Source: Candidatus Omnitrophota bacterium
GTDB lineage: Bacteria > Omnitrophota > Gorgyraeia > Gygaellales > Profunditerraquicolaceae
Assembly: GCA_026387355.1 (NCBI GenBank)
Contig: JAPLLW010000012.1
Location: 62,612 to 126,611 of the forward strand
Length of the DNA: 64,000 nucleotides
Reading direction: 5' to 3'
Shown here: one piece after another, positions 1 through 64,000 of the stretch
Layout: every line of letters begins with the position of its first letter
Numbering within the stretch: position 1 is the stretch's first letter
Notes under the pieces: model-generated
What the model was told of the DNA's origin: nothing
Seen by the model: only the letters and a program-made list of their open reading frames with translations
The model's database searches: none
Made by a program: the position numbers and the translations under genes

Positions 1-683
1 GGAAGGTAATCTTTCTTTTGCTGTCCGCTTTGTCACTTGTTTTAGCCACCTATGTTAAGCCCGTACCTTATTATTTGGGGTTTGTTTTATTCTTTTTTAT
101 ACTGTATTCAAATTGGGGAAAAATCTTTTGGAAGTATTTTAAACACGCTTTAATCTTTCTGTTAATCGTATATTCTTTATTAGGTATTTGGCAGGTCAGG
201 AATTATGCGCGGTTTCATAATGTTGCATTTAGTAGTGTAGAAAATGAGAATTACGGTAAAATGTTATTCAGAAGGTATGCCAGGAATAATGATCCCAATG
301 CCAAAGGCATGAGCCCGGTTTCTTATTACATAAATGCATCCATTAGATGTGCGTTGTCTTTTATGACTAGGCCGGGCAGTTTAAAATATTTTAAGTCACA
401 CTTATTAACCGTTATCGGCAAAGTACTTGCATACCCGTGGATGGTATTTTGGCTGGTCGGTTTTATATGGGGTACTGTAAAATTTAGACGCGATCTTTAT
501 GTCCAACTTTTGCTTGTTATTATTGCATATTTTACATTAGCTTCAGTCGGAATGCTTGCGTGGGATGCCGCTGAAAGGTATCGAGTGCCTATGGTGCCAT
601 GCATAGCAATAATTTCAGCATACGGGTGGGCGAATCTTCTGTCCTATTGTCATAAGAGTAGGTTAGTATGGAAAAATATATAG
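1..683 (+). CDS. Polytopic membrane protein, 5'-truncated at the window edge. Possibly the C-terminal part of a GT-C-type (ArnT/PMT-like) glycosyltransferase
   Basis: The reading frame is open back to position 3, and the track starts it at a TTG at 18. The protein is strongly hydrophobic with several predicted TM helices. The function call is weak: it rests on the membrane topology and the adjacent waaA/LPS context. Confidence 0.45.
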   Translation, partial: KVIFLLLSALSLVLATYVKPVPYYLGFVLFFFILYSNWGKIFWKYFKHALIFLLIVYSLLGIWQVRNYARFHNVAFSSVENENYGKMLFRRYARNNDPNAKGMSPVSYYINASIRCALSFMTRPGSLKYFKSHLLTVIGKVLAYPWMVFWLVGFIWGTVKFRRDLYVQLLLVIIAYFTLASVGMLAWDAAERYRVPMVPCIAIISAYGWANLLSYCHKSRLVWKNI

Positions 684-1537
684 AAAAATTTATTCGCTAC
701 ATGGAGATTGAGAAGAATTATTCTGCTCATACGATATTAAATTATAAGCTTGATCTTGAGGATTTCAGGAAATTCTGCGGTGAGATTGATTTTGAGAAGA
801 TTGATTACCTGCTCTTAAGAAAATACCTGGCAGTATTAAAAGAAAAAAACCTAGGTAACCGCACAGTCGGCAGGCACTTATCGGCACTGCGCAGCTTTTT
901 CAAATTTCTTAACCGGGATGGTTTAATTAAAGTTAATCCCATTCTTATGCTCTCTAGCCCTAAATTGGAAAAGCATCTTCCGTCGTATATGACGGAAGAA
1001 GAGGTGACTAAGCTAATTGAATCAGCTTTTTCTAAAGACAAGAAAGATATATCCGGGTTACGCGATAGAGCGATACTCGAGACATTTTACTCTAGCGGCT
1101 TGAGAATTTCGGAATTAGTGGCATTAAGCCTTGCAGATGTTGATTTTATCAGCGGTGTAGTAAAGGTATCCGGTAAAGGAAAAAAGGAGCGGGTTGTCCC
1201 GATCGGAGATGCAGCACTCTTAACAATCAGGAGTTATCTGGACAAAAGGCCAAAAGAGTCAAGCGCTGTTTTTTTAAACAAGAACGGAAAGCGTATCACT
1301 ACTAGGGGTGTGCGTAATATAGTGGGTAAATATCTAAAAAGCGCGGGAATTAAGCATGGAGTTTCCCCTCATACATTACGGCATTCTTTTGCCACGCATT
1401 TATTGGACCGGGGGGCGGATCTGCGCACAGTGCAGGAGTTATTAGGGCATGCGGATTTATCTACCACGCAGATCTACACGCATCTAACGACAGAGAAGAT
1501 CAAAAAGGTTTATGATAAGGCGCATCCTCACGCTTAA
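668..1537 (+). CDS. Site-specific tyrosine recombinase, XerC/XerD family
   Basis: The C-terminal catalytic motifs 'LRHSFATHLL..GADLRTVQELLGHADLSTTQIYTH' match the R-H-R-Y tyrosine recombinase signature. The N-terminal SAM-like domain reads 'YMEIEKNYSAHTILNYKLDLEDF'. Confidence 0.9.
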   Translation: MEKYIEKFIRYMEIEKNYSAHTILNYKLDLEDFRKFCGEIDFEKIDYLLLRKYLAVLKEKNLGNRTVGRHLSALRSFFKFLNRDGLIKVNPILMLSSPKLEKHLPSYMTEEEVTKLIESAFSKDKKDISGLRDRAILETFYSSGLRISELVALSLADVDFISGVVKVSGKGKKERVVPIGDAALLTIRSYLDKRPKESSAVFLNKNGKRITTRGVRNIVGKYLKSAGIKHGVSPHTLRHSFATHLLDRGADLRTVQELLGHADLSTTQIYTHLTTEKIKKVYDKAHPHA

Positions 1538-1560
1538 ATTCAGTAGATAGGGAAAACAAA

Positions 1561-2817
1561 ATGTTTATATTGTACGACCTTATATTTCTAATCTTAGTTA
1601 TAATTACGTTACCGGTTTATATTTTAAAGGGTAAATTCCATACGGAGTTTTTTAAGCGCTTTGGTGTTCTGCCAAAAGGGCTTGAGTTAGACCGTCCGAT
1701 ATGGGTTCATGCGGTAAGCGTAGGAGAAGCTGTAGTTGTACGCGGTTTAGTTGATGAATTGCGCAAGGTTTACCCGGGTAAGAAGTTTGTAATTTCTACT
1801 GTTACGCCTACGGGCAATAAGATTGCTAAAGATTTGGTTAAGGACGCAGACCTGTTAACTTATTTACCGCTAGATTTTAGTTTTATTGTAAGAAGCGTAA
1901 TGCAGCGAATTAATCCGCAACTCTTTATTATAGCCGAAACCGAGATCTGGCCAAACCTGATCAGCGTGCTTAATAAGAAAGGTATCCCGATTGTTACGGT
2001 TAACGGCAGGATATCTGATTCTTCTTTTAAGGGGTATCGGGTAATTAAATTCTTAATTAAAAATATTCTAGCCAAAGTGAATTTATTTTGCACTCAGACA
2101 GATTCTGACGCAAAGAGATTAATTGCGTTGGGGGTAGACCCTGATAAAATTAAAGTAACAGGAAATATGAAATTTGATCAGATAAATTTAGTAAGGACTA
2201 GTGATTATAGGAAGCGATTAGGTTTAAGTCCCGAAGAAAAACTTTTTGTTGCCGGTTCGACTCATTCCGGAGAAGAAGGGGTGGTGATCGGCGTTTATAA
2301 AAAAATACTTGATATTTTCCCCAATGTTAAACTTTTAATTGCCCCGCGCCATCCGCAAAGAGCTAAAGATATAGAGTTGTTAGCTAGAAGTTTTGGATTC
2401 TTTCCCGTTAAAACTTCAGAATTGTCAACTCAGTGTGTGTCATGTTTGCAAAAACCCGTCTTTATATTGGATACTGTAGGAGAGTTGGTTAATTTTTATA
2501 GCGCATCCGATATAGTTTTTGTGGGTGGAAGTTTGATTAAAAAAGGCGGGCATAATATTTTAGAGCCGGCTAGTCTTGGGAAGCCAGTAATTTTTGGGCC
2601 ATATATGTTTAATTTTCGCGATATTGCGCAGATGTTTATAGATAATAATGCTGCAATACAAGTGCATAACCAGGAAGAGTTGTTTCTTGCCGTAGAAAAT
2701 CTATTGAAAAATACTCAGAAGGTTCTAGAGTTAAACAGCCAGGCTAGAGAAGTAATCATTAGAAACCAAGGCGCAACCTTAAGGAGCGTGCAGGCGATTA
2801 AGGGTGTTCTTTGTTAA
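1561..2817 (+). CDS. waaA: 3-deoxy-D-manno-octulosonic acid (Kdo) transferase WaaA/KdtA
   Basis: The N-terminal 'IWVHAVSVGE' motif is typical of Kdo transferase. The size (418 aa) fits a GT30 enzyme, and lpxK is immediately downstream. Confidence 0.88.
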   Translation: MFILYDLIFLILVIITLPVYILKGKFHTEFFKRFGVLPKGLELDRPIWVHAVSVGEAVVVRGLVDELRKVYPGKKFVISTVTPTGNKIAKDLVKDADLLTYLPLDFSFIVRSVMQRINPQLFIIAETEIWPNLISVLNKKGIPIVTVNGRISDSSFKGYRVIKFLIKNILAKVNLFCTQTDSDAKRLIALGVDPDKIKVTGNMKFDQINLVRTSDYRKRLGLSPEEKLFVAGSTHSGEEGVVIGVYKKILDIFPNVKLLIAPRHPQRAKDIELLARSFGFFPVKTSELSTQCVSCLQKPVFILDTVGELVNFYSASDIVFVGGSLIKKGGHNILEPASLGKPVIFGPYMFNFRDIAQMFIDNNAAIQVHNQEELFLAVENLLKNTQKVLELNSQAREVIIRNQGATLRSVQAIKGVLC

Positions 2818-2873
2818 ATAGTTTGCGTATATAAGTATTTGTGTTAGGATAATTTTAATAATCAGGAGATCTC

Positions 2874-3272
2874 GTGTACAAGATAGCGGTTAAGCATGTT
2901 AAGGATTACGCTTTTAAAGTAAAATCTTCTGGATATGAGTTTGCTATTGACGCTAAAGGTAAAGAAGGAATTACTCCTCCGGATACGCTTTTGGCCGGTT
3001 TAGCCAGTTGCATCGGCGTGTATGTAACCAAGTATTCTGAGGGCGCTAAGCTTGGTTTAGAAAACTTTGAGATTATAGCTGAGGGAGAATTCAGCACTGA
3101 TGCGCCGGTTCGTTTTAAAGAGGTTAGTATCACTATTGATTTAAAAGGCGCAAAACTTGAGGAGCGCAGGGCGAATGCCTTAATGGAGTTTATTAAAAAC
3201 TGTCCAGTGCATAATACCCTGGAAAACAAACCTGAGGTAAAGATTAGAATAAATGATGGAGATAAGGGCTAG
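2874..3272 (+). CDS. OsmC/Ohr family peroxiredoxin-like protein
   Basis: A GTG start lies 7 nt after an AGGAG ribosome-binding site. The 'LLAGLASC' motif with conserved cysteines and the 132-aa size are typical of OsmC. Confidence 0.75.
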   Translation: MYKIAVKHVKDYAFKVKSSGYEFAIDAKGKEGITPPDTLLAGLASCIGVYVTKYSEGAKLGLENFEIIAEGEFSTDAPVRFKEVSITIDLKGAKLEERRANALMEFIKNCPVHNTLENKPEVKIRINDGDKG

Positions 3273-3975
3273 GCAGAAGAATAATATTGTTATCCTGGAT
3301 TTGGTCGGCCGCATTGATGTGGAATCGGCAAATCTGGTTGAGGCTATCGGCCAGTGCCTGCGCGATGGCTTTACCGATATTCTTTGTAATATGGAAGAGG
3401 TAGAGTTTATAGATTATATGGGGATATCGGTAATCGTTATCGTTTATAAAGAGATAACCAATAGCAAGGGGAGATTGAAATTTACCAATGTCCCAACCCA
3501 CATTAGAAATATTCTTTGCATAGCAGGCCTTGATCGGGCTATTGAGATTCACGTAGATGAGGAATTGGCTCTCAAGAGTTTTGGCGAAGATAAGATAATT
3601 GAAGATATCCAGAAGATGCAGTTGCGCCGCCGTTTTAAGCGTCTACCAATAGATTTGAAGATAGAATTAAAATCTAAATTTGGCAGGAGTCCGGTTTGCC
3701 TTAAGCTTGATCTGCTTAATTTAAGCGCAGTAGGCGCTTTTATCTTTGGGTGTGATAAATTTAAACTCGGCGATGAAGTAGTCTTGAAGTTACAGCTGCC
3801 CCCTAAGAACGAAGAATTCGAATTAGAAGCAAAGGTGGTCTGGATCCCCGATAAACATGTTCAACCGCATGCCTATCCTGGGCTCGGGGTAGAGTTTATA
3901 AATATTTTGCCACAGAAGCAGCAGAAGCTTATTGATTTCATCGAAAGAAACCTCTCTTTTATGTCCACGGATTAG
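3253..3975 (+). CDS. STAS (anti-sigma-factor antagonist) domain fused to a C-terminal PilZ (c-di-GMP binding) domain
   Basis: The N-terminal 'IVILDLVGRIDVESANLVEAIGQCL' is an SpoIIAA/STAS fold. The C terminus carries the PilZ motifs 'RRRFKR' (RxxxR) and 'DLLNLSAVG' (D/NxSxxG). The ORF overlaps the end of the osmC-like gene by 20 nt. Confidence 0.7.
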   Translation: MMEIRARQKNNIVILDLVGRIDVESANLVEAIGQCLRDGFTDILCNMEEVEFIDYMGISVIVIVYKEITNSKGRLKFTNVPTHIRNILCIAGLDRAIEIHVDEELALKSFGEDKIIEDIQKMQLRRRFKRLPIDLKIELKSKFGRSPVCLKLDLLNLSAVGAFIFGCDKFKLGDEVVLKLQLPPKNEEFELEAKVVWIPDKHVQPHAYPGLGVEFINILPQKQQKLIDFIERNLSFMSTD

Positions 3976-3984
3976 GTTATTTAA

Positions 3985-4638
3985 ATGTTTAAGCTAAAGT
4001 TTAAACCCAAAGCAATAATATTTGATATGGACGGGGTAATTGTAGATTCCATGCCGTATCATTTCTTGGCTTGGTATGAAGCCTTGCGGCCATACGGGTT
4101 AAGGGTAAGTTGTTTTGATGTTTACTCCAAGGAGGGTGAGTGCTGGGAAAAGACGCTTAAGGATCTATTCAAACGCTCGGGCATAAGGCCGACTGCAAGT
4201 CTTTTAAACGAAATATTTATCAAGCGCCAAAAGATATTTAAGAAGTATTTCCGGCGTTTTATTTTTAAAGGGGCAGAGGATTACCTGCTTTGTTTAAAGA
4301 GCCAGGGCTATTCCTTGGGTTTAGTAACCGGAAGTCCTATCCAGGAAGTAAATAAAATTTTATCTAGGGATATTCTTGGTTTATTTAACGCTATTGTAGC
4401 CGGAAACCAGGTTAAGAAGGGTAAGCCGCATCCTGAACCATACCTGAAAGCTGCCAAGTTACTTGATTTAAAGCCTAAAGGATGCGTAGTGGTTGAGAAT
4501 GCGCCTTTTGGGATTAAGTCTGCTAAAGGGGCAGGGATGTTTTGTATCGCCCTTACTACTAGCCTGCCTAAGGAATATCTCAAAGAGGCTGATATTGTAG
4601 TTGATAATTTAGCGGATATCTCCCGGATTATTTCTTAA
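3985..4638 (+). CDS. HAD-superfamily hydrolase (beta-phosphoglucomutase / phosphatase-like)
   Basis: HAD motif I 'IIFDMDGVIVDS' is present, with later 'GLVTGS' and 'VVVENAPFGIKSAKGAGM' motifs. Confidence 0.75.
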   Translation: MFKLKFKPKAIIFDMDGVIVDSMPYHFLAWYEALRPYGLRVSCFDVYSKEGECWEKTLKDLFKRSGIRPTASLLNEIFIKRQKIFKKYFRRFIFKGAEDYLLCLKSQGYSLGLVTGSPIQEVNKILSRDILGLFNAIVAGNQVKKGKPHPEPYLKAAKLLDLKPKGCVVVENAPFGIKSAKGAGMFCIALTTSLPKEYLKEADIVVDNLADISRIIS

Positions 4639-4689
4639 TAAAACTCCTATCTATTTGTCCGCTATAGGCTTTTCTCTCTGACAAAGATA

Positions 4690-4718
4690 TTGCTTCTTGT
4701 TTCCCTCTATGCTAAAAT
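4690..4718 (+). promoter_or_regulatory. Putative sigma70-type promoter (TTGCTT, 17-nt spacer, TAAAAT) upstream of lpxK
   Basis: The -35-like TTGCTT at 4690-4695 and the -10-like TAAAAT at 4713-4718 are separated by a 17-nt spacer. They lie in the only sizeable gap (114 bp) in this region. Confidence 0.3.
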
Positions 4719-4752
4719 AATAAGTTAATTTAGATAAGATTTATCTAATTTC

Positions 4753-5805
4753 TTGCCTATGAAAGACTTTCTTTATAAGTTGGCTACGGACAGGTACAGG
4801 GGGCCATTTTTTGCTATTTCAAAGCTCTTACTCTTACTGCTTTCTTTTGTTTATGGAGCCGTGATCAGGGGGTTAACCCTCCTTTTAACCTCTAGGGCGG
4901 TAAGCCCAAAATGCAGAGTTATTAGTATCGGCAATATTACTTTAGGGGGGACAGGTAAAACTTCTTTAGTAAAATTTGTTGCGCTTACCCTTCAGGCTAA
5001 TAAACATAAGGTTGCGATAATTAGCAGGGGTTATAAAAGACTAGCCTTAGGATTGGGTGATGAGCCTTCTATGTTGCTTAATGGTTTAAAGGATATTCCG
5101 GTGATTGTGGACAGGGACAGATTGCGTGGCGCCCAGAGAGCAGCTGATGAATACGCAGCAGATACGGTAATTTTTGATGATGGGATGCAGCAGTGGAGGG
5201 TAAAAAAGGATTTAGAGATCGTAGTAGTGAACGCGGTTGAGGCCTTTGGCAATCGGCATATGATACCTCGTGGGGTATTGCGTGAACCTCTCTCTTCGCT
5301 TAAGCGGGCAGATGTCTTTGTTTTAGCTAAGACTAATCTCGTCCTGAGCACTGAAGATATCAAAAAGAACTTGAATAAGATTAAACCCGGTACGCTTATC
5401 GTAGAGACTATACATCATCCGGAGGATTTATATGAACTTAGAAATCCGCAAAAGCATTTAGCTACGGATTTCCTGAAAGATAAAAACGTGGCTTTATTCT
5501 CAGGGATAGGCGATCCGGATTCTTTTGTAAGTTTGGTCAGGAATCTAGGGGCAAAGCCTAAATTGGATTTGAGGTTTATAGACCACCATAATTATAGCGA
5601 TGAGGATATATCCGGGATTATTAATAAATCTAAGCAGAAAGATCTAAAAATAATTGTTACAACAGAAAAAGATGCTTCTAGGCTCTCTGAAGAGAGGCTC
5701 AAGCCTTTTGATGATTTTAAACTCTTAGTTTTACCCATAAAATTAAAGATTGTTAAAAATGAAGGAGAATTTATTGCTAGATTACTTAGCTTGCGTTCTA
5801 TTTAA
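4753..5805 (+). CDS. lpxK: Tetraacyldisaccharide 4'-kinase LpxK
   Basis: The P-loop 'GNITLGGTGKT' is the LpxK signature. The 350-aa size fits, and waaA and lpxL neighbours support the call. Confidence 0.85.
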   Translation: MPMKDFLYKLATDRYRGPFFAISKLLLLLLSFVYGAVIRGLTLLLTSRAVSPKCRVISIGNITLGGTGKTSLVKFVALTLQANKHKVAIISRGYKRLALGLGDEPSMLLNGLKDIPVIVDRDRLRGAQRAADEYAADTVIFDDGMQQWRVKKDLEIVVVNAVEAFGNRHMIPRGVLREPLSSLKRADVFVLAKTNLVLSTEDIKKNLNKIKPGTLIVETIHHPEDLYELRNPQKHLATDFLKDKNVALFSGIGDPDSFVSLVRNLGAKPKLDLRFIDHHNYSDEDISGIINKSKQKDLKIIVTTEKDASRLSEERLKPFDDFKLLVLPIKLKIVKNEGEFIARLLSLRSI

Positions 5806-7702
5806 TGTCTTAGGCGCTATCTTTCGAATCTTACCTATCGGCGTATGTCTTTTTTTAGGCAGAAGACTTGGGGATTGTTTTTTTTATTTTGACCCCAGGC
5901 ATAAGGCAAGAAGCTACGCCAATATTAAGACTGCCTTGGGGGATAAATTAGAACCCAAGCAGATCTTGCGCTTAACCAGAGAATTCTACCAATCATTTGG
6001 ACAGAGTATAATCGAAATATTTCTTATTCCTATTATTGACCGTAAATATCTGGAAAAATATGTGCAGACTGAAGGCTCTGAGTATGTGTACAGTGCGTTA
6101 AAAAGAGGTAAGGGTGTAATTTTACTATCTGTTCACGCAGGAAGCTGGGAGCTCTCTAATCTTATCAGTGCTAATTTTGGATTTCCATTTGTTTTATTTG
6201 TTAAGGGGCAGCATTTCCCGCGTTTAAATAAATTACTAAATAGATATAGGCAAGCGAAGGGCTGCAAAATAATCACCAGAGAAGGCGGTCTTAAGCAGTT
6301 GATTGATAGTTTAAAAAGTAACTCTGCTGTTGGAATTACTTTGGATCAAGGCGGTAGGGCAGGTAGCTTAACAGATTTCTTTGGCCAAAATGCTTCCATG
6401 TCAACCGGTTGGATAAAGCTTGCGTTAAAATATGACTGTAGCGTTATCCCGGTATTCTTTACGCGAGTTTCAGGGCCAAAGATTAAGGTATTTGCCGCAA
6501 AACCGCTAGAATTGATCAGGAGTAATGATTTAGAAAAGGATATTCAGGATAATTTGAATCTGGCGACTAAAGTTTTTGAGGGATTTATCAGGAAATATCC
6601 AAAAGAATATCTTTGGACTTATAAGATTTGGAAATACTCAGACCAAAGGAATATTCTGATTTTAAGCGATGGTAAGTCCGGGCACCTGCGTCAATCAGAG
6701 GCGCTAGCTAAGATCGCTGGAAATTGTTTCAAGGATAAAGGGATAAAATCAAAAGTTAGTATTGTAGAGATAAAGTTTAAGGGTAGGTTCTCAAAGGTTG
6801 CATTATCCCTAAGTAGTTGCCTTATAGGTAAGTATTCTTGTCAGGGCTGCTTACGGTGTCTTAGAAAGTTCCTTGATGATAATACAAATAAAAGCTTAGC
6901 TGTAATTAAGCCGGATCTGGTTATCTCTTGCGGATCAAAACTTGCTTTGATTAATTATCTAATTTCGGCAGAAAATCAGAGTAAATCTGTTACATTAATG
7001 CGTCCGCCATTTTTTAGTGCAGCTAGATTTGATTTAGTAGTTATGCCACAACACGATCATACTTTCAGGCGTAAGAATATAGTCGTAACTACAGCCGCAC
7101 TGAATCTTATTGATCGGGAATATCTGGATGAGCAATCGGCAAAGCTTATGCGTTCTTACAATCTAAACGCGCAAGCTATCTATCTAGGTATATTAATAGG
7201 AGGATCTAGTAAGAAATTTAGGCTGGATAAGGACTTAATGGTTAGGGTGGTACGGGAGATTAAAACAGTAGCAGAGATAATTAATGCGGATATTCTTTTA
7301 ACTACTTCCCGCCGCACAGAGGGGGAACTCGAAGATTTAATAAAAAAAGAATTTAAGGATTATTCCCGGGCAAAGCTCGTAGTTATTGCTAATGAAAAAA
7401 ATATTCCTGAAGCCGTTGGCGGGATATTAGGTTTAAGTAAGATAATCATAAGTTCTCCAGAAAGTATATCGATGATCTCTGAGGGTGTTAATAGCGCAAG
7501 ACCGGTTGTAGTTTTTAATGCGCCGGGATTAAGTAGGAAGCATCAAGAGTTTTTGAGGAATTTAGCTAAAAAGAATTACATCTCCTTAGCGGAAAAAGAC
7601 AGTCTGGTTAAAGTAGTTACAGATCTTTGGGTGGATAAGCCAGCTAGGCATGTTTTAGAGGATAATGCGTTAATCACAAAAGCCTTAGAGAGAATATTAT
7701 GA
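5750..7702 (+). CDS. Fusion protein with an N-terminal lipid A biosynthesis (Kdo)2-lipid IVA acyltransferase domain (LpxL/HtrB family) and a C-terminal Elm1/DUF1022-like (GT-B-like) domain
   Basis: Residues ~1-300 resemble the LpxL family ('LSVHAGSWELSN', 'ITLDQGG'). Residues ~300-650 begin 'RNILILSDGKSGHLRQSEALAKIAG', the characteristic start of the bacterial 'mitochondrial fission ELM1' family. The annotated start overlaps lpxK by 56 nt, so the true start may be downstream. Confidence 0.65.
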   Translation: MLKMKENLLLDYLACVLFNVLGAIFRILPIGVCLFLGRRLGDCFFYFDPRHKARSYANIKTALGDKLEPKQILRLTREFYQSFGQSIIEIFLIPIIDRKYLEKYVQTEGSEYVYSALKRGKGVILLSVHAGSWELSNLISANFGFPFVLFVKGQHFPRLNKLLNRYRQAKGCKIITREGGLKQLIDSLKSNSAVGITLDQGGRAGSLTDFFGQNASMSTGWIKLALKYDCSVIPVFFTRVSGPKIKVFAAKPLELIRSNDLEKDIQDNLNLATKVFEGFIRKYPKEYLWTYKIWKYSDQRNILILSDGKSGHLRQSEALAKIAGNCFKDKGIKSKVSIVEIKFKGRFSKVALSLSSCLIGKYSCQGCLRCLRKFLDDNTNKSLAVIKPDLVISCGSKLALINYLISAENQSKSVTLMRPPFFSAARFDLVVMPQHDHTFRRKNIVVTTAALNLIDREYLDEQSAKLMRSYNLNAQAIYLGILIGGSSKKFRLDKDLMVRVVREIKTVAEIINADILLTTSRRTEGELEDLIKKEFKDYSRAKLVVIANEKNIPEAVGGILGLSKIIISSPESISMISEGVNSARPVVVFNAPGLSRKHQEFLRNLAKKNYISLAEKDSLVKVVTDLWVDKPARHVLEDNALITKALERIL

Positions 7703-9786
7703 GAGTGCTGCAAATATTACCGGAACTTAATGTCGGGGGTGTTGAAACCGGGACACTGGACCTGGCTAAATACTTAGTGCGTCAGGGCCATCATGCAGTA
7801 GTAGTTTCGGCAGGAGGTGTTTTGGTCAAAGATTTAGAGGCACTGGGAGCTGTGCATTATCAATTACCGGTGCATAAGAAATCGCTATTTACCATGTTTA
7901 AGGCTATAGCGCCACTTGCGGAGATTATAAAAAAAGAAAAGATTGATATTGTGCATGCTCGATCGCGAGTTCCTGCCTGGATAGCTTATTTTGCTGCTCG
8001 AAAATGCAAGGTTGTTTTTATAACTACCTGTCATGGTTATTATAAAATGCATCCTTTTAGCTATGTTATGGGCTGGGCAAAAAGAGTAATTGTTTTGAGT
8101 AATATAATTGCCCGACATATGATCGATGATTTTAGCGTGCCGCATGAACGTATAAAGTTAGTCCCGCGAAGTGTAGATCTGGAGAAGTTTAAATATTTGA
8201 GTCCGGATAAGAAGCGGGGTAAAGAATTTAATATCGGTCTTATCGGTAGGATTACTCCTTTAAAGGGCCATCTTTATTTTATCAAGGCTATGGCTAAGGT
8301 GGCTAGAGTCGTGCCTACATTAAAAATCTGGATAGTGGGAGATGCGCCTAGTTCGCGTCAGGCATATAAAGAACAGGTCCAGGTTTTAACCAGGAGATTG
8401 GGACTTGATCATTGCACGGAGTTTCTGGGGACACAAAGGAATATTCCTGAGATCCTTTCGCATCTGGACCTGGTAGTTTTAGCTACCACAACTCATGAAG
8501 CATTCGGCAGGGTGATTATTGAGGCCCAGGCAGCAGGCGTTCCTGTGGTAGCAACCGAAGTAGGTGGTGTTGTAGATATTATTGAGAATGGTCGCACAGG
8601 TTTACTTGTTCCTCCTGCGGATGCGCAAGGGATGGCGGATGCGGTTGTTAAGATATTCAAGGATCCGTCTCTTGCTCGCGATTTTGCTGAGGCAGCGTAT
8701 AAAAAGGTTAAGGATAAATATAATATTGAATTGATGGTCAAGAATACGCTAGCTGTTTACGAAGAGGCCTTGAGTAACTTCAAGCTGCTCATTATAAAGC
8801 TCAGCTCTTTAGGAGATATTATTTTATCTACCGCAAGTTTAAGAGCGATAAGAGAAAGATTCCCGCATCATAAAGTGAGTCTTTTGGTAGGAGAGGAGTC
8901 CAAAGAAGTATTATTCAGATGCCCATATATAGATGAACTTTTAGTAGTTGATCTTAAAGATAAGGATAAGGGGCTAAAGGGTTTGCTAAGCATTGCCCGT
9001 ATTTTAAGAAAAAAGAACTTTGATTTAGTTATTGATCTGCAGAATAACCGCGCAAGCCATATACTTTCCTTTCTTTCTTTATCCATCGATCGCTACGGCT
9101 ATGATAATAAAAAACTAAGTTTCTTACTTAACCATCGGATTAAGGATATTCTGCCGTTAGTTGATCCGGTAGCGCATCAGTTTAGATTGCTTAAGATGTT
9201 GGGGATAGATCTGAAGGATAACCGTTTAGAGTTGTGGCCAGCTAAAGAAGATGAAGATTATGTGGAGAATTTATTAAATACGCAATGGTTAAGTATTGAC
9301 CAGAAGATCATCGGCATAAATATAAGCGCAAGTAAGCGCTGGCTCACTAAGTATTGGGCCAAAGATAATATTGCGCGGTTGTGCGAGGAGCTGGGTTTAC
9401 GAAATATGCGCGTAGTACTTACCGGAACAGCTAGAGATTCCGCGGACGCTAAAGAGATTATCTCTATGATTAAGAATACAAAAATCATAAATGCCTGCGC
9501 TAAAACCAATGTAAATCAGCTAGCTTGTTTAATTAAAAGATGCTCAGTATATATCTCCGCTGATTCTTCACCTTTACATATTGCTGTAGCAGTAAAGGTT
9601 CCTGTAATCGCATTTTTCGGGCCGACTGATCCTAATAGACATATGCCTCCGGCAAGAGAGGCAATAGTTATTAAAAGGGACCTACCGTGCAGCCCGTGTT
9701 ATAAACCCAAATGCAAGGATAAGAAATGCATGAGTTTGATTACAGTTGAAGAAGTTTTAGGGGCGGTAGAAAAGCTATCAAAATGA
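7699..9786 (+). CDS. Bifunctional glycosyltransferase with an N-terminal GT4 domain and a C-terminal GT9 (LPS heptosyltransferase-like) domain
   Basis: The GT4 motif 'EAFGRVIIEAQAAGVPVVATEVGG...GLLVPP' sits in residues ~1-350. From ~355, 'LLIIKLSSLGDIILSTASLRAIRERFPHHKVSLLVGEE' and the C-terminal 'SADSSPLHIAVAVKVPVIAFFGPTDP' are typical of WaaC/WaaF/WaaQ. Confidence 0.75.
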   Translation: MRVLQILPELNVGGVETGTLDLAKYLVRQGHHAVVVSAGGVLVKDLEALGAVHYQLPVHKKSLFTMFKAIAPLAEIIKKEKIDIVHARSRVPAWIAYFAARKCKVVFITTCHGYYKMHPFSYVMGWAKRVIVLSNIIARHMIDDFSVPHERIKLVPRSVDLEKFKYLSPDKKRGKEFNIGLIGRITPLKGHLYFIKAMAKVARVVPTLKIWIVGDAPSSRQAYKEQVQVLTRRLGLDHCTEFLGTQRNIPEILSHLDLVVLATTTHEAFGRVIIEAQAAGVPVVATEVGGVVDIIENGRTGLLVPPADAQGMADAVVKIFKDPSLARDFAEAAYKKVKDKYNIELMVKNTLAVYEEALSNFKLLIIKLSSLGDIILSTASLRAIRERFPHHKVSLLVGEESKEVLFRCPYIDELLVVDLKDKDKGLKGLLSIARILRKKNFDLVIDLQNNRASHILSFLSLSIDRYGYDNKKLSFLLNHRIKDILPLVDPVAHQFRLLKMLGIDLKDNRLELWPAKEDEDYVENLLNTQWLSIDQKIIGINISASKRWLTKYWAKDNIARLCEELGLRNMRVVLTGTARDSADAKEIISMIKNTKIINACAKTNVNQLACLIKRCSVYISADSSPLHIAVAVKVPVIAFFGPTDPNRHMPPAREAIVIKRDLPCSPCYKPKCKDKKCMSLITVEEVLGAVEKLSK

Positions 9787-9859
9787 CCCCGTACCTACGT
9801 ATAATTCAGTCATTAAAGGCAGGGGGTTCTAATAAGTTAATTAAAAAAGTAGGTGCGGG

Positions 9860-10957
9860 GTGAAAATTCTTTTTATAATTAATCATCTTAATGTCGGAGG
9901 GATTACCAGCTATTCTCTGACTTTGGCAAAGGGCCTAAAGGCAGCCGGGCATGGTGTATATTGCGCGACTTACGCAGGAGAACTATTACCTAAATTTAAG
10001 GAAGCAGGAGTAGTTTACATGCATATACCAATAAAGACAAAGAAAGAAATTAATCCTAAAATATTATATAGCGTTTTTAAATTATCTAAAATAATAAAAG
10101 CAGAGAAAATTGATATTGTGCATACACATAGCCGGACGACTCAGGTTTTAGGGAGTCTGTTGCAGTGGTTTACCGGAGTAAAGCATGTTTTTACTTGTCA
10201 CGGTTTTTTTAAAAGCAGAATTTTACGTAGGCTATTCCCTTGTTGGGGGGATAAAATAATCGCTGTAAGTCAGCAAGTTAAAGATCACTTGGTTCAAGAT
10301 TTCAAAGTAAGCGATAAAAAAATAGTTGTTATAAATAACGGAATAGATGCGGATAGGTTTATTGGAGAGCTAAGTAAGACCAAGGACGAGATAAGGCAAG
10401 AGCTAGGATTAAACCATGGTCCTTTAGTTGGAATTATTGCCAGGCTTTCGGATGTTAAGGGGCATAAGTATCTTATTGAAGCAATGAAAGTAGTCTTAGA
10501 AAAGGCTCCTTCTGCGCAATTAGTAATTATAGGCGAAGGCAAGATGCAGGAAGAATTAAAAAACCTGACTATGGGGATAGGAATCAGTAAAAGCGTAATC
10601 TTTATCCAGCAGACATCTAATATGCAAGAGGCTTTGTCTGTTATGGATGTATTCGTAATGCCTTCATTGCAGGAAGGTTTAGGCCTTGCGCTTATGGAGG
10701 CAATGGCTTCTGGACTAAGTGTTGTTGGTTCAAATGTGGGTGGGATCAAAACTTTGATTGAGCATGGGCGCAATGGTTTATTAGTTGAGCCTGCTGATTC
10801 ACAGGGGCTAGCTTGCGCGATATCCAAGTTATTAGACGACGTATCCTTAAGGGAGAGATTAGGCATAGAGGCACGTAAGTTTATCCAGAATAATTTCTCT
10901 CAAAAGAAGATGGTTGATCAAACACTGGAGGTTTATGCGTCATGTTTAAGAGAATAA
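9860..10957 (+). CDS. Glycosyltransferase family 4 (WaaG/RfaG-like)
   Basis: The ORF has a GTG start. 'ILFIINHLNVGGITSY' and the C-terminal 'QEGLGLALMEAMASGLSVVGSNVGG...NGLLVEP' are typical of GT4. Confidence 0.85.
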   Translation: MKILFIINHLNVGGITSYSLTLAKGLKAAGHGVYCATYAGELLPKFKEAGVVYMHIPIKTKKEINPKILYSVFKLSKIIKAEKIDIVHTHSRTTQVLGSLLQWFTGVKHVFTCHGFFKSRILRRLFPCWGDKIIAVSQQVKDHLVQDFKVSDKKIVVINNGIDADRFIGELSKTKDEIRQELGLNHGPLVGIIARLSDVKGHKYLIEAMKVVLEKAPSAQLVIIGEGKMQEELKNLTMGIGISKSVIFIQQTSNMQEALSVMDVFVMPSLQEGLGLALMEAMASGLSVVGSNVGGIKTLIEHGRNGLLVEPADSQGLACAISKLLDDVSLRERLGIEARKFIQNNFSQKKMVDQTLEVYASCLRE

Positions 10958-11727
10958 GATTAATAGTAAGTGCCTGTTTGATTATTGTGTTTGTAGTATC
11001 AATCGGGTATCTACGCAGCATACGCACAGTTACGGTTATTACATATCATTCAATCGCGGCGATTGCGGATGAGGATGACCGGTTAACAGTTTTACCTAAG
11101 TCATTTAACCGGCAAATGCAGTTTTTAAAAGATCATAAATACAATGTTATCTCTTTAGAGAGACTGGGGGAACTTATTAAGTCTAAAAAAGCCCCTGATA
11201 AAACTATTGCCATAACCTTTGATGACGGCTTTAAGGATAATTATCTTTATGCCTATCCTGTTTTAAAGAGGTTAAATTTTCCAGCGACCATATTTATTAT
11301 TGTAGATAAGGTTGGTAGTTCAGGCAAGCGTTTGACTTGGGAGGAGATTAAGGAGATGCAGGGATCTGGTTTAATTACTTTTGGTAGCCATACCTTAAGT
11401 CATCCATATTTAACTGAAATTAATTCCGAGGCTGAGCTAAAAAGGCAAATCTTTGATTCTAAAAAGATTCTCGAGCAGAAATTAGGGGTTCCAGTAGATG
11501 TATTTTGTTATCCTTCCGGTAGATTTAATGCACATATTAAAGATTTGGTAGTCCAGGCAGGTTATAAGTTTGCCGTAGGGACAACTTTGGGGAAGAGGTT
11601 TTCTAATTTCGATCCATATTTAATTAAAAGAGTACGTATTTCTGCAAGTTCGGATAATCTAATTGATTTTTGGGCAAGGGTGAGCGGTTATTATAATTCA
11701 TTTCGGAAGCACAGCCGTACAAATTAA
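10942..11727 (+). CDS. Polysaccharide deacetylase (NodB homology domain), membrane-anchored
   Basis: There is an N-terminal TM helix. 'AITFDDGFKDNY' matches the NodB motif 1 (TFDDG), followed by 'HTLSHPYL'. Confidence 0.8.
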   Translation: MFKRIRLIVSACLIIVFVVSIGYLRSIRTVTVITYHSIAAIADEDDRLTVLPKSFNRQMQFLKDHKYNVISLERLGELIKSKKAPDKTIAITFDDGFKDNYLYAYPVLKRLNFPATIFIIVDKVGSSGKRLTWEEIKEMQGSGLITFGSHTLSHPYLTEINSEAELKRQIFDSKKILEQKLGVPVDVFCYPSGRFNAHIKDLVVQAGYKFAVGTTLGKRFSNFDPYLIKRVRISASSDNLIDFWARVSGYYNSFRKHSRTN

Positions 11728-12770
11728 TGAGTAAAGAGCATTCTGCTAAACGCATCCTTATTTTTAATGTTAATTGGCTAGGAGATGTTTTATTCTCTAC
11801 CGCTGTAATTAGAAATGTTCGACGTAATTTCCCGCATAGTTTTATTGCCTGCGTAATACCCAGCAGGTGCTATCCGGTGCTAAAAGGTAATCCGCATTTA
11901 GACGAAATAATTATCTTTGACGAAAAAGACCGGCATAGAAATGTCCTTCAGCGTTTAGATTTTATTCGCATACTTAAGGCTAAGAAATTTGATATTGCTT
12001 ATTTATTGCACCGTTCTTTCAGCCGCGCCTTAATCTGCAGGCTTGCGGGTATCCCTGAAAGGATAGGGCACCATACAAAGAAGAGAGGCTTTCTACTTAC
12101 AAAAAAAATCATACCTCCGCATAGAGATTCTTTGCATCGTATAGATTATTATTTGGATGTTATTGAAAAGGCGGGTTTAAAGATTGAAGACAGGTTTGCG
12201 GAATTCTTTTTTGGAAATGAGGACTTAGAATTCGTTGAAAAATTCTTAAGCAAGAATACGGTAGCAAAGGAAGATTTTGTAGTTGTGCTGAATCCTGGAG
12301 GAAACTGGTTGGCTAAGCGTTGGCCAAAAGATCATTGGGCGCGTCTTGCGGACAAATTAATACATGATTTCAAAGCCAAAGTGGTACTTACCGGTTCCCA
12401 TAATGATATATCTTTGGCTAAACATATCCAGGATGAGATGGTAAATAAGCCGATAATTGCCTGTGGAGTATTTAATTTAAAACAGCTTGGGGCATTAGCT
12501 AAGAGAGCGGATATATTTATTACTGCTGATACAGGGCCTTTGCATATTGCCAATAGCGTAGGTGCAAAGAAGATTATTGCAATCTTCGGTCCGACCTCAA
12601 CCTTGATTACCGGGCCTTATCCTGTGAAAAATGTAGTCATTCTGCAAAAAGACGTAGGCTGCGTTATCCCTTGTTATGAAGTTAACTGTAAAGATAGCCG
12701 TTGCATGAAGGCAGTTACAGTAGATGACGTAATAAATCAAGTAAAGTTACTAAGACTTACCAATGGTTAA
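11727..12770 (+). CDS. Glycosyltransferase family 9 (ADP-heptose:LPS heptosyltransferase-like)
   Basis: 'ILIFNVNWLGDVLFSTAVIRNVRRNFP' and 'ITADTGPLHIANSVGAKKIIAIFGPT' are typical GT9 motifs. Confidence 0.85.
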   Translation: MSKEHSAKRILIFNVNWLGDVLFSTAVIRNVRRNFPHSFIACVIPSRCYPVLKGNPHLDEIIIFDEKDRHRNVLQRLDFIRILKAKKFDIAYLLHRSFSRALICRLAGIPERIGHHTKKRGFLLTKKIIPPHRDSLHRIDYYLDVIEKAGLKIEDRFAEFFFGNEDLEFVEKFLSKNTVAKEDFVVVLNPGGNWLAKRWPKDHWARLADKLIHDFKAKVVLTGSHNDISLAKHIQDEMVNKPIIACGVFNLKQLGALAKRADIFITADTGPLHIANSVGAKKIIAIFGPTSTLITGPYPVKNVVILQKDVGCVIPCYEVNCKDSRCMKAVTVDDVINQVKLLRLTNG

Positions 12771-14787
12771 TAAAATCTTATTTATAACATTAAGTAATAT
12801 CGGTGATGTAGTATTGACTTTGCCGGTCCTAGATTTCCTGCGTCAGAATTTTCCCAATGCTTCGATTAGCGTAATTTGCGGCGTTAGGCCAAAAGAGCTG
12901 TTTGTTAATAGCCCGTACATCAATAAGCTTATTGTCTACGATAAGTATGCTCACCTTGCGCAGAAGCTAGAATTATTTAATAATCTAAGAAGAGAAAATT
13001 TTGATTTGATAGTGGATTTACGTAACTCCTTTCTGGGAGCGATTTTGCCAACTAGGTTTAGGACTTCCCCATTCCTAATGATACCTAGGTATATACAACA
13101 TATGAAAGATAGGCATCTTTATAGAGTCAAGAGTTTACGGTTAGGGAATGAATTAGCTAAGCCCGTGGATAAAACTTTTAATATCGCTCGTGCCGATGAG
13201 GAGTTTATTAAAAAGATATTGCAAGAAAATAATATACGTGAAGACGATAGATTGGTAGTAGTTTCTGCCGGAGCCAGGAGTGGTAGCAAGAAATGGCCCA
13301 GGGAAAGATTTGTGCAATTAATTTTTAAGTTAGTAAATGAATTATCTGTGAAAATAATTCTGGTGGGGGATAAAGGAGATGTTGCGTTAAGCCAGTCTAT
13401 TGCTAAGGAGTTAAAAAGTCAAGTCCTGGACTTAAGCGGCAGAACAAACTTAGGTGCATTAGCTGCGCTTATAAAGAAATCTAACCTTTTAATATGTAAT
13501 GATAGTGCAGTAATGCATATTGCTAGCTATTTTGATATTCCGGTTGTAGCTATATTTGGAATTACCGATGATGAAAAATACGCCCCATGGTCACAAGATT
13601 CTTCTGTGGTAAAGAAAGAGATCTTCTGCAGACCGTGCGAAAAGGCTGTATGCAGATTTGGGACTTTAGAATGTCTATCCCGGGTGCAGGTTGACGATGT
13701 CTTTAGAGAGGTAAAAGACAGATTAGAGAAAAAAGTTATAAGTAAAATCCCGCAAGATCTTAAGCGTATATTAATTGTACGTACTGATAGAATCGGAGAT
13801 GTGCTTTTATCTACTCCTGTAATTAAGGCGATTAGAGAGAGATATCCAAATGCTTTTCTTGCGATGATGGTTTCTGCGTATGCCAGGGAGATTATCGAAG
13901 GCAATCCTTATTTAGACCAGGTGATTATTTATGATAAAGACACAAAGCATAAGACTTGGATAAGTTCAATTAAGTTTGCCAAAGATCTTAATAAAAAGAA
14001 GTTTGATCTAGCGCTAGTCTTACATCCGACTAACCGCGTGCATTTAATTACTTTCCTCGCTGGGGTTCCCAGGAGGATAGGGTTAAACCGGAAGTTAGGG
14101 TTTTTGCTTACTAGTAAGTCAACGCATACCAAACAATTCGGGGAAAAGCATGAGTTAGAATATAACCTTGGTTTATTAAATTTTCTAGGGATTAAAGCAG
14201 AAGATAAAAGATTGTATATGCCGATTAAAGAAGAATCTGAAAAGAAGATCGAAGAGATGTTTCAGTTTCAATGTTTATGGTCGAAAGATAAATTATTAGC
14301 AATTCATCCGGCTGCCAGCTGTCCTTCTAAGATTTGGCCGGTAGAACGTTTTGCTGAATTAGCCGAAAAATTAGCGCAAAAATACGGGTTTAAAGTTTTA
14401 ATTGTCGGCGCCCCAAATGAAATGGGGCTTGCCGAAGATTTAATTAAGCGCATACATATACCGGTGATTAATTTCGTAGGTAAGACATCGATTAGTCAAT
14501 TAGCCAGTTTATTAAAAAGATGTACACTTTTTATTTCAAATGATTCAGGCCCGGTGCATATTGCATCAGCCGTAGGTACGCCGGTAATCTCAATTTTCGG
14601 AAGGAATCAGGCAGGCTTGAGTCCTAAGCGTTGGGGGCCAGTGGGCCCTAAAGATAAATTCTTGCATAAAGAGGTTGGGTGCATTAAGTGTTTGGCTCAT
14701 AATTGCAAGAAGGAATTCGCCTGTCTTAAGGCGATAAGCGTTGAGGATGTGGTTGAAGCGGCTAGTGTAATTATTAATCAACATTAG
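12763..14787 (+). CDS. Tandem double GT9 heptosyltransferase-like protein (two complete GT9 domains in one polypeptide)
   Basis: Domain 1 has 'ILFITLSNIGDVVLTLPVLDFLRQNFP' and 'ICNDSAVMHIASYFDIPVVAIFG'. Domain 2 (from ~aa 335) has 'ILIVRTDRIGDVLLSTPVIKAIRERYP' and 'ISNDSGPVHIASAVGTPVISIFG'. Confidence 0.8.
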   Translation: MVNKILFITLSNIGDVVLTLPVLDFLRQNFPNASISVICGVRPKELFVNSPYINKLIVYDKYAHLAQKLELFNNLRRENFDLIVDLRNSFLGAILPTRFRTSPFLMIPRYIQHMKDRHLYRVKSLRLGNELAKPVDKTFNIARADEEFIKKILQENNIREDDRLVVVSAGARSGSKKWPRERFVQLIFKLVNELSVKIILVGDKGDVALSQSIAKELKSQVLDLSGRTNLGALAALIKKSNLLICNDSAVMHIASYFDIPVVAIFGITDDEKYAPWSQDSSVVKKEIFCRPCEKAVCRFGTLECLSRVQVDDVFREVKDRLEKKVISKIPQDLKRILIVRTDRIGDVLLSTPVIKAIRERYPNAFLAMMVSAYAREIIEGNPYLDQVIIYDKDTKHKTWISSIKFAKDLNKKKFDLALVLHPTNRVHLITFLAGVPRRIGLNRKLGFLLTSKSTHTKQFGEKHELEYNLGLLNFLGIKAEDKRLYMPIKEESEKKIEEMFQFQCLWSKDKLLAIHPAASCPSKIWPVERFAELAEKLAQKYGFKVLIVGAPNEMGLAEDLIKRIHIPVINFVGKTSISQLASLLKRCTLFISNDSGPVHIASAVGTPVISIFGRNQAGLSPKRWGPVGPKDKFLHKEVGCIKCLAHNCKKEFACLKAISVEDVVEAASVIINQH

Positions 14788-14937
14788 CGTCTCACCTTGT
14801 CTTGTTTCTCGCAGGGACGCTTGTTTTGCCCTAGCGTGGCAAAACTAAGCTCGGGTCGGCTGCGTCGCTCTCTGACACTAAGGTGACGGAACCATGCCCG
14901 CTCCTTGCCGACACGCCCTGCTCGAAATCAAGTCAAG
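14788..14937 (+). repeat. GC-rich ~150-bp intergenic repeat element, copy A (MITE-like, or a structured RNA), with imperfect terminal inverted repeats
   Basis: It is ~85% identical to 50766-50914. The left end 'CGTCTCACCTTGTCTTGTTTCTCGCAGG' and the right end 'CCTGCTCGAAATCAAGTCAAG' form an imperfect inverted repeat. An internal hairpin reads GTTTTGCC-ctagcgt-GGCAAAAC. It is sharply GC-rich in an AT-rich genome and starts 1 nt after the stop codon. Confidence 0.6.
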
Positions 14938-14999
14938 TTGAGGCGCATGAAATATCTAGTTGATTTAACAGTAAATTATGTTAAAATTATAGCTTCGCC

Positions 15000-15929
15000 A
15001 TGATTAACTTAAACAAAGTAAAGACATATTCAATTAAGACCCGTTTTAGCAAGGTAAAATCGACAGATTTTGCCAAGATACCGGCTAAGGGGAGGAGTTT
15101 CTCTAGCTTTATGGATTCCCTTCCTAATATCTTAAAGGCTAAGGAGATACACTCTATTGTTGAAAGCATAGTTAAGGCTCGAAAGCAGAAGAAAGCCGTG
15201 ATCTTAATGGCTGGCGCGCATGTGATAAAATGCGGGCTGAATCCGGTGATAATTGAGCTGATTAAAAAGAAGGTTATTACTTGCGTATGCCTTAACGGAG
15301 CCGGTATAATCCATGATTTTGAACTAACCCTTCAGGGGAAGACTTCTGAAGATGTTGCGGAGAATTTAAAAACCGGTAAATTCGGGATGGGCCGGGAGAC
15401 CGCCGATTTCTTAAATAACGCTGTTGTCGACGGAGTAGCTGATGGCTTAGGCTTAGGTTATGCAGTAGCCAAGAAGATAGATGAAACAAAATTGCCGCAT
15501 AAAAACCTAAGTTTATTGCTAGCAGCTTATAAGCAGAAGATCCCGCTTTGCGTATTTGTGGCTATCGGAACAGACATTATCCACCAGCATCCTTCTTTTG
15601 ATGCCGGGCTTACTGCCGAAGGTTCCCAGCGCGATTTTTATACTTTAGTAGAGCATATAAGTTCACTTAATAATGGCGGAGTGGTTTTAAATTTTGGTTC
15701 AACGGTAATTATGCCGGAGGTATTCCTTAAGGCGCTTAATCTTGCGCGCAATCTTGGTGGAAAAGTGAAAGATTTTACTACTGCAAATTTTGATATGATT
15801 CACCACTACCGGCCGCAGCAGAATGTAGTGACGCGACCGGTTCTATCCGGCGGTAAAGGTTATTATATTATCGGTCACCACGAAATAATGCTCCCGCTTT
15901 TAGCGCAGGCAGTAACGGAGAGGTTATGA
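15000..15929 (+). CDS. Deoxyhypusine synthase-like protein (DHS family, NAD-binding fold)
   Basis: The pattern 'VILMAGAHVIKCG..LNPVIIELIKKKVITCVCLNGAGIIHDF' parallels the DHS core 'IFLGYTSNLISSG..VDVLVTTAGGVEEDL'. A weaker C-terminal similarity 'GVVLNFGSTVI' is also present. The call rests on recalled motifs only. Confidence 0.45.
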   Translation: MINLNKVKTYSIKTRFSKVKSTDFAKIPAKGRSFSSFMDSLPNILKAKEIHSIVESIVKARKQKKAVILMAGAHVIKCGLNPVIIELIKKKVITCVCLNGAGIIHDFELTLQGKTSEDVAENLKTGKFGMGRETADFLNNAVVDGVADGLGLGYAVAKKIDETKLPHKNLSLLLAAYKQKIPLCVFVAIGTDIIHQHPSFDAGLTAEGSQRDFYTLVEHISSLNNGGVVLNFGSTVIMPEVFLKALNLARNLGGKVKDFTTANFDMIHHYRPQQNVVTRPVLSGGKGYYIIGHHEIMLPLLAQAVTERL

Positions 15930-16939
15930 AGAATCTTAAAGAAATAATCAAGAAACTCAATAGATCTAAAGTTCTTGTCATCGGGGATTTGATTCTTGAT
16001 GAATACATCTGGGGAAAGGTAGAGAGGATTTCTCCCGAGGCCCCTGTTCCAGTAGTCTGGGCAAATAAAAAAACACATGTTCCGGGAGGGGCTGCGAACG
16101 TAGCGAATAATATCCGTTCATACGGAGCAGATGTGTATTTAGCGGGAGTACTCGGCAGCGATAAGAACGCCCAGGTGCTTTTAACAGAGCTAGAAAATAA
16201 TAAGATAAATACTAAGGGGATATTTGAGGAATCTACTCGATATACGACTGTAAAAAGCCGGATTATTGCAGGGCATCAACAGATAGTCAGAGTTGATTGG
16301 GAGCATACCGCGCCTTTAGCAAAAGAGACAACGCATAAGATTTTTAATTTTATTAAAATGAATATCAAAAATTTTGATGCGGTGATTATCGAAGATTATG
16401 GTAAGGGGGTAATTAACGCCCAGTTGCTTGGGAGCGTTATCTCTCTTGCTCGCTCGCATAATAAGATTATAATGGTTGATCCGAAAGAAGACCATTTTCA
16501 ATATTACGTAGGGGTAAATTCAATTACGCCTAACCGTAAGGAGCTTGAGAATGCGGTAAGGAATTTAAAGATTAAGGATAATAAAAATAAGTTGAAACTT
16601 GATAGCGATAAACTCTTCACCGATAAAGATATAAATCTTGCCGGTCAGCAAATCTTAGAATATTTAAACCTTGAGTCTTTATTGGTGACTTTGGGTGAGC
16701 AGGGAATGAAGTTATTTGAGAAGGGCGGCCGCATGACCCATATTCCGACCGTAGCTCAGGAGGTATTTGATGTCTCTGGAGCAGGGGATACGGTAATTTC
16801 CACTTTTACACTTGGTTTGTGCGCCGGTGCAAGTAAATTAGAGGCAGCGCATATTGCTAATTATGCAGCAGGTATCGTAGTCGGAAAAGTTGGCACGGCT
16901 ACAACTACCCGTGATGAACTATTAGAGAGGTTGGGTTAG
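15926..16939 (+). CDS. hldE: D-glycero-beta-D-manno-heptose-7-phosphate kinase (HldE/RfaE domain I, PfkB family). The adenylyltransferase domain is absent
   Basis: 'VLVIGDLILDEYIWGKVERISPEAPVPVV' is the RfaE kinase signature, and 'DVSGAGDTVISTF' is the PfkB motif. At 337 aa it covers only domain I. Confidence 0.85.
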   Translation: MKNLKEIIKKLNRSKVLVIGDLILDEYIWGKVERISPEAPVPVVWANKKTHVPGGAANVANNIRSYGADVYLAGVLGSDKNAQVLLTELENNKINTKGIFEESTRYTTVKSRIIAGHQQIVRVDWEHTAPLAKETTHKIFNFIKMNIKNFDAVIIEDYGKGVINAQLLGSVISLARSHNKIIMVDPKEDHFQYYVGVNSITPNRKELENAVRNLKIKDNKNKLKLDSDKLFTDKDINLAGQQILEYLNLESLLVTLGEQGMKLFEKGGRMTHIPTVAQEVFDVSGAGDTVISTFTLGLCAGASKLEAAHIANYAAGIVVGKVGTATTTRDELLERLG

Positions 16940-16941
16940 CT

Positions 16942-17682
16942 ATGGATGTGATCGGAGTAATTCCTGCTAGGTATTCTTCCACAAGATTCGAAGGTAAGGT
17001 CTTGGCTAAAATACTCGGTAAACCCATGATCCAGCATGTCTGGGAGAGGGCAAAGCAGGCAAAGTGTTTAGACGATATAATTATCGCTTGCGATAACGAA
17101 TCAGTGGCCAGAGTTGCTCAGGAATTTGGGGCAAAAGTTGTGATTACTTCTAAGGATCATACCTGCGGGACAGATAGGATAAGCGAAGTGATAAATCCTC
17201 TGGATGTAAAGATAGTGGTGAATATCCAAGGGGATGAGCCCTTGATTCATCCTACGATGATAGATAGCGTAGCGCGTGCGCTTTTAGAAGATAAAAGTTT
17301 AAATATGGCTACGCTTATGAAAAGGATAGATGATGCACAGTCTGTTAGCGATCCGAATGTAGTTAAGGTGGTAGTGGATAGAAATAATTTTGCCTTGTAT
17401 TTCTCACGCTCAGCCATTCCTTATTTTGCGAATAATTCCGAAATTAAAGATCCGGTTTATTTTAAGCATATCGGGCTATATGCCTATACCAAAGATTTTA
17501 TCTTTACCTATAGAAATCTACCCGTTTCTATTTTAGAACAGATTGAAAAACTTGAACAGTTAAGGGTTCTGGATGGTGGTTTTAGGATTAAGGTTATTGA
17601 AACAAAGTATGATACCGTAGGCGTAGATACTCAAAGCGACCTAGAGAAGGTTGAGGCTTATTTAAGAGAAGAGAAGATATAA
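16942..17682 (+). CDS. kdsB: 3-deoxy-manno-octulosonate cytidylyltransferase (CMP-Kdo synthetase)
   Basis: 'VIGVIPARYSSTRFEGKVLAKILGKPMIQHVWERA' is the canonical KdsB N-terminus. Confidence 0.9.
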   Translation: MDVIGVIPARYSSTRFEGKVLAKILGKPMIQHVWERAKQAKCLDDIIIACDNESVARVAQEFGAKVVITSKDHTCGTDRISEVINPLDVKIVVNIQGDEPLIHPTMIDSVARALLEDKSLNMATLMKRIDDAQSVSDPNVVKVVVDRNNFALYFSRSAIPYFANNSEIKDPVYFKHIGLYAYTKDFIFTYRNLPVSILEQIEKLEQLRVLDGGFRIKVIETKYDTVGVDTQSDLEKVEAYLREEKI

Positions 17683-18494
17683 TGCATGAGGTAATGGTAA
17701 AAAATATTCCGCTCGGTAATTCCAGGCCTTTGGTGCTTATTGCCGGACCCTGCGTAATCGAATCCCAAACGTTATGTCTTGATACCGCCAAAAGAATTAA
17801 GGATATTACTGTTAAGTTAGGTATTCCTTATATATTTAAATCCAGCTTTGATAAGGCTAACCGTACCTCCGTAGATTCTTATCGCGGGCCGGGGATAAAA
17901 AAAGGCCTTGAGGTTTTAAATAAGGTTAAGCAGCAGATCAAGGTTCCGGTATTAAGCGATGTGCATTGCGCTAAGGATATGCAAGAGGCTGCGAAAGTCT
18001 TGGATATTATCCAGATTCCGGCTTTTTTATCACGCCAGACGGATATTATAGTAAGCGCAGCTAAAACCGGCAAGGTTGTGAATATAAAAAAAGGGCAATT
18101 CTTGGCTCCTTGGGATATCTTGCCGATTATCAAGAAAATTGAATCCGTAGGCAATAAGAAGATTATCATTACTGAGCGGGGGGTAAGTTTTGGTTACAAT
18201 AATTTAGTTACGGATTTTAGGGCGCTACAGATAATGCGCGATTTTGGTTATCCGGTTATCTATGATGCAACCCATAGTATTCAGATTCCCGGTGGGAAGG
18301 GAACTTGTTCCGGAGGAGAAAGAAAGTTCGTGGATGGATTATCGCGCTCAGCCGTAGCTTTTGGTTGCGATGGCCTGTTTCTGGAAGTGCATCCTGATCC
18401 GGATAAAGCGCCTTGCGACGGAGCCAATATGATTAATCTAAAAGATTTGGAAAGGCTACTTAAACAAATTAAAAAGATAGAGGCAGCATTATGA
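17682..18494 (+). CDS. kdsA: 2-dehydro-3-deoxyphosphooctonate aldolase (Kdo-8-P synthase)
   Basis: 'LVLIAGPCVIES' and the DAHP-synthase-I family architecture, at 270 aa. Confidence 0.9.
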   Translation: MHEVMVKNIPLGNSRPLVLIAGPCVIESQTLCLDTAKRIKDITVKLGIPYIFKSSFDKANRTSVDSYRGPGIKKGLEVLNKVKQQIKVPVLSDVHCAKDMQEAAKVLDIIQIPAFLSRQTDIIVSAAKTGKVVNIKKGQFLAPWDILPIIKKIESVGNKKIIITERGVSFGYNNLVTDFRALQIMRDFGYPVIYDATHSIQIPGGKGTCSGGERKFVDGLSRSAVAFGCDGLFLEVHPDPDKAPCDGANMINLKDLERLLKQIKKIEAAL

Positions 18495-19459
18495 AGATAG
18501 ATGTGATTAAAAGGGCAAGAGAGGTTTTTGATATCGAGGCAGGCGCAATTAAAGATTTAAAAAAGCGCCTGGGTAAGAATTTTAAAGATTCAGTAAGTTT
18601 AATCCTGAAGACAAAAGGTCGGGTAATCGTAAGCGGGATGGGTAAGACCGGGATTATCGCTCAGAAATTTTCTGCTACTCTTGCATCAACCGGTACACCT
18701 AGTCTATTTTTGCATACTGCTGAAGCAATTCACGGCGATCTAGGTAAGGTTACAAACGACGATGTAGTTATTATACTTTCTAATAGCGGTTCGACCGAAG
18801 AGATGAAGCAATTTCTCCCGCTATTAAAGAAGATAGGTGCTAAAGTGATTGCGCTTACCGGTAACACAAAGTCTATTTTAGCAAAATATAGCGATTTAGT
18901 CTTAGATGTATCCGTAAAGAAAGAAGCATGTCCTTTAGGTCTTGCGCCTACGGCGTCTACTACCGCAACTCTAGCTATGGCTGATGCCCTAGCGGTCTGC
19001 TTATTGGAATTAAAAGGTTTTAAAGAAAAAGATTTTGCATTCTTTCATCCCGGTGGTGCTTTAGGCAAGCGCCTGCTTTTGAAGGTTGAAGATATTATGC
19101 GCTCAGGCAAAGCTAACCCGATAGTTAAAGAGAATGAATTGGTCTCAAGGGTGCTTTTAAAGATTACTCAGGCCCGCGCAGGTTCGGCTACAGTAATAGA
19201 TAGAGCCGGGAAGTTAATAGGTATATTTACTGACGGAGATCTGCGCCGCCATGTGGAGATTGATCGTAATCTTTCTGTACGCAAGATTAAAGAGGTAATG
19301 ACCAAGAATCCTACTGTAGTTTATAAGGATATGCTGGCAGCCGAGGCTATGCGCATCTTGCAGGAGAAAAGAATTGATGAATTACCGGTAGTAAATATTA
19401 AAAGAGAGCCGGTTGGACTTTTAGATGTGCAGGATCTTTTAAAAGCAGGATTAGCTTAA
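18491..19459 (+). CDS. kdsD: Arabinose-5-phosphate isomerase KdsD/KpsF (SIS plus tandem CBS domains)
   Basis: The SIS motif 'GRVIVSGMGKTGIIAQKFSATLASTGTPS' is followed by C-terminal CBS pairs. Confidence 0.9.
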   Translation: MKIDVIKRAREVFDIEAGAIKDLKKRLGKNFKDSVSLILKTKGRVIVSGMGKTGIIAQKFSATLASTGTPSLFLHTAEAIHGDLGKVTNDDVVIILSNSGSTEEMKQFLPLLKKIGAKVIALTGNTKSILAKYSDLVLDVSVKKEACPLGLAPTASTTATLAMADALAVCLLELKGFKEKDFAFFHPGGALGKRLLLKVEDIMRSGKANPIVKENELVSRVLLKITQARAGSATVIDRAGKLIGIFTDGDLRRHVEIDRNLSVRKIKEVMTKNPTVVYKDMLAAEAMRILQEKRIDELPVVNIKREPVGLLDVQDLLKAGLA

Positions 19460-19462
19460 GGC

Positions 19463-20005
19463 ATGTTCAATAATCCCATTACTGAAGATTTAAAAGAGCA
19501 CGCAAAAAAGATAAAGATTCTATTATTGGATGTGGATGGAGTGCTTACTGACGGCCGCATTGTTTATGATTCTAAGGCCCGGGATTCAAAGTTCTTTGAC
19601 GTGCATGATGGGTTAGGCGTTTATCTTTTAAGCAAAGTAGGTATAAAGACCATAATTGTGACTGCTAAGAGCTCGCGGGCGATTAAGCCAAGGGCCAAAG
19701 ACATGCGGGTAGCTGAAGTATTCGGTGATGTCTCACCCAAAAGCGCTATCCTTGATAAAATTATAAAGAAATATAATGTTTCTAAAGATGAAGTTTGTTT
19801 TGTCGCCGATGATCTTGTGGATCTAGGCTTAATGAAACTTGTTGGTTTTCCGGTTGCAGTCTTTAATGCCTGTCCTGAAATTAAACAGGTAGCCTCTTAT
19901 ATTACTATAAAGCATGGAGGTAGAGGCGCTGTGCGCGAAGTTGCCGAATTGATTCTTAAGGCGCAGGGCAAATGGAATGATATTGTAAAATTTTATGAAG
20001 CTTAA
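19463..20005 (+). CDS. kdsC: Kdo-8-phosphate phosphatase (HAD family)
   Basis: 'IKILLLDVDGVLTDGRIVY' and the 180-aa size fit KdsC. Its position after kdsD mirrors the E. coli yrbH-yrbI order. Confidence 0.85.
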   Translation: MFNNPITEDLKEHAKKIKILLLDVDGVLTDGRIVYDSKARDSKFFDVHDGLGVYLLSKVGIKTIIVTAKSSRAIKPRAKDMRVAEVFGDVSPKSAILDKIIKKYNVSKDEVCFVADDLVDLGLMKLVGFPVAVFNACPEIKQVASYITIKHGGRGAVREVAELILKAQGKWNDIVKFYEA

Positions 20006-20903
20006 ACAGCTCTTTTTTATCTTAGTTATCTTCTTTTTATCAGTAACTAACTGTTTAGCGGTGAAAAGTACCCCAAGCGTAGAATCTGACCAGCAGATCA
20101 GCGGTTTTTCTTTAGCAGGATACGCTGATAAGGGTAAGAAGAGTTGGGATATTGCCGGTAAAGAAGCTGAGATTTTTGCGGATACGGTAAAATTAAAAGA
20201 CGTTGAAGGAAATCTTTACGGTAAAGATGAGGATGTTAACCTTACTTCTAAGACAGGAGATTTTAATAAGGCAGACGGCAAAGTGCACTTAGAAAAGGAT
20301 GTGGTAATTACTACTTCAAAAGGGACTAAGCTTACCACTAATTCTATGGATTGGGATAGGAAGAATGAGATAGTTACTACGCTGGATAGGGTTAATATAG
20401 AAAAAGATAATATGAATCTTACGGGGATTGGGGCTCATGGAGAGCAGCGCTTAAAAAAAGTTGCGCTTAATAAAGACGTAAGGTTGGATATTAATCCCAC
20501 TCCTCCTTCGCTTAAGGCAGGAGAGATGAGCGTGAGCGATAAGGTTGTGGTTACTTGCGACGGTCCTCTGACCATAGATTACGATAAGAATGTTGCTACC
20601 TTTAATGATAATGTCAGGGTAGAGAGGATTGATTCTGTAATTTATAGCGATGCAATGGATTTATATTTTAGCTCAGGGAAATCCAAAGACGTAGTATCAA
20701 ATAAGGCCCCAAGCCTTATGGGAAACAATAAGATTGACAGGATCGTGGCTCGAGGCAATGTTAGGATTGTACGCGGTGAGAATACCTCTTATAGCGACGA
20801 AGCAGTTTATACAGCTATTGATAAAAAGATAATACTAAGCGGTAGACCGAAGCTAGTTTTTTATACCACAGAGGATTTTAAAAATGCATCTTTTGGAAAT
20901 TAA
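19995..20903 (+). CDS. LptA/LptC (OstA-like) periplasmic LPS-transport protein
   Basis: There is a signal peptide. The protein is rich in beta-strands with OstA-like repeats, and its position between kdsC and lptB matches the conserved yrbH-yrbI-lptC-lptA-lptB arrangement. The 302-aa length may indicate a fused or extended LptC/LptA. Confidence 0.6.
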
Positions 20904-21606
20904 AGGGCTAAGTAAATCTTACGGCGGCAGAGAAGTAGTTAAGGGCGTAGACATCCTGGTTAAGCGCGGAGAGATCGTCGGACTCCTGGGCCCTAATGGC
21001 GCCGGTAAAACAACTACTTTTTATATGGTAGTCGGAATCATTCCTCCTAACCGCGGAAAGATAGTCTTTGACAATTACGATATAACTAATTTACCTATTC
21101 ATGAACGCGCTCATTTTGGCATTGGTTATCTTTCGCAAGAAGCATCCATATTCCGTAAGCTCACAGTCGAAGAGAATATCATGGCAATCTTAGAGACACT
21201 CCCTATTAGCAGGCCAGAAAGAAAGCATCGTTTGGAGAGTTTGCTTAATGAACTAAATATAGCGCATCTTGCAAAGAGCAAAGCTTATACTTTATCTGGA
21301 GGCGAAAGACGCAGGCTCGAAATTACCCGCGCGCTAGTAACGAATCCATCCTTCATACTTTTAGATGAACCGTTCTCCGGCATTGATCCTATCGTAGTTA
21401 ATGAGGCGCAGGAGATTATTAAGGAATTAAGGGATAAAGGTTTAGGAATTTTACTTACGGATCATAATGTGAGAGAGACACTCTCTATCACTGATAGGGC
21501 GTATTTGATCGCCGAAGGTAAGATTCTTATTTCAGGTACAGCCGATGAACTTATTAATAACGCACAAGCCCGTTCGATTTATTTGGGTGAGAAATTCAGG
21601 ATGTAA
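20884..21606 (+). CDS. lptB: LPS export ABC transporter ATP-binding protein LptB
   Basis: Walker A 'GPNGAGKTT', ABC signature '[11 protein letters not shown]', Walker B '[11 protein letters not shown]', at 240 aa. Confidence 0.85.
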
Positions 21607-21617
21607 GAAAGGATAAA

Positions 21618-22493
21618 ATGAAGACCGAGGTAAAGAAGATTGATAGTAACGTAAGAGAGCTTAATGTAGAGATAAGTGGAGATGTAGTAAAAAATAAATT
21701 TGAAGATGTCTTTAAGCGCATAGGCTCGGAGGCAAAGGTTCCGGGATTTAGACCGGGGAATGCCCCGCGTGATATTTTAGAAAAGAATTATGCCGCACTT
21801 GCGCATGAGCAGGTATTAAAGGAGCTGGTTCCGGATATCTATAATGAGGCGATTAATAAAGAAGGGCTTGATGTTATTGAGATGCCCGAGATAACTGATG
21901 TGAAGCTTGAGAGGGAGCTACTCTCTTTTAAGGCAAAGGTTGAAGTAAGTCCTGAAATCAGCGTTAAAGACTATAAGGGTATTAAAATAAATTATAAGAG
22001 TGAAAATGTTTCTGCTGACGAAATTAAGCGCGCCGTTGATTCAATAAAAGAGTCGCGCAAGTTTGAGAAAATAGATGATAACCTGGCCAAGTCTTTAGGC
22101 TATCCGAATATGGCACAGCTAGAGAAGGTGCTAGAGAAGCAGATCTTTGTGCAGAAAGAAAATTCAGAGCGTCAAAAATCAGAGAGTAATATTATTGAAA
22201 GCCTGGTTAAGGGGCTGGATTTCAAGCTTCCGCAGTCTCTGGTTAAGCGCCAGCTTGAGGATATGGTCAGGCAGGCTAAAGTGGATTTAGCTTTAAAAGG
22301 AATGAGCCGCGAAAAAATAGATGAACAGGAGAAAAAGATTCGCGAGGAATTAATCCCTGAATCAGAGAAACAGGTTAAAGTTTATTTGGTGCTTGCGGCA
22401 ATAGCTAAGAAGGAGAATGTCGCCCAGGATGAACATATGCCGCGAAAAGTTATGGAGTTTATCATGAGGGAGGCAGATTGGAATATAAGTTAA
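21618..22493 (+). CDS. tig: Trigger factor lacking the central PPIase (FKBP) domain
   Basis: The N-terminal ribosome-binding domain carries the 'GFRPGNAP' signature, and a C-terminal chaperone arm is present. Only 291 aa remain, with no FKBP-type segment, and clpP follows directly. Confidence 0.75.
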
Positions 22494-23128
22494 ATAAAAA
22501 ACATAACAGGGAGGTTGGAATGGAGATTAAAAATCAGACTTTAGTCCCTATGGTTATTGAGCAGACCTCAAGAGGCTATGAGCGCGCCTATGATATCTAT
22601 TCAAGGCTTTTAAAAGATCGCATACTTTTTATAGGTACTCCCATAGATGACTATGTCGCCAATTTAATTATTGCTCAGATTTTATTTTTGCAGATGGAAG
22701 ATGTAGGTAAAGATATAAATGTATATATTAATTCTCCGGGAGGCTCAGTTACCGCCGGTCTTGCTATATACGATACTATGCAGTTTGTGAAATGCGATAT
22801 CGCTACTTATTGCGTAGGGCAGGCCTCAAGCATGGGGGCACTTTTATTGTGCGCAGGGACTAAGGGAAAACGCCAGTCTCTTCCTAACTCAAGGGTGATG
22901 ATCCATCAACCCTGGGGTGGCGTGCAGGGACAGGCTGAAGATATCTCCCGTCATGCCCAGGAGATCTTAAAGATGCGCGATAGGATAAATGAAATACTTG
23001 CTCAGCACACAGGGCAATCATTGGAAAAGGTGCAAAAGGATACTGATAGGGATTATTTTATGTCTGCTGCTGAAGCTAAGGCCTATGGGCTCGTTGACGA
23101 AGTAATTATCCCGAATAAAAAGAAATAA
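22478..23128 (+). CDS. clpP: ATP-dependent Clp protease proteolytic subunit
   Basis: '[20 protein letters not shown]', the catalytic Ser in '[11 protein letters not shown]', and 'MIHQP'. Confidence 0.95.
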
Positions 23129-23182
23129 GAATTTTATTTTCTAAATATAATATACCTTAAAAGATAGGAGGATTTCTTTGTC

Positions 23183-24319
23183 ATGAGGAAAAATTATCTA
23201 CTTACCCCAGGACCTACACCTCTACCACCGCAAGTAATGGAGGCGATGGCTAGGCCGATTATTCATCATCGCACCCCGCAATTTCAGGAGATTTTAATTG
23301 AGGCAACCGAAGGGATTAAATATGTCTTTCAGACTTCCGGTGATGTATTTATTCTAGCCTCTTCTGGTACCGGCGCGATGGAGGCCGCAGTAATTAATCT
23401 TCTTTCGCCCGGTGATACCGCACTTTTGATACAGGGAGGAAAATTCGGGGAGAGATGGACTGAGATCTGCAAGGCTTACGGGATTAATGCCGAAGTCCTG
23501 GATGTGGAATGGGGCAAGGCAGTAGATTTTAAAGATATAGAGAAAAGATTAAAAGCTAACCCTAATATTAAGGTTGTATTCACTACGCATTGTGAGACTT
23601 CAACAGGTGTGGTTAATGATATCGAGGCAATTGGTAATGTTGTTAAGAATACGCATGCAGTTTTAGTGGTTGATGCCATAAGCGGACTAGGAGCTATTGA
23701 TTTAAAGACCGATGCCTGGGGTTGTGATCTAGTAGTTTCCGGTTCACAGAAAGGTTTAATGCTTCCGCCTGGTTTAGGTTTTATCTCGGTAAGCGCTAAA
23801 GCCTGGAAGATGATCGAAGCTTCAAAGTCAGTGCGTTATTACTTTGATTTAAGGAAGTCAAAGAAGGCTATTGATAAGAATGACACTCCTTTTACTCCGG
23901 CAATCACTCTGATCATTGCCCTTGTTGAGGCACTTAGGATTATAAAGCAAGATGGTTTAGAGAATATTTTTAGACGTCATAGAAAAATGGCTGACGCAAC
24001 GCGCGCAGCAATGAAGGCATTAGGGCTTGAATTATTTGCACCCACCGCTGCTTCGGATGTTGTAACATCAGTTAAAGCGCCTGTTGGAATCGATGGAGAA
24101 AAACTGGTTAAAACTATGCGCGATACCTACGGAGTAACCATTGCCGGAGGGCAAGATGAGTTAAAAGGTAAAGTCTTTAGAATTGCACATATGGGTTTTA
24201 TCGAAGAGTTCGACATTATCGCCGGTATTTCATGTCTTGAGAAGGTGCTGACACAAATGGGTTATAAATTTCAAATGGGTTCGGGGGTTAAAGCAGCAGA
24301 AGAAATATTTCTGAAATAA
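23183..24319 (+). CDS. Class-V aminotransferase (AGXT / archaeal-type phosphoserine aminotransferase family)
   Basis: 'LLTPGPTPLPPQVMEAM' is the class-V aminotransferase N-terminus. The PLP-Lys region reads 'SGSQKGLM'. The gene sits adjacent to serA. Confidence 0.8.
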   Translation: MRKNYLLTPGPTPLPPQVMEAMARPIIHHRTPQFQEILIEATEGIKYVFQTSGDVFILASSGTGAMEAAVINLLSPGDTALLIQGGKFGERWTEICKAYGINAEVLDVEWGKAVDFKDIEKRLKANPNIKVVFTTHCETSTGVVNDIEAIGNVVKNTHAVLVVDAISGLGAIDLKTDAWGCDLVVSGSQKGLMLPPGLGFISVSAKAWKMIEASKSVRYYFDLRKSKKAIDKNDTPFTPAITLIIALVEALRIIKQDGLENIFRRHRKMADATRAAMKALGLELFAPTAASDVVTSVKAPVGIDGEKLVKTMRDTYGVTIAGGQDELKGKVFRIAHMGFIEEFDIIAGISCLEKVLTQMGYKFQMGSGVKAAEEIFLK

Positions 24320-24333
24320 ATAAGGAGTAACCG

Positions 24334-25920
24334 ATGATTAAAATCTTAGTGAGTGATCCACTCTCAGACGAAGGATTAAAAATTCTTAAAGATATTAAAG
24401 AATTCCAAGTGGACATTAAGACTGATTTAAAGCCGGAAGAACTAAAGTCAGTTATTAAGGATTATGATGCTCTTTTAGTAAGAAGTGCTACTAAGGTCAA
24501 TAAAGACCTGCTCGATGCGGCGGTAAAGCTTAAGGTAGTAGGCCGGGCAGGTGTTGGGCTGGATAATGTTGATCTCGGTGCTGCAACTCAAAAAGGCGTT
24601 ATTGTTATGAATACGCCCGGAGGAAACACTGTTTCTACGGCAGAACACGCGCTAAGTCTGATACTTTCGCTTTCGCGCAATATACCTCAGGCAAACGCTT
24701 CGATGAAGAAGGCTGAATGGAAACGTTCAAAGTTTATGGGGGTTGAGCTTTACGCGAAAACTCTTGGGATTATAGGTTTTGGCAGGATCGGGAGAGAAGT
24801 GGCAAAAAGGGCTTTATCTTTTGGGATGATTGTAGAGGCATATGACCCTTTCTTATCGCGCGAAGTTGCGGAATCGCTGGGTATTAAAATTGTCGAGCTA
24901 AAAGAATTATTTCAAGCCGCAGATTATATTACTATGCATACCCCGATGACCGAAGAAACAAAACATATGATATCTGCCGAGCAGTTTAAGATTATGAAGA
25001 AAGGCGTGCGTATTATTAATTGCGCAAGAGGAGGGATTATTGATGAGCAGGCTTTGATAGCTGCAGTTAAAGAAGGAAAGGTCGCGGGGGCTGCGTTGGA
25101 TGTCTTTGAGAAAGAGCCGTTAACTGCTGACAGTGAACTTTTGAAACTCGATAATATAATTCTTACTCCGCATTTAGGCGCATCTACCGAAGAGGCCCAG
25201 GTTAATGTGGCTATTGAAGTAGCTGAGATTGTGCGCGATGCGCTTTTAGGTAGAGGGATCCGTAACGCTGCTAATTATCCGTGCTTAGAGGCCGAAGTTA
25301 GTAAGATGCTTGATCCTTACATGGCACTAGCCGAGAAATTAGGCGCTTTTTGTTCTCAACTTGTCGAAGGCAGATTTCAAGAATTAGATATAAGTTATAG
25401 CGGAGAGATTGCCGCTTATGATTTAAGTCCTCTGACTATGGCGATCTCTAAGGGGCTACTTTCTCCAATACTAAAAGAAACGGTAAATTTTATAAATGCC
25501 GTTTCTTTGGCCAAAGAACGGGGAATTAAAATTAAAGAAGCAAAATCTTCTAAGGAGAATGAATTCGTTAATCTTATCCAGCTACAGATAAAGACTGATA
25601 AAGAGACAAGAATGGTATCTGGTACTCTCTCGAGTAATAAGAAAACAAGGATTGTAAAGATTGACGAATACTATGTAGATCTTGCGCCTACCGACGAGAT
25701 GATTTATATTGAAAATTGGGATAGGCCTGGTCTTATCGGAAGTTTAGGGACGTTTTTAGGCAAGCACAATATAAATATTGCGGCTATGACTTTTGGTCGG
25801 GACAATCCGGGTGGAAAGGCAATTAGCGTTTTGACCGTAGATAGCCCTGTTTCTGCAGAGACTATTGAGCAGATTAAGAAATTAGAGAATATTCTCACTG
25901 TTAAAGGCATAAGGTTATGA
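24334..25920 (+). CDS. serA: D-3-phosphoglycerate dehydrogenase with a C-terminal ACT domain
   Basis: The 2-hydroxyacid dehydrogenase NAD motif 'GIIGFGRIGREVA', the catalytic 'CARGGIID...TPHLGASTEEA', and the 528-aa length with ASB/ACT domains. Confidence 0.9.
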   Translation: MIKILVSDPLSDEGLKILKDIKEFQVDIKTDLKPEELKSVIKDYDALLVRSATKVNKDLLDAAVKLKVVGRAGVGLDNVDLGAATQKGVIVMNTPGGNTVSTAEHALSLILSLSRNIPQANASMKKAEWKRSKFMGVELYAKTLGIIGFGRIGREVAKRALSFGMIVEAYDPFLSREVAESLGIKIVELKELFQAADYITMHTPMTEETKHMISAEQFKIMKKGVRIINCARGGIIDEQALIAAVKEGKVAGAALDVFEKEPLTADSELLKLDNIILTPHLGASTEEAQVNVAIEVAEIVRDALLGRGIRNAANYPCLEAEVSKMLDPYMALAEKLGAFCSQLVEGRFQELDISYSGEIAAYDLSPLTMAISKGLLSPILKETVNFINAVSLAKERGIKIKEAKSSKENEFVNLIQLQIKTDKETRMVSGTLSSNKKTRIVKIDEYYVDLAPTDEMIYIENWDRPGLIGSLGTFLGKHNINIAAMTFGRDNPGGKAISVLTVDSPVSAETIEQIKKLENILTVKGIRL

Positions 25921-27665
25921 AGAAAAGTATTACATTGATCCTATTGATTACTGTTTTAGCGCTTTTCCTTGCGATTACAAAAAAGGCTAATGCTAAGAAT
26001 GGCGAACTTACCATTATTTATACCGGCGAGACACATGCTATGCTTTATCCTTGCAATTGCCCTATTGAGCCGGATGGTGGAGTCGCAAGGAGGGCAACCT
26101 TAATTAAACGATTAAAGCTTGAGTCTCCCGATGTCCTAATTCTAGATTCGGGTAATTTTTCTGCCGGCGGCCCACTTGATCAGCAAACCCTGAATGCACA
26201 GATTGATAAACAACGTACGAGCGTTTATCTTAACGCTATGGAGCTAATGAAATATGATGCTGTAGCGCTTAGCGATGATGAATTTAATTTCGGTAAGGAT
26301 TACCTTGAAGCAAGTATAGGCAAGGTAAAATTGAATTTCCTTAGCGCTAATTTAAGGGCTAAAGGAAGCCTACCCTATATAATTAAAGGAGCCGCGGGGT
26401 TTAAGATTGGGATTATCGGTTTGACTAATGCTGCGGCAAAAAATAAAGCAGGCGATTTAAAGTTTGTTGAGCCAAAGAGTGCCCTGGCAGAGACTGTTAC
26501 TTCGCTTAAGAAAAAAGGCGTACAGTTAATAATCCTATTAAGTAATCTTGGAGAGCCTGAAGATTTAATTCTTTTAGAAAAGGTTCCCGATATTGATGTT
26601 ATTATTGATGGACATTCTCATGAAAAGGACGCCGTCCCATACGTTAAGGTCGGTAAAACATTTATTTTAAGGCCATCCTGGCAGGGTCGTCGGCTCTGTA
26701 AAGCTAGTTTTACAATTAAGAATAATAAGTTGGAAAGTCTGGGAGTTGATGAGATAAGGGTATCGGACAAGACTACCGATGATGCTGCAATACAGACTAT
26801 ATTGCCGCGCTGTTTTTCCGATGAAAATTGTAAAAAGACCGGATTTATTGGCTCATGTGAAAACGCCGCAAGCATTAATTCCTCCTGTTCATTTAAGGAG
26901 GCTAAAAAGATCCTCTTGACGGTAATTACATCCAAGGAGTGCTTAACCTGTAATACCGAACCGGTAGTCAGCTATTTTAAGAAGCAGTTCGCCGGGCTCG
27001 TTGTTTCATATATATATTACCCGGATAAAAATGCAGTTAAGCTTATTAAAGATCTCAAATTAATCGGTTTACCTGTCTACTTAGTAAGCAAAGAAGCAGA
27101 GGGAGAAAGTAATTTTGACAGTTTAAAGGTAAATTTGGAAGATAAAGGGTCAGCCTATTTATTAAAACCCGAGGTGGGGGGGTTAACTTATTTTATTGGT
27201 CGTGAAAAGATTGAAGGAAAATTGGATTTATTTCTTAGTCTCTATGATAAAAATACGGTTGCTTTATTGGATATGATAAGGGAATTTAACCCGGTATTAC
27301 ATTTTCTTGTTTTTGCAGATCAAGGTTCGATAAGTTCGCCAGGTGGCCTGGCTGAGACGGAAGAAGATGAACGTGCAGTCTGCATTCAGAAATATTATCC
27401 TAAATATTTCTGGCCGTATCTAACTTGTCGAGCAAACAATATCAATAGTTCTTGGTGGGAGGATTGTCTTTCTGGTGCCGATAATGAAAAGATCAAATCT
27501 TGCGCCAGGGGAGCTGAAGGCAGGGCATTGTTAAAAGAAAATTGTGGCTTAAATAAAGAACTTAGAATAATGTATGGCCCAACTTATCTATTGAATAATC
27601 AGGAAATCTTTACTTCTAATGGTGTCCTCTCTAGAGATGAGTTTAAGAGAATAATCAGGAGGTGA
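25917..27665 (+). CDS. Secreted multi-domain protein: a degenerate 5'-nucleotidase/metallophosphatase-like N-terminal domain fused to two Cys-rich thioredoxin/DsbA-like domains
   Basis: A signal peptide 'MKKSITLILLITVLALFLAITKKANA' is present. 'DDEFNFGKDY' and 'IDGHSH' resemble the 5'-nucleotidase 'GNHEFD' and 'GGHSH' motifs, but the first metal-binding motifs look degenerate. The C-terminal regions have CxxC-like pairs ('CLTCN', 'CRANN...C...C') and a DsbA-like composition. Confidence 0.45.
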   Translation: MKKSITLILLITVLALFLAITKKANAKNGELTIIYTGETHAMLYPCNCPIEPDGGVARRATLIKRLKLESPDVLILDSGNFSAGGPLDQQTLNAQIDKQRTSVYLNAMELMKYDAVALSDDEFNFGKDYLEASIGKVKLNFLSANLRAKGSLPYIIKGAAGFKIGIIGLTNAAAKNKAGDLKFVEPKSALAETVTSLKKKGVQLIILLSNLGEPEDLILLEKVPDIDVIIDGHSHEKDAVPYVKVGKTFILRPSWQGRRLCKASFTIKNNKLESLGVDEIRVSDKTTDDAAIQTILPRCFSDENCKKTGFIGSCENAASINSSCSFKEAKKILLTVITSKECLTCNTEPVVSYFKKQFAGLVVSYIYYPDKNAVKLIKDLKLIGLPVYLVSKEAEGESNFDSLKVNLEDKGSAYLLKPEVGGLTYFIGREKIEGKLDLFLSLYDKNTVALLDMIREFNPVLHFLVFADQGSISSPGGLAETEEDERAVCIQKYYPKYFWPYLTCRANNINSSWWEDCLSGADNEKIKSCARGAEGRALLKENCGLNKELRIMYGPTYLLNNQEIFTSNGVLSRDEFKRIIRR

Positions 27666-27671
27666 TCTAAG

Positions 27672-30183
<2,512 letters not shown>

Positions 30184-30231
30184 CTTTTGTCCCTTTGTTA
30201 TAATTAAGTTTCAAAAAAGGAGAGGTGATTT

Positions 30232-30888
30232 ATGAAAAGATTATTTCAGGCGGTATTTTTAATTTCTGCTTGCGTTTCTTTAGTGGGTTGCACTTTTGTT
30301 TTTCAGAGCGGCAGGCGTTCAGATAAAGAGACGATCCAGAATCTCTCTAATCAACTAGATGAATTAAGCCAGGCCAAAAAACTCCTTGAGGAAAGATTAG
30401 GCCAAGAGATTTCCGATAAACAGGTTAAGTTGCAGATGATGGAAAAGGGGTTGGTTATTACAGTTGTCGGAGACCTACTTTTTGATTCAGGTAAAGCTAA
30501 AATTAGAAGCGAGGCCTATCCTCTCTTGGATAAAGTTTCCGTGGTATTAAAAGATAATATGGCTGGATTTAATGTCGGTATAGAAGGTTACACAGATGAT
30601 GTCCCGATTAAACATTCAAGCTGGAAGTCGAATTGGGAGTTATCTTCAGCGCGCGCTTTAAGCGTACTGCATTACTTGGTAAAAGATGAGGGTGTCGCTC
30701 CACAGAGGCTTTCTGCAATTGGTTTTGGTGAATACCGTTCAGTCGCTTCAAATGATACCAGGGAAGGACGTAAATTAAACCGCAGGGTTGAGATTGTTAT
30801 TCAGCCAAAGGTCGCTAAGGTAAGTCAGGGTAGGGGGGTTGCTAGCGAAGAGAGAGCCTTGATTGAGCCAAAAGAAAACCTTAAGTAA
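30232..30888 (+). CDS. OmpA/MotB-domain lipoprotein (peptidoglycan-associated)
   Basis: A lipoprotein signal with the lipobox 'LVGC', a coiled-coil linker, and a C-terminal OmpA-like domain ('NRRVEIVI'). Confidence 0.8.
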   Translation: MKRLFQAVFLISACVSLVGCTFVFQSGRRSDKETIQNLSNQLDELSQAKKLLEERLGQEISDKQVKLQMMEKGLVITVVGDLLFDSGKAKIRSEAYPLLDKVSVVLKDNMAGFNVGIEGYTDDVPIKHSSWKSNWELSSARALSVLHYLVKDEGVAPQRLSAIGFGEYRSVASNDTREGRKLNRRVEIVIQPKVAKVSQGRGVASEERALIEPKENLK

Positions 30889-30909
30889 TACTAAAAGGTA
30901 AAAATAAAT

Positions 30910-31290
30910 ATGGAAGAGAATATTAAGGGTAGGGCTATTATTATATTAGCAATATTGACTTTATTGCTTTTTATTCTCAATATAGGTTCGTGCGCTAGTT
31001 CTTTTAGCCAGGGTTCTGCTCGTAGAAAAGAGATGGCTCAACGTATGGACCTGGAAGAAAAGTTTGGTAAGCTTAATCAGGAGAAGGCAGCGGTCATTGA
31101 TAAATTAAAGGTAAAAGATAAAGAGCTGGACGATGAAAAAACAGCGCATATGGTTTCGAAAAAAGCGCTGCTTCAGGAACAGATGATTAGTCAGAGCCTG
31201 AAAGATGATTTACAAAAACTTACTAAGGTTAAGGAATCATTGGAAGCGCAGCTTAATCAAGTATTGTCTGGTAAGAAGGCCAAGAAATGA
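30910..31290 (+). CDS. Small membrane-anchored coiled-coil protein
   Basis: One N-terminal TM helix is followed by a charged heptad-like sequence. No recognisable family. It lies directly downstream of the OmpA-like gene. Confidence 0.45.
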   Translation: MEENIKGRAIIILAILTLLLFILNIGSCASSFSQGSARRKEMAQRMDLEEKFGKLNQEKAAVIDKLKVKDKELDDEKTAHMVSKKALLQEQMISQSLKDDLQKLTKVKESLEAQLNQVLSGKKAKK

Positions 31291-31326
31291 TTTAGGCTTT
31301 ATTAAAAGAACAGCCTAAAGTTCTTT

Positions 31327-31351
31327 AAAAGGGATCACATCCCTTTTTTTA
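31327..31351 (+). terminator. Rho-independent terminator after the coiled-coil ORF
   Basis: The stem AAAAGGGAT / ATCCCTTTT with a cac loop is followed by a T-run. Confidence 0.5.
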
Positions 31352-31470
31352 TTAATGAGGACATAATTTTCGCAGCAACAGAGAAGTAGGTTATCTGTAC
31401 GAATTAATGGCTTGTTTAATTAATTACGCAAACCATTGTAAATCGCAAAATTTATTACAGGAGGTGCTCT

Positions 31471-32433
31471 ATGGCAGCATTAGCGCGAGCAAAAGCAAAA
31501 AAGAAAGTCCTGAAGAAAGCAATTTTATCCAGCAAAAAGTTAAAAATAGTTAAATCTAAGGAGCGTTTACAGAAAGTTCTTAAAAAAGAGATTCCTGGAG
31601 CTCAGGAGGTTACTGTGGGTACGGCTAAATTTTCTCATCCTGAAACAAGCCGGATGCATAGAGGGCTTCCGCAAGAGCTCCCCTTTACCTATGGTCAAGA
31701 CAGGATGGTTCTTTTAGTGCGCGATCCCTGGTGGCTATTTACTTTCTGGGAAGTGAGACATGAGACCGTAGAGAAATTAAAGAATGAACTTAAGGATGAT
31801 TTTTATAAGGCCAGGCGCTTGCTTAGGGTATATGATGTAACTAATATTATTTTTAACGGAAACAATGCTAATAGATTCTTTGATATAGAGATAAATGAAT
31901 TTGCCAGCAGCTGGTATATTGATACATCAGGCCCGGGAAGATCTTGGTGCGTGGATCTAGGATTAAGATTACCCAATGGTAAATTTATAACAATTTTACG
32001 TTCTAACGTAGTGCATACTCCGCTCGACGGTCCATCGTCTATTACTGATGAGGAGTGGATGATTCCGGATGATCTCTTCGCAAGGCTTTATGGTATGGGT
32101 TTTGGTTTAGGAAGAAGTTCTCCCGTAGGTAAAAGTTGGATCGAGAGAGCGATTAGCTCTCCGGGTATAGCTTCGATGGCAAGCCCCGTAAGGAAACCTA
32201 AGCAACGCGGTTTTTGGCTAAAGGTTGACTGCGAATTAATTGTCTATGGCGCAACTGAACCGGATGCAAAAGTTACGGTTCAGGCTAAACCCATAAGCTT
32301 AAGGCCGGACGGTACATTTACTTTACGTTTTGCATTACCTGATGGCAAACAGGTTATTCCGGTTAAGTCGGTATCCGCTGATTGCGTTGAAGAGCGTGTA
32401 ATTACGCCAATTGTAGAGAGGGAAACCAAGTAA
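31471..32433 (+). CDS. DUF4912-family protein (a GH57-associated partner)
   Basis: 'MVLLVRDPWWLFTFWEV' is a conserved DUF4912 block. It is immediately upstream of, and translationally coupled to, a GH57 gene. Confidence 0.6.
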   Translation: MAALARAKAKKKVLKKAILSSKKLKIVKSKERLQKVLKKEIPGAQEVTVGTAKFSHPETSRMHRGLPQELPFTYGQDRMVLLVRDPWWLFTFWEVRHETVEKLKNELKDDFYKARRLLRVYDVTNIIFNGNNANRFFDIEINEFASSWYIDTSGPGRSWCVDLGLRLPNGKFITILRSNVVHTPLDGPSSITDEEWMIPDDLFARLYGMGFGLGRSSPVGKSWIERAISSPGIASMASPVRKPKQRGFWLKVDCELIVYGATEPDAKVTVQAKPISLRPDGTFTLRFALPDGKQVIPVKSVSADCVEERVITPIVERETK

Positions 32434-34013
32434 TGCATAAAGGTTATCTTTGTTTAGTCCTGCATGGCCATCTGCCCTACGTGCGTCATCCAGAGCATGA
32501 AGACTTCTTGGAGGAGGATTGGCTTTATGAAGCGATTACTGAGACTTATGTCCCGTTAATTTTGGCATTCGAGAGACTGGTTAATGACAAGGTAAAATTC
32601 CGCATTACCATGACTTTGAGCCCCACCTTAATCTCGATGTTAAGTGATTCCCTGCTTCAGGATCGTTATCTAAAACATATTAATAGGTTAATAGAGCTGG
32701 CCCACAAAGAGATAGAACGCACCCGCTGGCAACCGGAGTTTCATGAACTTGCTAAGATGTACCTTTCTGAGTTTTCTAAAGCCAGAGATACATTTTTAAG
32801 ATATAACCGTAATTTAATTAATGCTTTTAAGTATTTTCAGGATATAGGGAGATTAGAAGTAATTACCTGCGGCGCAACTCATGGATATTTTCCATTGATG
32901 AATGCCTGCAAGGAATCAGTTAAGGCCCAAGTTAGAGTTGCGGTAAGCCATTACGAAAGCGTTTTTGGTAGAAAGCCCAAAGGCATATGGCTTCCTGAGT
33001 GTGGTTATCATCCGGGACACGATGAGATATTAAAAGAGTCAGGCATTAGTTATTTCTTCACTGATTCTCACGGCATATTGCACGCAACCCCGCGTCCTAA
33101 ATACGGGGTCTTTGCTCCGGTTTATTGTAAGGGAACGGGGGTAGCTTGTTTTGCAAGAGACCTCGAATCTTCAAAGCAGGTCTGGTCTTCGATAGAGGGT
33201 TACCCAGGAGATTATAATTACCGTGAGTTTTATCGCGACATTGGTTTTGATCTTGAGTATGATTATATAAAGCCGTATATACATCCGGACGGAGTTAGAA
33301 TTAATACCGGGATAAAATATTATCGTATTACCGGTACAGGGAATAATAAAGAGGCGTATGTTTCGCGTTGGGCTCAGGATAGGGCTGCAGAGCATGCGGG
33401 GAACTTTATGTTTAACCGCCAGAAACAGATAGATTATCTTTATGGCCTTATGCAAAAAAAGCCGATAATCGTTTCTCCTTATGATGCCGAATTATTCGGC
33501 CACTGGTGGTACGAAGGCCCTATGTGGATTGAATATTTAATCAGAAAGATAGCTTTTGATCAGGACGAGATAAGCCTTGCTACGGCTAGTGATTATTTAG
33601 AGGAGAACCCGCGGAATCAGGTGGTTACTCCGTCGTATTCCAGCTGGGGTTGGAAGGGTTACAGCGAGATGTGGTTGCAAGGCCAGAATGACTGGATTTA
33701 TCGGCACCTATATGCTGCATCAGGCAGAATGACTGAGCTAGCTAAAAGCTATCCTAACGAAAATGGTTTAGTAAATAGGGCGCTGAATCAGGCCTTGCGC
33801 GAGCTATTATTAGCCCAGAGTTCTGATTGGGCTTTTATATTAGGAACCGGAACACATACTGAATATGCGCTACGTAGGACCAAGGATCATCTTTTGAAGT
33901 TTAACCGCCTTTATGAAGATATAAAGTCAAACTCAATCGACCAGGAGTGGCTTGCGGATATTGAGTATAAAGACAATATTTTCCCCGGGATAGATTATAA
34001 AACACACCAGTGA
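32433..34013 (+). CDS. Glycoside hydrolase family 57 enzyme (1,4-alpha-glucan branching enzyme-type)
   Basis: 'LCLVLHGHLPYVRHPE' is the GH57 N-terminal catalytic region. 'WLPECGYHPG' and 'ELFGHWWYEG' are conserved GH57 motifs. It is 526 aa. Confidence 0.85.
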   Translation: MHKGYLCLVLHGHLPYVRHPEHEDFLEEDWLYEAITETYVPLILAFERLVNDKVKFRITMTLSPTLISMLSDSLLQDRYLKHINRLIELAHKEIERTRWQPEFHELAKMYLSEFSKARDTFLRYNRNLINAFKYFQDIGRLEVITCGATHGYFPLMNACKESVKAQVRVAVSHYESVFGRKPKGIWLPECGYHPGHDEILKESGISYFFTDSHGILHATPRPKYGVFAPVYCKGTGVACFARDLESSKQVWSSIEGYPGDYNYREFYRDIGFDLEYDYIKPYIHPDGVRINTGIKYYRITGTGNNKEAYVSRWAQDRAAEHAGNFMFNRQKQIDYLYGLMQKKPIIVSPYDAELFGHWWYEGPMWIEYLIRKIAFDQDEISLATASDYLEENPRNQVVTPSYSSWGWKGYSEMWLQGQNDWIYRHLYAASGRMTELAKSYPNENGLVNRALNQALRELLLAQSSDWAFILGTGTHTEYALRRTKDHLLKFNRLYEDIKSNSIDQEWLADIEYKDNIFPGIDYKTHQ

Positions 34014-34720
34014 TAGATAAATTTAAGATCCCTAAACACATCGCCATCATTATGGATGGCAATGGCCGCTGGGCTAAAGAGCGCGGTCTCTCGCGTACTT
34101 TCGGCCACCGAGAAGGCGTAAAAAGAGTCAAGGAGATTGTTAGGGCTTCGGTTGAATTAGGGATTAAGGTAATAACTTTCTTTGCCTTTTCAACAGAAAA
34201 TTGGTCAAGGCCTAAGAGCGAGATTAATGTTTTAATGCGCTACCTGAATGATTTCCTGGTGCGGGAAATAAAAGAGATGGATAAGAAGAATATCCGTTTT
34301 CTTGCCATCGGTAGACAAGCACCTTTACCTACTCAGATTTACAAAAAGATTAAAGAGGCAGAGTCTCTTACCAAAGATAATACGGGGCTTACGGTTGTAC
34401 TAGCTTTAAATTATGGCTCAAGGCAGGAGATTATTGATGCTGCCAAGGGAATTGCACGTTCAGTTGTTTCAGGTAAGTTAGATATAGATGATTTAAATGA
34501 GGATGTCTTTGAGGGTTATCTTTATACTGCGGGCCTGCCTCATCCTGATCTTTTGATACGCACAAGCGCGGAGTTACGCATAAGTAATTTCCTGCTTTGG
34601 CAGCTTTCCTATGCAGAGTTTTATTTTCCGGATAAGTTCTGGCCGGATTTCAAAAAAGAAGATTTGATTGATGCGATAAAAGTATATCAGTCAAGAGAGA
34701 GAAGATTCGGGGGTATATAA
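34010..34720 (+). CDS. uppS: Undecaprenyl pyrophosphate synthase
   Basis: 'HIAIIMDGNGRWA', 'ITFFAFSTENWSRP' and 'IRTSAELRISNFLLWQ'. Confidence 0.9.
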   Translation: MIDKFKIPKHIAIIMDGNGRWAKERGLSRTFGHREGVKRVKEIVRASVELGIKVITFFAFSTENWSRPKSEINVLMRYLNDFLVREIKEMDKKNIRFLAIGRQAPLPTQIYKKIKEAESLTKDNTGLTVVLALNYGSRQEIIDAAKGIARSVVSGKLDIDDLNEDVFEGYLYTAGLPHPDLLIRTSAELRISNFLLWQLSYAEFYFPDKFWPDFKKEDLIDAIKVYQSRERRFGGI

Positions 34721-34721
34721 A

Positions 34722-35516
34722 ATGTTAGTAAAAAGAATATCTACTGCACTTATGTTAATCGGCATGATTACCGGAGTAATATTTTCTGATTGGTTGTGCG
34801 GTGTAGTAGTTACTATCTTTACTATCGGAGCTCTATATGAATTCTTTAATATGCTTGAGAAGAAAGGGATAAGCACATATAAATACGTTGGTATAGGTCT
34901 AGGTACGATTATCCCGCTTTCAATTATGTTCCGTTTTGAGTTAACCAAGGGTTGGGAGTTACTCTTTATGGCCGTGTCTTTATTATTTCTAATTCTTATG
35001 CAGTTTAAGCGTCGGAATAACGCAGGGGCAATAATTGATATTTCTACCACGTTATTCGGAGTAATCTATGTTTCTTGGTTTTTTAGTTTCTTAATTAAGA
35101 TTAGATATCTTGATAACGGTTTAGGACTTTTAGCGGCAGTATTGCTGATTACAAAATCAGGAGACATAGGGGCATATTTAATCGGAAGCCGTTTTGGCAA
35201 GATTCCGTTTATGCAGCGCATCAGTCCGAAAAAGACACTTGAAGGAGCAATAGGTGGATTAGTTTTTAATATCTTGGCCGGAATTGCTAGTAAACCGCTA
35301 CTTGGGTTTGGCTATGTGCATTTAATAGCGATGAGTATTTGTATCGGGATATTGGGGCAACTGGGGGACCTTTCCGAATCGCTTATCAAGCGCGATTGTC
35401 AGGTGAAAGACTCAGGAAGTATATTTCCCGGTATGGGTGGAGTCCTTGATGAAATAGATAGCTTACTCTTTGTTGTCCCGGTGTATTATTTCTACTTTAG
35501 CGTGATTATTAAATGA
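34722..35516 (+). CDS. cdsA: Phosphatidate cytidylyltransferase
   Basis: A polytopic membrane protein with the C-terminal CdsA signature 'SLIKRDCQVKDSGSIFPGMGGVLDEIDSLLF'. Confidence 0.85.
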   Translation: MLVKRISTALMLIGMITGVIFSDWLCGVVVTIFTIGALYEFFNMLEKKGISTYKYVGIGLGTIIPLSIMFRFELTKGWELLFMAVSLLFLILMQFKRRNNAGAIIDISTTLFGVIYVSWFFSFLIKIRYLDNGLGLLAAVLLITKSGDIGAYLIGSRFGKIPFMQRISPKKTLEGAIGGLVFNILAGIASKPLLGFGYVHLIAMSICIGILGQLGDLSESLIKRDCQVKDSGSIFPGMGGVLDEIDSLLFVVPVYYFYFSVIIK

Positions 35517-36667
35517 AAAATATTGCTGTTCTTGGTTCAACCGGCTCAATCGGTAAGAGCACCTTAAGTGTTGTCAGAAATTTCCCCGGCAGGTTTAAGG
35601 TTATAGCATTAAGTGCTAATTCAGATGTTCATTCTTTGTGTAGGCAGATAGAAGAATTTCAGCCCTCATTTGTCTGTATAAGGGATAAATCTGCAGCCGC
35701 ACGGGCTTCTAAGATAATTAAGCGTACTACAAAGATTTTTGTAGGTGATGATGGGCTTGATCAGCTAGTAAGAGAAAGAAGCATAGAGCAGGTAATGTTT
35801 GCGATTAGCGGCTCAGGAGCGCTTAGTTCTTTAGTTGAGGCAATTAAGGGCGGTAAAAGTATAGCTTTAGCTAATAAAGAAACGCTGGTTATGGCTGGTC
35901 CCTTGATTATGGGATTAGCAAAGAAGAAGAAAGTAAGTATACTCCCGGTAGATAGCGAGCAATCAGCTATCTGGCAGTGTCTTGAAGGCGAGAATAGGAA
36001 TAATTTAAGAAATATTTATCTTACTGCTTCCGGAGGTCCTTTACTTAAGAAGAGCAGGGCGGCTTTAGAAAGCATTCGGGTTAAGCAAGTACTCAGGCAT
36101 CCTAGATGGAAGATGGGGAAAAAGATTACGGTAGACTCAGCGACTCTTATGAATAAGGGGCTGGAATTACTAGAGGCGATGTTTTTATTCGACGTAGATT
36201 TTTTAAGGATTAAGGTTTTAGTCCATCCTGAGGCCTTGATTCATTCTATGGTTGAGTTTATTGACGGGGTAATTATTGCGCAGCTATCTGTTACTGATAT
36301 GCGCATTCCAATTCAGTATGCTTTATCGTATCCAGAGAGGTTACCTAGCAGGCTTAAGGGATTAGATTTTTATAAATTGGGCGTGTTAAATTTTGAGAAA
36401 CCCGATTTGCTAAAATTTCCGTGTTTGGGCTTGGCATACGAAGCGGCTAAAGGCCTGGGTACGCTTCCTTGTGTTTTAAATGCCGCAAATGAAGTTGCCG
36501 TAGGAGAGTTTTTAAGGGAGAGGTTAAGATTCACCCAAATATCTAAGGTTGTGGAAAAAGTAATGCGAAATCATTCTAATAAACAAAATCCGGGGTTAAG
36601 GGATATCCAAGAGGCGGATAATTGGGCAAGGATTAGTGCTCAAAGTGTGATTGCGAGGCTAAGCTAA
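35513..36667 (+). CDS. dxr: 1-deoxy-D-xylulose 5-phosphate reductoisomerase
   Basis: 'IAVLGSTGSIGKSTL', 'LANKETLV' and 'SGGPL'. Confidence 0.9.
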   Translation: MKNIAVLGSTGSIGKSTLSVVRNFPGRFKVIALSANSDVHSLCRQIEEFQPSFVCIRDKSAAARASKIIKRTTKIFVGDDGLDQLVRERSIEQVMFAISGSGALSSLVEAIKGGKSIALANKETLVMAGPLIMGLAKKKKVSILPVDSEQSAIWQCLEGENRNNLRNIYLTASGGPLLKKSRAALESIRVKQVLRHPRWKMGKKITVDSATLMNKGLELLEAMFLFDVDFLRIKVLVHPEALIHSMVEFIDGVIIAQLSVTDMRIPIQYALSYPERLPSRLKGLDFYKLGVLNFEKPDLLKFPCLGLAYEAAKGLGTLPCVLNAANEVAVGEFLRERLRFTQISKVVEKVMRNHSNKQNPGLRDIQEADNWARISAQSVIARLS

Positions 36668-36671
36668 AGAG

Positions 36672-37754
36672 ATGATTACTTTAATTGTTTTTCTATTAAT
36701 TCTGAGTATCCTTATTATTATCCATGAATTTGGCCATTTTATCGTAGCAAAGAAGATAGGGGTGCGCGTTGAGCAGTTTTCCCTAGGATTCGGCCGGATA
36801 TTATTTAAAAAGAAAAAAGGCGATACAGAATATAGTATAGCTTTATTTCCTTTGGGCGGGTTTGTGAAGTTGGCAGGAGATAACCTTGAAGAGTATACGG
36901 GAAAGAGCGATGAATATTTCTCGCAAGCGCCAGGAAAGCGTTTTTGGGTAATATTCTTTGGTCCGCTGCTTAATTATGTTTTAGCGATCCTGCTTTTTTG
37001 GATGATATTTTTTATAGGTTATCCTTCGCTTACTACTAAGGTCGGAGGTTTTGTAGATGGCTTCGGCGCCCAGGAGGCAGGGCTAAAAATCGGGGATAAG
37101 ATTATTGCCGTTGATTCGGAAAAAGTCGAGTATTGGGAGGATCTGCAGAAGGCAATATATTCTAAAAGGAGCGCTGATTTAGTAAAGATATCTGCAATCA
37201 GAGATGGAAAAGAATTTCAGGTTAATGTAAGGCTAAAAGTTAAGGTGCTTGAGGATGTAATAGGAGAGAAGAAGAAATTCGGGCTTTTAGGTATAACTCC
37301 TTTTGACGAAGTGGTTAAGGTGAGGCATGGGTTTATAGAGTCATTTGGCTTAGGGTTAGGTAAGACCGTAGATATTACTATTTTGACTTATAAGGCCCTT
37401 GGTCGGGTAATTACCGGTAAACTATCTATGCGCGAATCCATGACCGGGCCACTCGGAATATTCTTTATTACTTCTAAAGCCGCAAGCCTTGGTGTAATTG
37501 CAGTCTTACATTTAATGGCGGTATTAAGTTTAAGCCTTGCAATCTTTAATCTTCTACCTTTGCCAATACTTGATGGTGGGCATATATTTCTTTTGGCGCT
37601 AGAGAAGATACGCAAAAAGACCTTAAGTATAAAGTCTGAACAGGTTATTAATAAAGTAGGGCTTACCTTTATAATAGCCCTGGCTGTTTTGGTAACCTAT
37701 AACGATATAGCAAGGAACTTCGGAGAGCATATCTCAAAGTTTTTCATAAAATAA
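36672..37754 (+). CDS. rseP: RIP metalloprotease RseP (site-2 protease) with a PDZ domain
   Basis: The 'HEFGHF' zinc motif lies in TM1. A PDZ domain ('GLKIGDKIIAVD') and the C-terminal 'LNLLPLPILDGGH' are present. Confidence 0.85.
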   Translation: MITLIVFLLILSILIIIHEFGHFIVAKKIGVRVEQFSLGFGRILFKKKKGDTEYSIALFPLGGFVKLAGDNLEEYTGKSDEYFSQAPGKRFWVIFFGPLLNYVLAILLFWMIFFIGYPSLTTKVGGFVDGFGAQEAGLKIGDKIIAVDSEKVEYWEDLQKAIYSKRSADLVKISAIRDGKEFQVNVRLKVKVLEDVIGEKKKFGLLGITPFDEVVKVRHGFIESFGLGLGKTVDITILTYKALGRVITGKLSMRESMTGPLGIFFITSKAASLGVIAVLHLMAVLSLSLAIFNLLPLPILDGGHIFLLALEKIRKKTLSIKSEQVINKVGLTFIIALAVLVTYNDIARNFGEHISKFFIK

Positions 37755-37755
37755 A

Positions 37756-38811
37756 ATGGTTATTAAACGAAAGAAATCAAAGATTGTGAAAATCGGCAAA
37801 GTCTTTATTGGAGGGAATTATCCGATTGCCATACAATCGATGGTAAAGGTGAAGACCTCTGATATTGATAAGGCTGTAAAAGAAATCCGCATTCTGCAAA
37901 CAGCCGGTTGCGAGATTATACGCTTAGCGGTAAAAGATAAGTTAGATGCTTTCGCCATAAAAGATATTAAGCGTAAGGTTAAGATTCCTTTAGTTGCAGA
38001 TATTCATTTTGATTACAAGTTAGCTTTAATGGCCATAGATAGCGGTGTAGATAAAATCCGGCTTAACCCCGGGAATATCTACAAAAAAGAAGAGATTAAA
38101 GAGGTAGTTACAGCGTTAAAACTCGCTAAATTACCTTTACGTATCGGGTTAAATTCAGGTTCGGTTAGAGATAATCATTCTAAGGGTATGTCAGACAGAC
38201 TGGTAGCTAGCGCACTTGACTATATAAGGATAATCGAAGGATTTAAATTTCACAATATTGTTGTTTCTTTAAAAGCCTCTAATATTTTAGATACTGTAGG
38301 GGCATATCGAAAGTTAGCTTCGCTTTGCGAATATCCGCTGCATTTGGGGCTTACCGCTACCGGTTCTCCATTTGCCGGAGCCGTAAAATCAGGGGTTGCT
38401 TTAGGTTCTTTACTTTTAGATGGTATTGGTGATACAATAAGGATATCATTGACGGATAAGTCAGCGGAAGAGGTCTATTCAGCTAAGATTATTTTAGAAT
38501 CGTTAGGGCTGCGTAGTTTCGGTCATACACTGATTAGCTGCCCTACTTGCGGCCGCTGTGAGGTAGATTTAGTAAAGATAGTAAGGGAGCTGGAAGAAAA
38601 ACTGCAATTAGAAGGCAAGCGTATTGCTGCTGATAAATTTAAGTCTATAGCATTAATGGGATGTATAGTTAATGGACCGGGAGAGGCAAAAGAGGCTGAT
38701 ATAGGTGTTGCTTTCGGTAAGAACCAAGGTTTATTATTTAAAAAGGGTAAGCCGGTAAGAAAGATACCCGTTAGAAATTGCATAGAGCTACTATTGAAGG
38801 AGATAAAATAA
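37756..38811 (+). CDS. ispG: 4-hydroxy-3-methylbut-2-enyl diphosphate synthase (GcpE)
   Basis: The TIM-barrel N-terminal region 'PIAIQSMVK' and the C-terminal Fe-S cysteines 'CPTCGRC...GCIVNGPGE'. Confidence 0.9.
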   Translation: MVIKRKKSKIVKIGKVFIGGNYPIAIQSMVKVKTSDIDKAVKEIRILQTAGCEIIRLAVKDKLDAFAIKDIKRKVKIPLVADIHFDYKLALMAIDSGVDKIRLNPGNIYKKEEIKEVVTALKLAKLPLRIGLNSGSVRDNHSKGMSDRLVASALDYIRIIEGFKFHNIVVSLKASNILDTVGAYRKLASLCEYPLHLGLTATGSPFAGAVKSGVALGSLLLDGIGDTIRISLTDKSAEEVYSAKIILESLGLRSFGHTLISCPTCGRCEVDLVKIVRELEEKLQLEGKRIAADKFKSIALMGCIVNGPGEAKEADIGVAFGKNQGLLFKKGKPVRKIPVRNCIELLLKEIK

Positions 38812-38812
38812 T

Positions 38813-40072
38813 ATGGCACAGTCTTTAAAGGATAAAATAAGGGAAGATCTGGTTTCTCAGCATTATGATTTATTGTCAAAGCTACAGCTTAATCCACAAG
38901 AGCTCAAAGATACTATCAATAAGATGATGGATGCAATTTTCAGTAATCCGAAGAATACCTTTGCCGATGTTGACAGGGCGAAGCTTATTAAAGAGCTGGT
39001 TGATGAGTTTGTAGGCTTAGGGCCCATAGATGTTTTAATGAAGGATTCTGGCGTAACTGAAGTAATGATTAACGGGCCGAAAAGGGTTTATGTCGAGAGA
39101 AGAGGGAATAAGGAGCTATCGGATATTACTTTTGAGAGCGAGAATCAGCTTATGTCTTTAGTGCAAAAGATGCTTATGCCCACGCGCCGCAGAGTTGATG
39201 AATCAAGCCCTTATACGGATTTTTGTCTTAAAGATGGTTCTCGTGTAAATGTGATTATATATCCGGTTGTCATGGATGGCCCGGTGGTTACCATAAGAAA
39301 ATTCCTAAAAGAGATAAAGACAGTGGAAGACCTATTGAGCTTAGAGACTTTAGATAAAAGGATGGCGGATTTCCTGGTGGCAGCAATAAAGGCAAAGTTA
39401 AATATTATCATGTCCGGTTCAACCGGTTCAGGTAAGACCACTACCTTAAATGTGCTTGCTTCATATATTTCCAGTGATGAGCGTATTGTTACTATAGAGG
39501 ATACAACAGAATTAAACCTACCCCAGGATCACGTAATCAGGTTGCAGGCAAAGCAGGCTAATATTGACGGTAAGGGAGAGATAACCATAAGAAATCTTTT
39601 TAGGAATGCCTTGCGTATGCGGCCTAAGCGCATAATCATCGGTGAAATAAGAGGGGCTGAGGCATTCGATATGTTGCAGGCAATATGCTCAGGGCACGGT
39701 GGGTCGCTTGCGGTTATACATGCGGAAAATCCGCAGGATGTTATATACCGCATTGAAACAATGATTATCACCTCAGGCCTCCCGATTACCTTAGATGTAA
39801 TCAGTCGTCATGTCGCTGCATCAGTTAATATTATTTTGCATCAGGAACAATTATTAGATGGCTCGCGAAAGATTACGCATATTACGGCGGTAAACGGGCT
39901 GAAAAATGGTCAGGTTGTCTTAGAAGATTTGTTTACCTATGATATCGAAAGCTCGGTTCCCGGCCAAAAAGTTATGGGTCGTTGGAAGGCAACCGGTGTT
40001 ATGCCGGTATTTTACCCTGTATTCGCAAGGACAGGGGTAGAATTATCCAAGGAAATATTTAATAAGGATTAA
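38813..40072 (+). CDS. CpaF/TadA-like type II/IV secretion-system ATPase (Flp-pilus assembly family). No pilus genes are adjacent
   Basis: Walker A 'SGSTGSGKTTTLNVL', 'IIIGEIRGAEA' and a His-box 'HGGSLAVIHAE'. The 419-aa size fits the CpaF family. Confidence 0.75.
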   Translation: MAQSLKDKIREDLVSQHYDLLSKLQLNPQELKDTINKMMDAIFSNPKNTFADVDRAKLIKELVDEFVGLGPIDVLMKDSGVTEVMINGPKRVYVERRGNKELSDITFESENQLMSLVQKMLMPTRRRVDESSPYTDFCLKDGSRVNVIIYPVVMDGPVVTIRKFLKEIKTVEDLLSLETLDKRMADFLVAAIKAKLNIIMSGSTGSGKTTTLNVLASYISSDERIVTIEDTTELNLPQDHVIRLQAKQANIDGKGEITIRNLFRNALRMRPKRIIIGEIRGAEAFDMLQAICSGHGGSLAVIHAENPQDVIYRIETMIITSGLPITLDVISRHVAASVNIILHQEQLLDGSRKITHITAVNGLKNGQVVLEDLFTYDIESSVPGQKVMGRWKATGVMPVFYPVFARTGVELSKEIFNKD

Positions 40073-40074
40073 GT

Positions 40075-41316
40075 ATGTTTTGGTCAAAAACTTTTATTCC
40101 AACTTTAAAAGAGACTCCGCAAGAAGCAGAGTCAATCAGCCATCAACTCTTGCTGCGTGCAGGGCTTGTGCGTATGCTTATGGCCGGCGCTTATTCGTAT
40201 CTACCTTTAGGGTTGAAAGTCCTGGAGAATATCCAAAATATTATCCGCCAGGAGATGAATTCTTGCGATGCCTCTGAGTTATTGTTACCGGCGCTACAGC
40301 CGCTAGATTTATGGCAGCGCACCGGGCGCGATAAGGATATAGGCGAGGTAATGATAAAGTTTACTGATCGACGGGGTAGAAAGCTCTGTTTAGGGCCTAC
40401 GCACGAAGAAGTGATTACTGATTTAGTTAAAAGCCAGGTGTCTAGTTATAAGCAGCTACCCGTAATTTTATATCAAATACAGACTAAATTTCGCGATGAG
40501 ATTAGGCCGCGCTTTGGGCTGGTCAGGGCTTGCGAGTTCATTATGAAAGACGCCTATAGCTTTGATAAAGATGAAGCAGGGCTTGATAAAAATTACCAGG
40601 CGATGTATGAAGCTTACATTAGGATATTTAAGAGGTGCGGTTTAAAGGTGCTCACCCCTGAGGCAGACTCAGGAGTGATGGGCGGTAAGGTTTCCCACGA
40701 ATTTATGGTCCCGGCTAATGACGGAGAGGATGTAGTTTTAGTCTGTTCAAAGTGTAATAAAGCTAAGGCATTTAAGGAGGGCGTTCAAGATAAATGTCCT
40801 GATTGTAATATTGATTTGGAAAGGGTAAATGCTATTGAAGTTGGGCACATATTTAAGTTGGGGACTAAATATAGCGTTTCGCTGGGCGCTAATTTCGTGG
40901 ATGCATTTGGCAAGTTGAATCCGATTATTATGGGTTGCTATGGAATAGGAGTTTCTAGATTAATCTCAGCGGCAATTGAGCAGAATTATGATGCAAATGG
41001 GATTATCTGGCCGCAAGAATTAGCGCCTTATAAAGTTATAATATTGGTTTTGGATGTAACGGATGAAGCGATCATGAGATTAGCTTTGAGTGTTTATAAA
41101 GATTTAGAGGATAGCGGTATTGAGGTTTTGTTTGATGATCGTGATGAGCGGGCAGGAGTAAAATTTAAGGATGCTGATCTTTTGGGCATACCTTTGCAGA
41201 TTATAATCGGTAAAGGCGCTTTAAAGGACGGGCAGATTGAATTAAAGAATCGCCGTACGCAGGCTAAAGTTATTAAGCCAAAAGAAGAGATCTTAAAAGA
41301 GATAAAGAATTTGTGA
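40075..41316 (+). CDS. proS: Prolyl-tRNA synthetase, bacterial type, with the INS editing domain replaced by a short CxxC...CxxC zinc ribbon
   Basis: The N terminus matches E. coli ProRS ('LKETPQEAESISHQLLLRAG', 'LGPTHEEVITDL', 'YQIQTKFRDEIRPRFGL'). It is only 413 aa, and 'VCSKCNK...CPDCN' occupies the position where the INS domain normally sits. Confidence 0.85.
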   Translation: MFWSKTFIPTLKETPQEAESISHQLLLRAGLVRMLMAGAYSYLPLGLKVLENIQNIIRQEMNSCDASELLLPALQPLDLWQRTGRDKDIGEVMIKFTDRRGRKLCLGPTHEEVITDLVKSQVSSYKQLPVILYQIQTKFRDEIRPRFGLVRACEFIMKDAYSFDKDEAGLDKNYQAMYEAYIRIFKRCGLKVLTPEADSGVMGGKVSHEFMVPANDGEDVVLVCSKCNKAKAFKEGVQDKCPDCNIDLERVNAIEVGHIFKLGTKYSVSLGANFVDAFGKLNPIIMGCYGIGVSRLISAAIEQNYDANGIIWPQELAPYKVIILVLDVTDEAIMRLALSVYKDLEDSGIEVLFDDRDERAGVKFKDADLLGIPLQIIIGKGALKDGQIELKNRRTQAKVIKPKEEILKEIKNL

Positions 41317-41317
41317 T

Positions 41318-41776
41318 ATGGATAAAGATATCCTGATTAAAGAGCTGCAAAGTCTACTTTCGGATTTTCTTAAAGACCAGAATATGGATTTAGTTGATAT
41401 TATCTATAGATACGAAGGCAGGGATTTATTCTTGAGAGTTTTGGCTGACAAGACGCAGGGTGGTATTAATCTTGATGAATGCGCTCAACTAAACCGGGCG
41501 ATTAGCGTCATTCTTGATGAGCGGAATATTTTGCAGGAGAGGTATGTTCTGGAGGTTTCTTCTCCGGGACTTGACCGGGTACTTAAAACTGAAAAAGATT
41601 TTATGCGCACTTTGAATAAGGATGTAAAAGTATTCTTAAGCGAGCAGACCTCTGGTAAGCTCGAATGGGATGGGGTTGTCAAGAATGTGGATAGCAATTT
41701 TGTTCATCTTGATATAGGCCAAAAGGTGTTAGAAATACCTTTGAATAAAATTAATAAAGCAAAAAGAATAATTTAG
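41318..41776 (+). CDS. rimP: Ribosome maturation factor RimP
   Basis: A 152-aa protein with 'LEVSSPGLDRVLK'. The rimP-nusA-infB order is conserved. Confidence 0.8.
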   Translation: MDKDILIKELQSLLSDFLKDQNMDLVDIIYRYEGRDLFLRVLADKTQGGINLDECAQLNRAISVILDERNILQERYVLEVSSPGLDRVLKTEKDFMRTLNKDVKVFLSEQTSGKLEWDGVVKNVDSNFVHLDIGQKVLEIPLNKINKAKRII

Positions 41777-41792
41777 GATCGGAGAGTGCGAT

Positions 41793-43022
41793 ATGAGTCA
41801 GGAACTATTAGCTATAATTGAGCAAATCGAAAGAGAAAAAGGGATTAAAAAAGAGGTATTAATTCAGGCAGTCGAGAGCGCTATGTTAAGCGCTGCTAAG
41901 CGCGTGATTGATCTTAAGCCGGATGAGGAGTTTAAGGTTGAGATTGATCGTAGCAACGGAAAAATTCGCGCCTGGAGGAATCAGGAAGAGATTACTTCTA
42001 TTGACTTTGGTCGTATTGCGGCTTCTACTGCGCGTCAGGTGATTATTCAGAAGATGCGCGAAGCAGAGAAGGATGTTGTTTTCGGCGAATTTCAAGGCAG
42101 AGTTGGCGAGATTGTTAGCGGTACTATTTATCGCTTTGAAAGAGGCAATATAATTGTAGATCTTTTAGGTAAAGCCGAAGGGGTATTGATCAAGCGCGAA
42201 CAGTCGCCTAAAGAAGAATTTAAACAGGGTCAGAGAATACGCGCTTTTGTTTTAGAGGTAAAAAAAGAGCCTAAAGGAGCCCAAATTATCCTTTCGCGTA
42301 CGCACTCGAATTTGGTTAAGAAATTATTTGAATTGGAAGTCCCTGAGATTTACGAGGGGATTGTGGAGATAAAAGCAATATCGCGTCAAGCAGGAGAGCG
42401 TACTAAGATCGCGGTATACTCTAAGAATGATAAAGTTGATCCGGTGGGTGCCTGCGTTGGTATGCGTGGTAACCGGGTAAGAAATATTGTAAATGAGCTT
42501 TACGGAGAAAAGATTGATATTGTGCGCTTTAATGATGATATCCGCGAATATATTAAAAATGCGCTTTCCCCGGCCAAGGTAGCTGAAATAAAATTAGATA
42601 AAGAGCACATGAAAGCTGAAGTTGTTGTTGATGATGATCAGCTATCTTTAGCTATAGGAAAGCATGGGCAGAATGTGCGCTTAGCTTCTAAGCTCATCGG
42701 TTGGGATCTAGATATTCGTACCAAGGCTAATACACAAGAAGCATTAGCGAAGAAAGAGAAGTCTCAAGAAGAGGCGGTTGTCGCTACGGATGAACCGGTG
42801 CTTGAGAAAAAGGCCAAGAAAGAGAAGAAGGCAAAGAAGGCCGATATCTCGCTTGAGGAGTTATCTGGCATAGGCGAGAAGACGCTTGTGAATTTAAAAG
42901 AGGCAGGTATAAACACTGTGGCAGATCTGCTTAAGGCAAAATTAGAGGATTTGACTCAAGTTAAAGGTATCGGCGAAAAGAAAGCTGAGAAATTAATTGC
43001 TCAGGTCAAGAAAATAAAATAG
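41793..43022 (+). CDS. nusA: Transcription termination/antitermination factor NusA
   Basis: 'LLAIIEQIEREKGI', S1 and KH domains ('GACVGMRGNRVRNI'), and a C-terminal HhH region. Confidence 0.9.
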   Translation: MSQELLAIIEQIEREKGIKKEVLIQAVESAMLSAAKRVIDLKPDEEFKVEIDRSNGKIRAWRNQEEITSIDFGRIAASTARQVIIQKMREAEKDVVFGEFQGRVGEIVSGTIYRFERGNIIVDLLGKAEGVLIKREQSPKEEFKQGQRIRAFVLEVKKEPKGAQIILSRTHSNLVKKLFELEVPEIYEGIVEIKAISRQAGERTKIAVYSKNDKVDPVGACVGMRGNRVRNIVNELYGEKIDIVRFNDDIREYIKNALSPAKVAEIKLDKEHMKAEVVVDDDQLSLAIGKHGQNVRLASKLIGWDLDIRTKANTQEALAKKEKSQEEAVVATDEPVLEKKAKKEKKAKKADISLEELSGIGEKTLVNLKEAGINTVADLLKAKLEDLTQVKGIGEKKAEKLIAQVKKIK

Positions 43023-43050
43023 TTCTTAACTAGGAAGAGGGTGTGAGGGT

Positions 43051-45225
43051 ATGGTTATTAAACCAAAGAAAGAAAAGAAAGCGATTAAGAAAGAAGTCAC
43101 TACTAAGAATAAGCAGGTCGTAAAAAAGCCAGCTAAGACTGTTGTTGTTAAGCAGGTTAAAAAGACTCTTTCCGTAATTAAGCATAAGACAGTAGAAACC
43201 GCTAAAGTTAAGAAGCTGGTAGTGCATAAGAAACCAGCTGTAAAAAAAGAAGAAGTTAGCGTTAGCCGTCCTATAGTCGCCGAAGTAAAGCCTATTGTAC
43301 ATCCAGCGGTACCTATTCATGTTAAAGTTCAGTCGCAGATTCATGCTAAGCCGCAGCAGCCAGCAGCTGCTAAGCCAATTTTATCTCCTAAGCCAGCTCA
43401 ACCTGTTAAGCCAGAGACAAAGGTTGAAGTGAAGTCCGAAGTTAAGGCTCCACCCGTACCGGCTGTTCATTTAAAAGATTTAGAATTAGAGCTTCCTATT
43501 ACCGTGAAGGATCTGGCGATAAAATTGCAAGAGAAGCCTTCTGTTATTATTAAGAGCCTTATGGATTTAAAGATCATGGTTGGGATAAATCAGAATCTTG
43601 ATGAAGCAGTGGCAAGTAAAATCTGCGAGAAATATCATTTCAAGATTAAGAAGGCCCTAGATGAAGAAGAGACGGCTTTGAGTATGCATAATATTATTGA
43701 TGAAGCAAAGGATCTAAAGCACCGGTCACCGGTGATTACATTTATGGGGCATGTTGACCATGGCAAGACTTCATTATTAGACGCAATCCGCAAGACTAAA
43801 GTTGCTGAAGGCGAACATGGAGGAATCACTCAGCATATCGGCGCATACAGGGTAGAACTGCCGCACGGCGAGATTACTTTTCTGGATACCCCGGGCCATG
43901 AGGCCTTTACCGCAATGCGTTCCCGCGGGGCAAGTATCACAGATATTGTTGTTCTGGTTGTTGCTGCTGATGACGGTATAATGCCTCAAACGCAGGAAGC
44001 TATAGACCATGCCCGGGCAGCCGGAGTCTCGCTTATTGTAGCAATAAACAAAATTGATATGCCGGGAGCGGATGTCGATAAGGTTAAAAAACAATTGGCT
44101 AAACTTGACCTGAATCCTGAGGATTGGGGAGGTAAGACTATTACTGTCCCTGTATCCGCTAAGACCGGCCAGGGGATCGATGATTTACTGGAGATGATCA
44201 TTCTTGAGGCTCAAATGTTAGAGCTTAAGGCTAACCCTAACCGTTTGGCTAAAGGTGTTGTAATAGAGGCGCAGATGTCCAAAGGGAGGGGGCCGGTAGT
44301 AACCTTACTTGTTCAAAACGGTACCTTGCATTTAAATGAAAATATTATTGTCGGCAATTATTACGGTAAGATACGCGCAATGTTTAATGATCGTGGACAT
44401 TCAGTAACTTTTGCAACACCTTCTGTGCCGGTTGAGGTTTTGGGCATAACAGATATCCCTGCAGCCGGAGAGCAATTTTTTGCCTTTGCAGGAGAAAGGC
44501 AGGCTAAGGATTTAGCACAGATGCGCCTGCAGAGAGAAAAACAGCAGCAGATAAAGGTAGTCAAACGTATAAATTTAGAAGACTTGCATGCCCAGATTCA
44601 GGAGGGCAAGATTAAGGAATTAAAGCTGGTGATCAAGGCAGATGTTCAGGGTTCAATTGAGGCAATCAAAGATACCTTAAACAAATTAAACGTATCGGAG
44701 ATAAAACTCGATTTTATACATGCAGGCGTTGGCGATATCAATAGCTCCGATGTAATTCTAGCGATTGCTTCTAACGCGCTTATTTTGGGATTTAATGTTA
44801 GGATTGATGATTTAGCTAAAGAATTAATGGACAAGGAAGGCGTGGATGTTAAAGTTTATAATATTATTTACGAATTGGCCAATGATATCAAAGCGGCTAT
44901 TGAAGGGATGCTTGAGCCGAAATTGAAGAAGATCTTCTTAGGCAGGGCCGAAGTCCGCAAAGTCTTGAGATTATCAAAGGCAGGGACTATTGCCGGATGT
45001 TTTGTGAATAAGGGTAAATTTAATCGAAACTGCACGGTCAATTTAATTAGGAATGGCGAGCTTGTTTTTGAAGGCAAGCTTTCATCGCTTAAGCGTTTTA
45101 AAGATGACGTGCGCGAGGTAGCCGAAGGGTTTGAGTGCGGAATGAGTTTTTCCGGATTCGATCAATATATGGAAGGCGATATTATTGAGGCTTACGATAT
45201 TGAAAAGATTGCAAGGAGACTATGA
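43051..45225 (+). CDS. infB: Translation initiation factor IF-2
   Basis: A Lys/Val-rich N-terminal region, the G domain '[17 protein letters not shown]', 'DTPGHEAF' and 'NKID'. Confidence 0.95.
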
Positions 45226-46202
45226 AAGGTAGAATATTAAGCGGAATGCGGCCGACCGGTAAATTGCACCTCGGTCATTTAGTTGGGGCATTGGATAACT
45301 GGATAAAGCTGCAGGATGAGTATGACTGCTTATTTATGGTAGCGGATTGGCATGCGTTTATGAGTGAATATGAGAATACTTCTGAGCTTGCCGAGAATAT
45401 CATTGATAATGTCGCTGATTGGTTAAGCGTAGGTATCGATCCTAAGAGATCAACTATATTTGTGCAATCGCATGTTGCAGAGCACACCCAGCTACATATG
45501 ATATTTTCTTGTATTACTCCTTTGGGTATTTTAGAGCGTTGCCCGACTTACAAAGAGCAGATGCGCGAAATAAATACGAGAAATCTAAATACCTATGGAT
45601 TTCTAGGTTATCCGGTTCTTCAGGCCTCCGATATACTTCTTTATAAGGCGAATAAGGTTCCCGTAGGTCAGGATCAGCTTCCACATTTAGAGCTTACCCG
45701 AGAGATTTCAAGGCTCTTTAATAATTTGGCCAAGCGCGAAGTTTTCCCCTCACCAGATGCAATATTAACTCAAAGCCCAAAGCTCCTTGGTCTAGACGGA
45801 CGTAAAATGAGTAAGAGTTATTTGAATACGATTAATCTCTCTGATGCTCCGGATGAGATAGTGCGCAAGATTTCCACGATGTTTACCGACCCTCAAAGAA
45901 TTAAATTAAGCGATAATGGGCATCCTGATATATGTAACGTTTTTTCTTACTATACTACTTTTGCCCCGGAGCTTAAGAATGAAATTTTTGATGGGTGCTC
46001 TAATGCAAGATTTGGTTGTACTGAATGCAAGAAAAGACTAGCTCAAAGGATTATAGAAAAGATTTCTCCTTTTCAGAAGAAAAGAACAGAACTGCTTAAA
46101 GATAAAACAGTAATAAGTAAAATCCTCGAAGAAGGCAGAGAGAAGGCTTCTTTTTTAGCAATAGAGACAATGCGGCAAGTGCGTAAGGCAGTTAATCTAT
46201 GA
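45222..46202 (+). CDS. trpS: Tryptophanyl-tRNA synthetase
   Basis: The HIGH-type 'SGMRPTGKLHLGHLVG' and the 'KMSKS' motif. Confidence 0.9.
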   Translation: MKGRILSGMRPTGKLHLGHLVGALDNWIKLQDEYDCLFMVADWHAFMSEYENTSELAENIIDNVADWLSVGIDPKRSTIFVQSHVAEHTQLHMIFSCITPLGILERCPTYKEQMREINTRNLNTYGFLGYPVLQASDILLYKANKVPVGQDQLPHLELTREISRLFNNLAKREVFPSPDAILTQSPKLLGLDGRKMSKSYLNTINLSDAPDEIVRKISTMFTDPQRIKLSDNGHPDICNVFSYYTTFAPELKNEIFDGCSNARFGCTECKKRLAQRIIEKISPFQKKRTELLKDKTVISKILEEGREKASFLAIETMRQVRKAVNL

Positions 46203-46960
46203 ATTATAAGATAAAATTAGAGGTTTTTGAGGGTCCGCTGGATCTCCTTCTTTATCTAGTTAAAAAGGATCATTTAAATATCTACGATATTCCAATAGCT
46301 AAAGTAACCGATCAGTATCTTCAGTATTTAAATTTAATGCAGTTGTTGGATCTGAATGTCGCGGGAGAATTCCTGGTTATGGCAGCTACGCTTATGCAGA
46401 TTAAATCTAAAATGCTTTTACCGGTTGAAGAGGGCGAAGGTGTTACCGAAGAACAGATAGACCCGCGCGAGGAATTAGTAAAGCGGCTGCTTGAGTACGA
46501 GAAGTTTAAAGAGATAGCCGGTTCCCTTCGTCAAAAAGAGGTTGAACAGCAGGAGGTTTTTAAGCGGCCAAAGATGGAAGAGGCAAAAGAGATAGGCGAA
46601 GATAAAGATACCTATTTTGAAGCGAGCATATTTGATTTGATCAATGCTTTTTCAAAGGCCCTCAAGGATATCCCCAAAGAAGTTTTCTACGAAGTAATCA
46701 AGGATAAATTTACGGTAGAAGAAGCGGTGCATAAGATACTTCACCTTTTACTGGTTAAGCCTGAACTTAGGCTCTCCGAATTATTCAAGCAGGCAAAGAA
46801 TAAGATGGAGATTGTAGTTACGTTCCTCGGGGTTTTAGAATTAATCCGTATGAAAGAGATTGTTGCCAGACAAAGCGAGCTTTTCCAAGAGATAGATATC
46901 GTAAGAAACAAGGAGAATATTATTCCTTATGACGGAAGAGATCAGGCAGAGCATACTTAA
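46199..46960 (+). CDS. scpA: Segregation and condensation protein A
   Basis: 'LEVFEGPLDLLLYLVKKDHLNIYDIPIAKVTDQYLQYL' is the ScpA N-terminus. Confidence 0.8.
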   Translation: MNYKIKLEVFEGPLDLLLYLVKKDHLNIYDIPIAKVTDQYLQYLNLMQLLDLNVAGEFLVMAATLMQIKSKMLLPVEEGEGVTEEQIDPREELVKRLLEYEKFKEIAGSLRQKEVEQQEVFKRPKMEEAKEIGEDKDTYFEASIFDLINAFSKALKDIPKEVFYEVIKDKFTVEEAVHKILHLLLVKPELRLSELFKQAKNKMEIVVTFLGVLELIRMKEIVARQSELFQEIDIVRNKENIIPYDGRDQAEHT

Positions 46961-47978
46961 AGGGTCAGTAGAGATAGTTAATAACAGAGAGTCCGAAGAA
47001 GATGTTGTTTTAAATATCTCTCTGCGGCCTAAGAAATTCGCTGAATTCCTCGGACATAAAGAGATTGTCGATAACTTAAAGATCTCTATTCAGGCAGCTA
47101 AGCAAAGAAACGAGCCGCTTGAGCATGTTTTGTTGAGTGGTCCTCCCGGCTTAGGGAAAACATCTTTGTCGCATATCATTGCTCATGAAATGAGTGCTAA
47201 GATTACCGCTACAAGTGGACCGGCAATTGAGCGTGCAGGCGACCTGATCGGAATATTAACTAATTTAGAGCAGGGTGATATTTTATTTATTGATGAGATC
47301 CACCGCCTATCTAAAGTAGTCGAAGAATTTTTATACCCGGCGATGGAGAGTTTTCAGATTGATTTTGTTATTGATAAGGGTCCGTATGCTAAGACGATTA
47401 AATTTAATCTTAAGCCTTTTACTCTGATAGGCGCGACTACGCGCAGCGGCCTGCTTGCCGCTCCCTTACGCGGAAGATTTGGGATATTTTATTCCTTAGA
47501 TTTTTATAAAATTGAAGATTTGGCAAAAATTGTCATGCATTCAGCTGATATATTAGGGGTTAATATGGAGAATTCTGCAGCCGAGGAAGTGGCGCGCAGG
47601 GCCCGCGGGACTCCGCGCATAGCCAATAGGTTATTGCGCCGCATAAGAGATTATGCGCAGGTTTCAGGAGTCAAAATTGTTACCTTTGAGATGGCTTCTA
47701 AGTCATTGGATGATTTAAGAATTGATAAAGCCGGTTTTGATGACTTGGATCGCAAGGTATTAAGGCTGGTCTTGGAGTCTTATAACGGAGGCCCGGTGGG
47801 GGTTGAGTCATTGGCTGCGAGCTTAAATGAGGAAGTGGATACTATTGTGGATACAGTAGAGCCGTATCTATTAAAGGCAGGTTATTTGAAACGCACCTCG
47901 CGCGGCCGTACCGCTACCAAGCTGGCATTCGATCACTTCGGTTTAAAATATACCAAAGAACAGCAGGATCTTTTTTAA
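46929..47978 (+). CDS. ruvB: Holliday junction branch-migration helicase RuvB
   Basis: The AAA+ Walker A 'GPPGLGKTSL', 'LFIDEIHRL', and 'ATTRSGLLAAPLRGRFGI'. No ruvA is adjacent. Confidence 0.9.
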   Translation: MTEEIRQSILKGSVEIVNNRESEEDVVLNISLRPKKFAEFLGHKEIVDNLKISIQAAKQRNEPLEHVLLSGPPGLGKTSLSHIIAHEMSAKITATSGPAIERAGDLIGILTNLEQGDILFIDEIHRLSKVVEEFLYPAMESFQIDFVIDKGPYAKTIKFNLKPFTLIGATTRSGLLAAPLRGRFGIFYSLDFYKIEDLAKIVMHSADILGVNMENSAAEEVARRARGTPRIANRLLRRIRDYAQVSGVKIVTFEMASKSLDDLRIDKAGFDDLDRKVLRLVLESYNGGPVGVESLAASLNEEVDTIVDTVEPYLLKAGYLKRTSRGRTATKLAFDHFGLKYTKEQQDLF

Positions 47979-47982
47979 TGAA

Positions 47983-48033
47983 TCTGCCGTGTTTCTCGCT
48001 TAGCGGGTGGCGCCGTGACAGGACCCGCCAGAG
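47983..48033 (+). repeat. Short GC-rich repeat, copy D: a truncated left-TIR-like segment plus the 'GCGGGTGGCGCCGTGACAGGACCCGC' hairpin module
   Basis: 'TCTGCCGTGTTTCTCGC' resembles the left ends of elements A and B. The module GCGGGT-ggcgccgtgacagg-ACCCGC recurs at 50957-50982, at 51014-51038, and in reverse at 55625-55645. Confidence 0.45.
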
Positions 48034-48043
48034 TAATTAATTT

Positions 48044-48583
48044 ATGAAAGTATTAGTTCATACTTGTTGCGCACCTTGTCTAATTTATCCTTTAGAGTTT
48101 CTTAGGGAGAAGGATATTGATGTAACCGGGTTTTTTTATAATCCAAATATCCACCCGCTTGAGGAATACAACAGGCGCAAAGAAGCCGTAGAAATTATCT
48201 CTCAAGATAAGGATGTTAAGGTTATTTATCCGGAGTATAAACCGGAGGAATATTTTAAGCTTATAAGTAATGCTGAGAATGATTCAGGTAGGTGTGCGAT
48301 TTGTTGGGAAATGCGCTTATTGAAAACAGCGCTCGCTGCTAAAGAGATGGAATTCGATGCAATTACCACCACACTTTTAGTTAGTCCCTACCAAGATCAG
48401 CAATTATTACAGGGCATAGGCGAGCATATCTCCGAAAAGGAGAATATAGATTTTTATTTTAAAGATTTTCGATCAGGTTTTAGAAAAGCCCATGATGAAG
48501 CTAAGAAGCTCGGGATATATTGTCAGAGGTATTGCGGTTGCACCTATTCAGAGTTGGAAAGGCAAAAGAAAAGGGTTAAGTAG
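48044..48583 (+). CDS. queH: Epoxyqueuosine reductase QueH (DUF208)
   Basis: 'VLVHTCCAPCLIYPLE', later conserved Cys residues, and the 179-aa size. Confidence 0.8.
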   Translation: MKVLVHTCCAPCLIYPLEFLREKDIDVTGFFYNPNIHPLEEYNRRKEAVEIISQDKDVKVIYPEYKPEEYFKLISNAENDSGRCAICWEMRLLKTALAAKEMEFDAITTTLLVSPYQDQQLLQGIGEHISEKENIDFYFKDFRSGFRKAHDEAKKLGIYCQRYCGCTYSELERQKKRVK

Positions 48584-49750
48584 ATGAAAAGGGGGTTTAT
48601 TTTATTTCTAATCGTTTTAATTCTCCCGTTTAGCGCTTTTGCTCAAGGAGCTAACGGCGTTTTAAATAAGGGTCTGTGGGTTAGCGTATTTTCTAAGGGC
48701 AAAGTATTATATTCCAAGGAAGCCGTAATTAAACTTATTGATACTTGCAAGAGATCAGGTATTAACCAGATATATTTACAGGTTTATCAATCCGGCAATG
48801 CTTACTATAATACTAAAATCGCTGATCGCACAAAATACGAAGATCTGGTAAAAGCAGCAGGAGTTGATACTATAGATTTTCTACTGCAGGAAGCCGCTAA
48901 GAACAATATCAAGGTATTTGCCTGGGTTAATCTATTGAGCCTTGGGCAGAATGAAAACGCTTATATACTTAAGAAATTTGGCAGCGATATTTTAACCCGG
49001 GATCAGTATGGAAGGCCTTCTGGCCGAAAAGATGCGAATGATTCAGATAAATATTTCTTGCGAGAAGAACAGATCTTTCTTGAGCCGGGTGATGAACGCG
49101 TAGCTAAGCAGCTAATCACAATCACAGAAGAGATAATTTACAGGTATCCTGCATTTAGCGGAGTGCATCTTGATTATGCGCGATATCCTATGACCGTTCC
49201 TTTTATCCCGGGCTCAAGATTTACTAAGCAGGGATTAACTTATGGATACGGGAAGAAGAATGTTGAGCATTTTAAGTGGATAGAAGGTCAAGATCCATTA
49301 AGCGGGCTAGAAACCGATGTTGATTATTTTAAGTGGGACCAGTGGAGGAGGAATCAGATTACAAGTTTGATTAAAAGAATATCTACTCATGTAAAGAAGC
49401 GTTCTCCCGGGATACTGGTCTCATGTGCCGTAATACCTGCAAGTGAACGTGCTTATGCCAGTATGTTTCAGGATTGGCCATATTGGCTTGAGGAAGGCCT
49501 CCTTGATTACGTAGTTTTAATGAATTATTCGCAGGACAATCAATTATCGAAAGAGATTGTTAAATCAGCTTTAGGCCTAAGGGATAAGGGAAAGGTATTT
49601 ATAGGGATCGGAGCTTTCCTGATCAAAGATAACCAGCGAATCCTTGAGCAGTATAAGATTGTCAAGAAATTAAACCCGGACGGTATAGTTCTCTTTTCCT
49701 ACGATGACATTACTGATGAGTTAGCCGACTCTATCGGTCAAATCAAATGA
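48584..49750 (+). CDS. Secreted glycoside-hydrolase-like family 10 (GHL10/YngK-like) protein
   Basis: A signal peptide and the TIM-barrel GHL10-type motifs 'GINQIYLQVY', 'VFAWVNLL' and 'GVHLDYARYP'. Confidence 0.6.
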   Translation: MKRGFILFLIVLILPFSAFAQGANGVLNKGLWVSVFSKGKVLYSKEAVIKLIDTCKRSGINQIYLQVYQSGNAYYNTKIADRTKYEDLVKAAGVDTIDFLLQEAAKNNIKVFAWVNLLSLGQNENAYILKKFGSDILTRDQYGRPSGRKDANDSDKYFLREEQIFLEPGDERVAKQLITITEEIIYRYPAFSGVHLDYARYPMTVPFIPGSRFTKQGLTYGYGKKNVEHFKWIEGQDPLSGLETDVDYFKWDQWRRNQITSLIKRISTHVKKRSPGILVSCAVIPASERAYASMFQDWPYWLEEGLLDYVVLMNYSQDNQLSKEIVKSALGLRDKGKVFIGIGAFLIKDNQRILEQYKIVKKLNPDGIVLFSYDDITDELADSIGQIK

Positions 49751-49765
49751 TCCCTCTTTGAAATA

Positions 49766-50755
49766 ATGAAACTATCTAGCTTCGATTATAGCCTCCCCAA
49801 AGAATTAATTGCCCAGTATCCACTAGAAAAGCGCGAATCTGCAAAGCTTATGGTAGTTAAGCGCTCAACGCTAACTATAGAGCATTGCGTATTTAAAGAC
49901 CTGGGTAATTTTCTAAAAAAAGACGATCTTTTAGTTTTAAATGATACAAAGGTGCTAACCTGTCGACTCATCGGGCATAAGGCGACCGGAGGCAAGGTTG
50001 AAGTTTTGTTAACTAAGCGTAAATCCGGATCCATTTTTGAAGCAATGATTCAGCCCAGTCGGACAAAAGTCGGAGAGAAGATAATTTTTGGCCAGGGTAA
50101 AATAACCGGAATAGTCTCAAACCGTAGGGAGATATCTTTTAAGGTTAGCGATGCCAATGATATTTATAAGCTGGGTCAGGTGCCGCTGCCTCCTTATATC
50201 AGGAGAGAACCTGAAGAATTGGACAAAGAATATTATCAGACAGTTTATGCTGATAAAGAAGGAGCTATTGCATCACCTACAGCAGGATTACATTTTACCG
50301 ATGGATTACTTAAAGATTTAAGCGCAAGCGGAATCAATATTGCATATTTAACTTTGCATGTCGGCGTAGGCACATTTAAGCCGGTAGTTACTGATGATAT
50401 AACTGAGCATAGAATGGAACCGGAGTATTTTCAGGTTCCTGAGAATACGAAGCAAAAAGTAGAAGAGGCGCGTAAGGTTAAGGCGCGTATTATTGCCGTA
50501 GGCACAACTTCTCTGCGCGCGCTTGAAACATATGCTAATGGAGTTAAAGAAGGGCAAACGGATCTATTTATTTATCCCGGGTATAAATTTAAATTGGTAG
50601 ACAGCCTTTTAACTAATTTTCATCTGCCCAAGACTACGCTTTTTATGCTTGTTTGTGCTTTTGTCGGAGAGAAGCTGATGAAAGAGGCGTATCAAGAGGC
50701 AGTAGATAAGAAATACAGGTTTTACAGTTACGGCGATACGATGTTGATTATTTGA
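49766..50755 (+). CDS. queA: S-adenosylmethionine:tRNA ribosyltransferase-isomerase
   Basis: 'FDYSLPKELIAQYPLEKRESAKLMV', 'TLHVGVGTF' and 'AVGTTSLRALE'. Confidence 0.9.
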   Translation: MKLSSFDYSLPKELIAQYPLEKRESAKLMVVKRSTLTIEHCVFKDLGNFLKKDDLLVLNDTKVLTCRLIGHKATGGKVEVLLTKRKSGSIFEAMIQPSRTKVGEKIIFGQGKITGIVSNRREISFKVSDANDIYKLGQVPLPPYIRREPEELDKEYYQTVYADKEGAIASPTAGLHFTDGLLKDLSASGINIAYLTLHVGVGTFKPVVTDDITEHRMEPEYFQVPENTKQKVEEARKVKARIIAVGTTSLRALETYANGVKEGQTDLFIYPGYKFKLVDSLLTNFHLPKTTLFMLVCAFVGEKLMKEAYQEAVDKKYRFYSYGDTMLII

Positions 50756-50765
50756 AATATATTTA

Positions 50766-50914
50766 GCGTCTGTCTTGTCTTGTTTCTCGCAGGGACGCTT
50801 GTTTTGCCCCAGCGTGGCAAAACTGCGCTCGGGTCGGCTGCGTCGCTCGTCCGCGTTTCACTCGGACACCGTGCCCGCTCCTTGCCGACACGCCCTGCTC
50901 GAAATCAAGCCAAG
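50766..50914 (+). repeat. GC-rich ~150-bp intergenic repeat element, copy B (paralogue of 14788-14937)
   Basis: About 85% identical to copy A. The left end 'GCGTCTGTCTTGTCTTGTTTCTCGCAGG' and right end 'CCTGCTCGAAATCAAGCCAAG' form an imperfect inverted repeat. It has the same internal GTTTTGCC/GGCAAAAC hairpin and begins ~10 nt after the queA stop. Confidence 0.6.
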
Positions 50915-50956
50915 CCATTCGCTAAGCTTAGGCCATATATAAATAATTAAGGTTTA

Positions 50957-51038
50957 AGCGGGTGACGCGGCGACAGGTCCCCTACTTTTCGAGGCGAATA
51001 GCCGAGAACAAGTAGGGTGGCGACGCGGCAGGACCCGC
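50957..51038 (+). repeat. Palindromic GC-rich segment carrying two divergent copies of the 'GTGACAGGACCCG' module flanking an inner CCTACTT/AAGTAGG stem
   Basis: 'AGCGGGTGACGCGGCGACAGGTCCCC' and 'AGGGTGGCGACGCGGCAGGACCCGC' both resemble the module at 48002-48027. The segment abuts, and may overlap, the tgt start. Confidence 0.4.
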
Positions 51039-51056
51039 TTGAAATTAAGAATAAAT

Positions 51057-52190
51057 ATGTTTACTTTAATTCAACAAGACAAAAATAGTAAAGCACGTCT
51101 GGGCAAGCTAGCCACAGAGCATGGCGAAATTGAGACGCCGGTTTTTATGCCTGTTGGTACGCACGCTACTGTTAAAGGACTTTATCCCAAGGATATCTTA
51201 GAGTCTGGCGCGCAGATTATGCTTTCCAACACCTATCATTTATTTCTCCGGCCGGGTATGGATGTTATACGTAAGGCTGGGGGATTGCATAAATTTATCT
51301 CTTGGGAGAAGCCAATACTTACGGATAGCGGGGGATACCAGGTTTTTAGTCTTGCGCTTTTAAGGAAATTAAGCGACAAGGGAGTTGAGTTTCAATCGCA
51401 CATTGACGGATTCAAACATTTTCTCACCCCTGAAGATGTTGTTGATATACAGATTGATTTAGGTTCTGATATTATGATGCCTTTGGATGAGTGCGTGCAT
51501 TATCCCTGCACTAAGGATCATGCTGAGGTAGCCATGAAACGCACGCTTGGCTGGGCAAATCGTTCACGTAAGCATCTGCTTGAGCATAAAAAACATGGTC
51601 CGACAAAGAAACAATTGCTTTTTGGTATTGTGCAGGGAGCAACTTACGATGACCTGCGTAAAATTTGTGCCAAGGAGATTGTGGATATTGATTTTGACGG
51701 TTATGCTATAGGAGGAGTTTCTGTTGGAGAACCCAGCGAGTTAATATATAATATACTTGATTATTCCGCATCGTTACTACCTTCAGAAAAACCACGATAT
51801 GCTATGGGCATAGGCTATCCTCCTGATATTGTTGAGGCGGTGGATAGAGGTATAGATATGTTTGATTGCGTGGTGCCTACGCGTTACGGAAGAAACGGCA
51901 CGGCTTTTACCAGCAGGGGAAAAGTCCCCATTAAGAATGCCGCATACACCGAAGACCTTAGGGCTCTTGATGAGGAGTGCTTGTGTTATGTCTGCAAGAA
52001 TTTCAGCCGTTCATACCTGCGGCATCTATTTAATGCGCAGGAGATGTTAGGGCTTACGCTACTTTCATTGCATAATGTTTATTATTTCTTGGATTTGGCA
52101 CGAAAGATCCGCGAAGCGATTAAGAAAAATCAGTTTAGCGAATTTAAAAAAGAATTTTTATCAAAATATAATAATTCCGCATGCGCATAG
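51057..52190 (+). CDS. tgt: Queuine tRNA-ribosyltransferase
   Basis: 'ETPVFMPVGTHATVKG', the catalytic region 'LTDSGGYQV', and the zinc site 'CLCYVC...H'. The track offers a TTG at 51039 that lies inside the repeat, so the ATG at 51057 is preferred. Confidence 0.88.
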   Translation: MFTLIQQDKNSKARLGKLATEHGEIETPVFMPVGTHATVKGLYPKDILESGAQIMLSNTYHLFLRPGMDVIRKAGGLHKFISWEKPILTDSGGYQVFSLALLRKLSDKGVEFQSHIDGFKHFLTPEDVVDIQIDLGSDIMMPLDECVHYPCTKDHAEVAMKRTLGWANRSRKHLLEHKKHGPTKKQLLFGIVQGATYDDLRKICAKEIVDIDFDGYAIGGVSVGEPSELIYNILDYSASLLPSEKPRYAMGIGYPPDIVEAVDRGIDMFDCVVPTRYGRNGTAFTSRGKVPIKNAAYTEDLRALDEECLCYVCKNFSRSYLRHLFNAQEMLGLTLLSLHNVYYFLDLARKIREAIKKNQFSEFKKEFLSKYNNSACA

Positions 52191-52879
52191 AGATAATCAC
52201 CATATTCCCTAAAATGTTTGAGCCGGTGCTTAATGAATCAATTATTAAAAGAGCGCAAGCTAAGGGTAAGGTTAGATTCTGCATTCATGATTTAAGGGAT
52301 TATACTGACGATAAACACCGTAAAGTCGACGACCGTCCTTTTGGTGGCGGCTCGGGGATGTTGCTTTGCGCTCAACCTATCTTTAAGGCAGTAGAAAAGA
52401 TAAAATCAAAAAATAAGAGAAATAAGTATAGCGTTATCTTATTGTGTCCTCAAGGAAAGAAATTAACCCAGAAGATCTCGACGGATATATCCAAAAGAAA
52501 GAATATTATTTTAATCTGCGGGCATTATGAAGGCGTAGATGAGCGTGTGCGACAGTCGTTAGCGGATGAGGAGATCTCAATAGGCGATTATGTTTTGACC
52601 GGAGGAGAGCTTCCTGCAATGGTTTTGATTGACAGTGTTGTGCGTCTGATTCCGGGTGTACTCGGTGACAAAAATTCCTTGAATTTTGAGTCATTTGAAG
52701 GTAATCTATTAGAACATCCGCATTACACGCGGCCGGCAAACTTTCGAGATATAAGCGTTCCGGAAGTACTTCTTTCAGGAGATCATAAAATGATTGAAGC
52801 CTGGAGGAAGAGGGAGTCATTAAAAAGGACGCAAGAAAGACGGCCTGATCTTTTAAAAAAATCAAGAGAGGAGAAGTAA
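52181..52879 (+). CDS. trmD: tRNA (guanine37-N1)-methyltransferase
   Basis: 'MRIEIITIFPKMFE', the SPOUT knot region 'LICGHYEGVDERV' and 'SIGDYVLTGGELPAMVLIDS'. Confidence 0.9.
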   Translation: MRIEIITIFPKMFEPVLNESIIKRAQAKGKVRFCIHDLRDYTDDKHRKVDDRPFGGGSGMLLCAQPIFKAVEKIKSKNKRNKYSVILLCPQGKKLTQKISTDISKRKNIILICGHYEGVDERVRQSLADEEISIGDYVLTGGELPAMVLIDSVVRLIPGVLGDKNSLNFESFEGNLLEHPHYTRPANFRDISVPEVLLSGDHKMIEAWRKRESLKRTQERRPDLLKKSREEK

Positions 52880-52883
52880 GTAA

Positions 52884-53243
52884 ATGGATAAGATGAAACT
52901 TATTGAGAGTCAGTTTGTTAAAAAAGATCTTCCTGAATTTGTGGTCGGGGATACGGTAAAAGTTTTAACCAGAATACCCGAAGGTCCGGATAAGGTCCGC
53001 CTGCATCCTTTTGAGGGTGTAGTGATCTCTAAAGAAGGTTCCGGGGCGAAGGAGCACTTTACGGTAAGAAAAGTTTCTTACGGCGAAGGGATTGAGCGCG
53101 TATTTCCTTTATATTCACCTAGCATAGAGCGTATTGAGGTTATACACTCCGGTCAGGTTAGAAGGGCAAAGCTCTATTATTTAAGAGGCAAGGTTGGCAA
53201 GCGCGCTACGAAAATCGAAGACAAGCAAGAGAAAAAAGCCTGA
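52884..53243 (+). CDS. rplS: 50S ribosomal protein L19
   Basis: 'FVVGDTVKV...EG..R...FEGVVI' and the 119-aa size. The trmD-rplS order is conserved. Confidence 0.9.
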
Positions 53244-53847
53244 TCTGCTTTTCTTTGAGCGCAAGCTTAAGAAAAAAGGCTTTGATTTAATTATCGGTGT
53301 GGATGAGGCAGGGCGTGGTCCGTTGGCAGGTCCGGTGGTGGCAGCAGCAGTAGCGTTAAAAAGTTCGAATTTTGTAAACCGCATAGATGATTCAAAGAAG
53401 CTGACTCCTAAGCTGCGTGAGAAGGCACTACTTGAGATTAACGCAAAATCAATATCCGGTATAAGTATTGTTAGCCATAAGGTGATCGACCGTATAAATA
53501 TTCTAGAAGCAACTAAGCTTGCAATGCGAAGCGCTGTTCTTTCTTTGATAAAAAAAATTAAGGATTTAGAGTCCTTGCGCATACATGTTATTGTTGACGG
53601 TAATTTTATTCCTGATTTAGGTCTACCCTGCACAGCTATTATTAAAGGCGATGCTAAATCAATGAGTATTGCTTGTGCATCAATCCTAGCTAAGGTTACC
53701 CGAGACCGCATTATGGAAGATTTCGATTCGATTTATCCGCAGTACGGTTTTGCTAAACATAAGGGTTACCCCACAAAAGCGCACAGGGAAGTCTTAAGAA
53801 GAATAGGGCCGTCCGTAATACATAGAAAGAGTTTTCACTATGTCTAG
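53194..53847 (+). CDS. rnhB: Ribonuclease HII
   Basis: '[21 protein letters not shown]' carries the DEAGRG catalytic motif. The annotated ATG overlaps rplS by 50 nt, so the true start is uncertain. Confidence 0.85.
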
Positions 53848-54220
53848 TGACAATCTGGATCTAGGTAGGCAGGCGGAAGAGAGCGCTACGCGTTTTCTTA
53901 AAAGCCATGGGTATAAAATAGTCTGCCGTAATTATAAGATTAAGTTAGGCGAGATCGATATTATCGCAAAAGATAAAGATACGTTTTGTTTTGTGGAGGT
54001 TAAATCTCGTAGAAGTGATAAGTTTGGTTTGCCTGCAGAGGCAGTATCCAGGCTAAAGCAGCTTCAGATTTCCAGGGTTGCTTTAAGTTTTCTGAAAACA
54101 AAAGGAATGTTAGATAGCAAGGCCAGATTTGATGTTGTTGCAATAGATTATTCTAATCCTACGGAAAAGATAGATCTGATTAAAGATGCATTTGAGTTAA
54201 GGGGAGGCTATGCCTACTAA
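53840..54220 (+). CDS. yraN: YraN-family (UPF0102) predicted endonuclease
   Basis: 'GEIDIIAKDKDTFCFVEVKSR' is the YraN signature. The rnhB-yraN adjacency is conserved. Confidence 0.8.
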   Translation: MSSDNLDLGRQAEESATRFLKSHGYKIVCRNYKIKLGEIDIIAKDKDTFCFVEVKSRRSDKFGLPAEAVSRLKQLQISRVALSFLKTKGMLDSKARFDVVAIDYSNPTEKIDLIKDAFELRGGYAY

Positions 54221-54782
54221 AATGTATAAGCAGGGACCAATCGATAAATATATAGACGATCTGGCTGCTAAATTACCGGCTCCGGGTGGCGGATCAGCTG
54301 CTGCTCTTAATGCCTCAATGGGGGCTGCCCTAATCAGTATGGTGGTTAATTTTACTCTCGGTAAACCCAAATACGCAGAATACGAAAAAGAACTCAAAGG
54401 TATTTTGGGTAAATCCGAGAATCTCAAGGGAGAATTTTTAAGGCTCATGGATCTTGATGTAATTGCCTATCAGAGTAAGAATATGCGGGATGCATTAAAT
54501 GTCCCTTTTATGCTAACCAGGCTTTGTTGCGAAGGGCTAAAGCTCTGTCCGCCGCTTTTAAAAATGGGAAATAAAAATCTCATAAGTGATGTGGCAGTAG
54601 CGGCGATAATGCTTGAGTCTGCTTATGCATGCGCCTATTTTAACGTTATTATAAATCTAAATACAATTGCTGATACGAAACTGACTCAGGTAGTAGAAAA
54701 AGAGTTAAAACAAAAAGACAAGATAGTGAAAAAGATAAGAAAAGACGTGGAGGATAAAGTTGGCAAAATTATTAGAGGGTAA
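54210..54782 (+). CDS. Cyclodeaminase/cyclohydrolase-family protein (FTCD C-terminal domain-like, possibly a methenyl-THF cyclohydrolase)
   Basis: 'LPAPGGGSAAALNASMGAAL' is the hallmark of the formiminotransferase-cyclodeaminase C-domain family. It is adjacent to folD. Confidence 0.65.
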   Translation: MPTKMYKQGPIDKYIDDLAAKLPAPGGGSAAALNASMGAALISMVVNFTLGKPKYAEYEKELKGILGKSENLKGEFLRLMDLDVIAYQSKNMRDALNVPFMLTRLCCEGLKLCPPLLKMGNKNLISDVAVAAIMLESAYACAYFNVIINLNTIADTKLTQVVEKELKQKDKIVKKIRKDVEDKVGKIIRG

Positions 54783-55593
54783 ACCCTTAGCTGAAGCGAT
54801 TAAGGAAAAGATCAGGCTTGATGTAGCGGGGATGAGTAAAAAGCCAGTTTTAGCTAGCGTTATTGTAGGAGATAATGCCGGAGCTGCTTCTTATGCGAAA
54901 TCCCAAGCGAAGGTCGCTGAGTCTTTGGGTATCGTTTACCAATTGCATGCTTTGGGTAATGATACTACAGAAGTAACACTAGTTGATTTTATCAAGAAGC
55001 TCAACAACGATAAGGATGTAAACGGGATAATTGTGCAAATGCCCCTTCCTGCGCAGATAGACGCAAAAAAGATTAGCCAGCTGATTGCTCCGGAAAAAGA
55101 TGTTGAAGGAATGCATCCTGCAAATATGGGTAAGATTGTTTTTGAGAAAAGCAAAGTACTTCCTTGCACGCCTGCGGCAGTTGTTGAGTTATTGAATAGT
55201 ACCGGAGTTGACCTTTATGGCAAGGAAGTGGTAGTTGTCGGCCATAGCGAGATCGTGGGTAAGCCGGTCGCGTTATTACTTCTAGATAAATTTGCTACGG
55301 TTACAGTATGCCATATCGGAACTTCTAAGGCAGGAAAACTAGAGGAGCATGTTAAAAAGGCGGAAGTTTTGATTGTAGCTGTTGGCCGCGCCGGATTGAT
55401 CAAGGGTGATTGGGTTAAAGATGGCGCAATTGTAATAGATGTTGGAATTAACAGAGTGGCGGATAAAATTGTGGGGGATGTAGAGTTTGAGGTAGCTGAG
55501 AAAAAGGCTTCCTATATTACACCTGTTCCAGGTGGCGTTGGCCCGCTTACTGTCACTATGCTCATGCGCAACCTCGTTGAGCTAGCTAAGTAA
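54760..55593 (+). CDS. folD: Bifunctional methylene-THF dehydrogenase / methenyl-THF cyclohydrolase
   Basis: 'GIIVQMPLP', 'CTPAAVVELL' and 'VVVGHSEIVGKPVALLL...VTVCH' and 'TPVPGGVGPLTVTML'. Confidence 0.9.
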   Translation: MAKLLEGKPLAEAIKEKIRLDVAGMSKKPVLASVIVGDNAGAASYAKSQAKVAESLGIVYQLHALGNDTTEVTLVDFIKKLNNDKDVNGIIVQMPLPAQIDAKKISQLIAPEKDVEGMHPANMGKIVFEKSKVLPCTPAAVVELLNSTGVDLYGKEVVVVGHSEIVGKPVALLLLDKFATVTVCHIGTSKAGKLEEHVKKAEVLIVAVGRAGLIKGDWVKDGAIVIDVGINRVADKIVGDVEFEVAEKKASYITPVPGGVGPLTVTMLMRNLVELAK

Positions 55594-55600
55594 TATTTAA

Positions 55601-55736
55601 TCCGTTCTTTTCTCGTTTAATTATTTTACGGGTCCTGTCACGGGGCGCTTCTTGCGCTAAGATGCGCTTCGAAGCATCCCCGTGCCACCCGTAAAAAGTA
55701 TAATGTGTACCTGCGAGAAACAAGACAAGGCAGACG
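55601..55736 (+). repeat. GC-rich repeat element, copy C: a long imperfect hairpin (55623-55699) bounded by a degenerate left end and a near-perfect inverted copy of the A/B left TIR at its right end
   Basis: The right end 'CCTGCGAGAAACAAGACAAGGCAGACG' (55710-55736) is the reverse complement of the copy B left end 'CGTCTGTCTTGTCTTGTTTCTCGCAGG' with 1 mismatch. The left end 'TCCGTTCTTTTCTCG' resembles the same TIR. The core hairpin is TTTACGGGT...CACGGGG...GATGC-GCTTCGAAGC-ATC...CCCCGTG...ACCCGTAAA, and it contains the reverse of the GTGACAGGACCCG module. Confidence 0.5.
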
Positions 55737-55749
55737 ATAAATTTATTGG

Positions 55750-56628
55750 TTGAAAAGAATGACCTTCAAAGAGAAAATCCAGGCAAATAAGTTTTTAGTT
55801 ACTTCTGAAATCGGCCCGCCAAAAGGAATTGAATTCAGCCATCTTTTAGAGGATGCAGAATTAATCCGTACCCGCGTAGATGCGATTAATGTTACTGACC
55901 TGCAGAGCTCAGTGATGCGGCTGGGGTCTTTAGCTGTCTGCAGTATTTTAAAACAGAACGGCTTTGAGCCGATATTTCAGATGACCTGCCGCGATAGGAA
56001 CCGCCTGGCCTTACAGTCGGATCTGCTATCAGCAGCTGCTTTTGGAATTGAAAATGTTTTAATGCTTACCGGTGACCATACTACCTTAGGCGACCATCCT
56101 GACGCAAAACCAGTTTTTGATTTAGATTCAGTGCAATTGCTGCAGGTAGCTAAAAAACTCCAGGAAGGCGCTGATATGAAAGGCAATAAGTTAACCGGGG
56201 CTAGCCCTAAGTTTTGCTTGGGCGCGGTTGTTAATCCCGGAGCTGATCCAATTGAGCCGCAGATCATAAAGATGGAGAAAAAGATTGCTGCGGGCGCAGA
56301 GTTCTTTCAGACCCAGGCAGTATATGATCTAAAAATCTTCGAGAATTTCTTGAGTAAGACCAGGCATCTTAAAACTAAGATCATGGCCGGGATTGTTTTA
56401 CTTAAATCCGCAGGAATGGCTAAATATATGAATAAGAATGTTGCGGGGGTATTTGTTCCGGATAATCTGATTAAAGAGATGGAAGAGACAAAAGATAAGA
56501 CAGCGCAGTCAATTGAGATTGCCTCGCGCCTGATCAACGAATTAAAGCCTATGTGTGACGGAATACATATTATGCCTATTGGCTGGGATAAGTTAGTCCC
56601 GCGTGTTTTAGACGCTTCAAGTTTATGA
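55750..56628 (+). CDS. metF: 5,10-methylenetetrahydrofolate reductase
   Basis: 'FLVTSEIGPPKG', 'NVLMLTGD' and the 292-aa size. The start may be a TTG at 55750 or the ATG at 55759. Confidence 0.85.
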   Translation: MKRMTFKEKIQANKFLVTSEIGPPKGIEFSHLLEDAELIRTRVDAINVTDLQSSVMRLGSLAVCSILKQNGFEPIFQMTCRDRNRLALQSDLLSAAAFGIENVLMLTGDHTTLGDHPDAKPVFDLDSVQLLQVAKKLQEGADMKGNKLTGASPKFCLGAVVNPGADPIEPQIIKMEKKIAAGAEFFQTQAVYDLKIFENFLSKTRHLKTKIMAGIVLLKSAGMAKYMNKNVAGVFVPDNLIKEMEETKDKTAQSIEIASRLINELKPMCDGIHIMPIGWDKLVPRVLDASSL

Positions 56629-56647
56629 TAATCAAAAGGAGACTTTT

Positions 56648-58573
56648 ATGTCAAGTGTCGAAAAGAAATCTATAGATTTAGCTTCGCAGGAGATGTTGCA
56701 AAAGGCCCAGGAAGAAAATATTAAAACTGCCTGGGATAGATTGGAATCGCAAGAGCCGCAATGCGGTTTTGGTAAATTAGGTGTATGTTGTACGGTCTGC
56801 GATATGGGCCCCTGTAGGGTGGATCCTTTTGGAGAAGGGGCTCAAACCGGGGTATGTGGTGCCGGAGCTGATACTATCGCAGCCAGAAATTTAGCGCGCA
56901 AGGTTGCGGTAGGCGGTTCAGCGCATTCCGATCATGGAAGGGATGTAGCGCATACGCTTTCTTTAGCTAGCCAGGTACATACACATGGCAAGTCTAAAAC
57001 TCATACACATGATTATGAAATATTAGATTTAGAAAAACTTAAAAGTTTAGCTCTGGAGTTTGGTGTAAACATTGATCAGTCAAAAGAGCAGATTGCCAAG
57101 GAGCTATCTAAAAAGCTACTCGAAGAATTCGGTAAACAAGAGGGGGAGCTTACTTTTTGCAAGCGCGCCCCAAAAAAACGCCAGGAGATCTGGAAGAAGT
57201 TAGGTATTACTCCGCGCGGTATAGATAGGGAAGTAGTTGAGCTTTTGCATACCACTACCATGGGTATGGATAATGATTATAAGAATCTTGTCACAAGCAG
57301 TATGCGCGGCGCTCTCTCTGACGGCTGGGGCGGCTCGATGATTGCAACTGAAGTGCAGGATATTATGTTGGGTAGCCCTGTGCCGATAAGGGGCAAGGTT
57401 AATCTTGGCGTATTAAAAGAGAATTATGTTAATATCCTCGTGCACGGACATGAACCGGTTTTATCTGAGATGGCGGTAAAGGCTGTGCAGGATCCGGAGT
57501 TAATAGCACTAGCTAAAAAGTTAGGCGCTGAAGGGATCAATTTAGCCGGGATCTGTTGTACTGCTAATGAAATCTTGATGCGTAACGGCATCCCTGTAGC
57601 CGGTAATTTTCTACAACAGGAATTAGCTATTATTACAGGTGCTGTTGAGTTAATGATGGTCGATGTGCAGTGTATCATGCCGGCTTTGCATGAGGTTACC
57701 AGTTGTTTTCATACTAAGCTTGTTACTACCAGTCCCAAGGCGCGTTTTCCCGGAGTTCAGCACATCGAGTTCGAAACTAAAAACGCTTATGAAATTGCCA
57801 AGCAGATTATAAAAATCGGAGTTGAGAATTTTGCCAATAGAAACAAATCAAGGGTAAATATTCCCAAGCACGAGGTTGATCTTGTCGCTGGTTTTACTAA
57901 AGAAGGCGTGTCTAAGATGTTGGGTGGTGTTTATCGTCCATCATATAGGCCTTTGAATGAGGCAATTATTGCTGGAAAGATCCGCGGCCTGGCCGGGGTA
58001 GTCGGTTGTAATAACCCCAAACAGACGCATGATCATTTTCATACAACTTTAGTTAAAGAACTGATTAAGAATGATGTCTTGGTTCTACAGACCGGCTGTT
58101 CTGCTATTGCTTGCGCTAAGCAAGGATTACTCGTTCCCGAAGCAGCTAAGCTTTATGCGGGGAAAGGTTTACTTGAGATTTGCGAGGCAGTGGGAATTCC
58201 CCCGGTTCTGCATTTAGGTTCTTGCGTAGATAACTCCCGTATTTTAGTGGCAGCCTCTCAGGTTATTGCAGAAGGTGGCTTAGGAGAAGATTTATCGGAT
58301 ATTCCCGCGGCAGGTTGTGCACCTGAGTGGATGTCGGAGAAGGCAATTACTATCGGATTCTATTTTGTAGCTTCCGGAGTCTATACTATTTTCGGCTCAA
58401 GCCCGTTTGCAACACTGGGTAGCCCCAACCTTACAAATTATCTAACTAAGGAATTAGAGCAGGTTGTCGGAGGCAGATTTGAATTTTGCGATGATCCCTT
58501 AGAGATGGCGCAGTTGATGATCGCGCATATTGATAAAAAACGCGCAGCATTAAAATTAAAGGCCTGGGGATAA
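56648..58573 (+). CDS. cooS: Anaerobic carbon-monoxide dehydrogenase catalytic subunit (CooS / AcsA)
   Basis: The N-terminal cluster motifs 'CGFGKLGVCCTVCDMGPCR', the mid-protein 'GHEP' and 'GCNNP', and the C-cluster ligands. It is 641 aa. Confidence 0.85.
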   Translation: MSSVEKKSIDLASQEMLQKAQEENIKTAWDRLESQEPQCGFGKLGVCCTVCDMGPCRVDPFGEGAQTGVCGAGADTIAARNLARKVAVGGSAHSDHGRDVAHTLSLASQVHTHGKSKTHTHDYEILDLEKLKSLALEFGVNIDQSKEQIAKELSKKLLEEFGKQEGELTFCKRAPKKRQEIWKKLGITPRGIDREVVELLHTTTMGMDNDYKNLVTSSMRGALSDGWGGSMIATEVQDIMLGSPVPIRGKVNLGVLKENYVNILVHGHEPVLSEMAVKAVQDPELIALAKKLGAEGINLAGICCTANEILMRNGIPVAGNFLQQELAIITGAVELMMVDVQCIMPALHEVTSCFHTKLVTTSPKARFPGVQHIEFETKNAYEIAKQIIKIGVENFANRNKSRVNIPKHEVDLVAGFTKEGVSKMLGGVYRPSYRPLNEAIIAGKIRGLAGVVGCNNPKQTHDHFHTTLVKELIKNDVLVLQTGCSAIACAKQGLLVPEAAKLYAGKGLLEICEAVGIPPVLHLGSCVDNSRILVAASQVIAEGGLGEDLSDIPAAGCAPEWMSEKAITIGFYFVASGVYTIFGSSPFATLGSPNLTNYLTKELEQVVGGRFEFCDDPLEMAQLMIAHIDKKRAALKLKAWG

Positions 58574-58578
58574 TTTTT

Positions 58579-59025
58579 ATGAAGAAGTTATTCTATGAAG
58601 TTAAAAAATGCCTGGGTTGTAAATCTTGTGAAGTTGCCTGCGCAGTTGCGCATTCGGCTAGTGGAGATTTATTCAAGGTTTTTCATGAAGAAAAGCTATC
58701 TCTACCTAGAAAGAAGGTTCTTTCATCCAAAGGAAATAATTATCCGGTATCCTGTCGTCATTGTAAAGACCCTAAGTGTGTGGATGCCTGTATGGCTGCG
58801 GCATTAGTTTATGATACTAAAAGCGGTATTGTCGAACACATAGAAGAGCGTTGCGTGGGTTGCTGGATGTGTGTGATGGTCTGTCCGTATGGAGCGATTC
58901 GTCCTAATATTAAATCAAAGTTGCCTTTACGTTGCGATAAATGCAAGGATAAGCTTGAGCCTGCCTGTGTTAAGGCTTGTCCAACGCAAGCAGTGATCTG
59001 GCAGGAAGAGGAAGTGGCCCGATGA
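58579..59025 (+). CDS. cooF: 4Fe-4S ferredoxin-type iron-sulfur protein (CooF-like)
   Basis: Multiple CxxCxxC...CP motifs ('CLGCKSCEVAC', 'CRHCKDPKCVDAC', 'CVGCWMCVMVCP', 'CDKCKD...CVKACP'). Confidence 0.75.
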   Translation: MKKLFYEVKKCLGCKSCEVACAVAHSASGDLFKVFHEEKLSLPRKKVLSSKGNNYPVSCRHCKDPKCVDACMAAALVYDTKSGIVEHIEERCVGCWMCVMVCPYGAIRPNIKSKLPLRCDKCKDKLEPACVKACPTQAVIWQEEEVAR

Positions 59026-60287
59026 AAAATTATCTTATAATCGGAAATTCAGCAGCAGGGATTTCTGCCGTAGAAGCGATAAGAAGTAAGGATAAGGAAT
59101 CCAAGATCACGCTTTTATCAAGCGAAGATTACCCCGGGTATTGCCGTTGCTTAATCTCGTATTTTCTGGCTGGGCAGATAAAAGAGGATAAACTTTTATA
59201 CCGGCCAGAGAGTTTTTATAAAGATAATAATGTTGAATTGTTCTTAAATAAAAAAGTAAGCCGGGTTGACCCTAAAAAGAATAAAGTTGTCTGTGAAGAC
59301 AGGACTCAAATAAGTTATGATCAGTTGTTAATTGCTACGGGTTCTTCACCAAAGTTTCCCGAGATACAGGGTATTAAGAAAAAAGGGGTTTTTGGTTTAC
59401 GTACGGTTAAAGATACTAAAGAGATTGATGGATTGCTTCCTATAACCAGAGCAGCAGCCGTATTAGGGGGCGGGTTAGTCGGCCTTAAAGCAGCTTATGC
59501 CCTTAAGAAAAGAGGGGTAGATGTAAAGGTTGTGATTAAATCAGACCAGGTTTTATCGCAGATGCTCGATTTTGAGGCAGCTTTATTTGTGCAGAAGAGA
59601 TTAGAGGAGAATGGTATTGATGTAGTCTTGGGTCAGGACGTAAAAGAGATTATCGGCGAAGGGGATATCCGGGCGGTAAAATTAAGCTCCGGCAAGACTT
59701 TTGAGGCCTCTTTAATTGTTGTAGGTAAAGGTGTTTCGCCGAACATTGATTTAGTTAAGGATGCCGAGATAAAAACCGGCGAAGGTATAGTTACGGATAA
59801 ACTATTGCAGACAAATGTTCCGAATATTTATGCCTCAGGTGATGTAGCTGAGACTTTTGATATAACTATCGGAAAGTATGCGGTTAATGCGCTTTGGCCG
59901 GTTGCGATTGAACAGGGCAGGATCGCAGGTGCGAATATGACAGGAGATGCTATTAACTACGACGGTTCTTTAGGTATAAATTCCATCGAATTTTTTGGCC
60001 TTCCTACCGTATCTTTAGGGATTTATAAAAAAGATAAAGCAGATACTTCCCTTGAGGAGTTAAAATTAAGCGATGCCAAATCAGGCAAATACAAAAAACT
60101 GACATTGAGAGGTAATTTACTGATAGGTGCGATTTTAGTAGGAGATATAAAATCAAGCGGTCTATTTTTGAGATTAATAAGAGAGAAGATAGATATCTCA
60201 CCTATAAAAGATAAGCTACTTGAAGAAAACTTTGGATTTCCTGATTTATTAGAACTCATAAAAGATAAGGAGAAGATTTATGTCTAA
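58977..60287 (+). CDS. FAD/NAD(P)-dependent pyridine nucleotide-disulfide oxidoreductase (the CooS-associated oxidoreductase type)
   Basis: FAD-binding 'YLIIGNSAAGISAVEAI' and NAD-binding 'AAAVLGGGLVGLKAAYAL', plus the typical cooS-cooF-oxidoreductase gene order. Confidence 0.8.
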   Translation: MSNASSDLAGRGSGPMKNYLIIGNSAAGISAVEAIRSKDKESKITLLSSEDYPGYCRCLISYFLAGQIKEDKLLYRPESFYKDNNVELFLNKKVSRVDPKKNKVVCEDRTQISYDQLLIATGSSPKFPEIQGIKKKGVFGLRTVKDTKEIDGLLPITRAAAVLGGGLVGLKAAYALKKRGVDVKVVIKSDQVLSQMLDFEAALFVQKRLEENGIDVVLGQDVKEIIGEGDIRAVKLSSGKTFEASLIVVGKGVSPNIDLVKDAEIKTGEGIVTDKLLQTNVPNIYASGDVAETFDITIGKYAVNALWPVAIEQGRIAGANMTGDAINYDGSLGINSIEFFGLPTVSLGIYKKDKADTSLEELKLSDAKSGKYKKLTLRGNLLIGAILVGDIKSSGLFLRLIREKIDISPIKDKLLEENFGFPDLLELIKDKEKIYV

Positions 60288-62460
60288 GATTGTGGCAACT
60301 TTAGCGATTCAAGGAGCAGCCAAGCTTTATGCTCAGGCCTTTGATTCTTTAAATAAAGCAATTAAAGAAAAAGGTGAGAACCAAAAGATAGGTTTTCCTG
60401 AGACGGCATTTTATCTGCCTATGGCAAATGCACTTTTGGGTGCTAAGGTTGAGACCTTAAAAGATGCGCTGCCTATTTTGGAGCACGCTAAAAGTTTAAT
60501 TAAAGAAGTTCCTTCCGAAAAAGTATGGCTTCCTTATTTAGGTGATGCATTGGATGCCGGTATGGCGGCTTTATTCTGCGAAGAGATAATTGTTGCTTTG
60601 CGTTATTTATATGGCATAGATCCGGAGAAGGATTGCGTGGGGTTTTGCACGGATTCTATTTTGCGCCAGCTAGGAATTCAGCTTGTTGATGGCCGTATGC
60701 CCGGAGTTGCGCTTATATTAGGAGCTGCTCCTGATAACAAAAAGGCTGTTGAGATAGTCAGGCAATTGCAGGAGAAGAATATTCTTACTTTTGTTGGATC
60801 ATCAACTAACGGCCGTTCGATTATCGACCAGCTTCTGGAAGAGAATGTAGAGATGGGCTGGGAGAATTATATTGTTCCTTACGGTCGCGATACCATCTCT
60901 TCTATATATGTATTAAATTTTGCTATACGGTCTACTTTGACATTCGGTGGGATTAAAGCAGGCCAGGCGCAGAAATGCCTTGCCTATACCCGAGATCGCG
61001 TTCTTGCTTTTGGTCTGGCTTTAGGAGCAGTTGATGAATACAAGGTTGCAACCGGCGCCGGAGCTATAGCTATGGGTTTTCCGGTTATCGCTGATACAGA
61101 TATCCCAGAGATAAAGGCATCTGGCGTGACTACCTATGAAGCGTTGGTAAAAGAGCTTGATTACAAAAAAATTGTCTGGCGCGCTCTTGAAGTAAGAGGA
61201 ATCAAGGTGAAGGTAAGCAATATTCCTGTGCCGGTTGCTTATGCAGCGGCATTTGAGGGAGAGAGGGTGCGTAAAGAACAGTTGCATGTTGAGTTTGGCG
61301 GTAAGGCAAGCACTGCTTTTGAGTTTCTTTCTACCGGTAAAGCAGATGAACTAGAGGATGGCAAAATAGAATTAATCGGTTCGGATATTGATCAGTTGCC
61401 TAAAGGGAGCAAGTCTTTACCTTTAGCTATAATTGTTGAGGTTTCCGGCAGAAAGATGCAAAAAGATTTTGAGCCGATCTTAGAACGTCAGATCCACCGT
61501 TTTACAAATTACGCCATGGGTTTAATGCATGTAGGCCAGCGCGATATGAGCTGGGTCAGGATTAGTAATGATGCTTTTGCTAAGGGTTTTCGTCTAAAGC
61601 ACCTGGGTGTAATTATCCATGCTATGTTGCACCAGGAGTACAGTGCTATCGTAGATAAAGTGCAAGTGAAGTTATATACTACCCAATCTGATGTTGATAA
61701 ATTGCTCGTGCATGCAAAAAAGGTTTATGAGGAGCGCGATGAGCGTATCGGTGAAATGACTGATGAAAGCGTAGATACTTATTATTCATGTTTATTGTGT
61801 CAGTCATTTGCGCCTAATCATGTTTGCGTTGTTACTCCAGAGAGGCTTGGTCTTTGCGGAGCGTATTCTTGGCTGGATGCCAAGGCTTCTTTTGAGATTA
61901 CTCCTACCGGGCCAAACCAGCCGATTTTAAAAGGCAGTACGCTTGATAAAAGATTAGGCCAGTGGGAGAATGTGAATGAATTTGTAAAACAAAAGTCAAA
62001 TAAGAGCGTAGAAACTGTGAGTATGTATTCGCTTATGGATTCTCCTCAGACATCCTGCGGTTGCTTTGAATGTATACTTGCAATAATCCCCGAGGCTAAC
62101 GGGGTAATGATTGTGAACCGCGATTATTCAGGCTTGACTCCTTCGGGGATGAGTTTTACTACTTTAGCCGGTTCGGTTGGAGGAGGGGTACAGACTCCGG
62201 GATTCTTGGGTGTAGGTAAATTATATATTTTAAGTAAGAAATTTATTTATGCCGAAGGCGGGCTTAAGCGCCTGGTCTGGATGCCCAAAGAATTAAAAGA
62301 ATTGCTAGGAGATAAATTAAAGAAACGTTGTCAGGAGATTGGTGAGCCAGACCTATTGGATAAGATCGCGGATGAGACGAATGCTACAACCTCTGATGAG
62401 CTATTGAGTTATCTAGCTAAGGTGGGTCATCCGGCACTTGCTATGGATGCATTAATGTAA
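60280..62460 (+). CDS. acsB: Acetyl-CoA synthase (CODH/ACS complex A-cluster subunit AcsB/CdhC)
   Basis: The A-cluster Cys ligands 'CLLCQSFAPNHVCVV...LCGAY' and the Ni-binding 'SCGCFECILAI' (Cys-Gly-Cys). It is 726 aa. Confidence 0.85.
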   Translation: MSKIVATLAIQGAAKLYAQAFDSLNKAIKEKGENQKIGFPETAFYLPMANALLGAKVETLKDALPILEHAKSLIKEVPSEKVWLPYLGDALDAGMAALFCEEIIVALRYLYGIDPEKDCVGFCTDSILRQLGIQLVDGRMPGVALILGAAPDNKKAVEIVRQLQEKNILTFVGSSTNGRSIIDQLLEENVEMGWENYIVPYGRDTISSIYVLNFAIRSTLTFGGIKAGQAQKCLAYTRDRVLAFGLALGAVDEYKVATGAGAIAMGFPVIADTDIPEIKASGVTTYEALVKELDYKKIVWRALEVRGIKVKVSNIPVPVAYAAAFEGERVRKEQLHVEFGGKASTAFEFLSTGKADELEDGKIELIGSDIDQLPKGSKSLPLAIIVEVSGRKMQKDFEPILERQIHRFTNYAMGLMHVGQRDMSWVRISNDAFAKGFRLKHLGVIIHAMLHQEYSAIVDKVQVKLYTTQSDVDKLLVHAKKVYEERDERIGEMTDESVDTYYSCLLCQSFAPNHVCVVTPERLGLCGAYSWLDAKASFEITPTGPNQPILKGSTLDKRLGQWENVNEFVKQKSNKSVETVSMYSLMDSPQTSCGCFECILAIIPEANGVMIVNRDYSGLTPSGMSFTTLAGSVGGGVQTPGFLGVGKLYILSKKFIYAEGGLKRLVWMPKELKELLGDKLKKRCQEIGEPDLLDKIADETNATTSDELLSYLAKVGHPALAMDALM

Positions 62461-62469
62461 TATTTTCTC

Positions 62470-62497
62470 TTGACGCAATAGATTTAAGGTATATAAT
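62470..62497 (+). promoter_or_regulatory. Putative sigma70 promoter (TTGACG, 16-nt spacer, TATAAT) upstream of the TPR gene
   Basis: A near-consensus -35 at 62470-62475 and -10 at 62492-62497 in the 45-bp gap after acsB. Confidence 0.35.
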
Positions 62498-62505
62498 TAT
62501 TAATA

Positions 62506-63270
62506 ATGAAGGCCAAGCAAACCCACGGAGAAAACTTGAAAAAAACAATCCTGATTTTAAGCTGTTTTTTATTTCTACTTGCTACTTATATCTTTGCAGC
62601 AGATGATCTTGGGGATAAAAGAAATAAAGCGCTTACTGATCTACAGCTTCAAGCCAGGGATTATCGCGAGCAAGGTTTAAAGATGCAGGAAGTAGGGGAT
62701 TTGGATGCTGCCACGAAGCTATATCAGAAATCAGAACAGCTTGATCCATCCTATGCGGTTGTCTGTAATGATCTGGGCATTATTTATGAAGCTAAAGGCG
62801 AGATAGATAGGGCAGAAGAAAGTTATCTTAAGTCTATAAATATCGACCCGCATTATTTGAGCGCTTATAGCAACTTGGCTATTCTTTATGAAGGGGAGCG
62901 TAAATTAGGTAAGGCTGCTTTTTGTTGGAAGAGAAGGGTTGATTTAGGGGATCCCAAAGACCCCTGGACTTTAAAAGCTAGGCAGCGTTTAGAGGATATC
63001 CGTCTTGCTTTATCTCCTAGGCCTTCCTCAGAGACTCAGGAAAGAGAAGTTGTCGGTCTTATGAAAGATGTTACAAACGAGAAATACGTTGTAAGGCATG
63101 ATGATAAGGCATTCGCCAGGAAGAAATTCCAGGAGGCAAAATTTAGCTATGGTAAAGAAGATTACGCTACGGCCTTACAAGATGCATCAGATGCTCAGTT
63201 TCTGGACCCGGATAATAAAGAAATAGATGCTTTTATTGTGAAAACCCAGAATAGGGCGTTAACACAATAA
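62506..63270 (+). CDS. Secreted or membrane-anchored tetratricopeptide-repeat protein
   Basis: An N-terminal hydrophobic segment and TPR-like repeats ('AATKLYQKSEQLDPSYAVVCNDLGIIYEAKGEIDRAEESYLKSINIDPHY...'). Confidence 0.7.
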   Translation: MKAKQTHGENLKKTILILSCFLFLLATYIFAADDLGDKRNKALTDLQLQARDYREQGLKMQEVGDLDAATKLYQKSEQLDPSYAVVCNDLGIIYEAKGEIDRAEESYLKSINIDPHYLSAYSNLAILYEGERKLGKAAFCWKRRVDLGDPKDPWTLKARQRLEDIRLALSPRPSSETQEREVVGLMKDVTNEKYVVRHDDKAFARKKFQEAKFSYGKEDYATALQDASDAQFLDPDNKEIDAFIVKTQNRALTQ

Positions 63271-63321
63271 AAAACCACAGATAATTCTCCTCCCAAAAAT
63301 TGAATTCCAATTGTTGTATTA

Positions 63322-64000
63322 ATGAATAAAAAACGATTATATTTACTTGATGCAACCGCTTTTTGTTATCGTGCATTCTACGCAATAAGGGGATTGTCTA
63401 CTTCTTTTGGCCAGCCTACAGGCGCAATTTACGGTTTTCTAAATATACTAAATAAGATTATAAAGGATAAGAAGCCCGATTATTTAGCAGCTTGCTTTGA
63501 TGTCTCTCGCGATACATTTAGGTCAAGGAAATTCGCAGAATATAAGATTCAAAGGCCGAGTATGCCGGATGACTTGGTCTCGCAGATTCCGATTATTAAA
63601 GAGATAATTGCCTATTACGGGATTACCATATTTGAGAAACCTGGTTACGAAGCAGATGATTTAATCGCAACCCTTGCCTGTTTGGCTAAGGTAAAAGGAA
63701 TAAACACGACAATTGTTAGTTCCGATAAAGATATATTGCAGCTGGTAGATAAAGATATTGAAGTTTTTAATCCCTATAAAGAAGAGGGGATAATTTATGA
63801 TGAAGATGAAGTACTTAAGCGTTTTGGAGTTAAGCCGGACCAGATTGTTGACTTGATCAGTCTTATGGGTGATGCAGCAGATAATATTGCGAGTGTCCCG
63901 GGTATCGGAGAAAAAACCGCGGTTGAGTTGATTAAAGAGTTTGGTTCGGTAGATAAGCTATTAAAAGAACTCGATAAAATTAAGAAACCTAAAGTCAGGG
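63322..64000 (+). CDS. polA: DNA polymerase I, 5'-3' exonuclease N-terminal part (3'-truncated by the window end)
   Basis: 'LYLLDATAFCYRAFYAI...GQPTGAIYGFLN' is the PolA/FEN N-terminus. The ORF runs open to the window edge. Confidence 0.8.
   Translation, partial: MNKKRLYLLDATAFCYRAFYAIRGLSTSFGQPTGAIYGFLNILNKIIKDKKPDYLAACFDVSRDTFRSRKFAEYKIQRPSMPDDLVSQIPIIKEIIAYYGITIFEKPGYEADDLIATLACLAKVKGINTTIVSSDKDILQLVDKDIEVFNPYKEEGIIYDEDEVLKRFGVKPDQIVDLISLMGDAADNIASVPGIGEKTAVELIKEFGSVDKLLKELDKIKKPKVR

Follow-up and report, generated by a model that had tools for sequence, protein, structure and literature searches.

An exported Omnitrophota protein with a Cys-x-Cys loop in a degenerate 5'-nucleotidase-like domain, fused to thioredoxin-fold domains: a candidate envelope thiol-disulfide oxidoreductase

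The window, that is the whole stretch of 64,000 nucleotides of Candidatus Omnitrophota DNA that was analyzed, contains a complete open reading frame between serA and a LeuA-family gene (Table 1). The initial annotation had given both this position and a length of 582 amino acids, and translation and the identity of the neighbors agree with it. Upstream lies SerA with all four of its Pfam domains, and downstream lies an HMGL-like/HCS_D2 synthase. The ATG of the reading frame shares nucleotides with the stop codon of serA (ATGA). At its other end, the final codons, AGGAGGTGA, serve as Shine-Dalgarno sequence for the HMGL-like gene, which starts with TTG; the gene is thus translationally coupled to both neighbors. 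An identical protein has been deposited at NCBI from a Candidatus Omnitrophica MAG. Homologues number more than 794, and the best 120 of them are full length with 51-60% identity. For these two reasons, it is not a chance reading frame. Within the Omnitrophota, the gene is nearly ubiquitous and is embedded in a conserved string of housekeeping genes. A role as a SerB-like phosphoserine phosphatase, suggested by its place after serA and a class-V aminotransferase gene, was considered and rejected in view of the export of the protein, its degenerate ligands and the general housekeeping nature of the synteny.

Table 1. Location of the gene in the window and of the domains and motifs predicted in its product.
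Feature	Position	Strand	Remarks
Complete ORF	25917..27665	+	582 aa plus stop; ATG start
Sec-type signal peptide, aa 1-26	25917..25994	+	predicted cleavage after ANA; no twin-arginine motif
5'-nucleotidase/metallophosphatase-fold domain, aa 28-295	25998..26801	+	non-canonical motif residues
C46-N-C48 loop	26052..26060	+	translation CNC; proposed N-domain redox center
Four-Cys beta-hairpin mini-domain ('knot'), aa 297-328	26805..26900	+	C299, C305, C314, C324
Thioredoxin-fold domain, aa 330-425	26904..27191	+	C342-L-T-C345; cis-Pro candidate P386
GILT/DsbA-like thioredoxin-fold domain with helical insert, aa 433-582	27213..27662	+	P555 cis-Pro candidate

The signal peptide proposed in the initial annotation is well supported by the homologues, whose hydrophobic N-termini end in AxA-type sites. 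Specifically, the hydrophobic core and the A-x-A site are conserved in 119 homologues (AxA-type ends; AYA, then K), A26 is nearly invariant, and none of these 119 signal peptides contains a twin-arginine motif. Judged from the sequence, such signal peptides would suit a thiol enzyme of the envelope better than a Tat substrate that is exported with its cofactor.

The N-terminal half possesses the fold of the 5'-nucleotidases. In a phmmer search against the PDB, the Thermus 5'-nucleotidase 2z1a aligns to residues 23-236 with an E-value of 3e-20, and Foldseek matches the approximately 300 N-terminal residues to the N-domains of CD73, UshA and SoxB with an E-value of about 4e-20. Both methods find an alpha/beta sandwich with motifs I-V in order, confirming the earlier assignment of the first ~290 amino acids as 5'-nucleotidase-like. 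The window protein is thus like 5'-nucleotidase, UshA, CD73 and SoxB in the fold and motif order of the N-domain and in its predicted periplasmic or extracellular location. In contrast, it lacks the conserved dinuclear site of these enzymes. Compared with UshA, an Asp is replaced by E38, the bridging Asp by N80, an Asn by D120, the catalytic His by D121 and a further His by N210, while H40, H233 and H235 are kept. The canonical DxH, GD, GNH[E/D], H and GHxH accordingly read E-T-H, G-N, S-D-D-E, N and G-H-S-H. In the alignment with 2z1a, 'alsddefnfg' stands opposite 'algnhefdlg' and 'iidghshe' opposite 'ivgghsht'; the matches to motifs III and V noted earlier do align as described, but motif III itself is altered. 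The same positions have drifted among 120 homologues, with E, S, D or Q at 38, G, N or S at 80, H or N at 210, H, Y or R at 233 and mostly R at 235. Together with the comparison to UshA, this variability bears out the early impression that the metal ligands had been replaced.

These data bear on whether the protein has remained a hydrolase, be it a phosphoesterase, a nucleotidase or an enzyme like SoxB, with an atypical mono- or di-metal site (E38, H40, N80, D120, N210, H233) and with the thioredoxin and GILT-like domains in an accessory or regulatory role. The protein resembles 5'-nucleotidases and SoxB significantly in both sequence and fold, some homologues are named 'metallophosphatase' or '5'-nucleotidase' in databases, and the ligand positions other than the three retained His residues are occupied by carboxylates or amides. 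Because the metal-capable residues E38, H40, N80, D120, D121, N210, H233 and H235 are kept, a mononuclear metal site is possible. Hydrolase activity nevertheless appears quite improbable. Family members have G, N, S or A in place of the bridging Asp and an Asp in place of the catalytic His, and their motifs IV and V are variable. Just 2 of 120 representative N-domain rows show the full canonical combination D,H,D,N,H,H,H, and the Pfam Metallophos model scores 16.3 bits, under its gathering score of 21.5. The nucleotide-pocket C-terminal domain of the 5'-nucleotidases (PF02872) is absent as well: there is no Pfam hit to it, and the structural matches to 5'-nucleotidases end near residue 300. 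An intact SoxB or UshA with this substrate-binding domain was looked for; thioredoxin and GILT/DsbA-like domains were found in its place. Finally, selection has clearly acted on the cysteines instead.

The N-domain carries an invariant C46-x-C48, located immediately after the former motif I in the loop that follows the first strand. Cys is present at both positions in 120 of 120 homologues and in 113 of 126 representative N-domains. The loop is also the least confident part of the structure model (pLDDT <50, with 88 for the full protein and 92 for the C-terminal half). It was not mentioned in the initial annotation.

The same loop is present in a family of selenoproteins. A CxU family termed 'COG0737 UshA-like' was catalogued by Zhang and Gladyshev (2008; PMC2398784), is also included in PMC13188914 and corresponds to NCBIfam NF041198 ('PCGU'). 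The published literature lists this family in catalogues, and no characterized member was found there. The window protein matches the NF041198 profile over positions 3-367 of 519 with 147.1 bits (E 6.5e-43), which does not reach the cutoff of 275 bits; the genuine members P0271 and P0273 score 296 and 276 bits over the full profile. Like the window protein, NF041198 proteins are exported, possess a homologous 5'-nucleotidase-fold N-domain in which the canonical metal ligands are degenerate, and carry a Cys-x-Cys/Sec loop after the first strand ('EPCGUPKNPLGGLARR', compared with 'YPCNCPIEPDGGVARR' in the window protein). Only the N-domain is held in common, however. The C-terminus of NF041198 proteins is a tetrahaem cytochrome c554-like domain, represented in P0271 and P0273 by Pfam Cytochrome_C554 with four CxxCH motifs, whereas CxxCH is absent from the window protein, which continues into the Cys knot, thioredoxin and GILT-like domains. 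Additionally, the same CxC/CxU domain occurs with both cytochrome and thioredoxin/GILT modules in fusions of ~1200 amino acids. The CxC/CxU domain is always coupled to an electron-transfer module, whether haems, thioredoxin/GILT domains or both. The initial annotation regarded the architecture as unrecognized. This remains correct for the thioredoxin/GILT arrangement, which is in no curated model, but not for the N-domain, whose type is catalogued as NF041198. Around the NF041198-type genes, no neighbor stood out as strongly conserved, the largest cluster occurring at 7 of 64 loci; a DsbA-like CGHC protein is encoded at 6 of these loci and a DUF1573 protein at 5.

In the NF041198-type relatives, Cys and Sec are equivalent at position 48. 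An in-frame TGA occupies this position at 14 of 64 loci, spread over many phyla, and three pairwise alignments place the TGA at residue 48. Within NF041198-type domains, C46 is found in 43 of 43 and C or U48 in 43 of 43. The N-domain core common to both families consists of C46, C/U48, GG..R, G79, D/E122 and N145; H40, D120 and D121 lie outside it. The Sec form was not found among 270 Omnitrophota-type sequences. A check for bSECIS elements was uninformative: a hairpin with a GGUCU loop recurs downstream of the UGA, but the conserved LGGL codons lie within the same stretch, and the folding energy does not differ from that at Cys loci. In selenoproteins, Sec is found almost exclusively at redox-catalytic positions. 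The initial annotation had proposed an inactive scaffold; given an invariant C46-x-C48 with Sec and Cys alternating at 48, the N-domain is probably not inert. From the pattern of conservation, its predicted functional element is the Cys/Sec loop and not the metal site.

The loop might alternatively serve in metal handling. Together with H40 and D120/D121/E122, CxC/CxU could bind Cu, Zn, Fe or Ni for periplasmic sequestration, delivery or tolerance, in a ScsC/ScsB-like manner, with the thioredoxin domain keeping the ligand cysteines reduced. This seems rather unlikely, since H40, D120 and D121 are unconserved in the NF041198-type sisters and drift in the short-form representatives, leaving C46 and C/U48 as the only universal residues. 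Moreover, the coupling to a tetrahaem cytochrome in the sister proteins suggests electron transfer over metal buffering, and the neighborhoods examined contain no conserved metal transporters.

The C-terminal half and its sub-domains have no Pfam match even at an E-value of 10, and the domains were assigned by fold comparison. The matches are to thioredoxin and to GILT/DsbA/ScsC, in line with the thioredoxin/DsbA-like character ascribed to this half in the initial annotation. Homology to GILT is transitive: P0234, which matches GILT with an E-value of 1.7e-21, aligns to the family profile. Among 120 homologues, twelve cysteines show little or no variation. Four of them lie in the mini-domain, whose beta-hairpins are modelled at pLDDT 84-92; they are invariant in homologues (CCCC in 128 of 130 representatives) and probably form two structural disulfides. 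In the thioredoxin-fold domain, the CxxC sits where helix 1 begins, and a cis-Pro loop precedes strand 3; the CLTC motif noted earlier is present as C342-C345. This CxxC is missing from roughly 45% of representative rows (CC in 72 of 132), mostly long forms that have a CPYG Cys instead. The last domain is a thioredoxin fold with an inserted helical domain, in which C489, C504, C517 and C529 are conserved. The initial annotation had pointed to 'C..C..C' near the end of the protein; cysteines are indeed there, but the pattern stands only loosely for C504, C517, C529 and C543, with intervals of 11-13 residues between them. In contrast to GILT (PF03227) and the DsbA/ScsC/BdbD oxidoreductases, this domain lacks the active-site CxxC, which is replaced by S441-L-Y-D444; at least 90% of close homologues retain this Ser. 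Relatives with an extra GILT-like domain have a single Cys (C-P-Y-G) in the Ser441 column. A reading of proteins of ~255 amino acids (P0226 and similar) as stand-alone C-terminal modules was dropped, as P0226 is a contig-edge fragment of a normal gene.

The loss of the active-site Cys from the GILT-like domain would agree with a non-catalytic envelope pseudoenzyme, a structural or binding protein in which all cysteines form structural disulfides. Exported proteins are often rich in disulfides, the cysteines of the knot and the helical insert look structural, and the local operon consists of housekeeping genes without redox partners. This explanation is nonetheless very doubtful. A cysteine of structural function would hardly be expected to give way to Sec, as C48 does in 14 independent relatives. 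Catalytic thioredoxins classically combine a CxxC on helix 1 with a conserved cis-Pro, as is seen here, and fusion or adjacency to cytochromes and to a two-Cys membrane protein is recurrent.

This membrane protein is encoded next to the orthologues in divergent Omnitrophota, where the orthologue lies directly downstream of a gene for a DUF1573 membrane protein. In 3 of 3 sampled members of the DUF1573-TM family, a gap of 4-10 nt separates the gene from a verified orthologue on its downstream side (45, 38 and 42% identity). The pairs, seen at loci L093-L097 and L178, occupy the same slot between serA and the HMGL-like gene, and in one lineage, at L007, this slot is filled by a DUF1573-TM::Trx-CxxC-GILT-like fusion. 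The partner's membrane domain has exactly two invariant transmembrane cysteines plus a CGC, and also occurs in fusions with a Trx/Grx-like CxxC domain that is exported. The partner is absent from the 64-kb window, and within the window's clade it is found at this site in 0 of 62 assessable loci. The earlier statement that the gene has no functional context is thus accurate for the window but not for the divergent orthologues, which are paired or fused with the two-Cys membrane protein. An assignment of the membrane domain of P0257 to DsbD/CcdA by Pfam and PDB sequence searches was tried and dropped, as both were blank; it has a weak NCBIfam ArsG match and two JGI 'CcdA' labels. Given no Pfam or PDB match, the description as CcdA/DsbD-like is one of behavior, namely its cysteine pattern and fusions.

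Systems for comparison are the DsbD/CcdA/ScsB-dependent reductases, such as DsbC/DsbG, ScsC and Neisseria PilB (Trx-MsrA-MsrB). The window protein resembles them in that an exported thioredoxin-fold CxxC domain is attached to a Cys-based, putatively catalytic domain, and its relatives are paired or fused with a polytopic two-TM-Cys membrane protein that bears its own periplasmic Cys domain. It differs in that the partner matches no DsbD/CcdA model and the pairing is missing at the locus in the window's clade. We know of no DsbD/CcdA/ScsB-type system with a catalytic domain of metallophosphatase fold.

Based on the loss of the metal site, the gain of Cys-x-Cys and the fusion to thioredoxin and GILT/DsbA-like domains, the protein is most likely an envelope thiol-redox enzyme and not a phosphatase. 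More specifically, it is reasonably probable that it is a Sec-exported, multi-domain thiol (selenol)-disulfide oxidoreductase of the periplasm fed by a CcdA/DsbD-like relay. The C46/C48 loop would be the catalytic center that meets the substrate, switching between a dithiol and a disulfide, or a selenylsulfide where Sec is present. Electrons would pass to or from this center by way of the thioredoxin domain (C342-x-x-C345, cis-Pro386), and the four-Cys mini-domain may be a disulfide-stapled linker. With Ser441, the GILT/DsbA-like domain probably has no redox function of its own and serves in binding or structure, much as the b-type domains do in protein disulfide isomerase. Reducing power would most likely arrive through the DUF1573 CGC and the two-TM-Cys membrane protein in a CcdA/DsbD/ScsB-like manner, and with such a membrane relay the protein would be of the reductase or isomerase type. 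The substrate might be a protein disulfide or sulfenate, peroxide or sulfoxide; another candidate is an oxyanion of a chalcogen or of arsenic, held in the former phosphate pocket.

In a more speculative and, on balance, unlikely proposal, the metallophosphatase fold has become a Cys/Sec redox catalyst. The ancestral phosphate cleft would hold a tetrahedral oxyanion or oxidized chalcogen, which would be reduced via CxC/CxU and powered by a CcdA-like relay in Omnitrophota or by a tetrahaem cytochrome in NF041198. Selenite, arsenate, thiosulfate, sulfite and sulfoxide are candidates for the cleft. A parallel is the thioredoxin-coupled arsenate reductase ArsC, which evolved from low-molecular-weight tyrosine phosphatases. 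If this proposal is true, such proteins would constitute a new class of terminal reductases in the periplasm.

Overall, the CxC/CxU nucleotidase-like domain has been listed in selenoprotein catalogues since 2008 without a proposed function. The Cys/Sec loop core, the coupling to electron-transfer modules and the tie in Omnitrophota to a previously unclassified two-Cys membrane protein provide testable handles on it. If the thiol-redox function is true, the family would represent a rare re-use of a hydrolase metallo-fold as a thiol/selenol redox enzyme, and the Omnitrophota, a widespread and largely uncultured phylum, would possess a core envelope redox pathway.

The gene initially annotated as encoding a secreted protein is real (Table), and across its family the proteins begin with classical Sec signal peptides, which end in AxA-type sites and have no twin-arginine motif. 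An identical protein has been deposited from a Candidatus Omnitrophica MAG under the name 'hypothetical protein'. Of the more than 794 homologues, the best 120 are without exception full length, share 51-60% identity with the window protein and belong to the Omnitrophota wherever the source gives a label. As first described, the gene lies between serA and a LeuA-family gene, the latter encoding an HMGL-like/HCS_D2 synthase. Its ATG overlaps the serA stop codon (ATGA), and the synthase gene, which starts with TTG, takes its Shine-Dalgarno sequence from the final codons, AGG AGG TGA. The gene order from trigger factor to the GH57 branching enzyme is kept in Omnitrophota relatives (loci L001, L003, L005 and L098-L177) whose version of the protein is only ~50-58% identical. 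Therefore, this context is a matter of synteny across the lineage and not of a functional operon. Throughout the window (1-64000), all plausible genes of at least 110 aa are on the + strand, tightly packed and with frequent start/stop overlaps, and the GC skew is positive (+0.13 to +0.29), so the window is a 64-kb co-directional block. Two antisense ORFs in or over the gene are most likely spurious because they have non-ATG starts and lie within the conserved coding region.

Table. Coordinates of the window protein, its parts, neighboring genes and related loci
Feature	Coordinates (nt)	Residues or size	Remarks
Window protein gene	25917-27665 (+)	582 aa	
CxC loop	26052-26060	C46-Asn-C48	Immediately after former motif I
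Knot		C299, C305, C314, C324	Four-Cys beta-hairpin mini-domain, first part of C-terminal half
Trx fold		C342-L-T-C345, Pro386	Second part (model); CxxC opens helix 1, invariant Pro precedes strand 3
Trx fold with helical insert			Third part (model)
Flanking genes			Class-V aminotransferase, SerA, HMGL-like/HCS_D2 synthase, PurA, OmpA-family protein
Conserved gene order	21618-34013		Trigger factor, ClpP, class-V aminotransferase, SerA, window protein, HMGL-like synthase, PurA, OmpA-family, small ORF, DUF4912, GH57 branching enzyme
Antisense ORF	26618-26935 (-)	105 aa	
Antisense ORF	27588-27833 (-)	81 aa	
DUF1573-TM gene	L093:6001-7155		P0303
DUF1573-TM gene	L096:6001-7155		P0379
DUF1573-TM gene	L178:5001-6194		P0306
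Small ORFs after serA	L093:5785-6000, L178:4732-4983	71-83 aa	Lineages with the gene pair
Giant exported fusion	L091:215-3838		P0142
AhpC-TSA/Redoxin-family gene	L090:6419-6877		Two genes downstream of P0145

The N-terminal half is derived from a nucleotidase. Foldseek matched ~300 residues to the N-domains of CD73, UshA and SoxB (E ~4e-20), and residues 23-236 align with the Thermus 5'-nucleotidase 2z1a (E 3e-20), exactly reproducing the motif pairings proposed initially. The Pfam Metallophos model scored 16.3 bits, under its 21.5-bit threshold. The positions that define metallophosphatases are occupied by E38, H40, N80, D120, D121, N210, H233 and H235, and among 120 homologues they drift: position 38 is E/S/D/Q/T, 80 is G/N/S/A, 210 is H/N/Q, 233 is H/Y/R and 235 is mostly R. 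Among the best 150 representatives in an exhaustive search, each standing for a 50%-identity cluster, the canonical set occurs in only 2/120 N-domain rows. As suspected for the N-terminal metal ligands, the defining residues have not been kept. Pfam and Foldseek also found no nucleotidase C-terminal substrate-binding domain; the protein differs from the 5'-nucleotidases in both defining features, ligands and C-domain.

The initial annotation overlooked the C46-x-C48 loop. In 120/120 homologues neither cysteine varies, and CxC is present in 113/126 representative N-domains. In NCBIfam, the protein is matched best by NF041198, 'UshA-like (seleno)protein, PCGU' (E 6.5e-43), a family equivalent to the 'COG0737 UshA-like' CxU selenoprotein of Zhang and Gladyshev (2008; PMC2398784), which also appears in later reviews (PMC13188914), in both cases with no function given. 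The window protein scores 147 bits, under the 275-bit cutoff, and lacks the haem domain, so it is homologous to NF041198 but not a member. When one genome per species was scanned with an alignment of NF041198-type proteins, 80 loci were found in the Myxococcota, Desulfobacterota, Planctomycetota, Acidobacteriota, Nitrospinota, Verrucomicrobiota and other phyla. In the 64 loci translated with TGA read as U, the second motif position is an in-frame UGA in 14 ('EPCGUPKNPLGGLARR') and Cys in 50. This Sec pairs with C48 in three pairwise alignments (best E 9e-32). Hosts of cytochrome-fused Sec forms include the Desulfobacterota and cultivable Myxococcota such as Sorangium cellulosum So ce26 and Nannocystis punicea (L027 and L056). 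Alignment of the NF041198-type N-domains to the profile of the window protein's family gave a common core of C46 (43/43), C/U48 (29/14), G54, G55, R/K58, G79, D/E122 and N145, with H40, D120 and D121 outside it. The conserved functional element of the domain type, as judged from this core, is therefore the CxC/CxU loop and not the old metal site. A role in metal handling, with the CxC loop, H40 and the DDE cluster as the site, is considered unlikely.

A bacterial SECIS element is expected as a hairpin just downstream of UGA. Small GGUCU-loop hairpins lie 12-30 nt after the in-frame TGA of Sec-containing NF041198-type genes (L010, L013, L015, L017, L018 and L023) and overlap the conserved Leu-Gly-Gly-Leu codons. 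Their folding energy is indistinguishable between Sec-form and Cys-form loci.

The C-terminal half, modeled alone (aa 295-582, pLDDT 92), matches no Pfam model. The knot cysteines are conserved as CCCC in 128/130 representatives. Two Trx-fold domains follow, in agreement with the 'thioredoxin/DsbA-like' description, but only the first carries a redox motif. The last is GILT-like: the relative P0234 aligns to family profile positions 290-564 and matches Pfam GILT (E 1.7e-21). The active-site position of this last domain is Ser441 (S-L-Y-D), and, unlike catalytic GILT and DsbA, it has no CxxC. Relatives of ~770 aa mostly lack the Trx CxxC and possess an additional GILT-like domain with Cys (MSQCPYG) in the Ser441 column. 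At the one long-form locus examined, that of P0145 (793 aa), a neighboring AhpC-TSA/Redoxin-family gene makes a thiol-peroxidase link possible in this single case.

Other relatives couple the domain differently. P0271 (296 bits) and P0273 (276 bits) exceed the NF041198 cutoff across the whole profile and consist of a signal peptide, the CxC/CxU domain and a tetrahaem cytochrome c554-like domain. Fusions of ~1200 aa contain a CxC domain, GILT-like, knot, Trx and GILT-like modules, a second CxC domain, which reaches 376 bits with NF041198, and four CxxCH motifs. P0142, P0170, P0171 and P0222 are giant exported fusions of this kind, about 1000-1200 aa long; they unite a pair of nucleotidase-like CxC domains, four haem motifs (CxxCH) and modules of the GILT-like, knot and Trx types. 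Among the 64 cytochrome-fused NF041198-type loci, a DsbA-like CGHC protein is encoded directly downstream in six (including L078, L079 and L044) and a DUF1573-type protein directly upstream in five (including L052 and L067); these neighborhoods are otherwise not conserved.

A possible partner is found in divergent lineages. In the representative P0257, a Trx-CxxC and GILT-like module is fused to two further domains, DUF1573 and a polytopic membrane domain. The family of this membrane domain, here called DUF1573-TM, is a large one in the Omnitrophota (~384 aa; 2,361 matches) and is labeled 'CcdA' in two JGI records and 'thiol-disulfide isomerase' in one. Invariant cysteines are confined to a CGC motif of its DUF1573 domain and to two TM segments with a single Cys apiece (GINPC, ExVCTGQ). 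In 3/3 sampled members, 4-10 nt separate the gene from a downstream gene of 583-591 aa, in the order serA, [small ORF], DUF1573-TM, window protein orthologue, HMGL-like, PurA; these orthologues are full length and 45, 38 and 42% identical to the window protein. The small ORF has no significant Pfam match. P0257 occupies the same slot, the fusion standing for both genes, and the membrane domain also forms fusions with a Trx/Grx-like CxxC domain that is exported. DsbD/CcdA/ScsB-type conduits behave in this way. The DUF1573 part matches the NCBIfam OS_HP2 (seleno)protein below that family's cutoff. Because Pfam and PDB searches matched the membrane domain to no family, its assignment as a DsbD/CcdA/ScsB-type conduit is by analogy, and DUF1573-TM may represent a new membrane conduit of the thiol-disulfide type. 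The gene is absent from the 64-kb window and from this site in 62/62 assessable loci of the window's own clade. The initial impression of no functional context holds for the window only; the divergent orthologues are paired or fused with DUF1573-TM.

Taken in its general class, the window protein is, with moderate confidence, an exported thiol-disulfide oxidoreductase. On the nucleotidase-derived domain, the catalytic dithiol/disulfide would be formed by the C46-x-C48 loop, which is modeled with the lowest confidence (pLDDT <50). Electrons would be shuttled by the Trx CxxC, their probable source being a CcdA-like membrane relay. Binding and structural tasks would fall to the knot and to the GILT-like domain, which is Cys-less. 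We infer redox activity, the path and direction of electron flow, and the substrate. The protein could instead be a residual, atypical phosphoesterase or a non-catalytic, disulfide-rich envelope protein. Both are improbable, given that only the Cys/Sec pair is universally conserved, that Sec replaces Cys in relatives and that the domain is coupled to cytochromes and thiol relays. In its proposed working, the oxidoreductase most closely resembles a periplasmic reductase or isomerase that depends on DsbD/ScsB and has a Trx domain attached to it.

The architecture was not recognized initially, and a periplasmic redox protein built on an inactive phosphoesterase scaffold would have been novel. The CxC/CxU domain type is already catalogued, as an uncharacterized kind, but the literature searched contains no description of the Trx/GILT architecture, of the protein's near-ubiquity and fixed synteny in the Omnitrophota, or of its link to a two-Cys membrane protein. 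Overall, the cytochrome-fused NF041198 forms and the ~1200-aa fusions indicate that the CxC/CxU domain has been wired repeatedly to two chemically different types of electron-transfer module. These two couplings, together with the use of Sec, argue that it is a redox catalytic domain.

Follow-up and report, generated by a model that had tools for sequence, protein, structure and literature searches.

ERIC/IRU elements of enterobacteria are imperfect palindromes of ~127 bp that lie between genes in either orientation and are conserved across fairly distant species. Their copy number varies widely, and their length changes where internal stretches are deleted or inserted at fixed points. By analogy, these elements, the REP/BIME/REPIN repeats and bacterial MITEs are the closest counterparts of the family described here, R1/M2, which was found in Omnitrophota, uncultured bacteria whose cells are often very small and whose genomes are compact. 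The family is new and its kind is already known. Like ERIC/IRU, R1/M2 is intergenic, occurs in either orientation, is conserved across species, varies in copy number, includes length variants and bears signs of selection on a hairpin. However, its sequence is unrelated, it belongs to another phylum, its full form is branched rather than a simple hairpin, and its members form tail-to-tail pairs. With the REP/BIME/REPIN elements of Escherichia coli and Pseudomonas it shares GC-rich, imperfect intergenic palindromes of alternating orientation and compensatory changes that keep the stem; an inverted pair may likewise be the replicating unit, and assemblies break at copies. R1/M2 units nevertheless measure 26-180 nt against 20-40 nt for REP, and their ends are without the conserved GTAG head, GTAG being present only inside the tgt-proximal hairpin. 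The likeness to MITEs such as the Correia/NEMIS elements of Neisseria and the RPEs of Rickettsia lies in a non-coding element of 100-200 nt with long terminal inverted repeats, present in many copies and in deleted variants, placed beside genes and co-transcribed with them. In R1/M2 the arms of the closing helix P1 are ~30 nt long, the elements that show these traits span 75-185 nt, and they hold no ORF. Unlike the RPEs, R1/M2 copies are never inside genes.

The window, a stretch of 64,000 nt from one Omnitrophota contig, is very compact, with ~40% G+C and all ORFs of at least 90 residues on the + strand. Protein identity and the repeat itself both assign the organism to Candidatus Omnitrophota. 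GC skew is positive from position 1 to 64000 and most gaps are shorter than 30 nt; the whole resembles a single long leading-strand run of co-directional genes. The window contains no tRNA or tmRNA genes. Six intergenic gaps exceed 60 nt, and the four of these that are GC-rich (0.44-0.57) hold the repeats. The gene names RuvB, QueH, QueA, TGT, FolD and MetF, assigned earlier from the letters alone, agree with Pfam. R1 is the larger repeat, of ~170 nt, with strong compensatory base changes. M2 is the module that a sequence-only reading of this DNA had described as a second, hairpin-capable cassette. The features are as follows.

14788-14999: locus A, a GC-rich gap with a repeat
14786-14945, + strand: R1 copy A, full-length and branched, between a GT9 heptosyltransferase gene and a deoxyhypusine-synthase-like gene
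47979-48043: locus D, the gap between ruvB and queH
47983-47999, + strand: R1 left-end remnant TCTGCCGTGTTTCTCGC, immediately 3' of the ruvB stop (compare the R1 left end, TCTGCCTTGTCTTGTTTCTCGCAGG)
48002-48027, - strand: M2 'empty' unit, tail-to-tail with the R1 remnant and matched by the covariance model
50756-51038: locus B, the gap between queA and tgt
50758-50935, + strand: R1 copy B, full-length and branched, directly 3' of queA in gene direction
50957-51038, - strand: M2 long hairpin, the tail-to-tail partner of R1 copy B
55594-55749: locus C, the gap between folD and metF
55625-55692, + strand: M2 hairpin of locus C, directly 3' of folD, with a fold z of -8
55707-55747, - strand: R1 left-end fragment adjoining the metF start, tail-to-tail with the M2 hairpin; inverted repeats

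R1 copy A is without an M2 partner, and its C-rich, family-sense strand is the + strand. The same site is also filled in L054, and in L005 and L024 it is filled in the opposite orientation. The heptosyltransferase gene encodes 674 residues and matches GT9 twice (two tandem halves by tblastn); its TAG stop (14785-14787) lies inside the R1 terminus TTAGCG.

All four copies of M2 reported by the sequence-only reading are present, and they are confined to three GC-rich intergenic gaps of the window. At locus D the unit reads, on the - strand, as the left terminus GCGGGTCCTGTC, a 5-nt centre and the right terminus GCCACCCGC. The element on the tgt side consists of two units (50957-50982 and 51014-51038) on either side of a small TTCTCGGC...GCCTCGAA hairpin. 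The copy at locus C had been placed correctly but given too short an extent: it consists of ACGGGTCCTGTC, a 42-nt inner hairpin and then GTGCCACCCGT (55682-55692), a second half that had been overlooked. The 13-mer GTGACAGGACCCG is exact at 48015-48027 (+) and 55629-55641 (-), and diverged copies occur at 51025-51037 (2 mismatches) and 50970-50982 (3 mismatches). At up to 3 mismatches this 13-mer is weakly enriched, with 8 matches against 3.7 expected, a count reached in 1 of 100 shuffles. The 11-mer CGGGTCCTGYC is exact three times, solely at M2 loci, as against 0.53 matches expected at up to 1 mismatch; a count of three was reached in 2 of 100 shuffles. These copy counts for the organism cover the 64-kb window.

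The ability to form a hairpin, also part of the earlier description, holds for two of the three M2 elements. The elements before tgt (82-89 nt) and after folD (73-81 nt) fold very stably, with z of -7.0 and -8.0 (RNA z -6.8), whereas the 26-nt unit before queH (48002-48027) is not significantly stable alone, its DNA folds having -6.1 and -6.2 kcal/mol with z-scores of -0.9 and -1.2. A covariance model was built from 10 hairpins, nine from other genomes and the window copy at locus C. It matches 50954-51042 on the - strand with 32.7 bits (E 1.7e-4) and 47999-48032 on the - strand with 28.8 bits (E 1.4e-3); its 72.4 bits on the locus C hairpin are the score of a seed sequence.

The exact 18-mer at the left end of R1 occurs at 65 loci in species-representative genomes. 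Fifty-nine of these are in Omnitrophota, distributed over 29 assemblies with 1-8 per assembly, and the remaining six are chance matches outside Omnitrophota without the rest of the element. Because this exact 18-mer served to select the loci, part of its conservation, and part of the resemblance between M2 and R1, comes from the selection itself. The sequence-only reading had named absence from related genomes as an outcome that would speak against a dispersed repeat; the 29 Omnitrophota species-representative assemblies show the family to be present in relatives. Several assemblies titled 'uncultured Planctomycetales/Planctomycetia' (L007, L011, L013, L017, L018, L030 and others) carry the same repeat family together with Omnitrophota gene order, and these titles are probably mislabelled. 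Plasmids, phages and viral contigs are without a copy of either module. Comparison with Rfam gave no match at the gathering score for the whole window, nor for the loci at E up to 5-10, where the output was noise alone. Searchable papers linking Omnitrophota with repeats or structured RNA yielded no description of the R1/M2 family.

An alignment of 49 full R1 copies (A2) contains a long closing helix (P1) and hairpins P2 and P4, all with many compensatory changes. Paired cells make up 90.3% of the alignment against 80.6% in shuffles, and both-sided changes are seen at 21 pairs; in a control with the partner slid by 1-3 columns, at most 47.5% are paired. A further helix, P3, clearly covaries inside subfamilies, but MAFFT misaligns it between subfamilies and it was therefore left out of the pair counts. 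P1 includes three conserved pyrimidine-pyrimidine positions (A2 columns 16/173, 21/168 and 30-31/156-157; window 50773, 50778 and 50787-50788). Counted on the side that the search pattern left free, a TC/TC internal loop occurs in 42 of the 49 copies; a T.C mismatch occurs in 46 of 49. The alternating position is C.T in 14 copies and T.C in 12, giving 26 against 0 T.T, and is G-C in one subfamily. On the G-rich strand the pyrimidine positions read as G.A/A.G pairs and tandem GA. That strand also has the better predicted fold in 47 of the 49 copies (-76.7 against -70.4 kcal/mol), and fold energy and the G.A reading favour it, suggestively only, as the acting strand. Outside the poorly aligned P3, G.U and A.C number 75 and 47, with no clear strand bias. 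The M2 internal loop was also compared by eye with a K-turn; the required G.A/A.G positions are missing.

Covariation in three helices, together with internal loops that are strictly kept from species to species, points to selection on a folded single strand. Such selection would exceed what a double-strand cut-and-paste MITE needs, and leaves room for a function at the RNA level; an end-binding transposase would not require internal helices to covary as those of R1/M2 do. These features speak for a reading in which R1/M2 is a functional structured RNA or folded single-stranded DNA kept by selection, not a selfish repeat. Possible roles include a protein-binding module, an insulator at operon boundaries or a stabiliser of mRNA ends. 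M2 would then be the minimal unit, and tail-to-tail pairs would give the same fold to transcripts from either direction. The strong covariation, the conserved loops and alternating position, and the better folding of the G-rich strand all agree with this reading, and so does the filling of the same intergenic sites across genera. That elements last across genera in the folD-metF gap and 3' of queA could be due to function and not to tolerance. The absence of a clear strand bias in G.U against A.C does not fit, and, taken with the distribution of copies considered below, makes a functional element of this sort rather unlikely.

M2 and R1 share their termini. All loci were searched for the M2 halves on the opposite strand, CGGGTCCTG and then GCCACCCG, and the shared ends take the form TTA(G)CGGGTCCTG(Y)C...G(Y)CACCCG(C)TAA or that of a variant, TTAGCGTCTG(Y)C...G(Y)CATCCGCTAA. 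Common to all forms is an inner motif, YYCTCGS...SCTCGRR, which corresponds to a 2x2 TC/TC internal loop. The M2 termini (TTA(G)CGGGTCCTGYC...GYCACCCG(C)TAA) surround full R1 cores in L067 (two copies), L047, L060 and L048. They also surround about fifteen simple hairpins of 75-90 nt, in seven other assemblies, whose interiors differ yet are complementary. A 5-nt centre between these termini is found only in the window, at loci D and B. The tops form a size series, from a branched core of ~120 nt (R1 copies A and B) through a simple hairpin (55625-55692 and 50957-51038) to almost nothing (48002-48027). Every M2 copy bears both family termini, which pair with each other and whose general form is TTA(G)CG(GG)TC(C)TG(Y)C...G(Y)CA(C/T)CCG(C)TAA. 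Hybrid ends occur in L097, with an M2-type left and a standard right end, and in L074, with the reverse, so that the two end types are interchangeable variants of one helix. The hairpin-built covariance model aligns end to end across full R1 copies. From the same termini, the hybrids, the inner motif and the span of the model, it follows that M2 is the basal helix of the family with its top removed or replaced. The 'modular shuffling' of an independent second cassette that had been proposed is not supported, M2 being both termini of the first repeat family, in one fixed place.

Adjacent members of the family within 200 nt form at least 17 pairs that are tail-to-tail, with the left ends outermost, and none that are head-to-head. 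Three of the pairs are those at B, C and D in the window, and other genomes contribute at least 14. Members of the family usually stand in such pairs. At least five lineages are represented, and many pairs are paralogous copies of one composite. M2 in the window is the reduced arm of three tail-to-tail pairs. It lies downstream of and opposite to an R1 left end at all three loci, and at locus C, therefore, it is the entire arrangement that is inverted and not just M2; independent reuse of M2 in both orientations, as first described, does not occur. Most pairs enclose nothing. ORFs are enclosed in L067 (4352-5122) and L043 (3000-4112), and a Pfam search of these found no recognisable domain and no transposase domain.

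Relatives with the same gene order were collected by tblastn of the window proteins against the loci and by a metagenome scan with QueA. Between ruvB and queH, an element is present only in the window and in L079, where the orientations are opposite. Six of the seven same-order relatives (L016, L043, L070, L073, L074 and L097) have no element there, with gaps of 3-27 nt. Among near-identical strains, represented by Logan contigs of <5 kb with exact QueH, the gap is invariant. The closest long contig, L070 (QueA 79%, RuvB 84%), has no family member in 21 kb. R1 follows queA in gene direction in the window, L011, L043, L071 and L073-L076. Between queA and tgt there is zero gap in L072, L077 and L083, and 1-3 kb of unrelated accessory ORFs in other relatives.

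These queA-tgt islets (L043 2100-4400; L016 330-3680; L074 11160-12848; L097 11015-13097; L070 10988-11977) vary among relatives, with differing accessory ORFs that R1 copies often bracket. The ORFs include an HNH endonuclease, an ORF6N-domain protein, a pseudopilin, a flavodoxin-like protein and unknowns.

The interval between folD and metF has two positions at which elements are found. L067 carries, in order, folD, a full R1 with termini TTTTTACGGGTCCTGTC...GCCACCCGTAAAAA, an ORF, an R1 in opposite orientation and metF. The window has an M2 hairpin with the L067 termini in the first position and the R1 left-end fragment in the second. An M2 hairpin also occupies the first position in L079, R1 in opposite orientation occupies the second in L074 and L097, and L083 and L070 have no element. 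The pattern among relatives agrees with a dispensable element, retained at certain sites but gained or lost at others, and not with a regulator of the adjacent gene.

Two of the three M2 loci precede queuosine genes, and this position is the only likeness to the preQ1 riboswitches (classes I-III). A cis-regulatory RNA, whether riboswitch or attenuator, acting on queH, tgt and metF is nevertheless highly improbable, and is already contradicted by synteny: M2 is missing before queH in six of seven same-order relatives and before tgt in several. No preQ1-I, -II or -III model, nor any other in Rfam, matches at E up to 5-10, the orientation is wrong at the third locus, metF, and the 26-nt unit before queH is without a significant fold. 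The same termini lie beside many unrelated housekeeping genes, which argues against the elements being regulators of queuosine or folate genes. The sequence-only reading had considered and set aside a preQ1-type riboswitch, and the lack of an Rfam match, the empty ruvB-queH gaps and the unrelated neighbours all uphold that decision.

Other properties of the family are those of a dispersed repeat. Every copy is intergenic, and relative to co-directional neighbours R1 is in the same orientation in 17 cases and in the opposite orientation in 18. Identity is 85% within a genome and 70% between genomes, and some pairs from different loci reach 96-99%. Internally deleted copies are seen in L038, L066, L035 and L074. 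The preference of the earlier reading for a REP/MITE-type repeat is thus well founded: the element is multi-copy, intergenic, present in both orientations and in internal-deletion variants, and more alike within genomes. Short-read contigs break at R1, and breakage by the repeat may explain why the organism is mostly found on contigs of <5 kb. In the same strain, one short-read contig stops after the first 48 nt of R1 copy B (L001 3062-3102; window 50763-50803).

This behaviour bears on the functional structured RNA or folded DNA introduced above. The even split of orientations against transcription, 17 and 18, is what chance would give, and the same sites are empty in close relatives, L070 having none. 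Sampled assemblies hold from 0 to >8 copies each, and copies within genomes can be near-identical. Counts of promoters and terminators at the loci are not above those of shuffled sequence; no T-run follows the elements and no conserved promoter precedes them. None of the M2 and R1 copies has a terminator-like site, and their tails are not rich in T. A canonical intrinsic terminator is located at 31318-31350, where GGGATCACATCCC and then a T run follow a gene ending at 31290; the genome therefore uses ordinary terminators, unlike the repeat loci.

The neighbourhood of the repeats does not point to an enzyme that could move them. None of transposase, reverse transcriptase or integrase is enriched by Pfam among 145 neighbouring ORFs, and a crude motif scan of all loci (~0.9 Mb) found no HUH/Y1 enzyme. 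REPINs come with a gene for RAYT, a Y1/HUH transposase, typically flanked by the repeats; near R1/M2 copies no such gene was found in those ORFs or that scan. MITEs have a parent insertion sequence with matching ends, and none was seen for R1/M2 among the 59 loci: left and right ends are never more than ~260 nt apart, no transposase lies between such ends, and no version with these termini carries an ORF. The lack of a transposase among the neighbours and in the motif scan also agrees with a functional element. TA flanks many copies; it is part of the palindrome, however, and may equally belong to the stem, and one subfamily is without it.

Other repeated GC-rich modules, GGGACGTTTC...GTGTCCCC and CTGAAGCTTTCAGTCAAGGGTGACGAGGGTCGC, are present in relatives, at 7772-7860 and 17617-17690 in L079 and downstream of R1 in L023, L024 and L053. 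The genomes of L079, L023, L024 and L053 hold several intergenic repeat families.

The accessory ORFs enclosed by some tail-to-tail pairs (L067 4352-5122 and L043 3000-4112), and the differing accessory genes that relatives carry in the queA-tgt and folD-metF gaps, recall sites that bracket exchangeable cassettes. In a reading of this kind R1/M2 would act in the manner of integron attC, with the base as the recombinase-binding part and the top as the variable terminal structure. A conserved paired base, unpaired bases and a top that ranges from a few nucleotides to a branched structure do resemble attC architecture. However, R1/M2 is without the R-box consensus: no GTTRRRY/RYYYAAC core is conserved at the ends, which vary (TTAGCG, TTACGG, ATGGCGG). 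Orientation relative to genes is random rather than fixed as in cassettes, the neighbours are housekeeping genes with no integrase among them, and most pairs enclose nothing. Recombination sites of the attC kind are accordingly an improbable explanation.

M2 is probably the basal module, made up of paired termini and a conserved asymmetric internal loop, of one Omnitrophota family of self-complementary, GC-rich repeats that are dispensable, non-coding and duplicative, of the REP/BIME, ERIC and MITE kind. Under this dispensable-repeat explanation, elements would settle where a very compact genome tolerates them, in a few gaps between operons. Copies may spread with the aid of an enzyme that is encoded elsewhere and recognises the basal helix in its folded state, which would explain a constant base beneath a variable top. 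The factor would recognise that base probably in a folded single strand, which would account for helices that covary around unchanging internal loops. Within genomes, copies may spread or homogenise, and long inverted pairs may lose the top of one arm, giving the series of full R1, hairpin and 'empty' M2. Where they are transcribed, the hairpins may affect mRNA ends.

A more far-reaching possibility, which we hold tentatively, is that R1/M2 is a phylum-wide structured nucleic-acid device with a dedicated, predicted protein partner, and so represents a new mobilisation or recombination system, or a new class of structured RNA, and not one more REP-like repeat. In such a device the basal helix, on whose G-rich strand G.A mismatches recur at regular spacing together with a tandem GA, would serve for recognition, and the top, which varies from nothing through a hairpin to a three-helix core, would be cargo or a functional domain. 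Tail-to-tail pairing, obligatory in this reading, would delimit small exchangeable gene islets lying between core operons.

The analysis removes a tempting lead to a queuosine riboswitch and replaces two shuffled cassettes with one family that forms a size series. It adds a conserved structured repeat family, missing from Rfam, in about thirty species-level assemblies of Omnitrophota. The family breaks short-read assemblies at operon boundaries, and it marks intergenic sites where accessory genes come and go. Its constant base, variable top and strict pairing rule make it a well-defined lead in the search for the enzyme or binding protein by which it is recognised.

Follow-up and report, generated by a model that had tools for sequence, protein, structure and literature searches.

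A Wood-Ljungdahl pathway core gene cluster with cooF and an FAD-dependent oxidoreductase gene between cooS and acsB in an uncultured Omnitrophota bacterium

In the acetogen A. woodii, methyl-branch genes are arranged as fhs1-fchA-folD-rnfC2-metV-metF, with fchA normally next to folD (PMC10472528, PMC6925170). A carbon monoxide dehydrogenase (CODH), a CooF ferredoxin and an FAD-dependent NAD(P) oxidoreductase (FNOR) make up another described module, and there is no biochemical study of an FNOR of this type (PMC6344411). For the Omnitrophota families considered here, the Wood-Ljungdahl pathway, with or without CooS/F, has already been described; in the sections searched of that study and its supplementary files, Fhs/FolD/MetF and AcsB-E are assigned to these families, QZM4-1-77 among them, and the type with CooS/F is exemplified by Fontincolimonas calida (Seymour et al. 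2023, PMC10066038). Those parts give pathway presence or absence only, and gene order, an embedded FNOR and the separation of acsCDE were not found in them. The locus analyzed here extends, by a single genome, a pathway reconstruction that exists for uncultured Omnitrophota; it therefore leaves the picture of acetogenesis unchanged, and it is of some value as a comparative anchor.

Gene content and boundaries of the cluster

Analysis of the window, the whole 64-kb stretch of DNA, showed that the locus is a genuine Wood-Ljungdahl (acetyl-CoA) pathway core gene cluster of an uncultured Omnitrophota bacterium (Table 1). Every gene call was upheld by Pfam and NCBIfam profile searches, which bore out the genes and the order fchA-folD-metF-cooS-cooF-fnor-acsB given in a preliminary description of this DNA. 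The genes run collinearly, as had been stated there, but the overlaps of 2 to 50 nt that it reported call for a small correction: the overlaps are 11 (yraN/fchA), 23, 4 and 8 nt, and there are gaps of 5, 19 (metF-cooS) and 156-165 nt. The TPR gene proposed to follow acsB was located; in place of the proposed near-consensus promoter there is a promoter-like site, TTGACG-16-TATAAT, that matches the consensus at 11 of 12 positions, and polA (5'-3' exonuclease, by Pfam) follows the TPR gene at 63325. Most of the other open reading frames (ORFs) in the window contained housekeeping and LPS genes only by Pfam, and the rest were similar when judged by eye.

Table 1. Features of the locus, with positions in the window
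Feature	Position	Strand	Evidence or remark
yraN (UPF0102)	53840..54220	+	Pfam PF02021, synteny; upstream boundary gene
fchA, FTCD_C-type methenyl-THF cyclohydrolase, 190 aa	54210..54782	+	Pfam PF04961, 155 bits
folD, methylene-THF dehydrogenase/cyclohydrolase, 277 aa, TTG start	54760..55593	+	Pfam PF00763 and PF02882 (both domains)
folD-metF spacer	55594..55749	.	GC-rich hairpin at about 55625-55700 and inverted 41-nt repeat copy at 55707-55747
metF, methylene-THF reductase, 289 aa from ATG	55759..56628	+	Pfam PF02219, 115 bits
cooS/acsA, Ni-CODH catalytic subunit, 641 aa	56648..58573	+	Prismane/TIGR01702, 662 bits (cutoff 478)
cooF-like ferredoxin, 148 aa	58579..59025	+	Pfam Fer4_11; NCBIfam HydN/PadI-like
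fnor, FAD-dependent NAD(P) oxidoreductase, 421 aa from ATG	59022..60287	+	Pfam Pyr_redox_2, Pyr_redox and Rubredoxin_C
acsB, acetyl-CoA synthase, 726 aa	60280..62460	+	NF040764, 1045 bits (cutoff 800)
Promoter-like site TTGACG-16-TATAAT	62470..62497	+	Before TPR gene; consensus match only
TPR-repeat gene	62506..63270	+	Pfam; acsB-TPR-polA order kept in relatives; downstream boundary

The first three pathway genes adjoin in the order fchA, folD, metF, which is the methyl-branch order of acetogens. FchA was named at the family level only, because its NCBIfam FchA score of 138 bits is below the equivalog cutoff of 275; a Shine-Dalgarno sequence, AAGGGGAGG, lies upstream of its gene. The N-terminus of FolD (LAKLLEGKPL) matches that of the relatives (MAKLLEGKPL). 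The metF ORF opens at TTG 55750, but the start was placed at ATG 55759 by homology to the relatives (MTFKEKIQ), giving a MetF of 289 aa rather than the 292 aa first reported; its best NCBIfam match was the MTHFR half of PRK08645. Two traits of this branch had been called atypical. However, acetogens normally have a MetF of about 290 aa (the A. woodii metF is 896 bp), and an FTCD-type cyclohydrolase gene beside folD is the normal pairing in A. woodii (PMC10472528, PMC6925170). No metV adjoins metF, and no MetV, RnfC2 or Hdr-Mvh domains were found in Pfam scans of the window ORFs, with the remaining ORFs housekeeping-like by eye, in agreement with the proposed absence of metV and hdr from the window.

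The spacer between folD and metF forms a strong hairpin (z = -4.8), and the repeat that had been noticed there is a 41-nt inverted copy of an element also found at about 14795 and 50756. The 23-nt core of this repeat was absent from all 95 relatives' loci searched. A riboswitch or other known RNA in the spacer was rejected: the whole window gave no Rfam match at the gathering score, and a search of 55400-55900 at E <= 10 gave chance matches only. Rfam likewise found nothing in 50700-51100, around the repeat copy.

The solved structure closest to CooS was Thermococcus AM4 CODH2 (6t7j), followed by the D. vulgaris CODH and then the CODH subunit of the C. autoethanogenum CODH/ACS; the match to this last subunit (635 bits) was about equal to those with stand-alone CODHs. 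The CooS motif CGFGKLGVCCTVCDMGPCR is present, the Cys motif of the B and D clusters was confirmed in the alignment with 6t7j, and the probable C-cluster ligand stretches are conserved there as well. The 16 Cys of CooF fall into four CxxCxxCxxxC-type motifs, so that the protein could hold up to four [4Fe-4S] clusters. The fnor ORF opens at TTG 58977, and homology placed its start at ATG 59022, in an ATGA overlap with cooF. FNOR contains two dinucleotide-binding motifs, and its best NCBIfam match was PadH, the epsilon subunit of NADH-dependent phenylglyoxylate dehydrogenase (306 bits, below the cutoff). The genes for CooS, the multi-cluster CooF and this COG1251-type FAD/NAD(P) oxidoreductase are adjacent, and the triad is kept in the relatives.

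A Ni-CODH is encoded together with acsB, with cooS 1.7 kb upstream. The acsB call passed verification with the NF040764 profile. AcsB is full length, with the domains CODH_A_N (PF18537, residues 23-110), CdhC and ACS_CODH_B_C, and it aligned with the C. hydrogenoformans acetyl-CoA synthase (ACS) 7zkj_B at E = 2e-222. All of the A-cluster motifs are present and conserved relative to that structure: YYSCLLCQSFAPNHVC (CxxC...C), GLCGA and SCGCFE. They supply the CxxC...C...C ligands of the [4Fe-4S] cluster and the Cys-Gly-Cys of the Ni-Ni site. Both motifs quoted in the preliminary description, that of CooS and SCGCFECI in AcsB, were found.

Conservation of the gene order and the missing partner genes

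Approximately 20 of the Omnitrophota MAG loci that were fetched share the order trmD-rplS-rnhB-yraN-(fhs)-fchA-folD-metF-cooS-cooF-fnor-acsB-TPR-polA. Eight loci (L003, L007, L014, L015, L023, L026, L029 and L031) span the region from the ribosomal-side flank to polA, about a dozen further loci show part of the order before the contig ends, and the AcsB proteins of the syntenic loci are 69-82% identical to that of the window. L015, which has the window layout, is from QZM4-1-77 (QZM4_1.bins.77, GCA_023819035.1), a genome that is 96% complete; JAUYCX01 and JAKLEP01 are further relatives of high completeness in which this layout occurs. The relatives belong to the class Velamenicoccia, family Profunditerraquicolaceae. 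Thus, the order that had been described as unusual is how these genes are arranged as a rule in one lineage of Omnitrophota, the class Velamenicoccia. The cooS-cooF-fnor-acsB block also recurs in further Omnitrophota and in MAGs that carry the labels Elusimicrobia, Clostridia and Planctomycetia.

Many relatives have fhs between yraN and fchA (L003-L005, L007, L013-L015, L023, L026 and L029-L031), where yraN of the window overlaps fchA directly, and some keep cooC before cooS. A window with no fhs, cooC or metV in cis is noteworthy within the lineage.

When sequences from relatives were used as tblastn queries (AcsC and AcsD from L041), AcsC, RACo, AcsF, AcsD, AcsE, Fhs, CooC and NuoE/F had no match in the 64-kb window, as had been claimed for acsCDE and fhs. 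Placement of acsCDE directly past the window end, in the same operon, was rejected because the syntenic relatives carry TPR-polA there and no acsCDE within 10 kb downstream. Other relatives have the genes together. The close relative L088 (CooS 80%, CooF 77% and AcsB 69% identity) has the order metF-cooS-cooF-fnor-acsB-x-acsC-RACo-acsF-acsD-acsE, L047 has a full contiguous cluster that includes cooS-cooF-fnor, and four loci (L078, L089, L091 and L095) have no CODH, yet have acsC-RACo-acsF-acsD-acsE directly after acsB. In L088, L047, L078 and L089, both acsE and cooC/acsF follow acsB.

AcsC homologues named as Omnitrophota were numerous, and some are encoded apart from acsB. A stand-alone acsC-RACo-acsF-acsD-acsE cluster (L093) was among the nearest AcsC relatives, and a metagenome scan with an AcsC alignment recovered a stand-alone acsC-RACo-acsF that runs to the contig end (L098). 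None of the 11 AcsC contexts was in an assembly with the window layout; acsC was either contiguous with acsB or in an unrelated assembly. NCBI protein accession ranges yielded no AcsB/AcsC pair from the same assembly, and with the AcsC contexts, the metagenome scan and accession matching no link was found between acsC/D/E, fhs, cooC/acsF or RACo and this genome or an assembly with the exact layout. The missing partner genes are probably located at other places in the genome. Since its order is common to the relatives and its partners probably are encoded elsewhere, the cluster is typical for its lineage and ordinary for its group.

Docking domain of AcsB and proposed function

Relatives showed stepwise loss at this locus: cooS and cooF were lost, remnants of fnor were fused to acsB, and fhs was lost in cis. 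The close relatives in which cooS-cooF was deleted provide a natural experiment, in which the CODH-docking domain of AcsB drifts while the catalytic domains stay conserved. Identity of the AcsB N-domain to that of the window was 71-85% in relatives with cooS versus 43-46% in those lacking it, and the catalytic domains were 74-82% identical even in CODH-less relatives. N-domain identity was lower than C-domain identity by about 2 points where cooS is present in cis (46 loci) and by 32 to 43 points in the 24 relatives without CODH. CooS is therefore evolutionarily coupled to the AcsB N-domain. The divergence where cooS was lost argues that CooS of the window truly is the partner of AcsB, and it indirectly supports a predicted physical CODH-ACS complex with a CO tunnel.

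A pathway that is truly incomplete would account for the missing genes in another way. The corrinoid Fe-S protein, the methyltransferase and perhaps Fhs would have been lost in genome reduction, CooS-CooF-FNOR would act independently as a CO:NAD(P)+ oxidoreductase, either to detoxify CO or to supply reducing power, FchA/FolD/MetF would serve biosynthetic C1 metabolism only, and AcsB would be a relic or have a side role. The family has small genomes of about 1.2-1.7 Mb, genes have been lost stepwise at the locus, acsCDE, fhs and cooC are absent from the 64 kb, and for other bacteria CODH-CooF-FNOR is viewed as a CO-oxidising unit in its own right (PMC6344411, PMC8776680). However, AcsB is full length and above its equivalog cutoff with every A-cluster motif, the identity of its catalytic domains even to CODH-less relatives indicates purifying selection, AcsC-led clusters without acsB occur in the clade, and AcsB-E are counted as present in these families in the searched parts of PMC10066038. 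True incompleteness is considered unlikely.

The reading that we consider likely is that the locus is a conserved bacterial Wood-Ljungdahl core in an Omnitrophota bacterium with an ultra-small genome, with the remaining parts elsewhere in that genome. FchA, FolD and MetF would carry the C1 unit from 10-formyl-THF to 5-methyl-THF, and CooS, as the CODH partner of AcsB, would interconvert CO2 and CO. Electrons would pass from CooS to the putative four-cluster ferredoxin CooF and the flavoprotein FNOR, to or from NAD(P)(H), and AcsB would form acetyl-CoA from CO, the methyl group and CoA, or carry out the reverse splitting. Fhs, the corrinoid Fe-S protein AcsCD, the methyltransferase AcsE, RACo and the Ni chaperone AcsF/CooC presumably are encoded elsewhere, an ancestral contiguous cluster having probably split between acsB and acsC.

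In the relatives an NAD(P)H-type module, either FNOR or NuoE/NuoF-like genes, invariably occupies the place between cooF and acsB. This exchangeability, together with retention of cooS-cooF-fnor-acsB across phyla, points to a putative NAD(P)H-linked way of running CODH/ACS. Because CO2 reduction with NAD(P)H faces an uphill step of about 200 mV, an FNOR link suits CO oxidation better than CO2 fixation. If flux were mainly in reverse, as in syntrophic acetate oxidisers, AcsB would free CO from acetyl-CoA, CooS would oxidise it with electrons passing through CooF-FNOR to NAD(P)+, and the methyl group would go through MetF/FolD/FchA to formate. Thermodynamics favours CO oxidation with NAD(P)+ as the electron outlet, and the NuoE/NuoF-like genes that can occupy the FNOR slot are typical of NAD-linked redox enzymes. 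The searched parts of PMC10066038 report no formate dehydrogenase for these lineages and call them 'acetogens or syntrophs' with reversible enzymes, but they also describe sugar fermentation with Pta/Ack and Rnf in the same lineages, which favours the pathway as an electron sink. Sequence cannot reveal direction, and all of the parts are shared with the preferred reading, from which reverse operation differs in flux alone; we regard mainly reverse flux as quite improbable.

A broader and tentative suggestion, which we think rather doubtful, is that CODH/ACS in Omnitrophota and neighbouring PVC/Elusimicrobia lineages could have a fixed connection to the pyridine-nucleotide pool rather than to free ferredoxin, made of a dedicated CooF plus an NAD(P)H module that is either FNOR or NuoE/NuoF-like. 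If true, the carbonyl branch would be linked to NAD(P)H, perhaps confurcating, and of a kind not yet described biochemically. In a bolder version, AcsB of this genome may work with no corrinoid protein. The NAD(P)H link and the docking-domain drift are testable with cloned genes, and no culture is needed.

Comparison with described systems

The window and the studied Omnitrophota of the classes Velamenicoccia and Gorgyraia share phylum, families, FolD, MetF, AcsB and CooS/F, as far as the searched parts of PMC10066038 describe the pathway. Unlike many relatives, the window has neither fhs nor cooC in cis.

PadH and PadI are a flavoprotein and ferredoxin-like pair that ties a low-potential Fe-S enzyme to NAD. 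PadH (NCBIfam NF045765, NF045766 for the PadH/PadI pair) was the best match to FNOR and PadI was among the top matches to CooF, but both scores were below the equivalog cutoffs, and the partner in the window is a CODH whereas that of PadH/PadI is a 2-oxoacid oxidoreductase. The wiring is analogous, and FNOR and CooF are not counted as members of these families.

The same cooS-cooF-fnor triad, with a COG0437-type CooF and a COG1251-type flavoprotein, occurs in the Ni-CODH/CooF/FNOR clusters of Geobacter sulfurreducens and Clostridium ljungdahlii/autoethanogenum (Inoue et al. 2019, PMC6344411). There the triad occurs by itself and is interpreted as serving CO oxidation, whereas in the window it is set between metF and acsB, and its CODH appears to be the ACS partner.

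Among the acetogens, the fchA-folD-metF order of the window is the same as in A. woodii, and AcsB is of the same three-domain bacterial type. However, cluster II of A. woodii has metV and rnfC2, both of which the window lacks, and is separate from the acs cluster, whereas the window merges methyl-branch and carbonyl-branch genes in one string. In contrast to the acetogen clusters, acsC, acsD, acsE and cooC do not adjoin acsB, and compared with both A. woodii and the C. autoethanogenum CODH/ACS (PDB 6ytt), the window has cooF and fnor between the CODH and ACS genes.

Gene content of the cluster and its surroundings

Pfam and NCBIfam searches identified seven genes in a single orientation (see table), in agreement with the preliminary description of collinear Wood-Ljungdahl genes with cooF and an FAD oxidoreductase between cooS and acsB. 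The acsB call held in the HMM search, and Carboxydothermus ACS (7zkj_B) aligned with the protein end to end (E = 2e-222), with the [4Fe-4S] cysteines and the Cys-Gly-Cys Ni site intact. The closest structure for CooS was CODH2 of Thermococcus AM4 (6t7j, identity confirmed), followed by the D. vulgaris CODH and then the CODH of the C. autoethanogenum CODH/ACS complex. The B/D-cluster Cys motif was found in the alignment, in which the stretches that we take to hold the C-cluster ligands were also conserved. The FAD-dependent NAD(P) oxidoreductase (FNOR) encoded between cooF and acsB contained two dinucleotide-binding motifs.

Features of the cluster, the rest of the window and related loci (window coordinates unless a related locus, L-number, is named)
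Feature	Position	Remarks
Gene cluster	54210-62460	
yraN	53840-54220	overlaps fchA by 11 nt
fchA	from 54210	FTCD_C-type cyclohydrolase; Pfam, NCBIfam
FolD		Pfam, NCBIfam
MetF	probable start ATG 55759	MTHFR family, 289 aa; Pfam, NCBIfam; start by relatives
CooS		Ni-CODH catalytic subunit; TIGR01702, 662 bits (cutoff 478)
CooF-like poly-ferredoxin		16 cysteines, four cluster motifs; Pfam, NCBIfam, sequence
FNOR	likely start ATG 59022	Pyr_redox_2/Rubredoxin_C flavoprotein; start overlaps cooF stop
AcsB	60280-62460	last gene, three-domain bacterial type; NF040764, 1045 bits (cutoff 800)
~140-nt GC-rich repeat	14796-14937; 50774-50914	intergenic; two copies, 96% identity
Repeat fragments	47979-48043; 50970-51038; 55625-55747	GC-rich, intergenic
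Lip_A_acyltrans (lipid A acyltransferase) fused to ELM1-like domain PF06258	5750-7702	one 650-aa ORF, LPS block
Trigger factor	21618-22493	only 291 aa; Trigger_N + Trigger_C, without PPIase domain
ORFs without Pfam match (E <= 1e-5)	18-683; 25917-27665; 30910-31290	221, 582 and 126 aa
Fhs between yraN and fchA	L003 2201-3895	564 aa
acsB ORFs with N-terminal extension	L059 8990-12073; L057 5301-7847; L061 9599-12184	
Nuo-like slot, cooF to acsB	L039 6520-9592; L041 6924-9998; L060 6322-9450; L081 2636-5662; L082 2706-5774	

Neither the "extra" FTCD-type cyclohydrolase beside FolD nor the small MetF is atypical, as had been proposed, since A. woodii carries fhs1-fchA-folD-rnfC2-metV-metF with a metF of 896 bp (PMC10472528, PMC6925170); fchA normally adjoins folD there, as it does in the window. 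It is correct that metF has no MetV or Hdr partner in cis, and the same holds for the relatives.

A repeat between folD and metF, also thought to be atypical, is indeed present. The spacer contained a GC-rich hairpin (z = -4.8) and an inverted 41-nt copy of the end of a ~140-nt element found twice more in the window. The spacer also varied in length among relatives (L004, L005, L010, L019, and L061), from 20 nt to 3.8 kb, and contained inserted ORFs, so this junction is a recurrent insertion site. The ORFs in L019 and L061 were small and unrelated. Rfam had no family for the repeats or the spacer hairpin in the window search, and the repeat core was not found in 95 related loci. A second type of GC-rich hairpin occurred at three sites, and the genome in which these GC-rich repeats are set is 40% GC.

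Upstream of the cluster were ruvB, queH, a GHL10 gene, queA, tgt, trmD, rplS, rnhB, and yraN. Downstream were the TPR gene, with which the cluster had been described as ending cleanly, and polA; the promoter in that description, TTGACG-16-TATAAT in front of the TPR gene, is a match to consensus only. Elsewhere in the window were genes for LPS/Kdo synthesis, trigger factor, clpP, serA, purA, a GH57 enzyme, isoprenoid genes, proS, nusA, infB, trpS, and scpA. All credible genes of the 64-kb window were on the + strand, and GC skew was positive along its whole length. In the Rfam search of the window (1-64000), no family, tRNA and rRNA included, reached its gathering score.

Gene order and partner genes among relatives

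A scan for AcsB with one genome per species yielded 80 loci, onto which the proteins of the window were mapped. Nearly all were from Candidatus Omnitrophota, the top match having 82% identity. About 20 fetched loci had the conserved order trmD-rplS-rnhB-yraN-(fhs)-fchA-folD-metF-(cooC)-cooS-cooF-fnor-acsB-TPR-polA. Of the MAGs with this synteny, CAIRWO01 and QZM4_1.bins.77 are placed in Velamenicoccia / Gygaellales / Profunditerraquicolaceae by Seymour et al. 2023 (PMC10066038), whose supplement gives genome sizes of ~1.2-1.7 Mb. The cooS-cooF-fnor-acsB block was not confined to these loci: further Omnitrophota (L083-L088) had it, as did MAGs with the labels Elusimicrobia, Clostridia, and Planctomycetia (L032, L035, L038, and L040). 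The order, previously called unusual, is therefore widespread and typical of the lineage. What the preliminary description observed was confirmed, and its interpretation was partly supported.

In many syntenic relatives a 1.7-kb gap between yraN and fchA encoded a 564-aa Fhs, of which the window had no trace. CooC was encoded between metF and cooS in a deeper branch of relatives and was missing from that position in the window. Searches of the whole window (tblastn, queries from related loci) gave no match to AcsC, RACo, AcsF, AcsD, AcsE, Fhs, CooC, or NuoE/F, which bears out the reported absence of acsC/acsD, acsE, and fhs. An acsCDE set just beyond the window in the same operon is ruled out by relatives from the lineage, in which acsB was followed by TPR-polA and no acsCDE lay within 10 kb of acsB.

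In other phyla and several Omnitrophota (L032, L041, L047, L078, L089, L091, and L095), acsC-RACo-acsF-acsD-acsE followed acsB. The locus L088 was as close to the window as members of the window's own lineage (CooS 80%, CooF 77%, and AcsB 69% identity), and had metF-cooS-cooF-fnor-acsB, one inserted gene, and then acsC-RACo-acsF-acsD-acsE, which argues that the ancestral cluster was probably contiguous. AcsC homologues annotated as Omnitrophota were plentiful. Two of the contigs encoding the nearest relatives of the L088 AcsC began with over 450 nt of sequence other than acsB ahead of acsC, continuing as acsC-RACo-acsF-acsD-acsE in L093 and as acsC-RACo-acsF up to the contig end in L098, which shows that clusters can be split. 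Seymour et al. (PMC10066038) reported Fhs, FolD, MetF, and an 'AcsB-E complex' in Omnitrophota with the pathway, either without CooS/F (the V. archaeovorus type) or with them, and QZM4-1-77 (L015 here) is among the families named. It is quite likely that acsC and the other missing partner genes are elsewhere in the source genome.

CooS as the probable partner of AcsB

Close relatives in which metF was followed directly by acsB, without cooS or cooF (L044, L055, L057-L077, and L079), fit the published 'partial WLP' type. Their MetF, FolD, and FchA were as similar to those of the window as were those of the cooS-bearing group. Their AcsB had 71-87% identity to that of the window in the middle and C-terminal catalytic domains, and only 42-47% in the N-terminal, CODH-docking domain. 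Loci that carried cooS showed about equal conservation across the three domains. The N-minus-C identity gap averaged -2 points with cooS in cis (n = 46 loci) and was -32 to -43 points in the 24 CODH-less loci, which form one clade and so represent essentially one evolutionary event. This indicates that the N-terminal domain is probably held in place by its partner where cooS is present. Because the domain is conserved with cooS and diverged without it, the CooS of the window is predicted to act as AcsA, the partner of AcsB.

An N-terminal extension of the acsB ORF was seen in relatives that had lost both cooS and cooF. That of L059 was an in-frame fusion of 300 aa that resembled a degenerate FNOR and retained the FAD motif but not the NAD motif; only ~125 aa were left in L057 and L061. 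In L030 and L027, which lack cooS and cooF, a free fnor-like gene was kept. These fusions and remnants look like a decay series, or like a flavoprotein domain with a retained role.

Proposed electron link and known systems

As proposed from the gene content, FchA, FolD, and MetF would convert formyl-THF to methyl-THF, CooS would interconvert CO2 and CO, and AcsB would make or cleave acetyl-CoA. The CO2/CO couple lies at ~-520 mV and NAD(P)H at ~-320 mV, so an NAD(P)H link would favour CO oxidation; the direction of flux is not readable from sequence. For CO2 fixation, the module would have to draw on reduced ferredoxin or be tightly coupled to the formation of acetyl-CoA.

The FNOR slot held NuoE/NuoF-like genes and a 2Fe-2S/4Fe-4S gene in L039, L041, L053, L060, L081, and L082; thus two unrelated NAD(P)H-type modules occur at one position. 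The NuoE/NuoF-like contents also suggest a pyridine-nucleotide link. The CODH/ACS may be wired to NAD(P)H via CooF and FNOR, although we know of no characterised enzyme of this kind.

FNOR had PadH as its top NCBIfam match, and the leading matches of CooF included PadI. In NADH-dependent phenylglyoxylate dehydrogenase, PadH is the flavoprotein subunit and PadI the ferredoxin-like one, and their wiring may be analogous to that of FNOR and CooF in the window. Lying between cooS and acsB, the conserved pair of CooF and FNOR corresponds to the known CODH/CooF/FNOR unit, which is considered to couple the oxidation of CO to NAD(P)H (PMC6344411, PMC8776680). The locus is the Omnitrophota form of the bacterial Wood-Ljungdahl core, with this unit embedded and acsCDE probably split off.

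Follow-up and report, generated by a model that had tools for sequence, protein, structure and literature searches.

A probable relic of a convergent pair of hairpin-forming intergenic repeats between folD and metF in an Omnitrophota genome

The folD-metF junction

In a 64,000-nt stretch of Candidatus Omnitrophota DNA (contig JAPLLW010000012.1; the whole of this 64-kb stretch is called the window below), a spacer of 156 nt separates folD from metF, the two genes that an earlier note on this DNA had given as neighbours of an element that it named copy C. Both identifications were borne out: the MetF product carries PF02219, the ORF upstream of the spacer is 81.5% identical to an ORF of a related locus (L052), and the same gene in L057 carries PF00763/PF02882. 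The cluster also holds FTCD_C, CODH (Prismane) and ferredoxin genes. The spacer contains pieces of a repeat family that we call F1, arranged as follows.

55594 to 55623, plus strand: spacer that follows the folD stop codon, including 55601-55615, which had been claimed as a degenerate terminus
55624 to 55697, plus strand: complete 74-nt mini-element with the termini TTTTACGGGTCCTGTC and GCCACCCGTAAAAA
55699 to 55704, plus strand: TATAAT hexamer in the gap that separates the mini-element from the solo arm, 55 nt ahead of the metF start codon (ATG at 55759)
55705 to 55743, minus strand: solo left arm of an inverted F1 copy, containing the 27-mer at 55710-55736

The earlier note read copy C as a single element of MITE architecture, bounded by a degenerate terminus at 55601-55615 and an inverted one at 55710-55736. 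The right-hand sequence was as described: the 27-mer CCTGCGAGAAACAAGACAAGGCAGACG corresponds, on the opposite strand and with one mismatch, to the left end of copy B, a full F1 copy elsewhere in the window, and at up to 3 mismatches the window contains only one other match to it (50767-50793, minus strand, 1 mismatch; 0.00 expected, 100 shuffles). The inverted similarity to B extends over 41 nt at 90% (50756-50796 versus 55707-55747), and that of the arm to copy A over 24 nt at 96%. The solo arm matches model positions 5-39 of the family HMM (E = 9.5e-6), is identical to the arm of L003 at 32/32 positions and ends just after CGCAGG, where the outer stem joins the core of the repeat. The left-hand terminus, however, did not hold up. 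The best local alignment of the 30-nt spacer consisted of the 7-mer TTTCTCG only, its terminus score was equalled or beaten by 4.5% of random 30-nt stretches of the window and by 13% of shuffles, and 55601-55615 gave no match to the family HMM or covariance model. Positions 55611-55639 align to the flank and the left end of the element at the folD-metF junction of L052, the part from 55611 to 55623 being homologous to the flank; as judged by eye, a GTTCTT-like motif is present at the corresponding flank in L062 and L104.

The GC-rich hairpin noted inside C is real, since 55594-55749 folds as RNA with -52.9 kcal/mol (z = -4.8) and the 82-nt hairpin core folds as DNA with z = -5.9 (plus strand) and -7.9 (minus strand). 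It is not, however, the interior of an element bounded by 55601-55615 and 55710-55736, but a complete mini-element with termini of its own, identical to those of the full forward copy at the same junction of L052. Its interior is a hairpin that retains the CTTC-TTG / CTTC-GAAG internal-loop signature of the family, and a close relative with almost the same interior lies upstream of metF in L104. The 27-mer, taken for the right end of C, belongs to a separate truncated inverted copy with an intact counterpart in L052 and L071. The TATAAT hexamer has no -35 partner and the promoter scan made no promoter call there; no terminator-like site was found at C in the scan.

Comparison of the junction across relatives revealed both empty and filled states:

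L056 and L063: empty junction, folD to metF 7 nt and 4 nt, respectively
L052 (= L057, L058): folD stop codon, CGTTCTTTT flank, full forward copy, 256-aa orphan ORF, full reverse copy, metF
L071: forward mini-element, ORFs, full reverse copy, metF
L104: forward mini-element with an interior almost as in C, ORF, another repeat, decayed solo reverse arm, metF
L062: 505-nt mosaic of fragments, the last of which is the same reverse arm
Window: relic consisting of a forward mini-element and a solo reverse left arm

The earlier note had called for such a comparison of filled and empty sites; at the distances between these species it establishes the two states and leaves their exact boundaries blurred. 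All MetF pairs are 83-90% identical, a range that does not single out the filled junctions as a clade. The genome with the empty junction L056 carries F1 elsewhere (L025). In L052, L071, L104, L062 and the window, the reverse left arm has its outer end, counted by eye, ~20-25 nt before the start of metF, and given this constant position in all filled cases we took the arm as inherited rather than independently inserted. At the same position and with the same ends, the junction holds either a full copy (L052) or mini-elements (window, L104, L071), and the cargo differs between L052, L071 and L104. The 256-aa ORF of L052 had no match in the other loci, and the same cargo was never found at two sites. 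Just before this ORF (L052 ~5180-5140, minus strand), the sequence GGAGGCCGCGTTCGAATCGCGCCTCGTCA resembles a T-arm and 3' end of a tRNA, perhaps left behind by an integrative element; ARAGORN called no tRNA at this sequence and no tRNA or tmRNA at the cargo junctions. Two Logan contigs (L054 and L055) whose MetF is identical to that of the window both begin inside the arm (TGCGAGAAACAAG...), 47 nt before metF; being two independent assemblies, they show that the F1 repeat breaks short-read assemblies.

Because the termini of the mini-element, its upstream flank and the reverse arm all match the junctions of relatives, the mini-element and the solo arm of the window appear to be the outer ends of a former convergent pair that has lost its middle. 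In part of the Omnitrophota, the folD-metF junction would carry such a pair, with a forward copy and a reverse copy facing each other across the cargo, and in the window the cargo and the remainder of the reverse copy would have been deleted. We thus regard C as probably what decay has left of two such facing repeats and not a working unit. Today it is likely to do no more than form a stable hairpin in the spacer, or in the transcript, between folD and metF.

The F1 repeat family

The window contains two full F1 copies and three derivatives. Those outside the folD-metF junction are the following.

14782 to 14950, plus strand: copy A, full F1, between a family-9 glycosyltransferase gene and the next gene
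50760 to 50927, plus strand: copy B, full F1, between queA and tgt
50953 to 51044, minus strand: mini-element D4, 25 nt after B, forming a convergent pair with it

Both pairs of the window, B with D4 and the two pieces of C, are convergent. A and B are direct copies, 96% identical when helix P4 and the outermost stem are excluded, and score 155.9 bits and 175.7 bits (E = 2e-44), respectively, with the covariance model; B folds with -68.7 kcal/mol (z = -4.6). The termini of D4, TTTAAGCGGGTGAC ... GGCAGGACCCGCTT, match those of the mini-elements of the family, and its DNA folds with z = -6.5 and -3.6. The junction of A is occupied in L045 in the same orientation and in L001 and L017 in the opposite one. 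An ordinary rho-independent terminator, AAAAGGGATCACATCCCTTTTTTT, lies at 31318-31350 of the window, indicating that this genome uses canonical terminators; F1 has a T-run at its 5' side and an A-run at its 3' side, the reverse of the terminator arrangement.

As the earlier note proposed, the arm belongs to a repeat family present in both orientations. In a collection of species-representative genomes, an exact 20-mer from the arm, CTTGTCTTGTTTCTCGCAGG, was found in 53 stretches of 26 assemblies (at most 7 per assembly), a count that excludes the window's own genome, whose MetF bears the annotation Candidatus Omnitrophica. Nearly all of these records are labelled Candidatus Omnitrophota and a few are labelled uncultured Planctomycetales or simply bacterium. 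Full copies measure ~170 nt and mini derivatives 75-90 nt. A covariance model built from 45 full copies aligned over ~170 nt recovered 63 full copies at 93-186 bits, the reverse strand reaching merely 20-40 bits, and the family HMM gave 86 matches in the loci. At the gathering level, Rfam 15 gave no match in the window and only tRNAs in 18 related loci; at permissive E-values, B and C gave chance-level matches only. Searches of viral contigs with the 20-mer and of plasmids with B and D4 (blastn) were without a match, so that nothing points to an origin in a phage or plasmid. The literature searches turned up nothing on Omnitrophota repeats and no description of F1. The family is thus common to at least 26 Omnitrophota species and has neither an Rfam entry nor a description that we could find.

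Copies of F1 recur in several species at the same sites adjoining housekeeping operons: after leuS, after rpsI, and near purD/purF and polX. The recurrent neighbours, which from their sequences we take to be leuS, rplM/rpsI, purD/purF, polX and fabF, are syntenic housekeeping genes, indicating that many copies occupy the same junctions in several species. The recurrent ORF families beside the copies proved to be these syntenic genes. Among copies whose neighbouring genes run in the same direction, 16 are co-oriented with the genes and 15 anti-oriented. Conservation stops abruptly 12-13 nt outside the arm, and upstream of the copies no sigma-70 promoter signal is conserved at a fixed position.

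The F1 fold comprises four helices. P1, the long outer stem, joins the left arm (..GCGTCTGCCTTGTCTTGTTTCTCGCAGGG) to the right arm (CCCTGCTCGAAAtCAAGCCAAGCCATCCGC..) and has fixed mismatches, a bulge and a 2x2 internal loop; by our own count, the left arm agrees with the reverse complement of the right arm at ~27/34 consensus positions (~79%), and the arms pair in 93-99% of the alignment cells. P2 is a hairpin with the conserved loop CCAGCGTG, P3 a further helix and P4 a variable hairpin. The most conserved part of the repeat is not its outermost ends, which vary with compensation, but the unpaired junction motifs TCGCTC and AACCnTGCCCGCTC. In the model-fitted alignment A3 (63 copies), 95.1% of the cells were paired versus 80.2% in shuffles, and 33 of the 41 pairs had changed on both sides. 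Cells changed on both sides numbered 320 versus 77 in shuffles and 50-70 in slid controls, and the covariation score was 0.372 versus 0.114 in shuffles and at most 0.089 in slid controls. A MAFFT alignment gave the same picture (93.7% of cells paired versus 82.7% in shuffles; 188 cells changed on both sides versus 58; covariation score 0.281 versus 0.100). The statement that the terminus was hard to explain as an RNA gene was thus too strong. G-U pairs and A-C mismatches are balanced (34 versus 32), and both DNA strands of the mini-elements fold. Since hairpin modules seem to be swapped between copies, part of the covariation may reflect the exchange of whole hairpins. Module swapping or templated correction of palindromes could also yield it, so that the covariation does not discriminate between a DNA-level and an RNA-level role. 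The 3' strand of P4 is ~65-70% complementary to the invariant GCCCGCT and might pair with it instead; this alternative helix shows no covariation. ORFs do cross F1 copies; the possibility that F1 is coding sequence was rejected in view of length variation that is not in multiples of three and of the compensatory changes in the stems.

Derivatives of F1 at the DNA level are varied. In L030 and L051 copies lack the core; L025 has a left arm folded back perfectly on itself; arms stand alone or in tandem in L004, L010, L016 and L017, with breaks often just after CGCAGG(G); and in L006 a copy is interrupted by an insertion. A core-deleted form of ~78 nt with an identical deletion junction occurs at 10 sites in two related genomes. 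When metagenome contigs were scanned for both termini at a separation of 30-60 nt, for which we estimate about five matches by chance, 57 sites with 49 distinct interiors were found, nearly all of the interiors being hairpins that keep the P1 internal-loop signature TTTC-TCG / CTC-GAAA. The claim that one terminus bounds different cores therefore stands for the family, as these 57 mini-elements show, and fails for C itself. Modules P2, P3 and P4 were found in shuffled combinations: the orthologous copies L041 982-1142 and L024 7463-7631, from two related genomes, differ in their type of P4, a type that non-orthologous copies share, and the partner copies carry the missing type, so that whole hairpin modules seem to be exchanged between copies.

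Pairs of copies within 3 kb are mostly convergent, with right arms facing (16 pairs, versus 3 divergent and 7 tandem). The members of convergent pairs either lie 23-42 nt apart or bracket 0.7-1.6 kb (L012, L014, L016, L035, L052), and by Pfam the cargo between F1 pairs consists of orphan, N_methyl pilin-like and ORF6N genes. Pilin-like genes next to or between F1 copies (L012 1520-1951, L022 2622-3065, L033 4918-5403, L035 2273-2770) are diverged and carry the N-terminal methylation motif FTLIELIVVIIIVGILAA; three of them are at different loci of JAQUME01. That such a gene and the element form a recently duplicated unit was considered and rejected: only the N-terminal region is common and the paralogues are old.

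The short target-site duplications that a transposing element might leave were absent, as no direct duplication was found in the flanks of 51 full copies and 57 mini-elements. The bases just outside the termini are mutual inverted complements and specific to the copy (GTCAA/TTGAC, AATTAA/TTAATT, TTGGGTCTAG/CTAGACCCAA; examples are L015 3340-3514, L046 2051-2225, L104, L097, L081 and L111), as would be expected if the targets were palindromic or if the palindrome were extended by templating. No transposase or recombinase was recognised among the ORFs near the elements that were examined, a minority of the ~370 ORFs of L001-L053 (Pfam for cargo ORFs, inspection for recurrent clusters), and no integrase was noticed among them. 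Within 2-14 kb around each F1 copy no RAYT (Y1/HUH) gene was seen.

Two further repeat families were noticed in the same loci, neither with an Rfam match. F3 consists of imperfect palindromes of ~180 nt (ATATTTTGCCGAGGG...GTTAAGCGTGC ... GCACGCGAACAATATCCC...), often directly beside F1 (L046 ~2046-1865, minus strand; L001, L030, L009, L053, L093, L050, L043, L008, L090, L064, L083). F4 consists of long-stem elements of ~225 nt that have AATGAACCTGGTATAAATTTCGCAGCGAATGTCGATTTTAGCC at one end and its reverse complement at the opposite one and occur in both orientations (L038 ~7005-6780, minus strand; L039, L036, L028, L104, L059, L062, L043); it is present at the metF junction of L062 and L104.

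Known repeats and competing readings

F1 behaves like known intergenic palindromic repeats and is set apart from them by its size, its branched conserved core, its conservation across a phylum, its convergent pairing and its modular mini-elements. Like the REP, BIME and REPIN sequences of Proteobacteria, which are associated with RAYT, it is found between genes as imperfect, GC-rich palindromes, in numerous copies of either orientation, with inverted neighbours and mosaics, vertical inheritance, long retention and compensatory changes in the stems, and recognition of REPs and REPINs is thought to depend on the hairpin, as we propose for F1. REPs of 20-40 nt and REPINs of ~70-110 nt are, however, shorter than F1 (~170 nt; units of 75-175 nt), which has a three-helix core and junction motifs. 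Some REP superfamilies have a CGTC tag (PMC3733652); many left ends of F1 read GCGTCTG, and others read GCGGCTG, ACGGGTC or GGCGGGT, so that CGTC is not invariant, and it is partly paired. REPs are for the most part found downstream of genes and between convergent ones (PMC3733652), whereas F1 is seldom found between convergent genes (2 of 43 copies). Unlike in REP/REPIN systems, neither RAYT nor another Y1 transposase was seen near F1.

ERIC sequences (IRU) of enterobacteria and vibrios are imperfect palindromes of 120-170 nt that lie in transcribed intergenic regions in both orientations; their sequence is conserved across genera and they have size variants due to internal insertions and deletions. 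To our knowledge, no agent that mobilises them has been described. F1 resembles ERIC in length, palindromy, occurrence in both orientations and size variants, but the sequences are unrelated, ERIC forms one long hairpin where F1 has a branched core, and F1 shows marked convergent pairing and many mini-elements with only the termini in common. In Neisseria, Correia elements, NIME/dRS3 repeats and minimal mobile elements form repeat mosaics between conserved genes and flank variable genes, and the junctions, like those of F1, hold different whole genes in each strain or species. Correia elements carry inverted repeats of 26 bp and a duplicated TA; no direct duplication accompanies F1, which also differs in phylum, sequence and fold. 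Integron attC sites share with F1 a structure that is conserved over sequence, with bulged stems, fixed extrahelical positions, a terminal structure that ranges from a few nucleotides to a branched domain, and adjoining orphan ORFs. F1 has no R''/R' boxes (RYYYAAC / GTTRRRY), its termini being TTTAGCG... / ...CGCTAAA; we noticed no intI and no one-directional cassette array, and F1 elements lie inside housekeeping operons.

On balance we lean towards F1 as a mosaic repeat of the REP/BIME/REPIN kind, probably working through DNA hairpins and moved or homogenised in trans. Its inverted repeat, imperfect and 34 bp long, forms a long bulged stem that bears either a short loop or the three-helix core, and this hairpin in DNA, we infer, is the active form. 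Copies would spread or be homogenised as DNA, through trans-mobilisation by a putative enzyme and/or gene conversion between copies, persist at the same intergenic sites across species and mark junctions where accessory genes are gained and lost. The derivatives and the site polymorphism point to a repeat that is or was mobile; no enzyme and no recent insertion were seen. Besides the lack of direct duplications, and of a transposase or recombinase among the ORFs examined, two observations weigh against this reading: conservation over 26 species at syntenic housekeeping sites is unusual for selfish MITEs, and conserved unpaired junctions with covarying helices are the signature expected of a functional folded RNA or a protein ligand.

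A classical MITE, with C as its third copy, the stretches 55601-55615 and 55710-55736 as its terminal inverted repeats and a DDE transposase recognising the common terminus, would account for the 27-mer as an inverted copy of the left arm of the family, for the pairing of part of 55606-55616 with the arm in the RNA fold and for the imperfect 34-bp, ~79% identical inverted repeat. For C, this reading is contradicted by the orthologous junctions and essentially excluded: the left terminus is no better than chance, the hairpin has complete termini and occurs in orthologues and relatives as a stand-alone unit, and the arm is what remains of a distinct reverse copy, which is intact in L052 and L071. 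The family as a whole does have the terminal inverted repeats and the filled and empty sites of a MITE, but neither a direct duplication nor a parent insertion sequence with a transposase was found, the latter among the ORFs examined beside the 86 HMM matches, and its outermost ends vary with compensation where fixed ends are expected. The idea of a mobile repeat in the earlier note was therefore broadly right and the architecture that it proposed for C wrong; a DDE-driven MITE at this site is highly improbable. F1 might act mainly as a structured RNA, either a multi-copy small RNA or a cis element of mRNA in processing, stability or termination, with the DNA variants as by-products and C as a decayed copy whose hairpin between the two cistrons is still stable. 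The four helices with compensatory changes in both alignments, the highly conserved motifs TCGCTC, AACCnTGCCCGCTC and CCAGCGTG in junctions and loop, and the shared sites beside housekeeping operons all speak for this. A single defined transcribed strand, however, was not found to accompany the covarying fold: orientation to genes is unbiased, there is neither a conserved upstream promoter nor a terminator, with the T-run on the 5' side and the A-run on the 3' side, and G-U pairs are not in excess over A-C. Solo arms, foldbacks, nested copies and shuffled modules are also common, and no Rfam family matches, so that we hold a primary RNA role to be unlikely, though still a live alternative.

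The convergent pairs can also be viewed as docking sites at which a dedicated recombinase inserts and removes orphan genes, in the manner of integron attC sites, Acinetobacter dif modules or Neisseria minimal mobile elements. Their close spacing or their orphan, pilin-like and ORF6N cargo would fit, as would the different cargo at one junction in L052, L071 and L104 and the stems that keep bulges and mismatches while their tops vary, as in attC sites. The ORFs examined near the copies, however, include no recombinase gene, there is no R-box-like AAC/GTT signature and no array of ORFs and sites in one orientation, and the same cargo never recurs at a second site, the 256-aa ORF being without a match in other loci and the pilin paralogues being old. 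We consider such docking rather improbable. The same low probability applies, in our estimate, to the broader proposal that F1 and its mini-elements are recognition modules, consisting of a bulged DNA or RNA stem and GCTC junctions, for a putative dedicated protein of Omnitrophota, with convergent pairs docking the exchange of cassettes.

F1 in the biology of the Omnitrophota

Taken alone, C is an ordinary relic, and the family behind it is of greater interest. F1 is large (75-175 nt), highly conserved and found in at least 26 species of an uncultivated phylum, and it merits further study for its covariation-backed four-helix fold, its modular termini around many kinds of interior and its convergent pairing. 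A marker specific to the phylum could be built on it, and the long persistence of palindromic repeats with no transposase in sight could be studied in it. Convergent F1 pairs mark junctions with turnover of accessory genes, one of them within the Wood-Ljungdahl gene cluster. If the docking of cassettes were true, F1 would represent an integron-like mechanism with a new kind of site, which places orphan and pilin-like genes between housekeeping genes.
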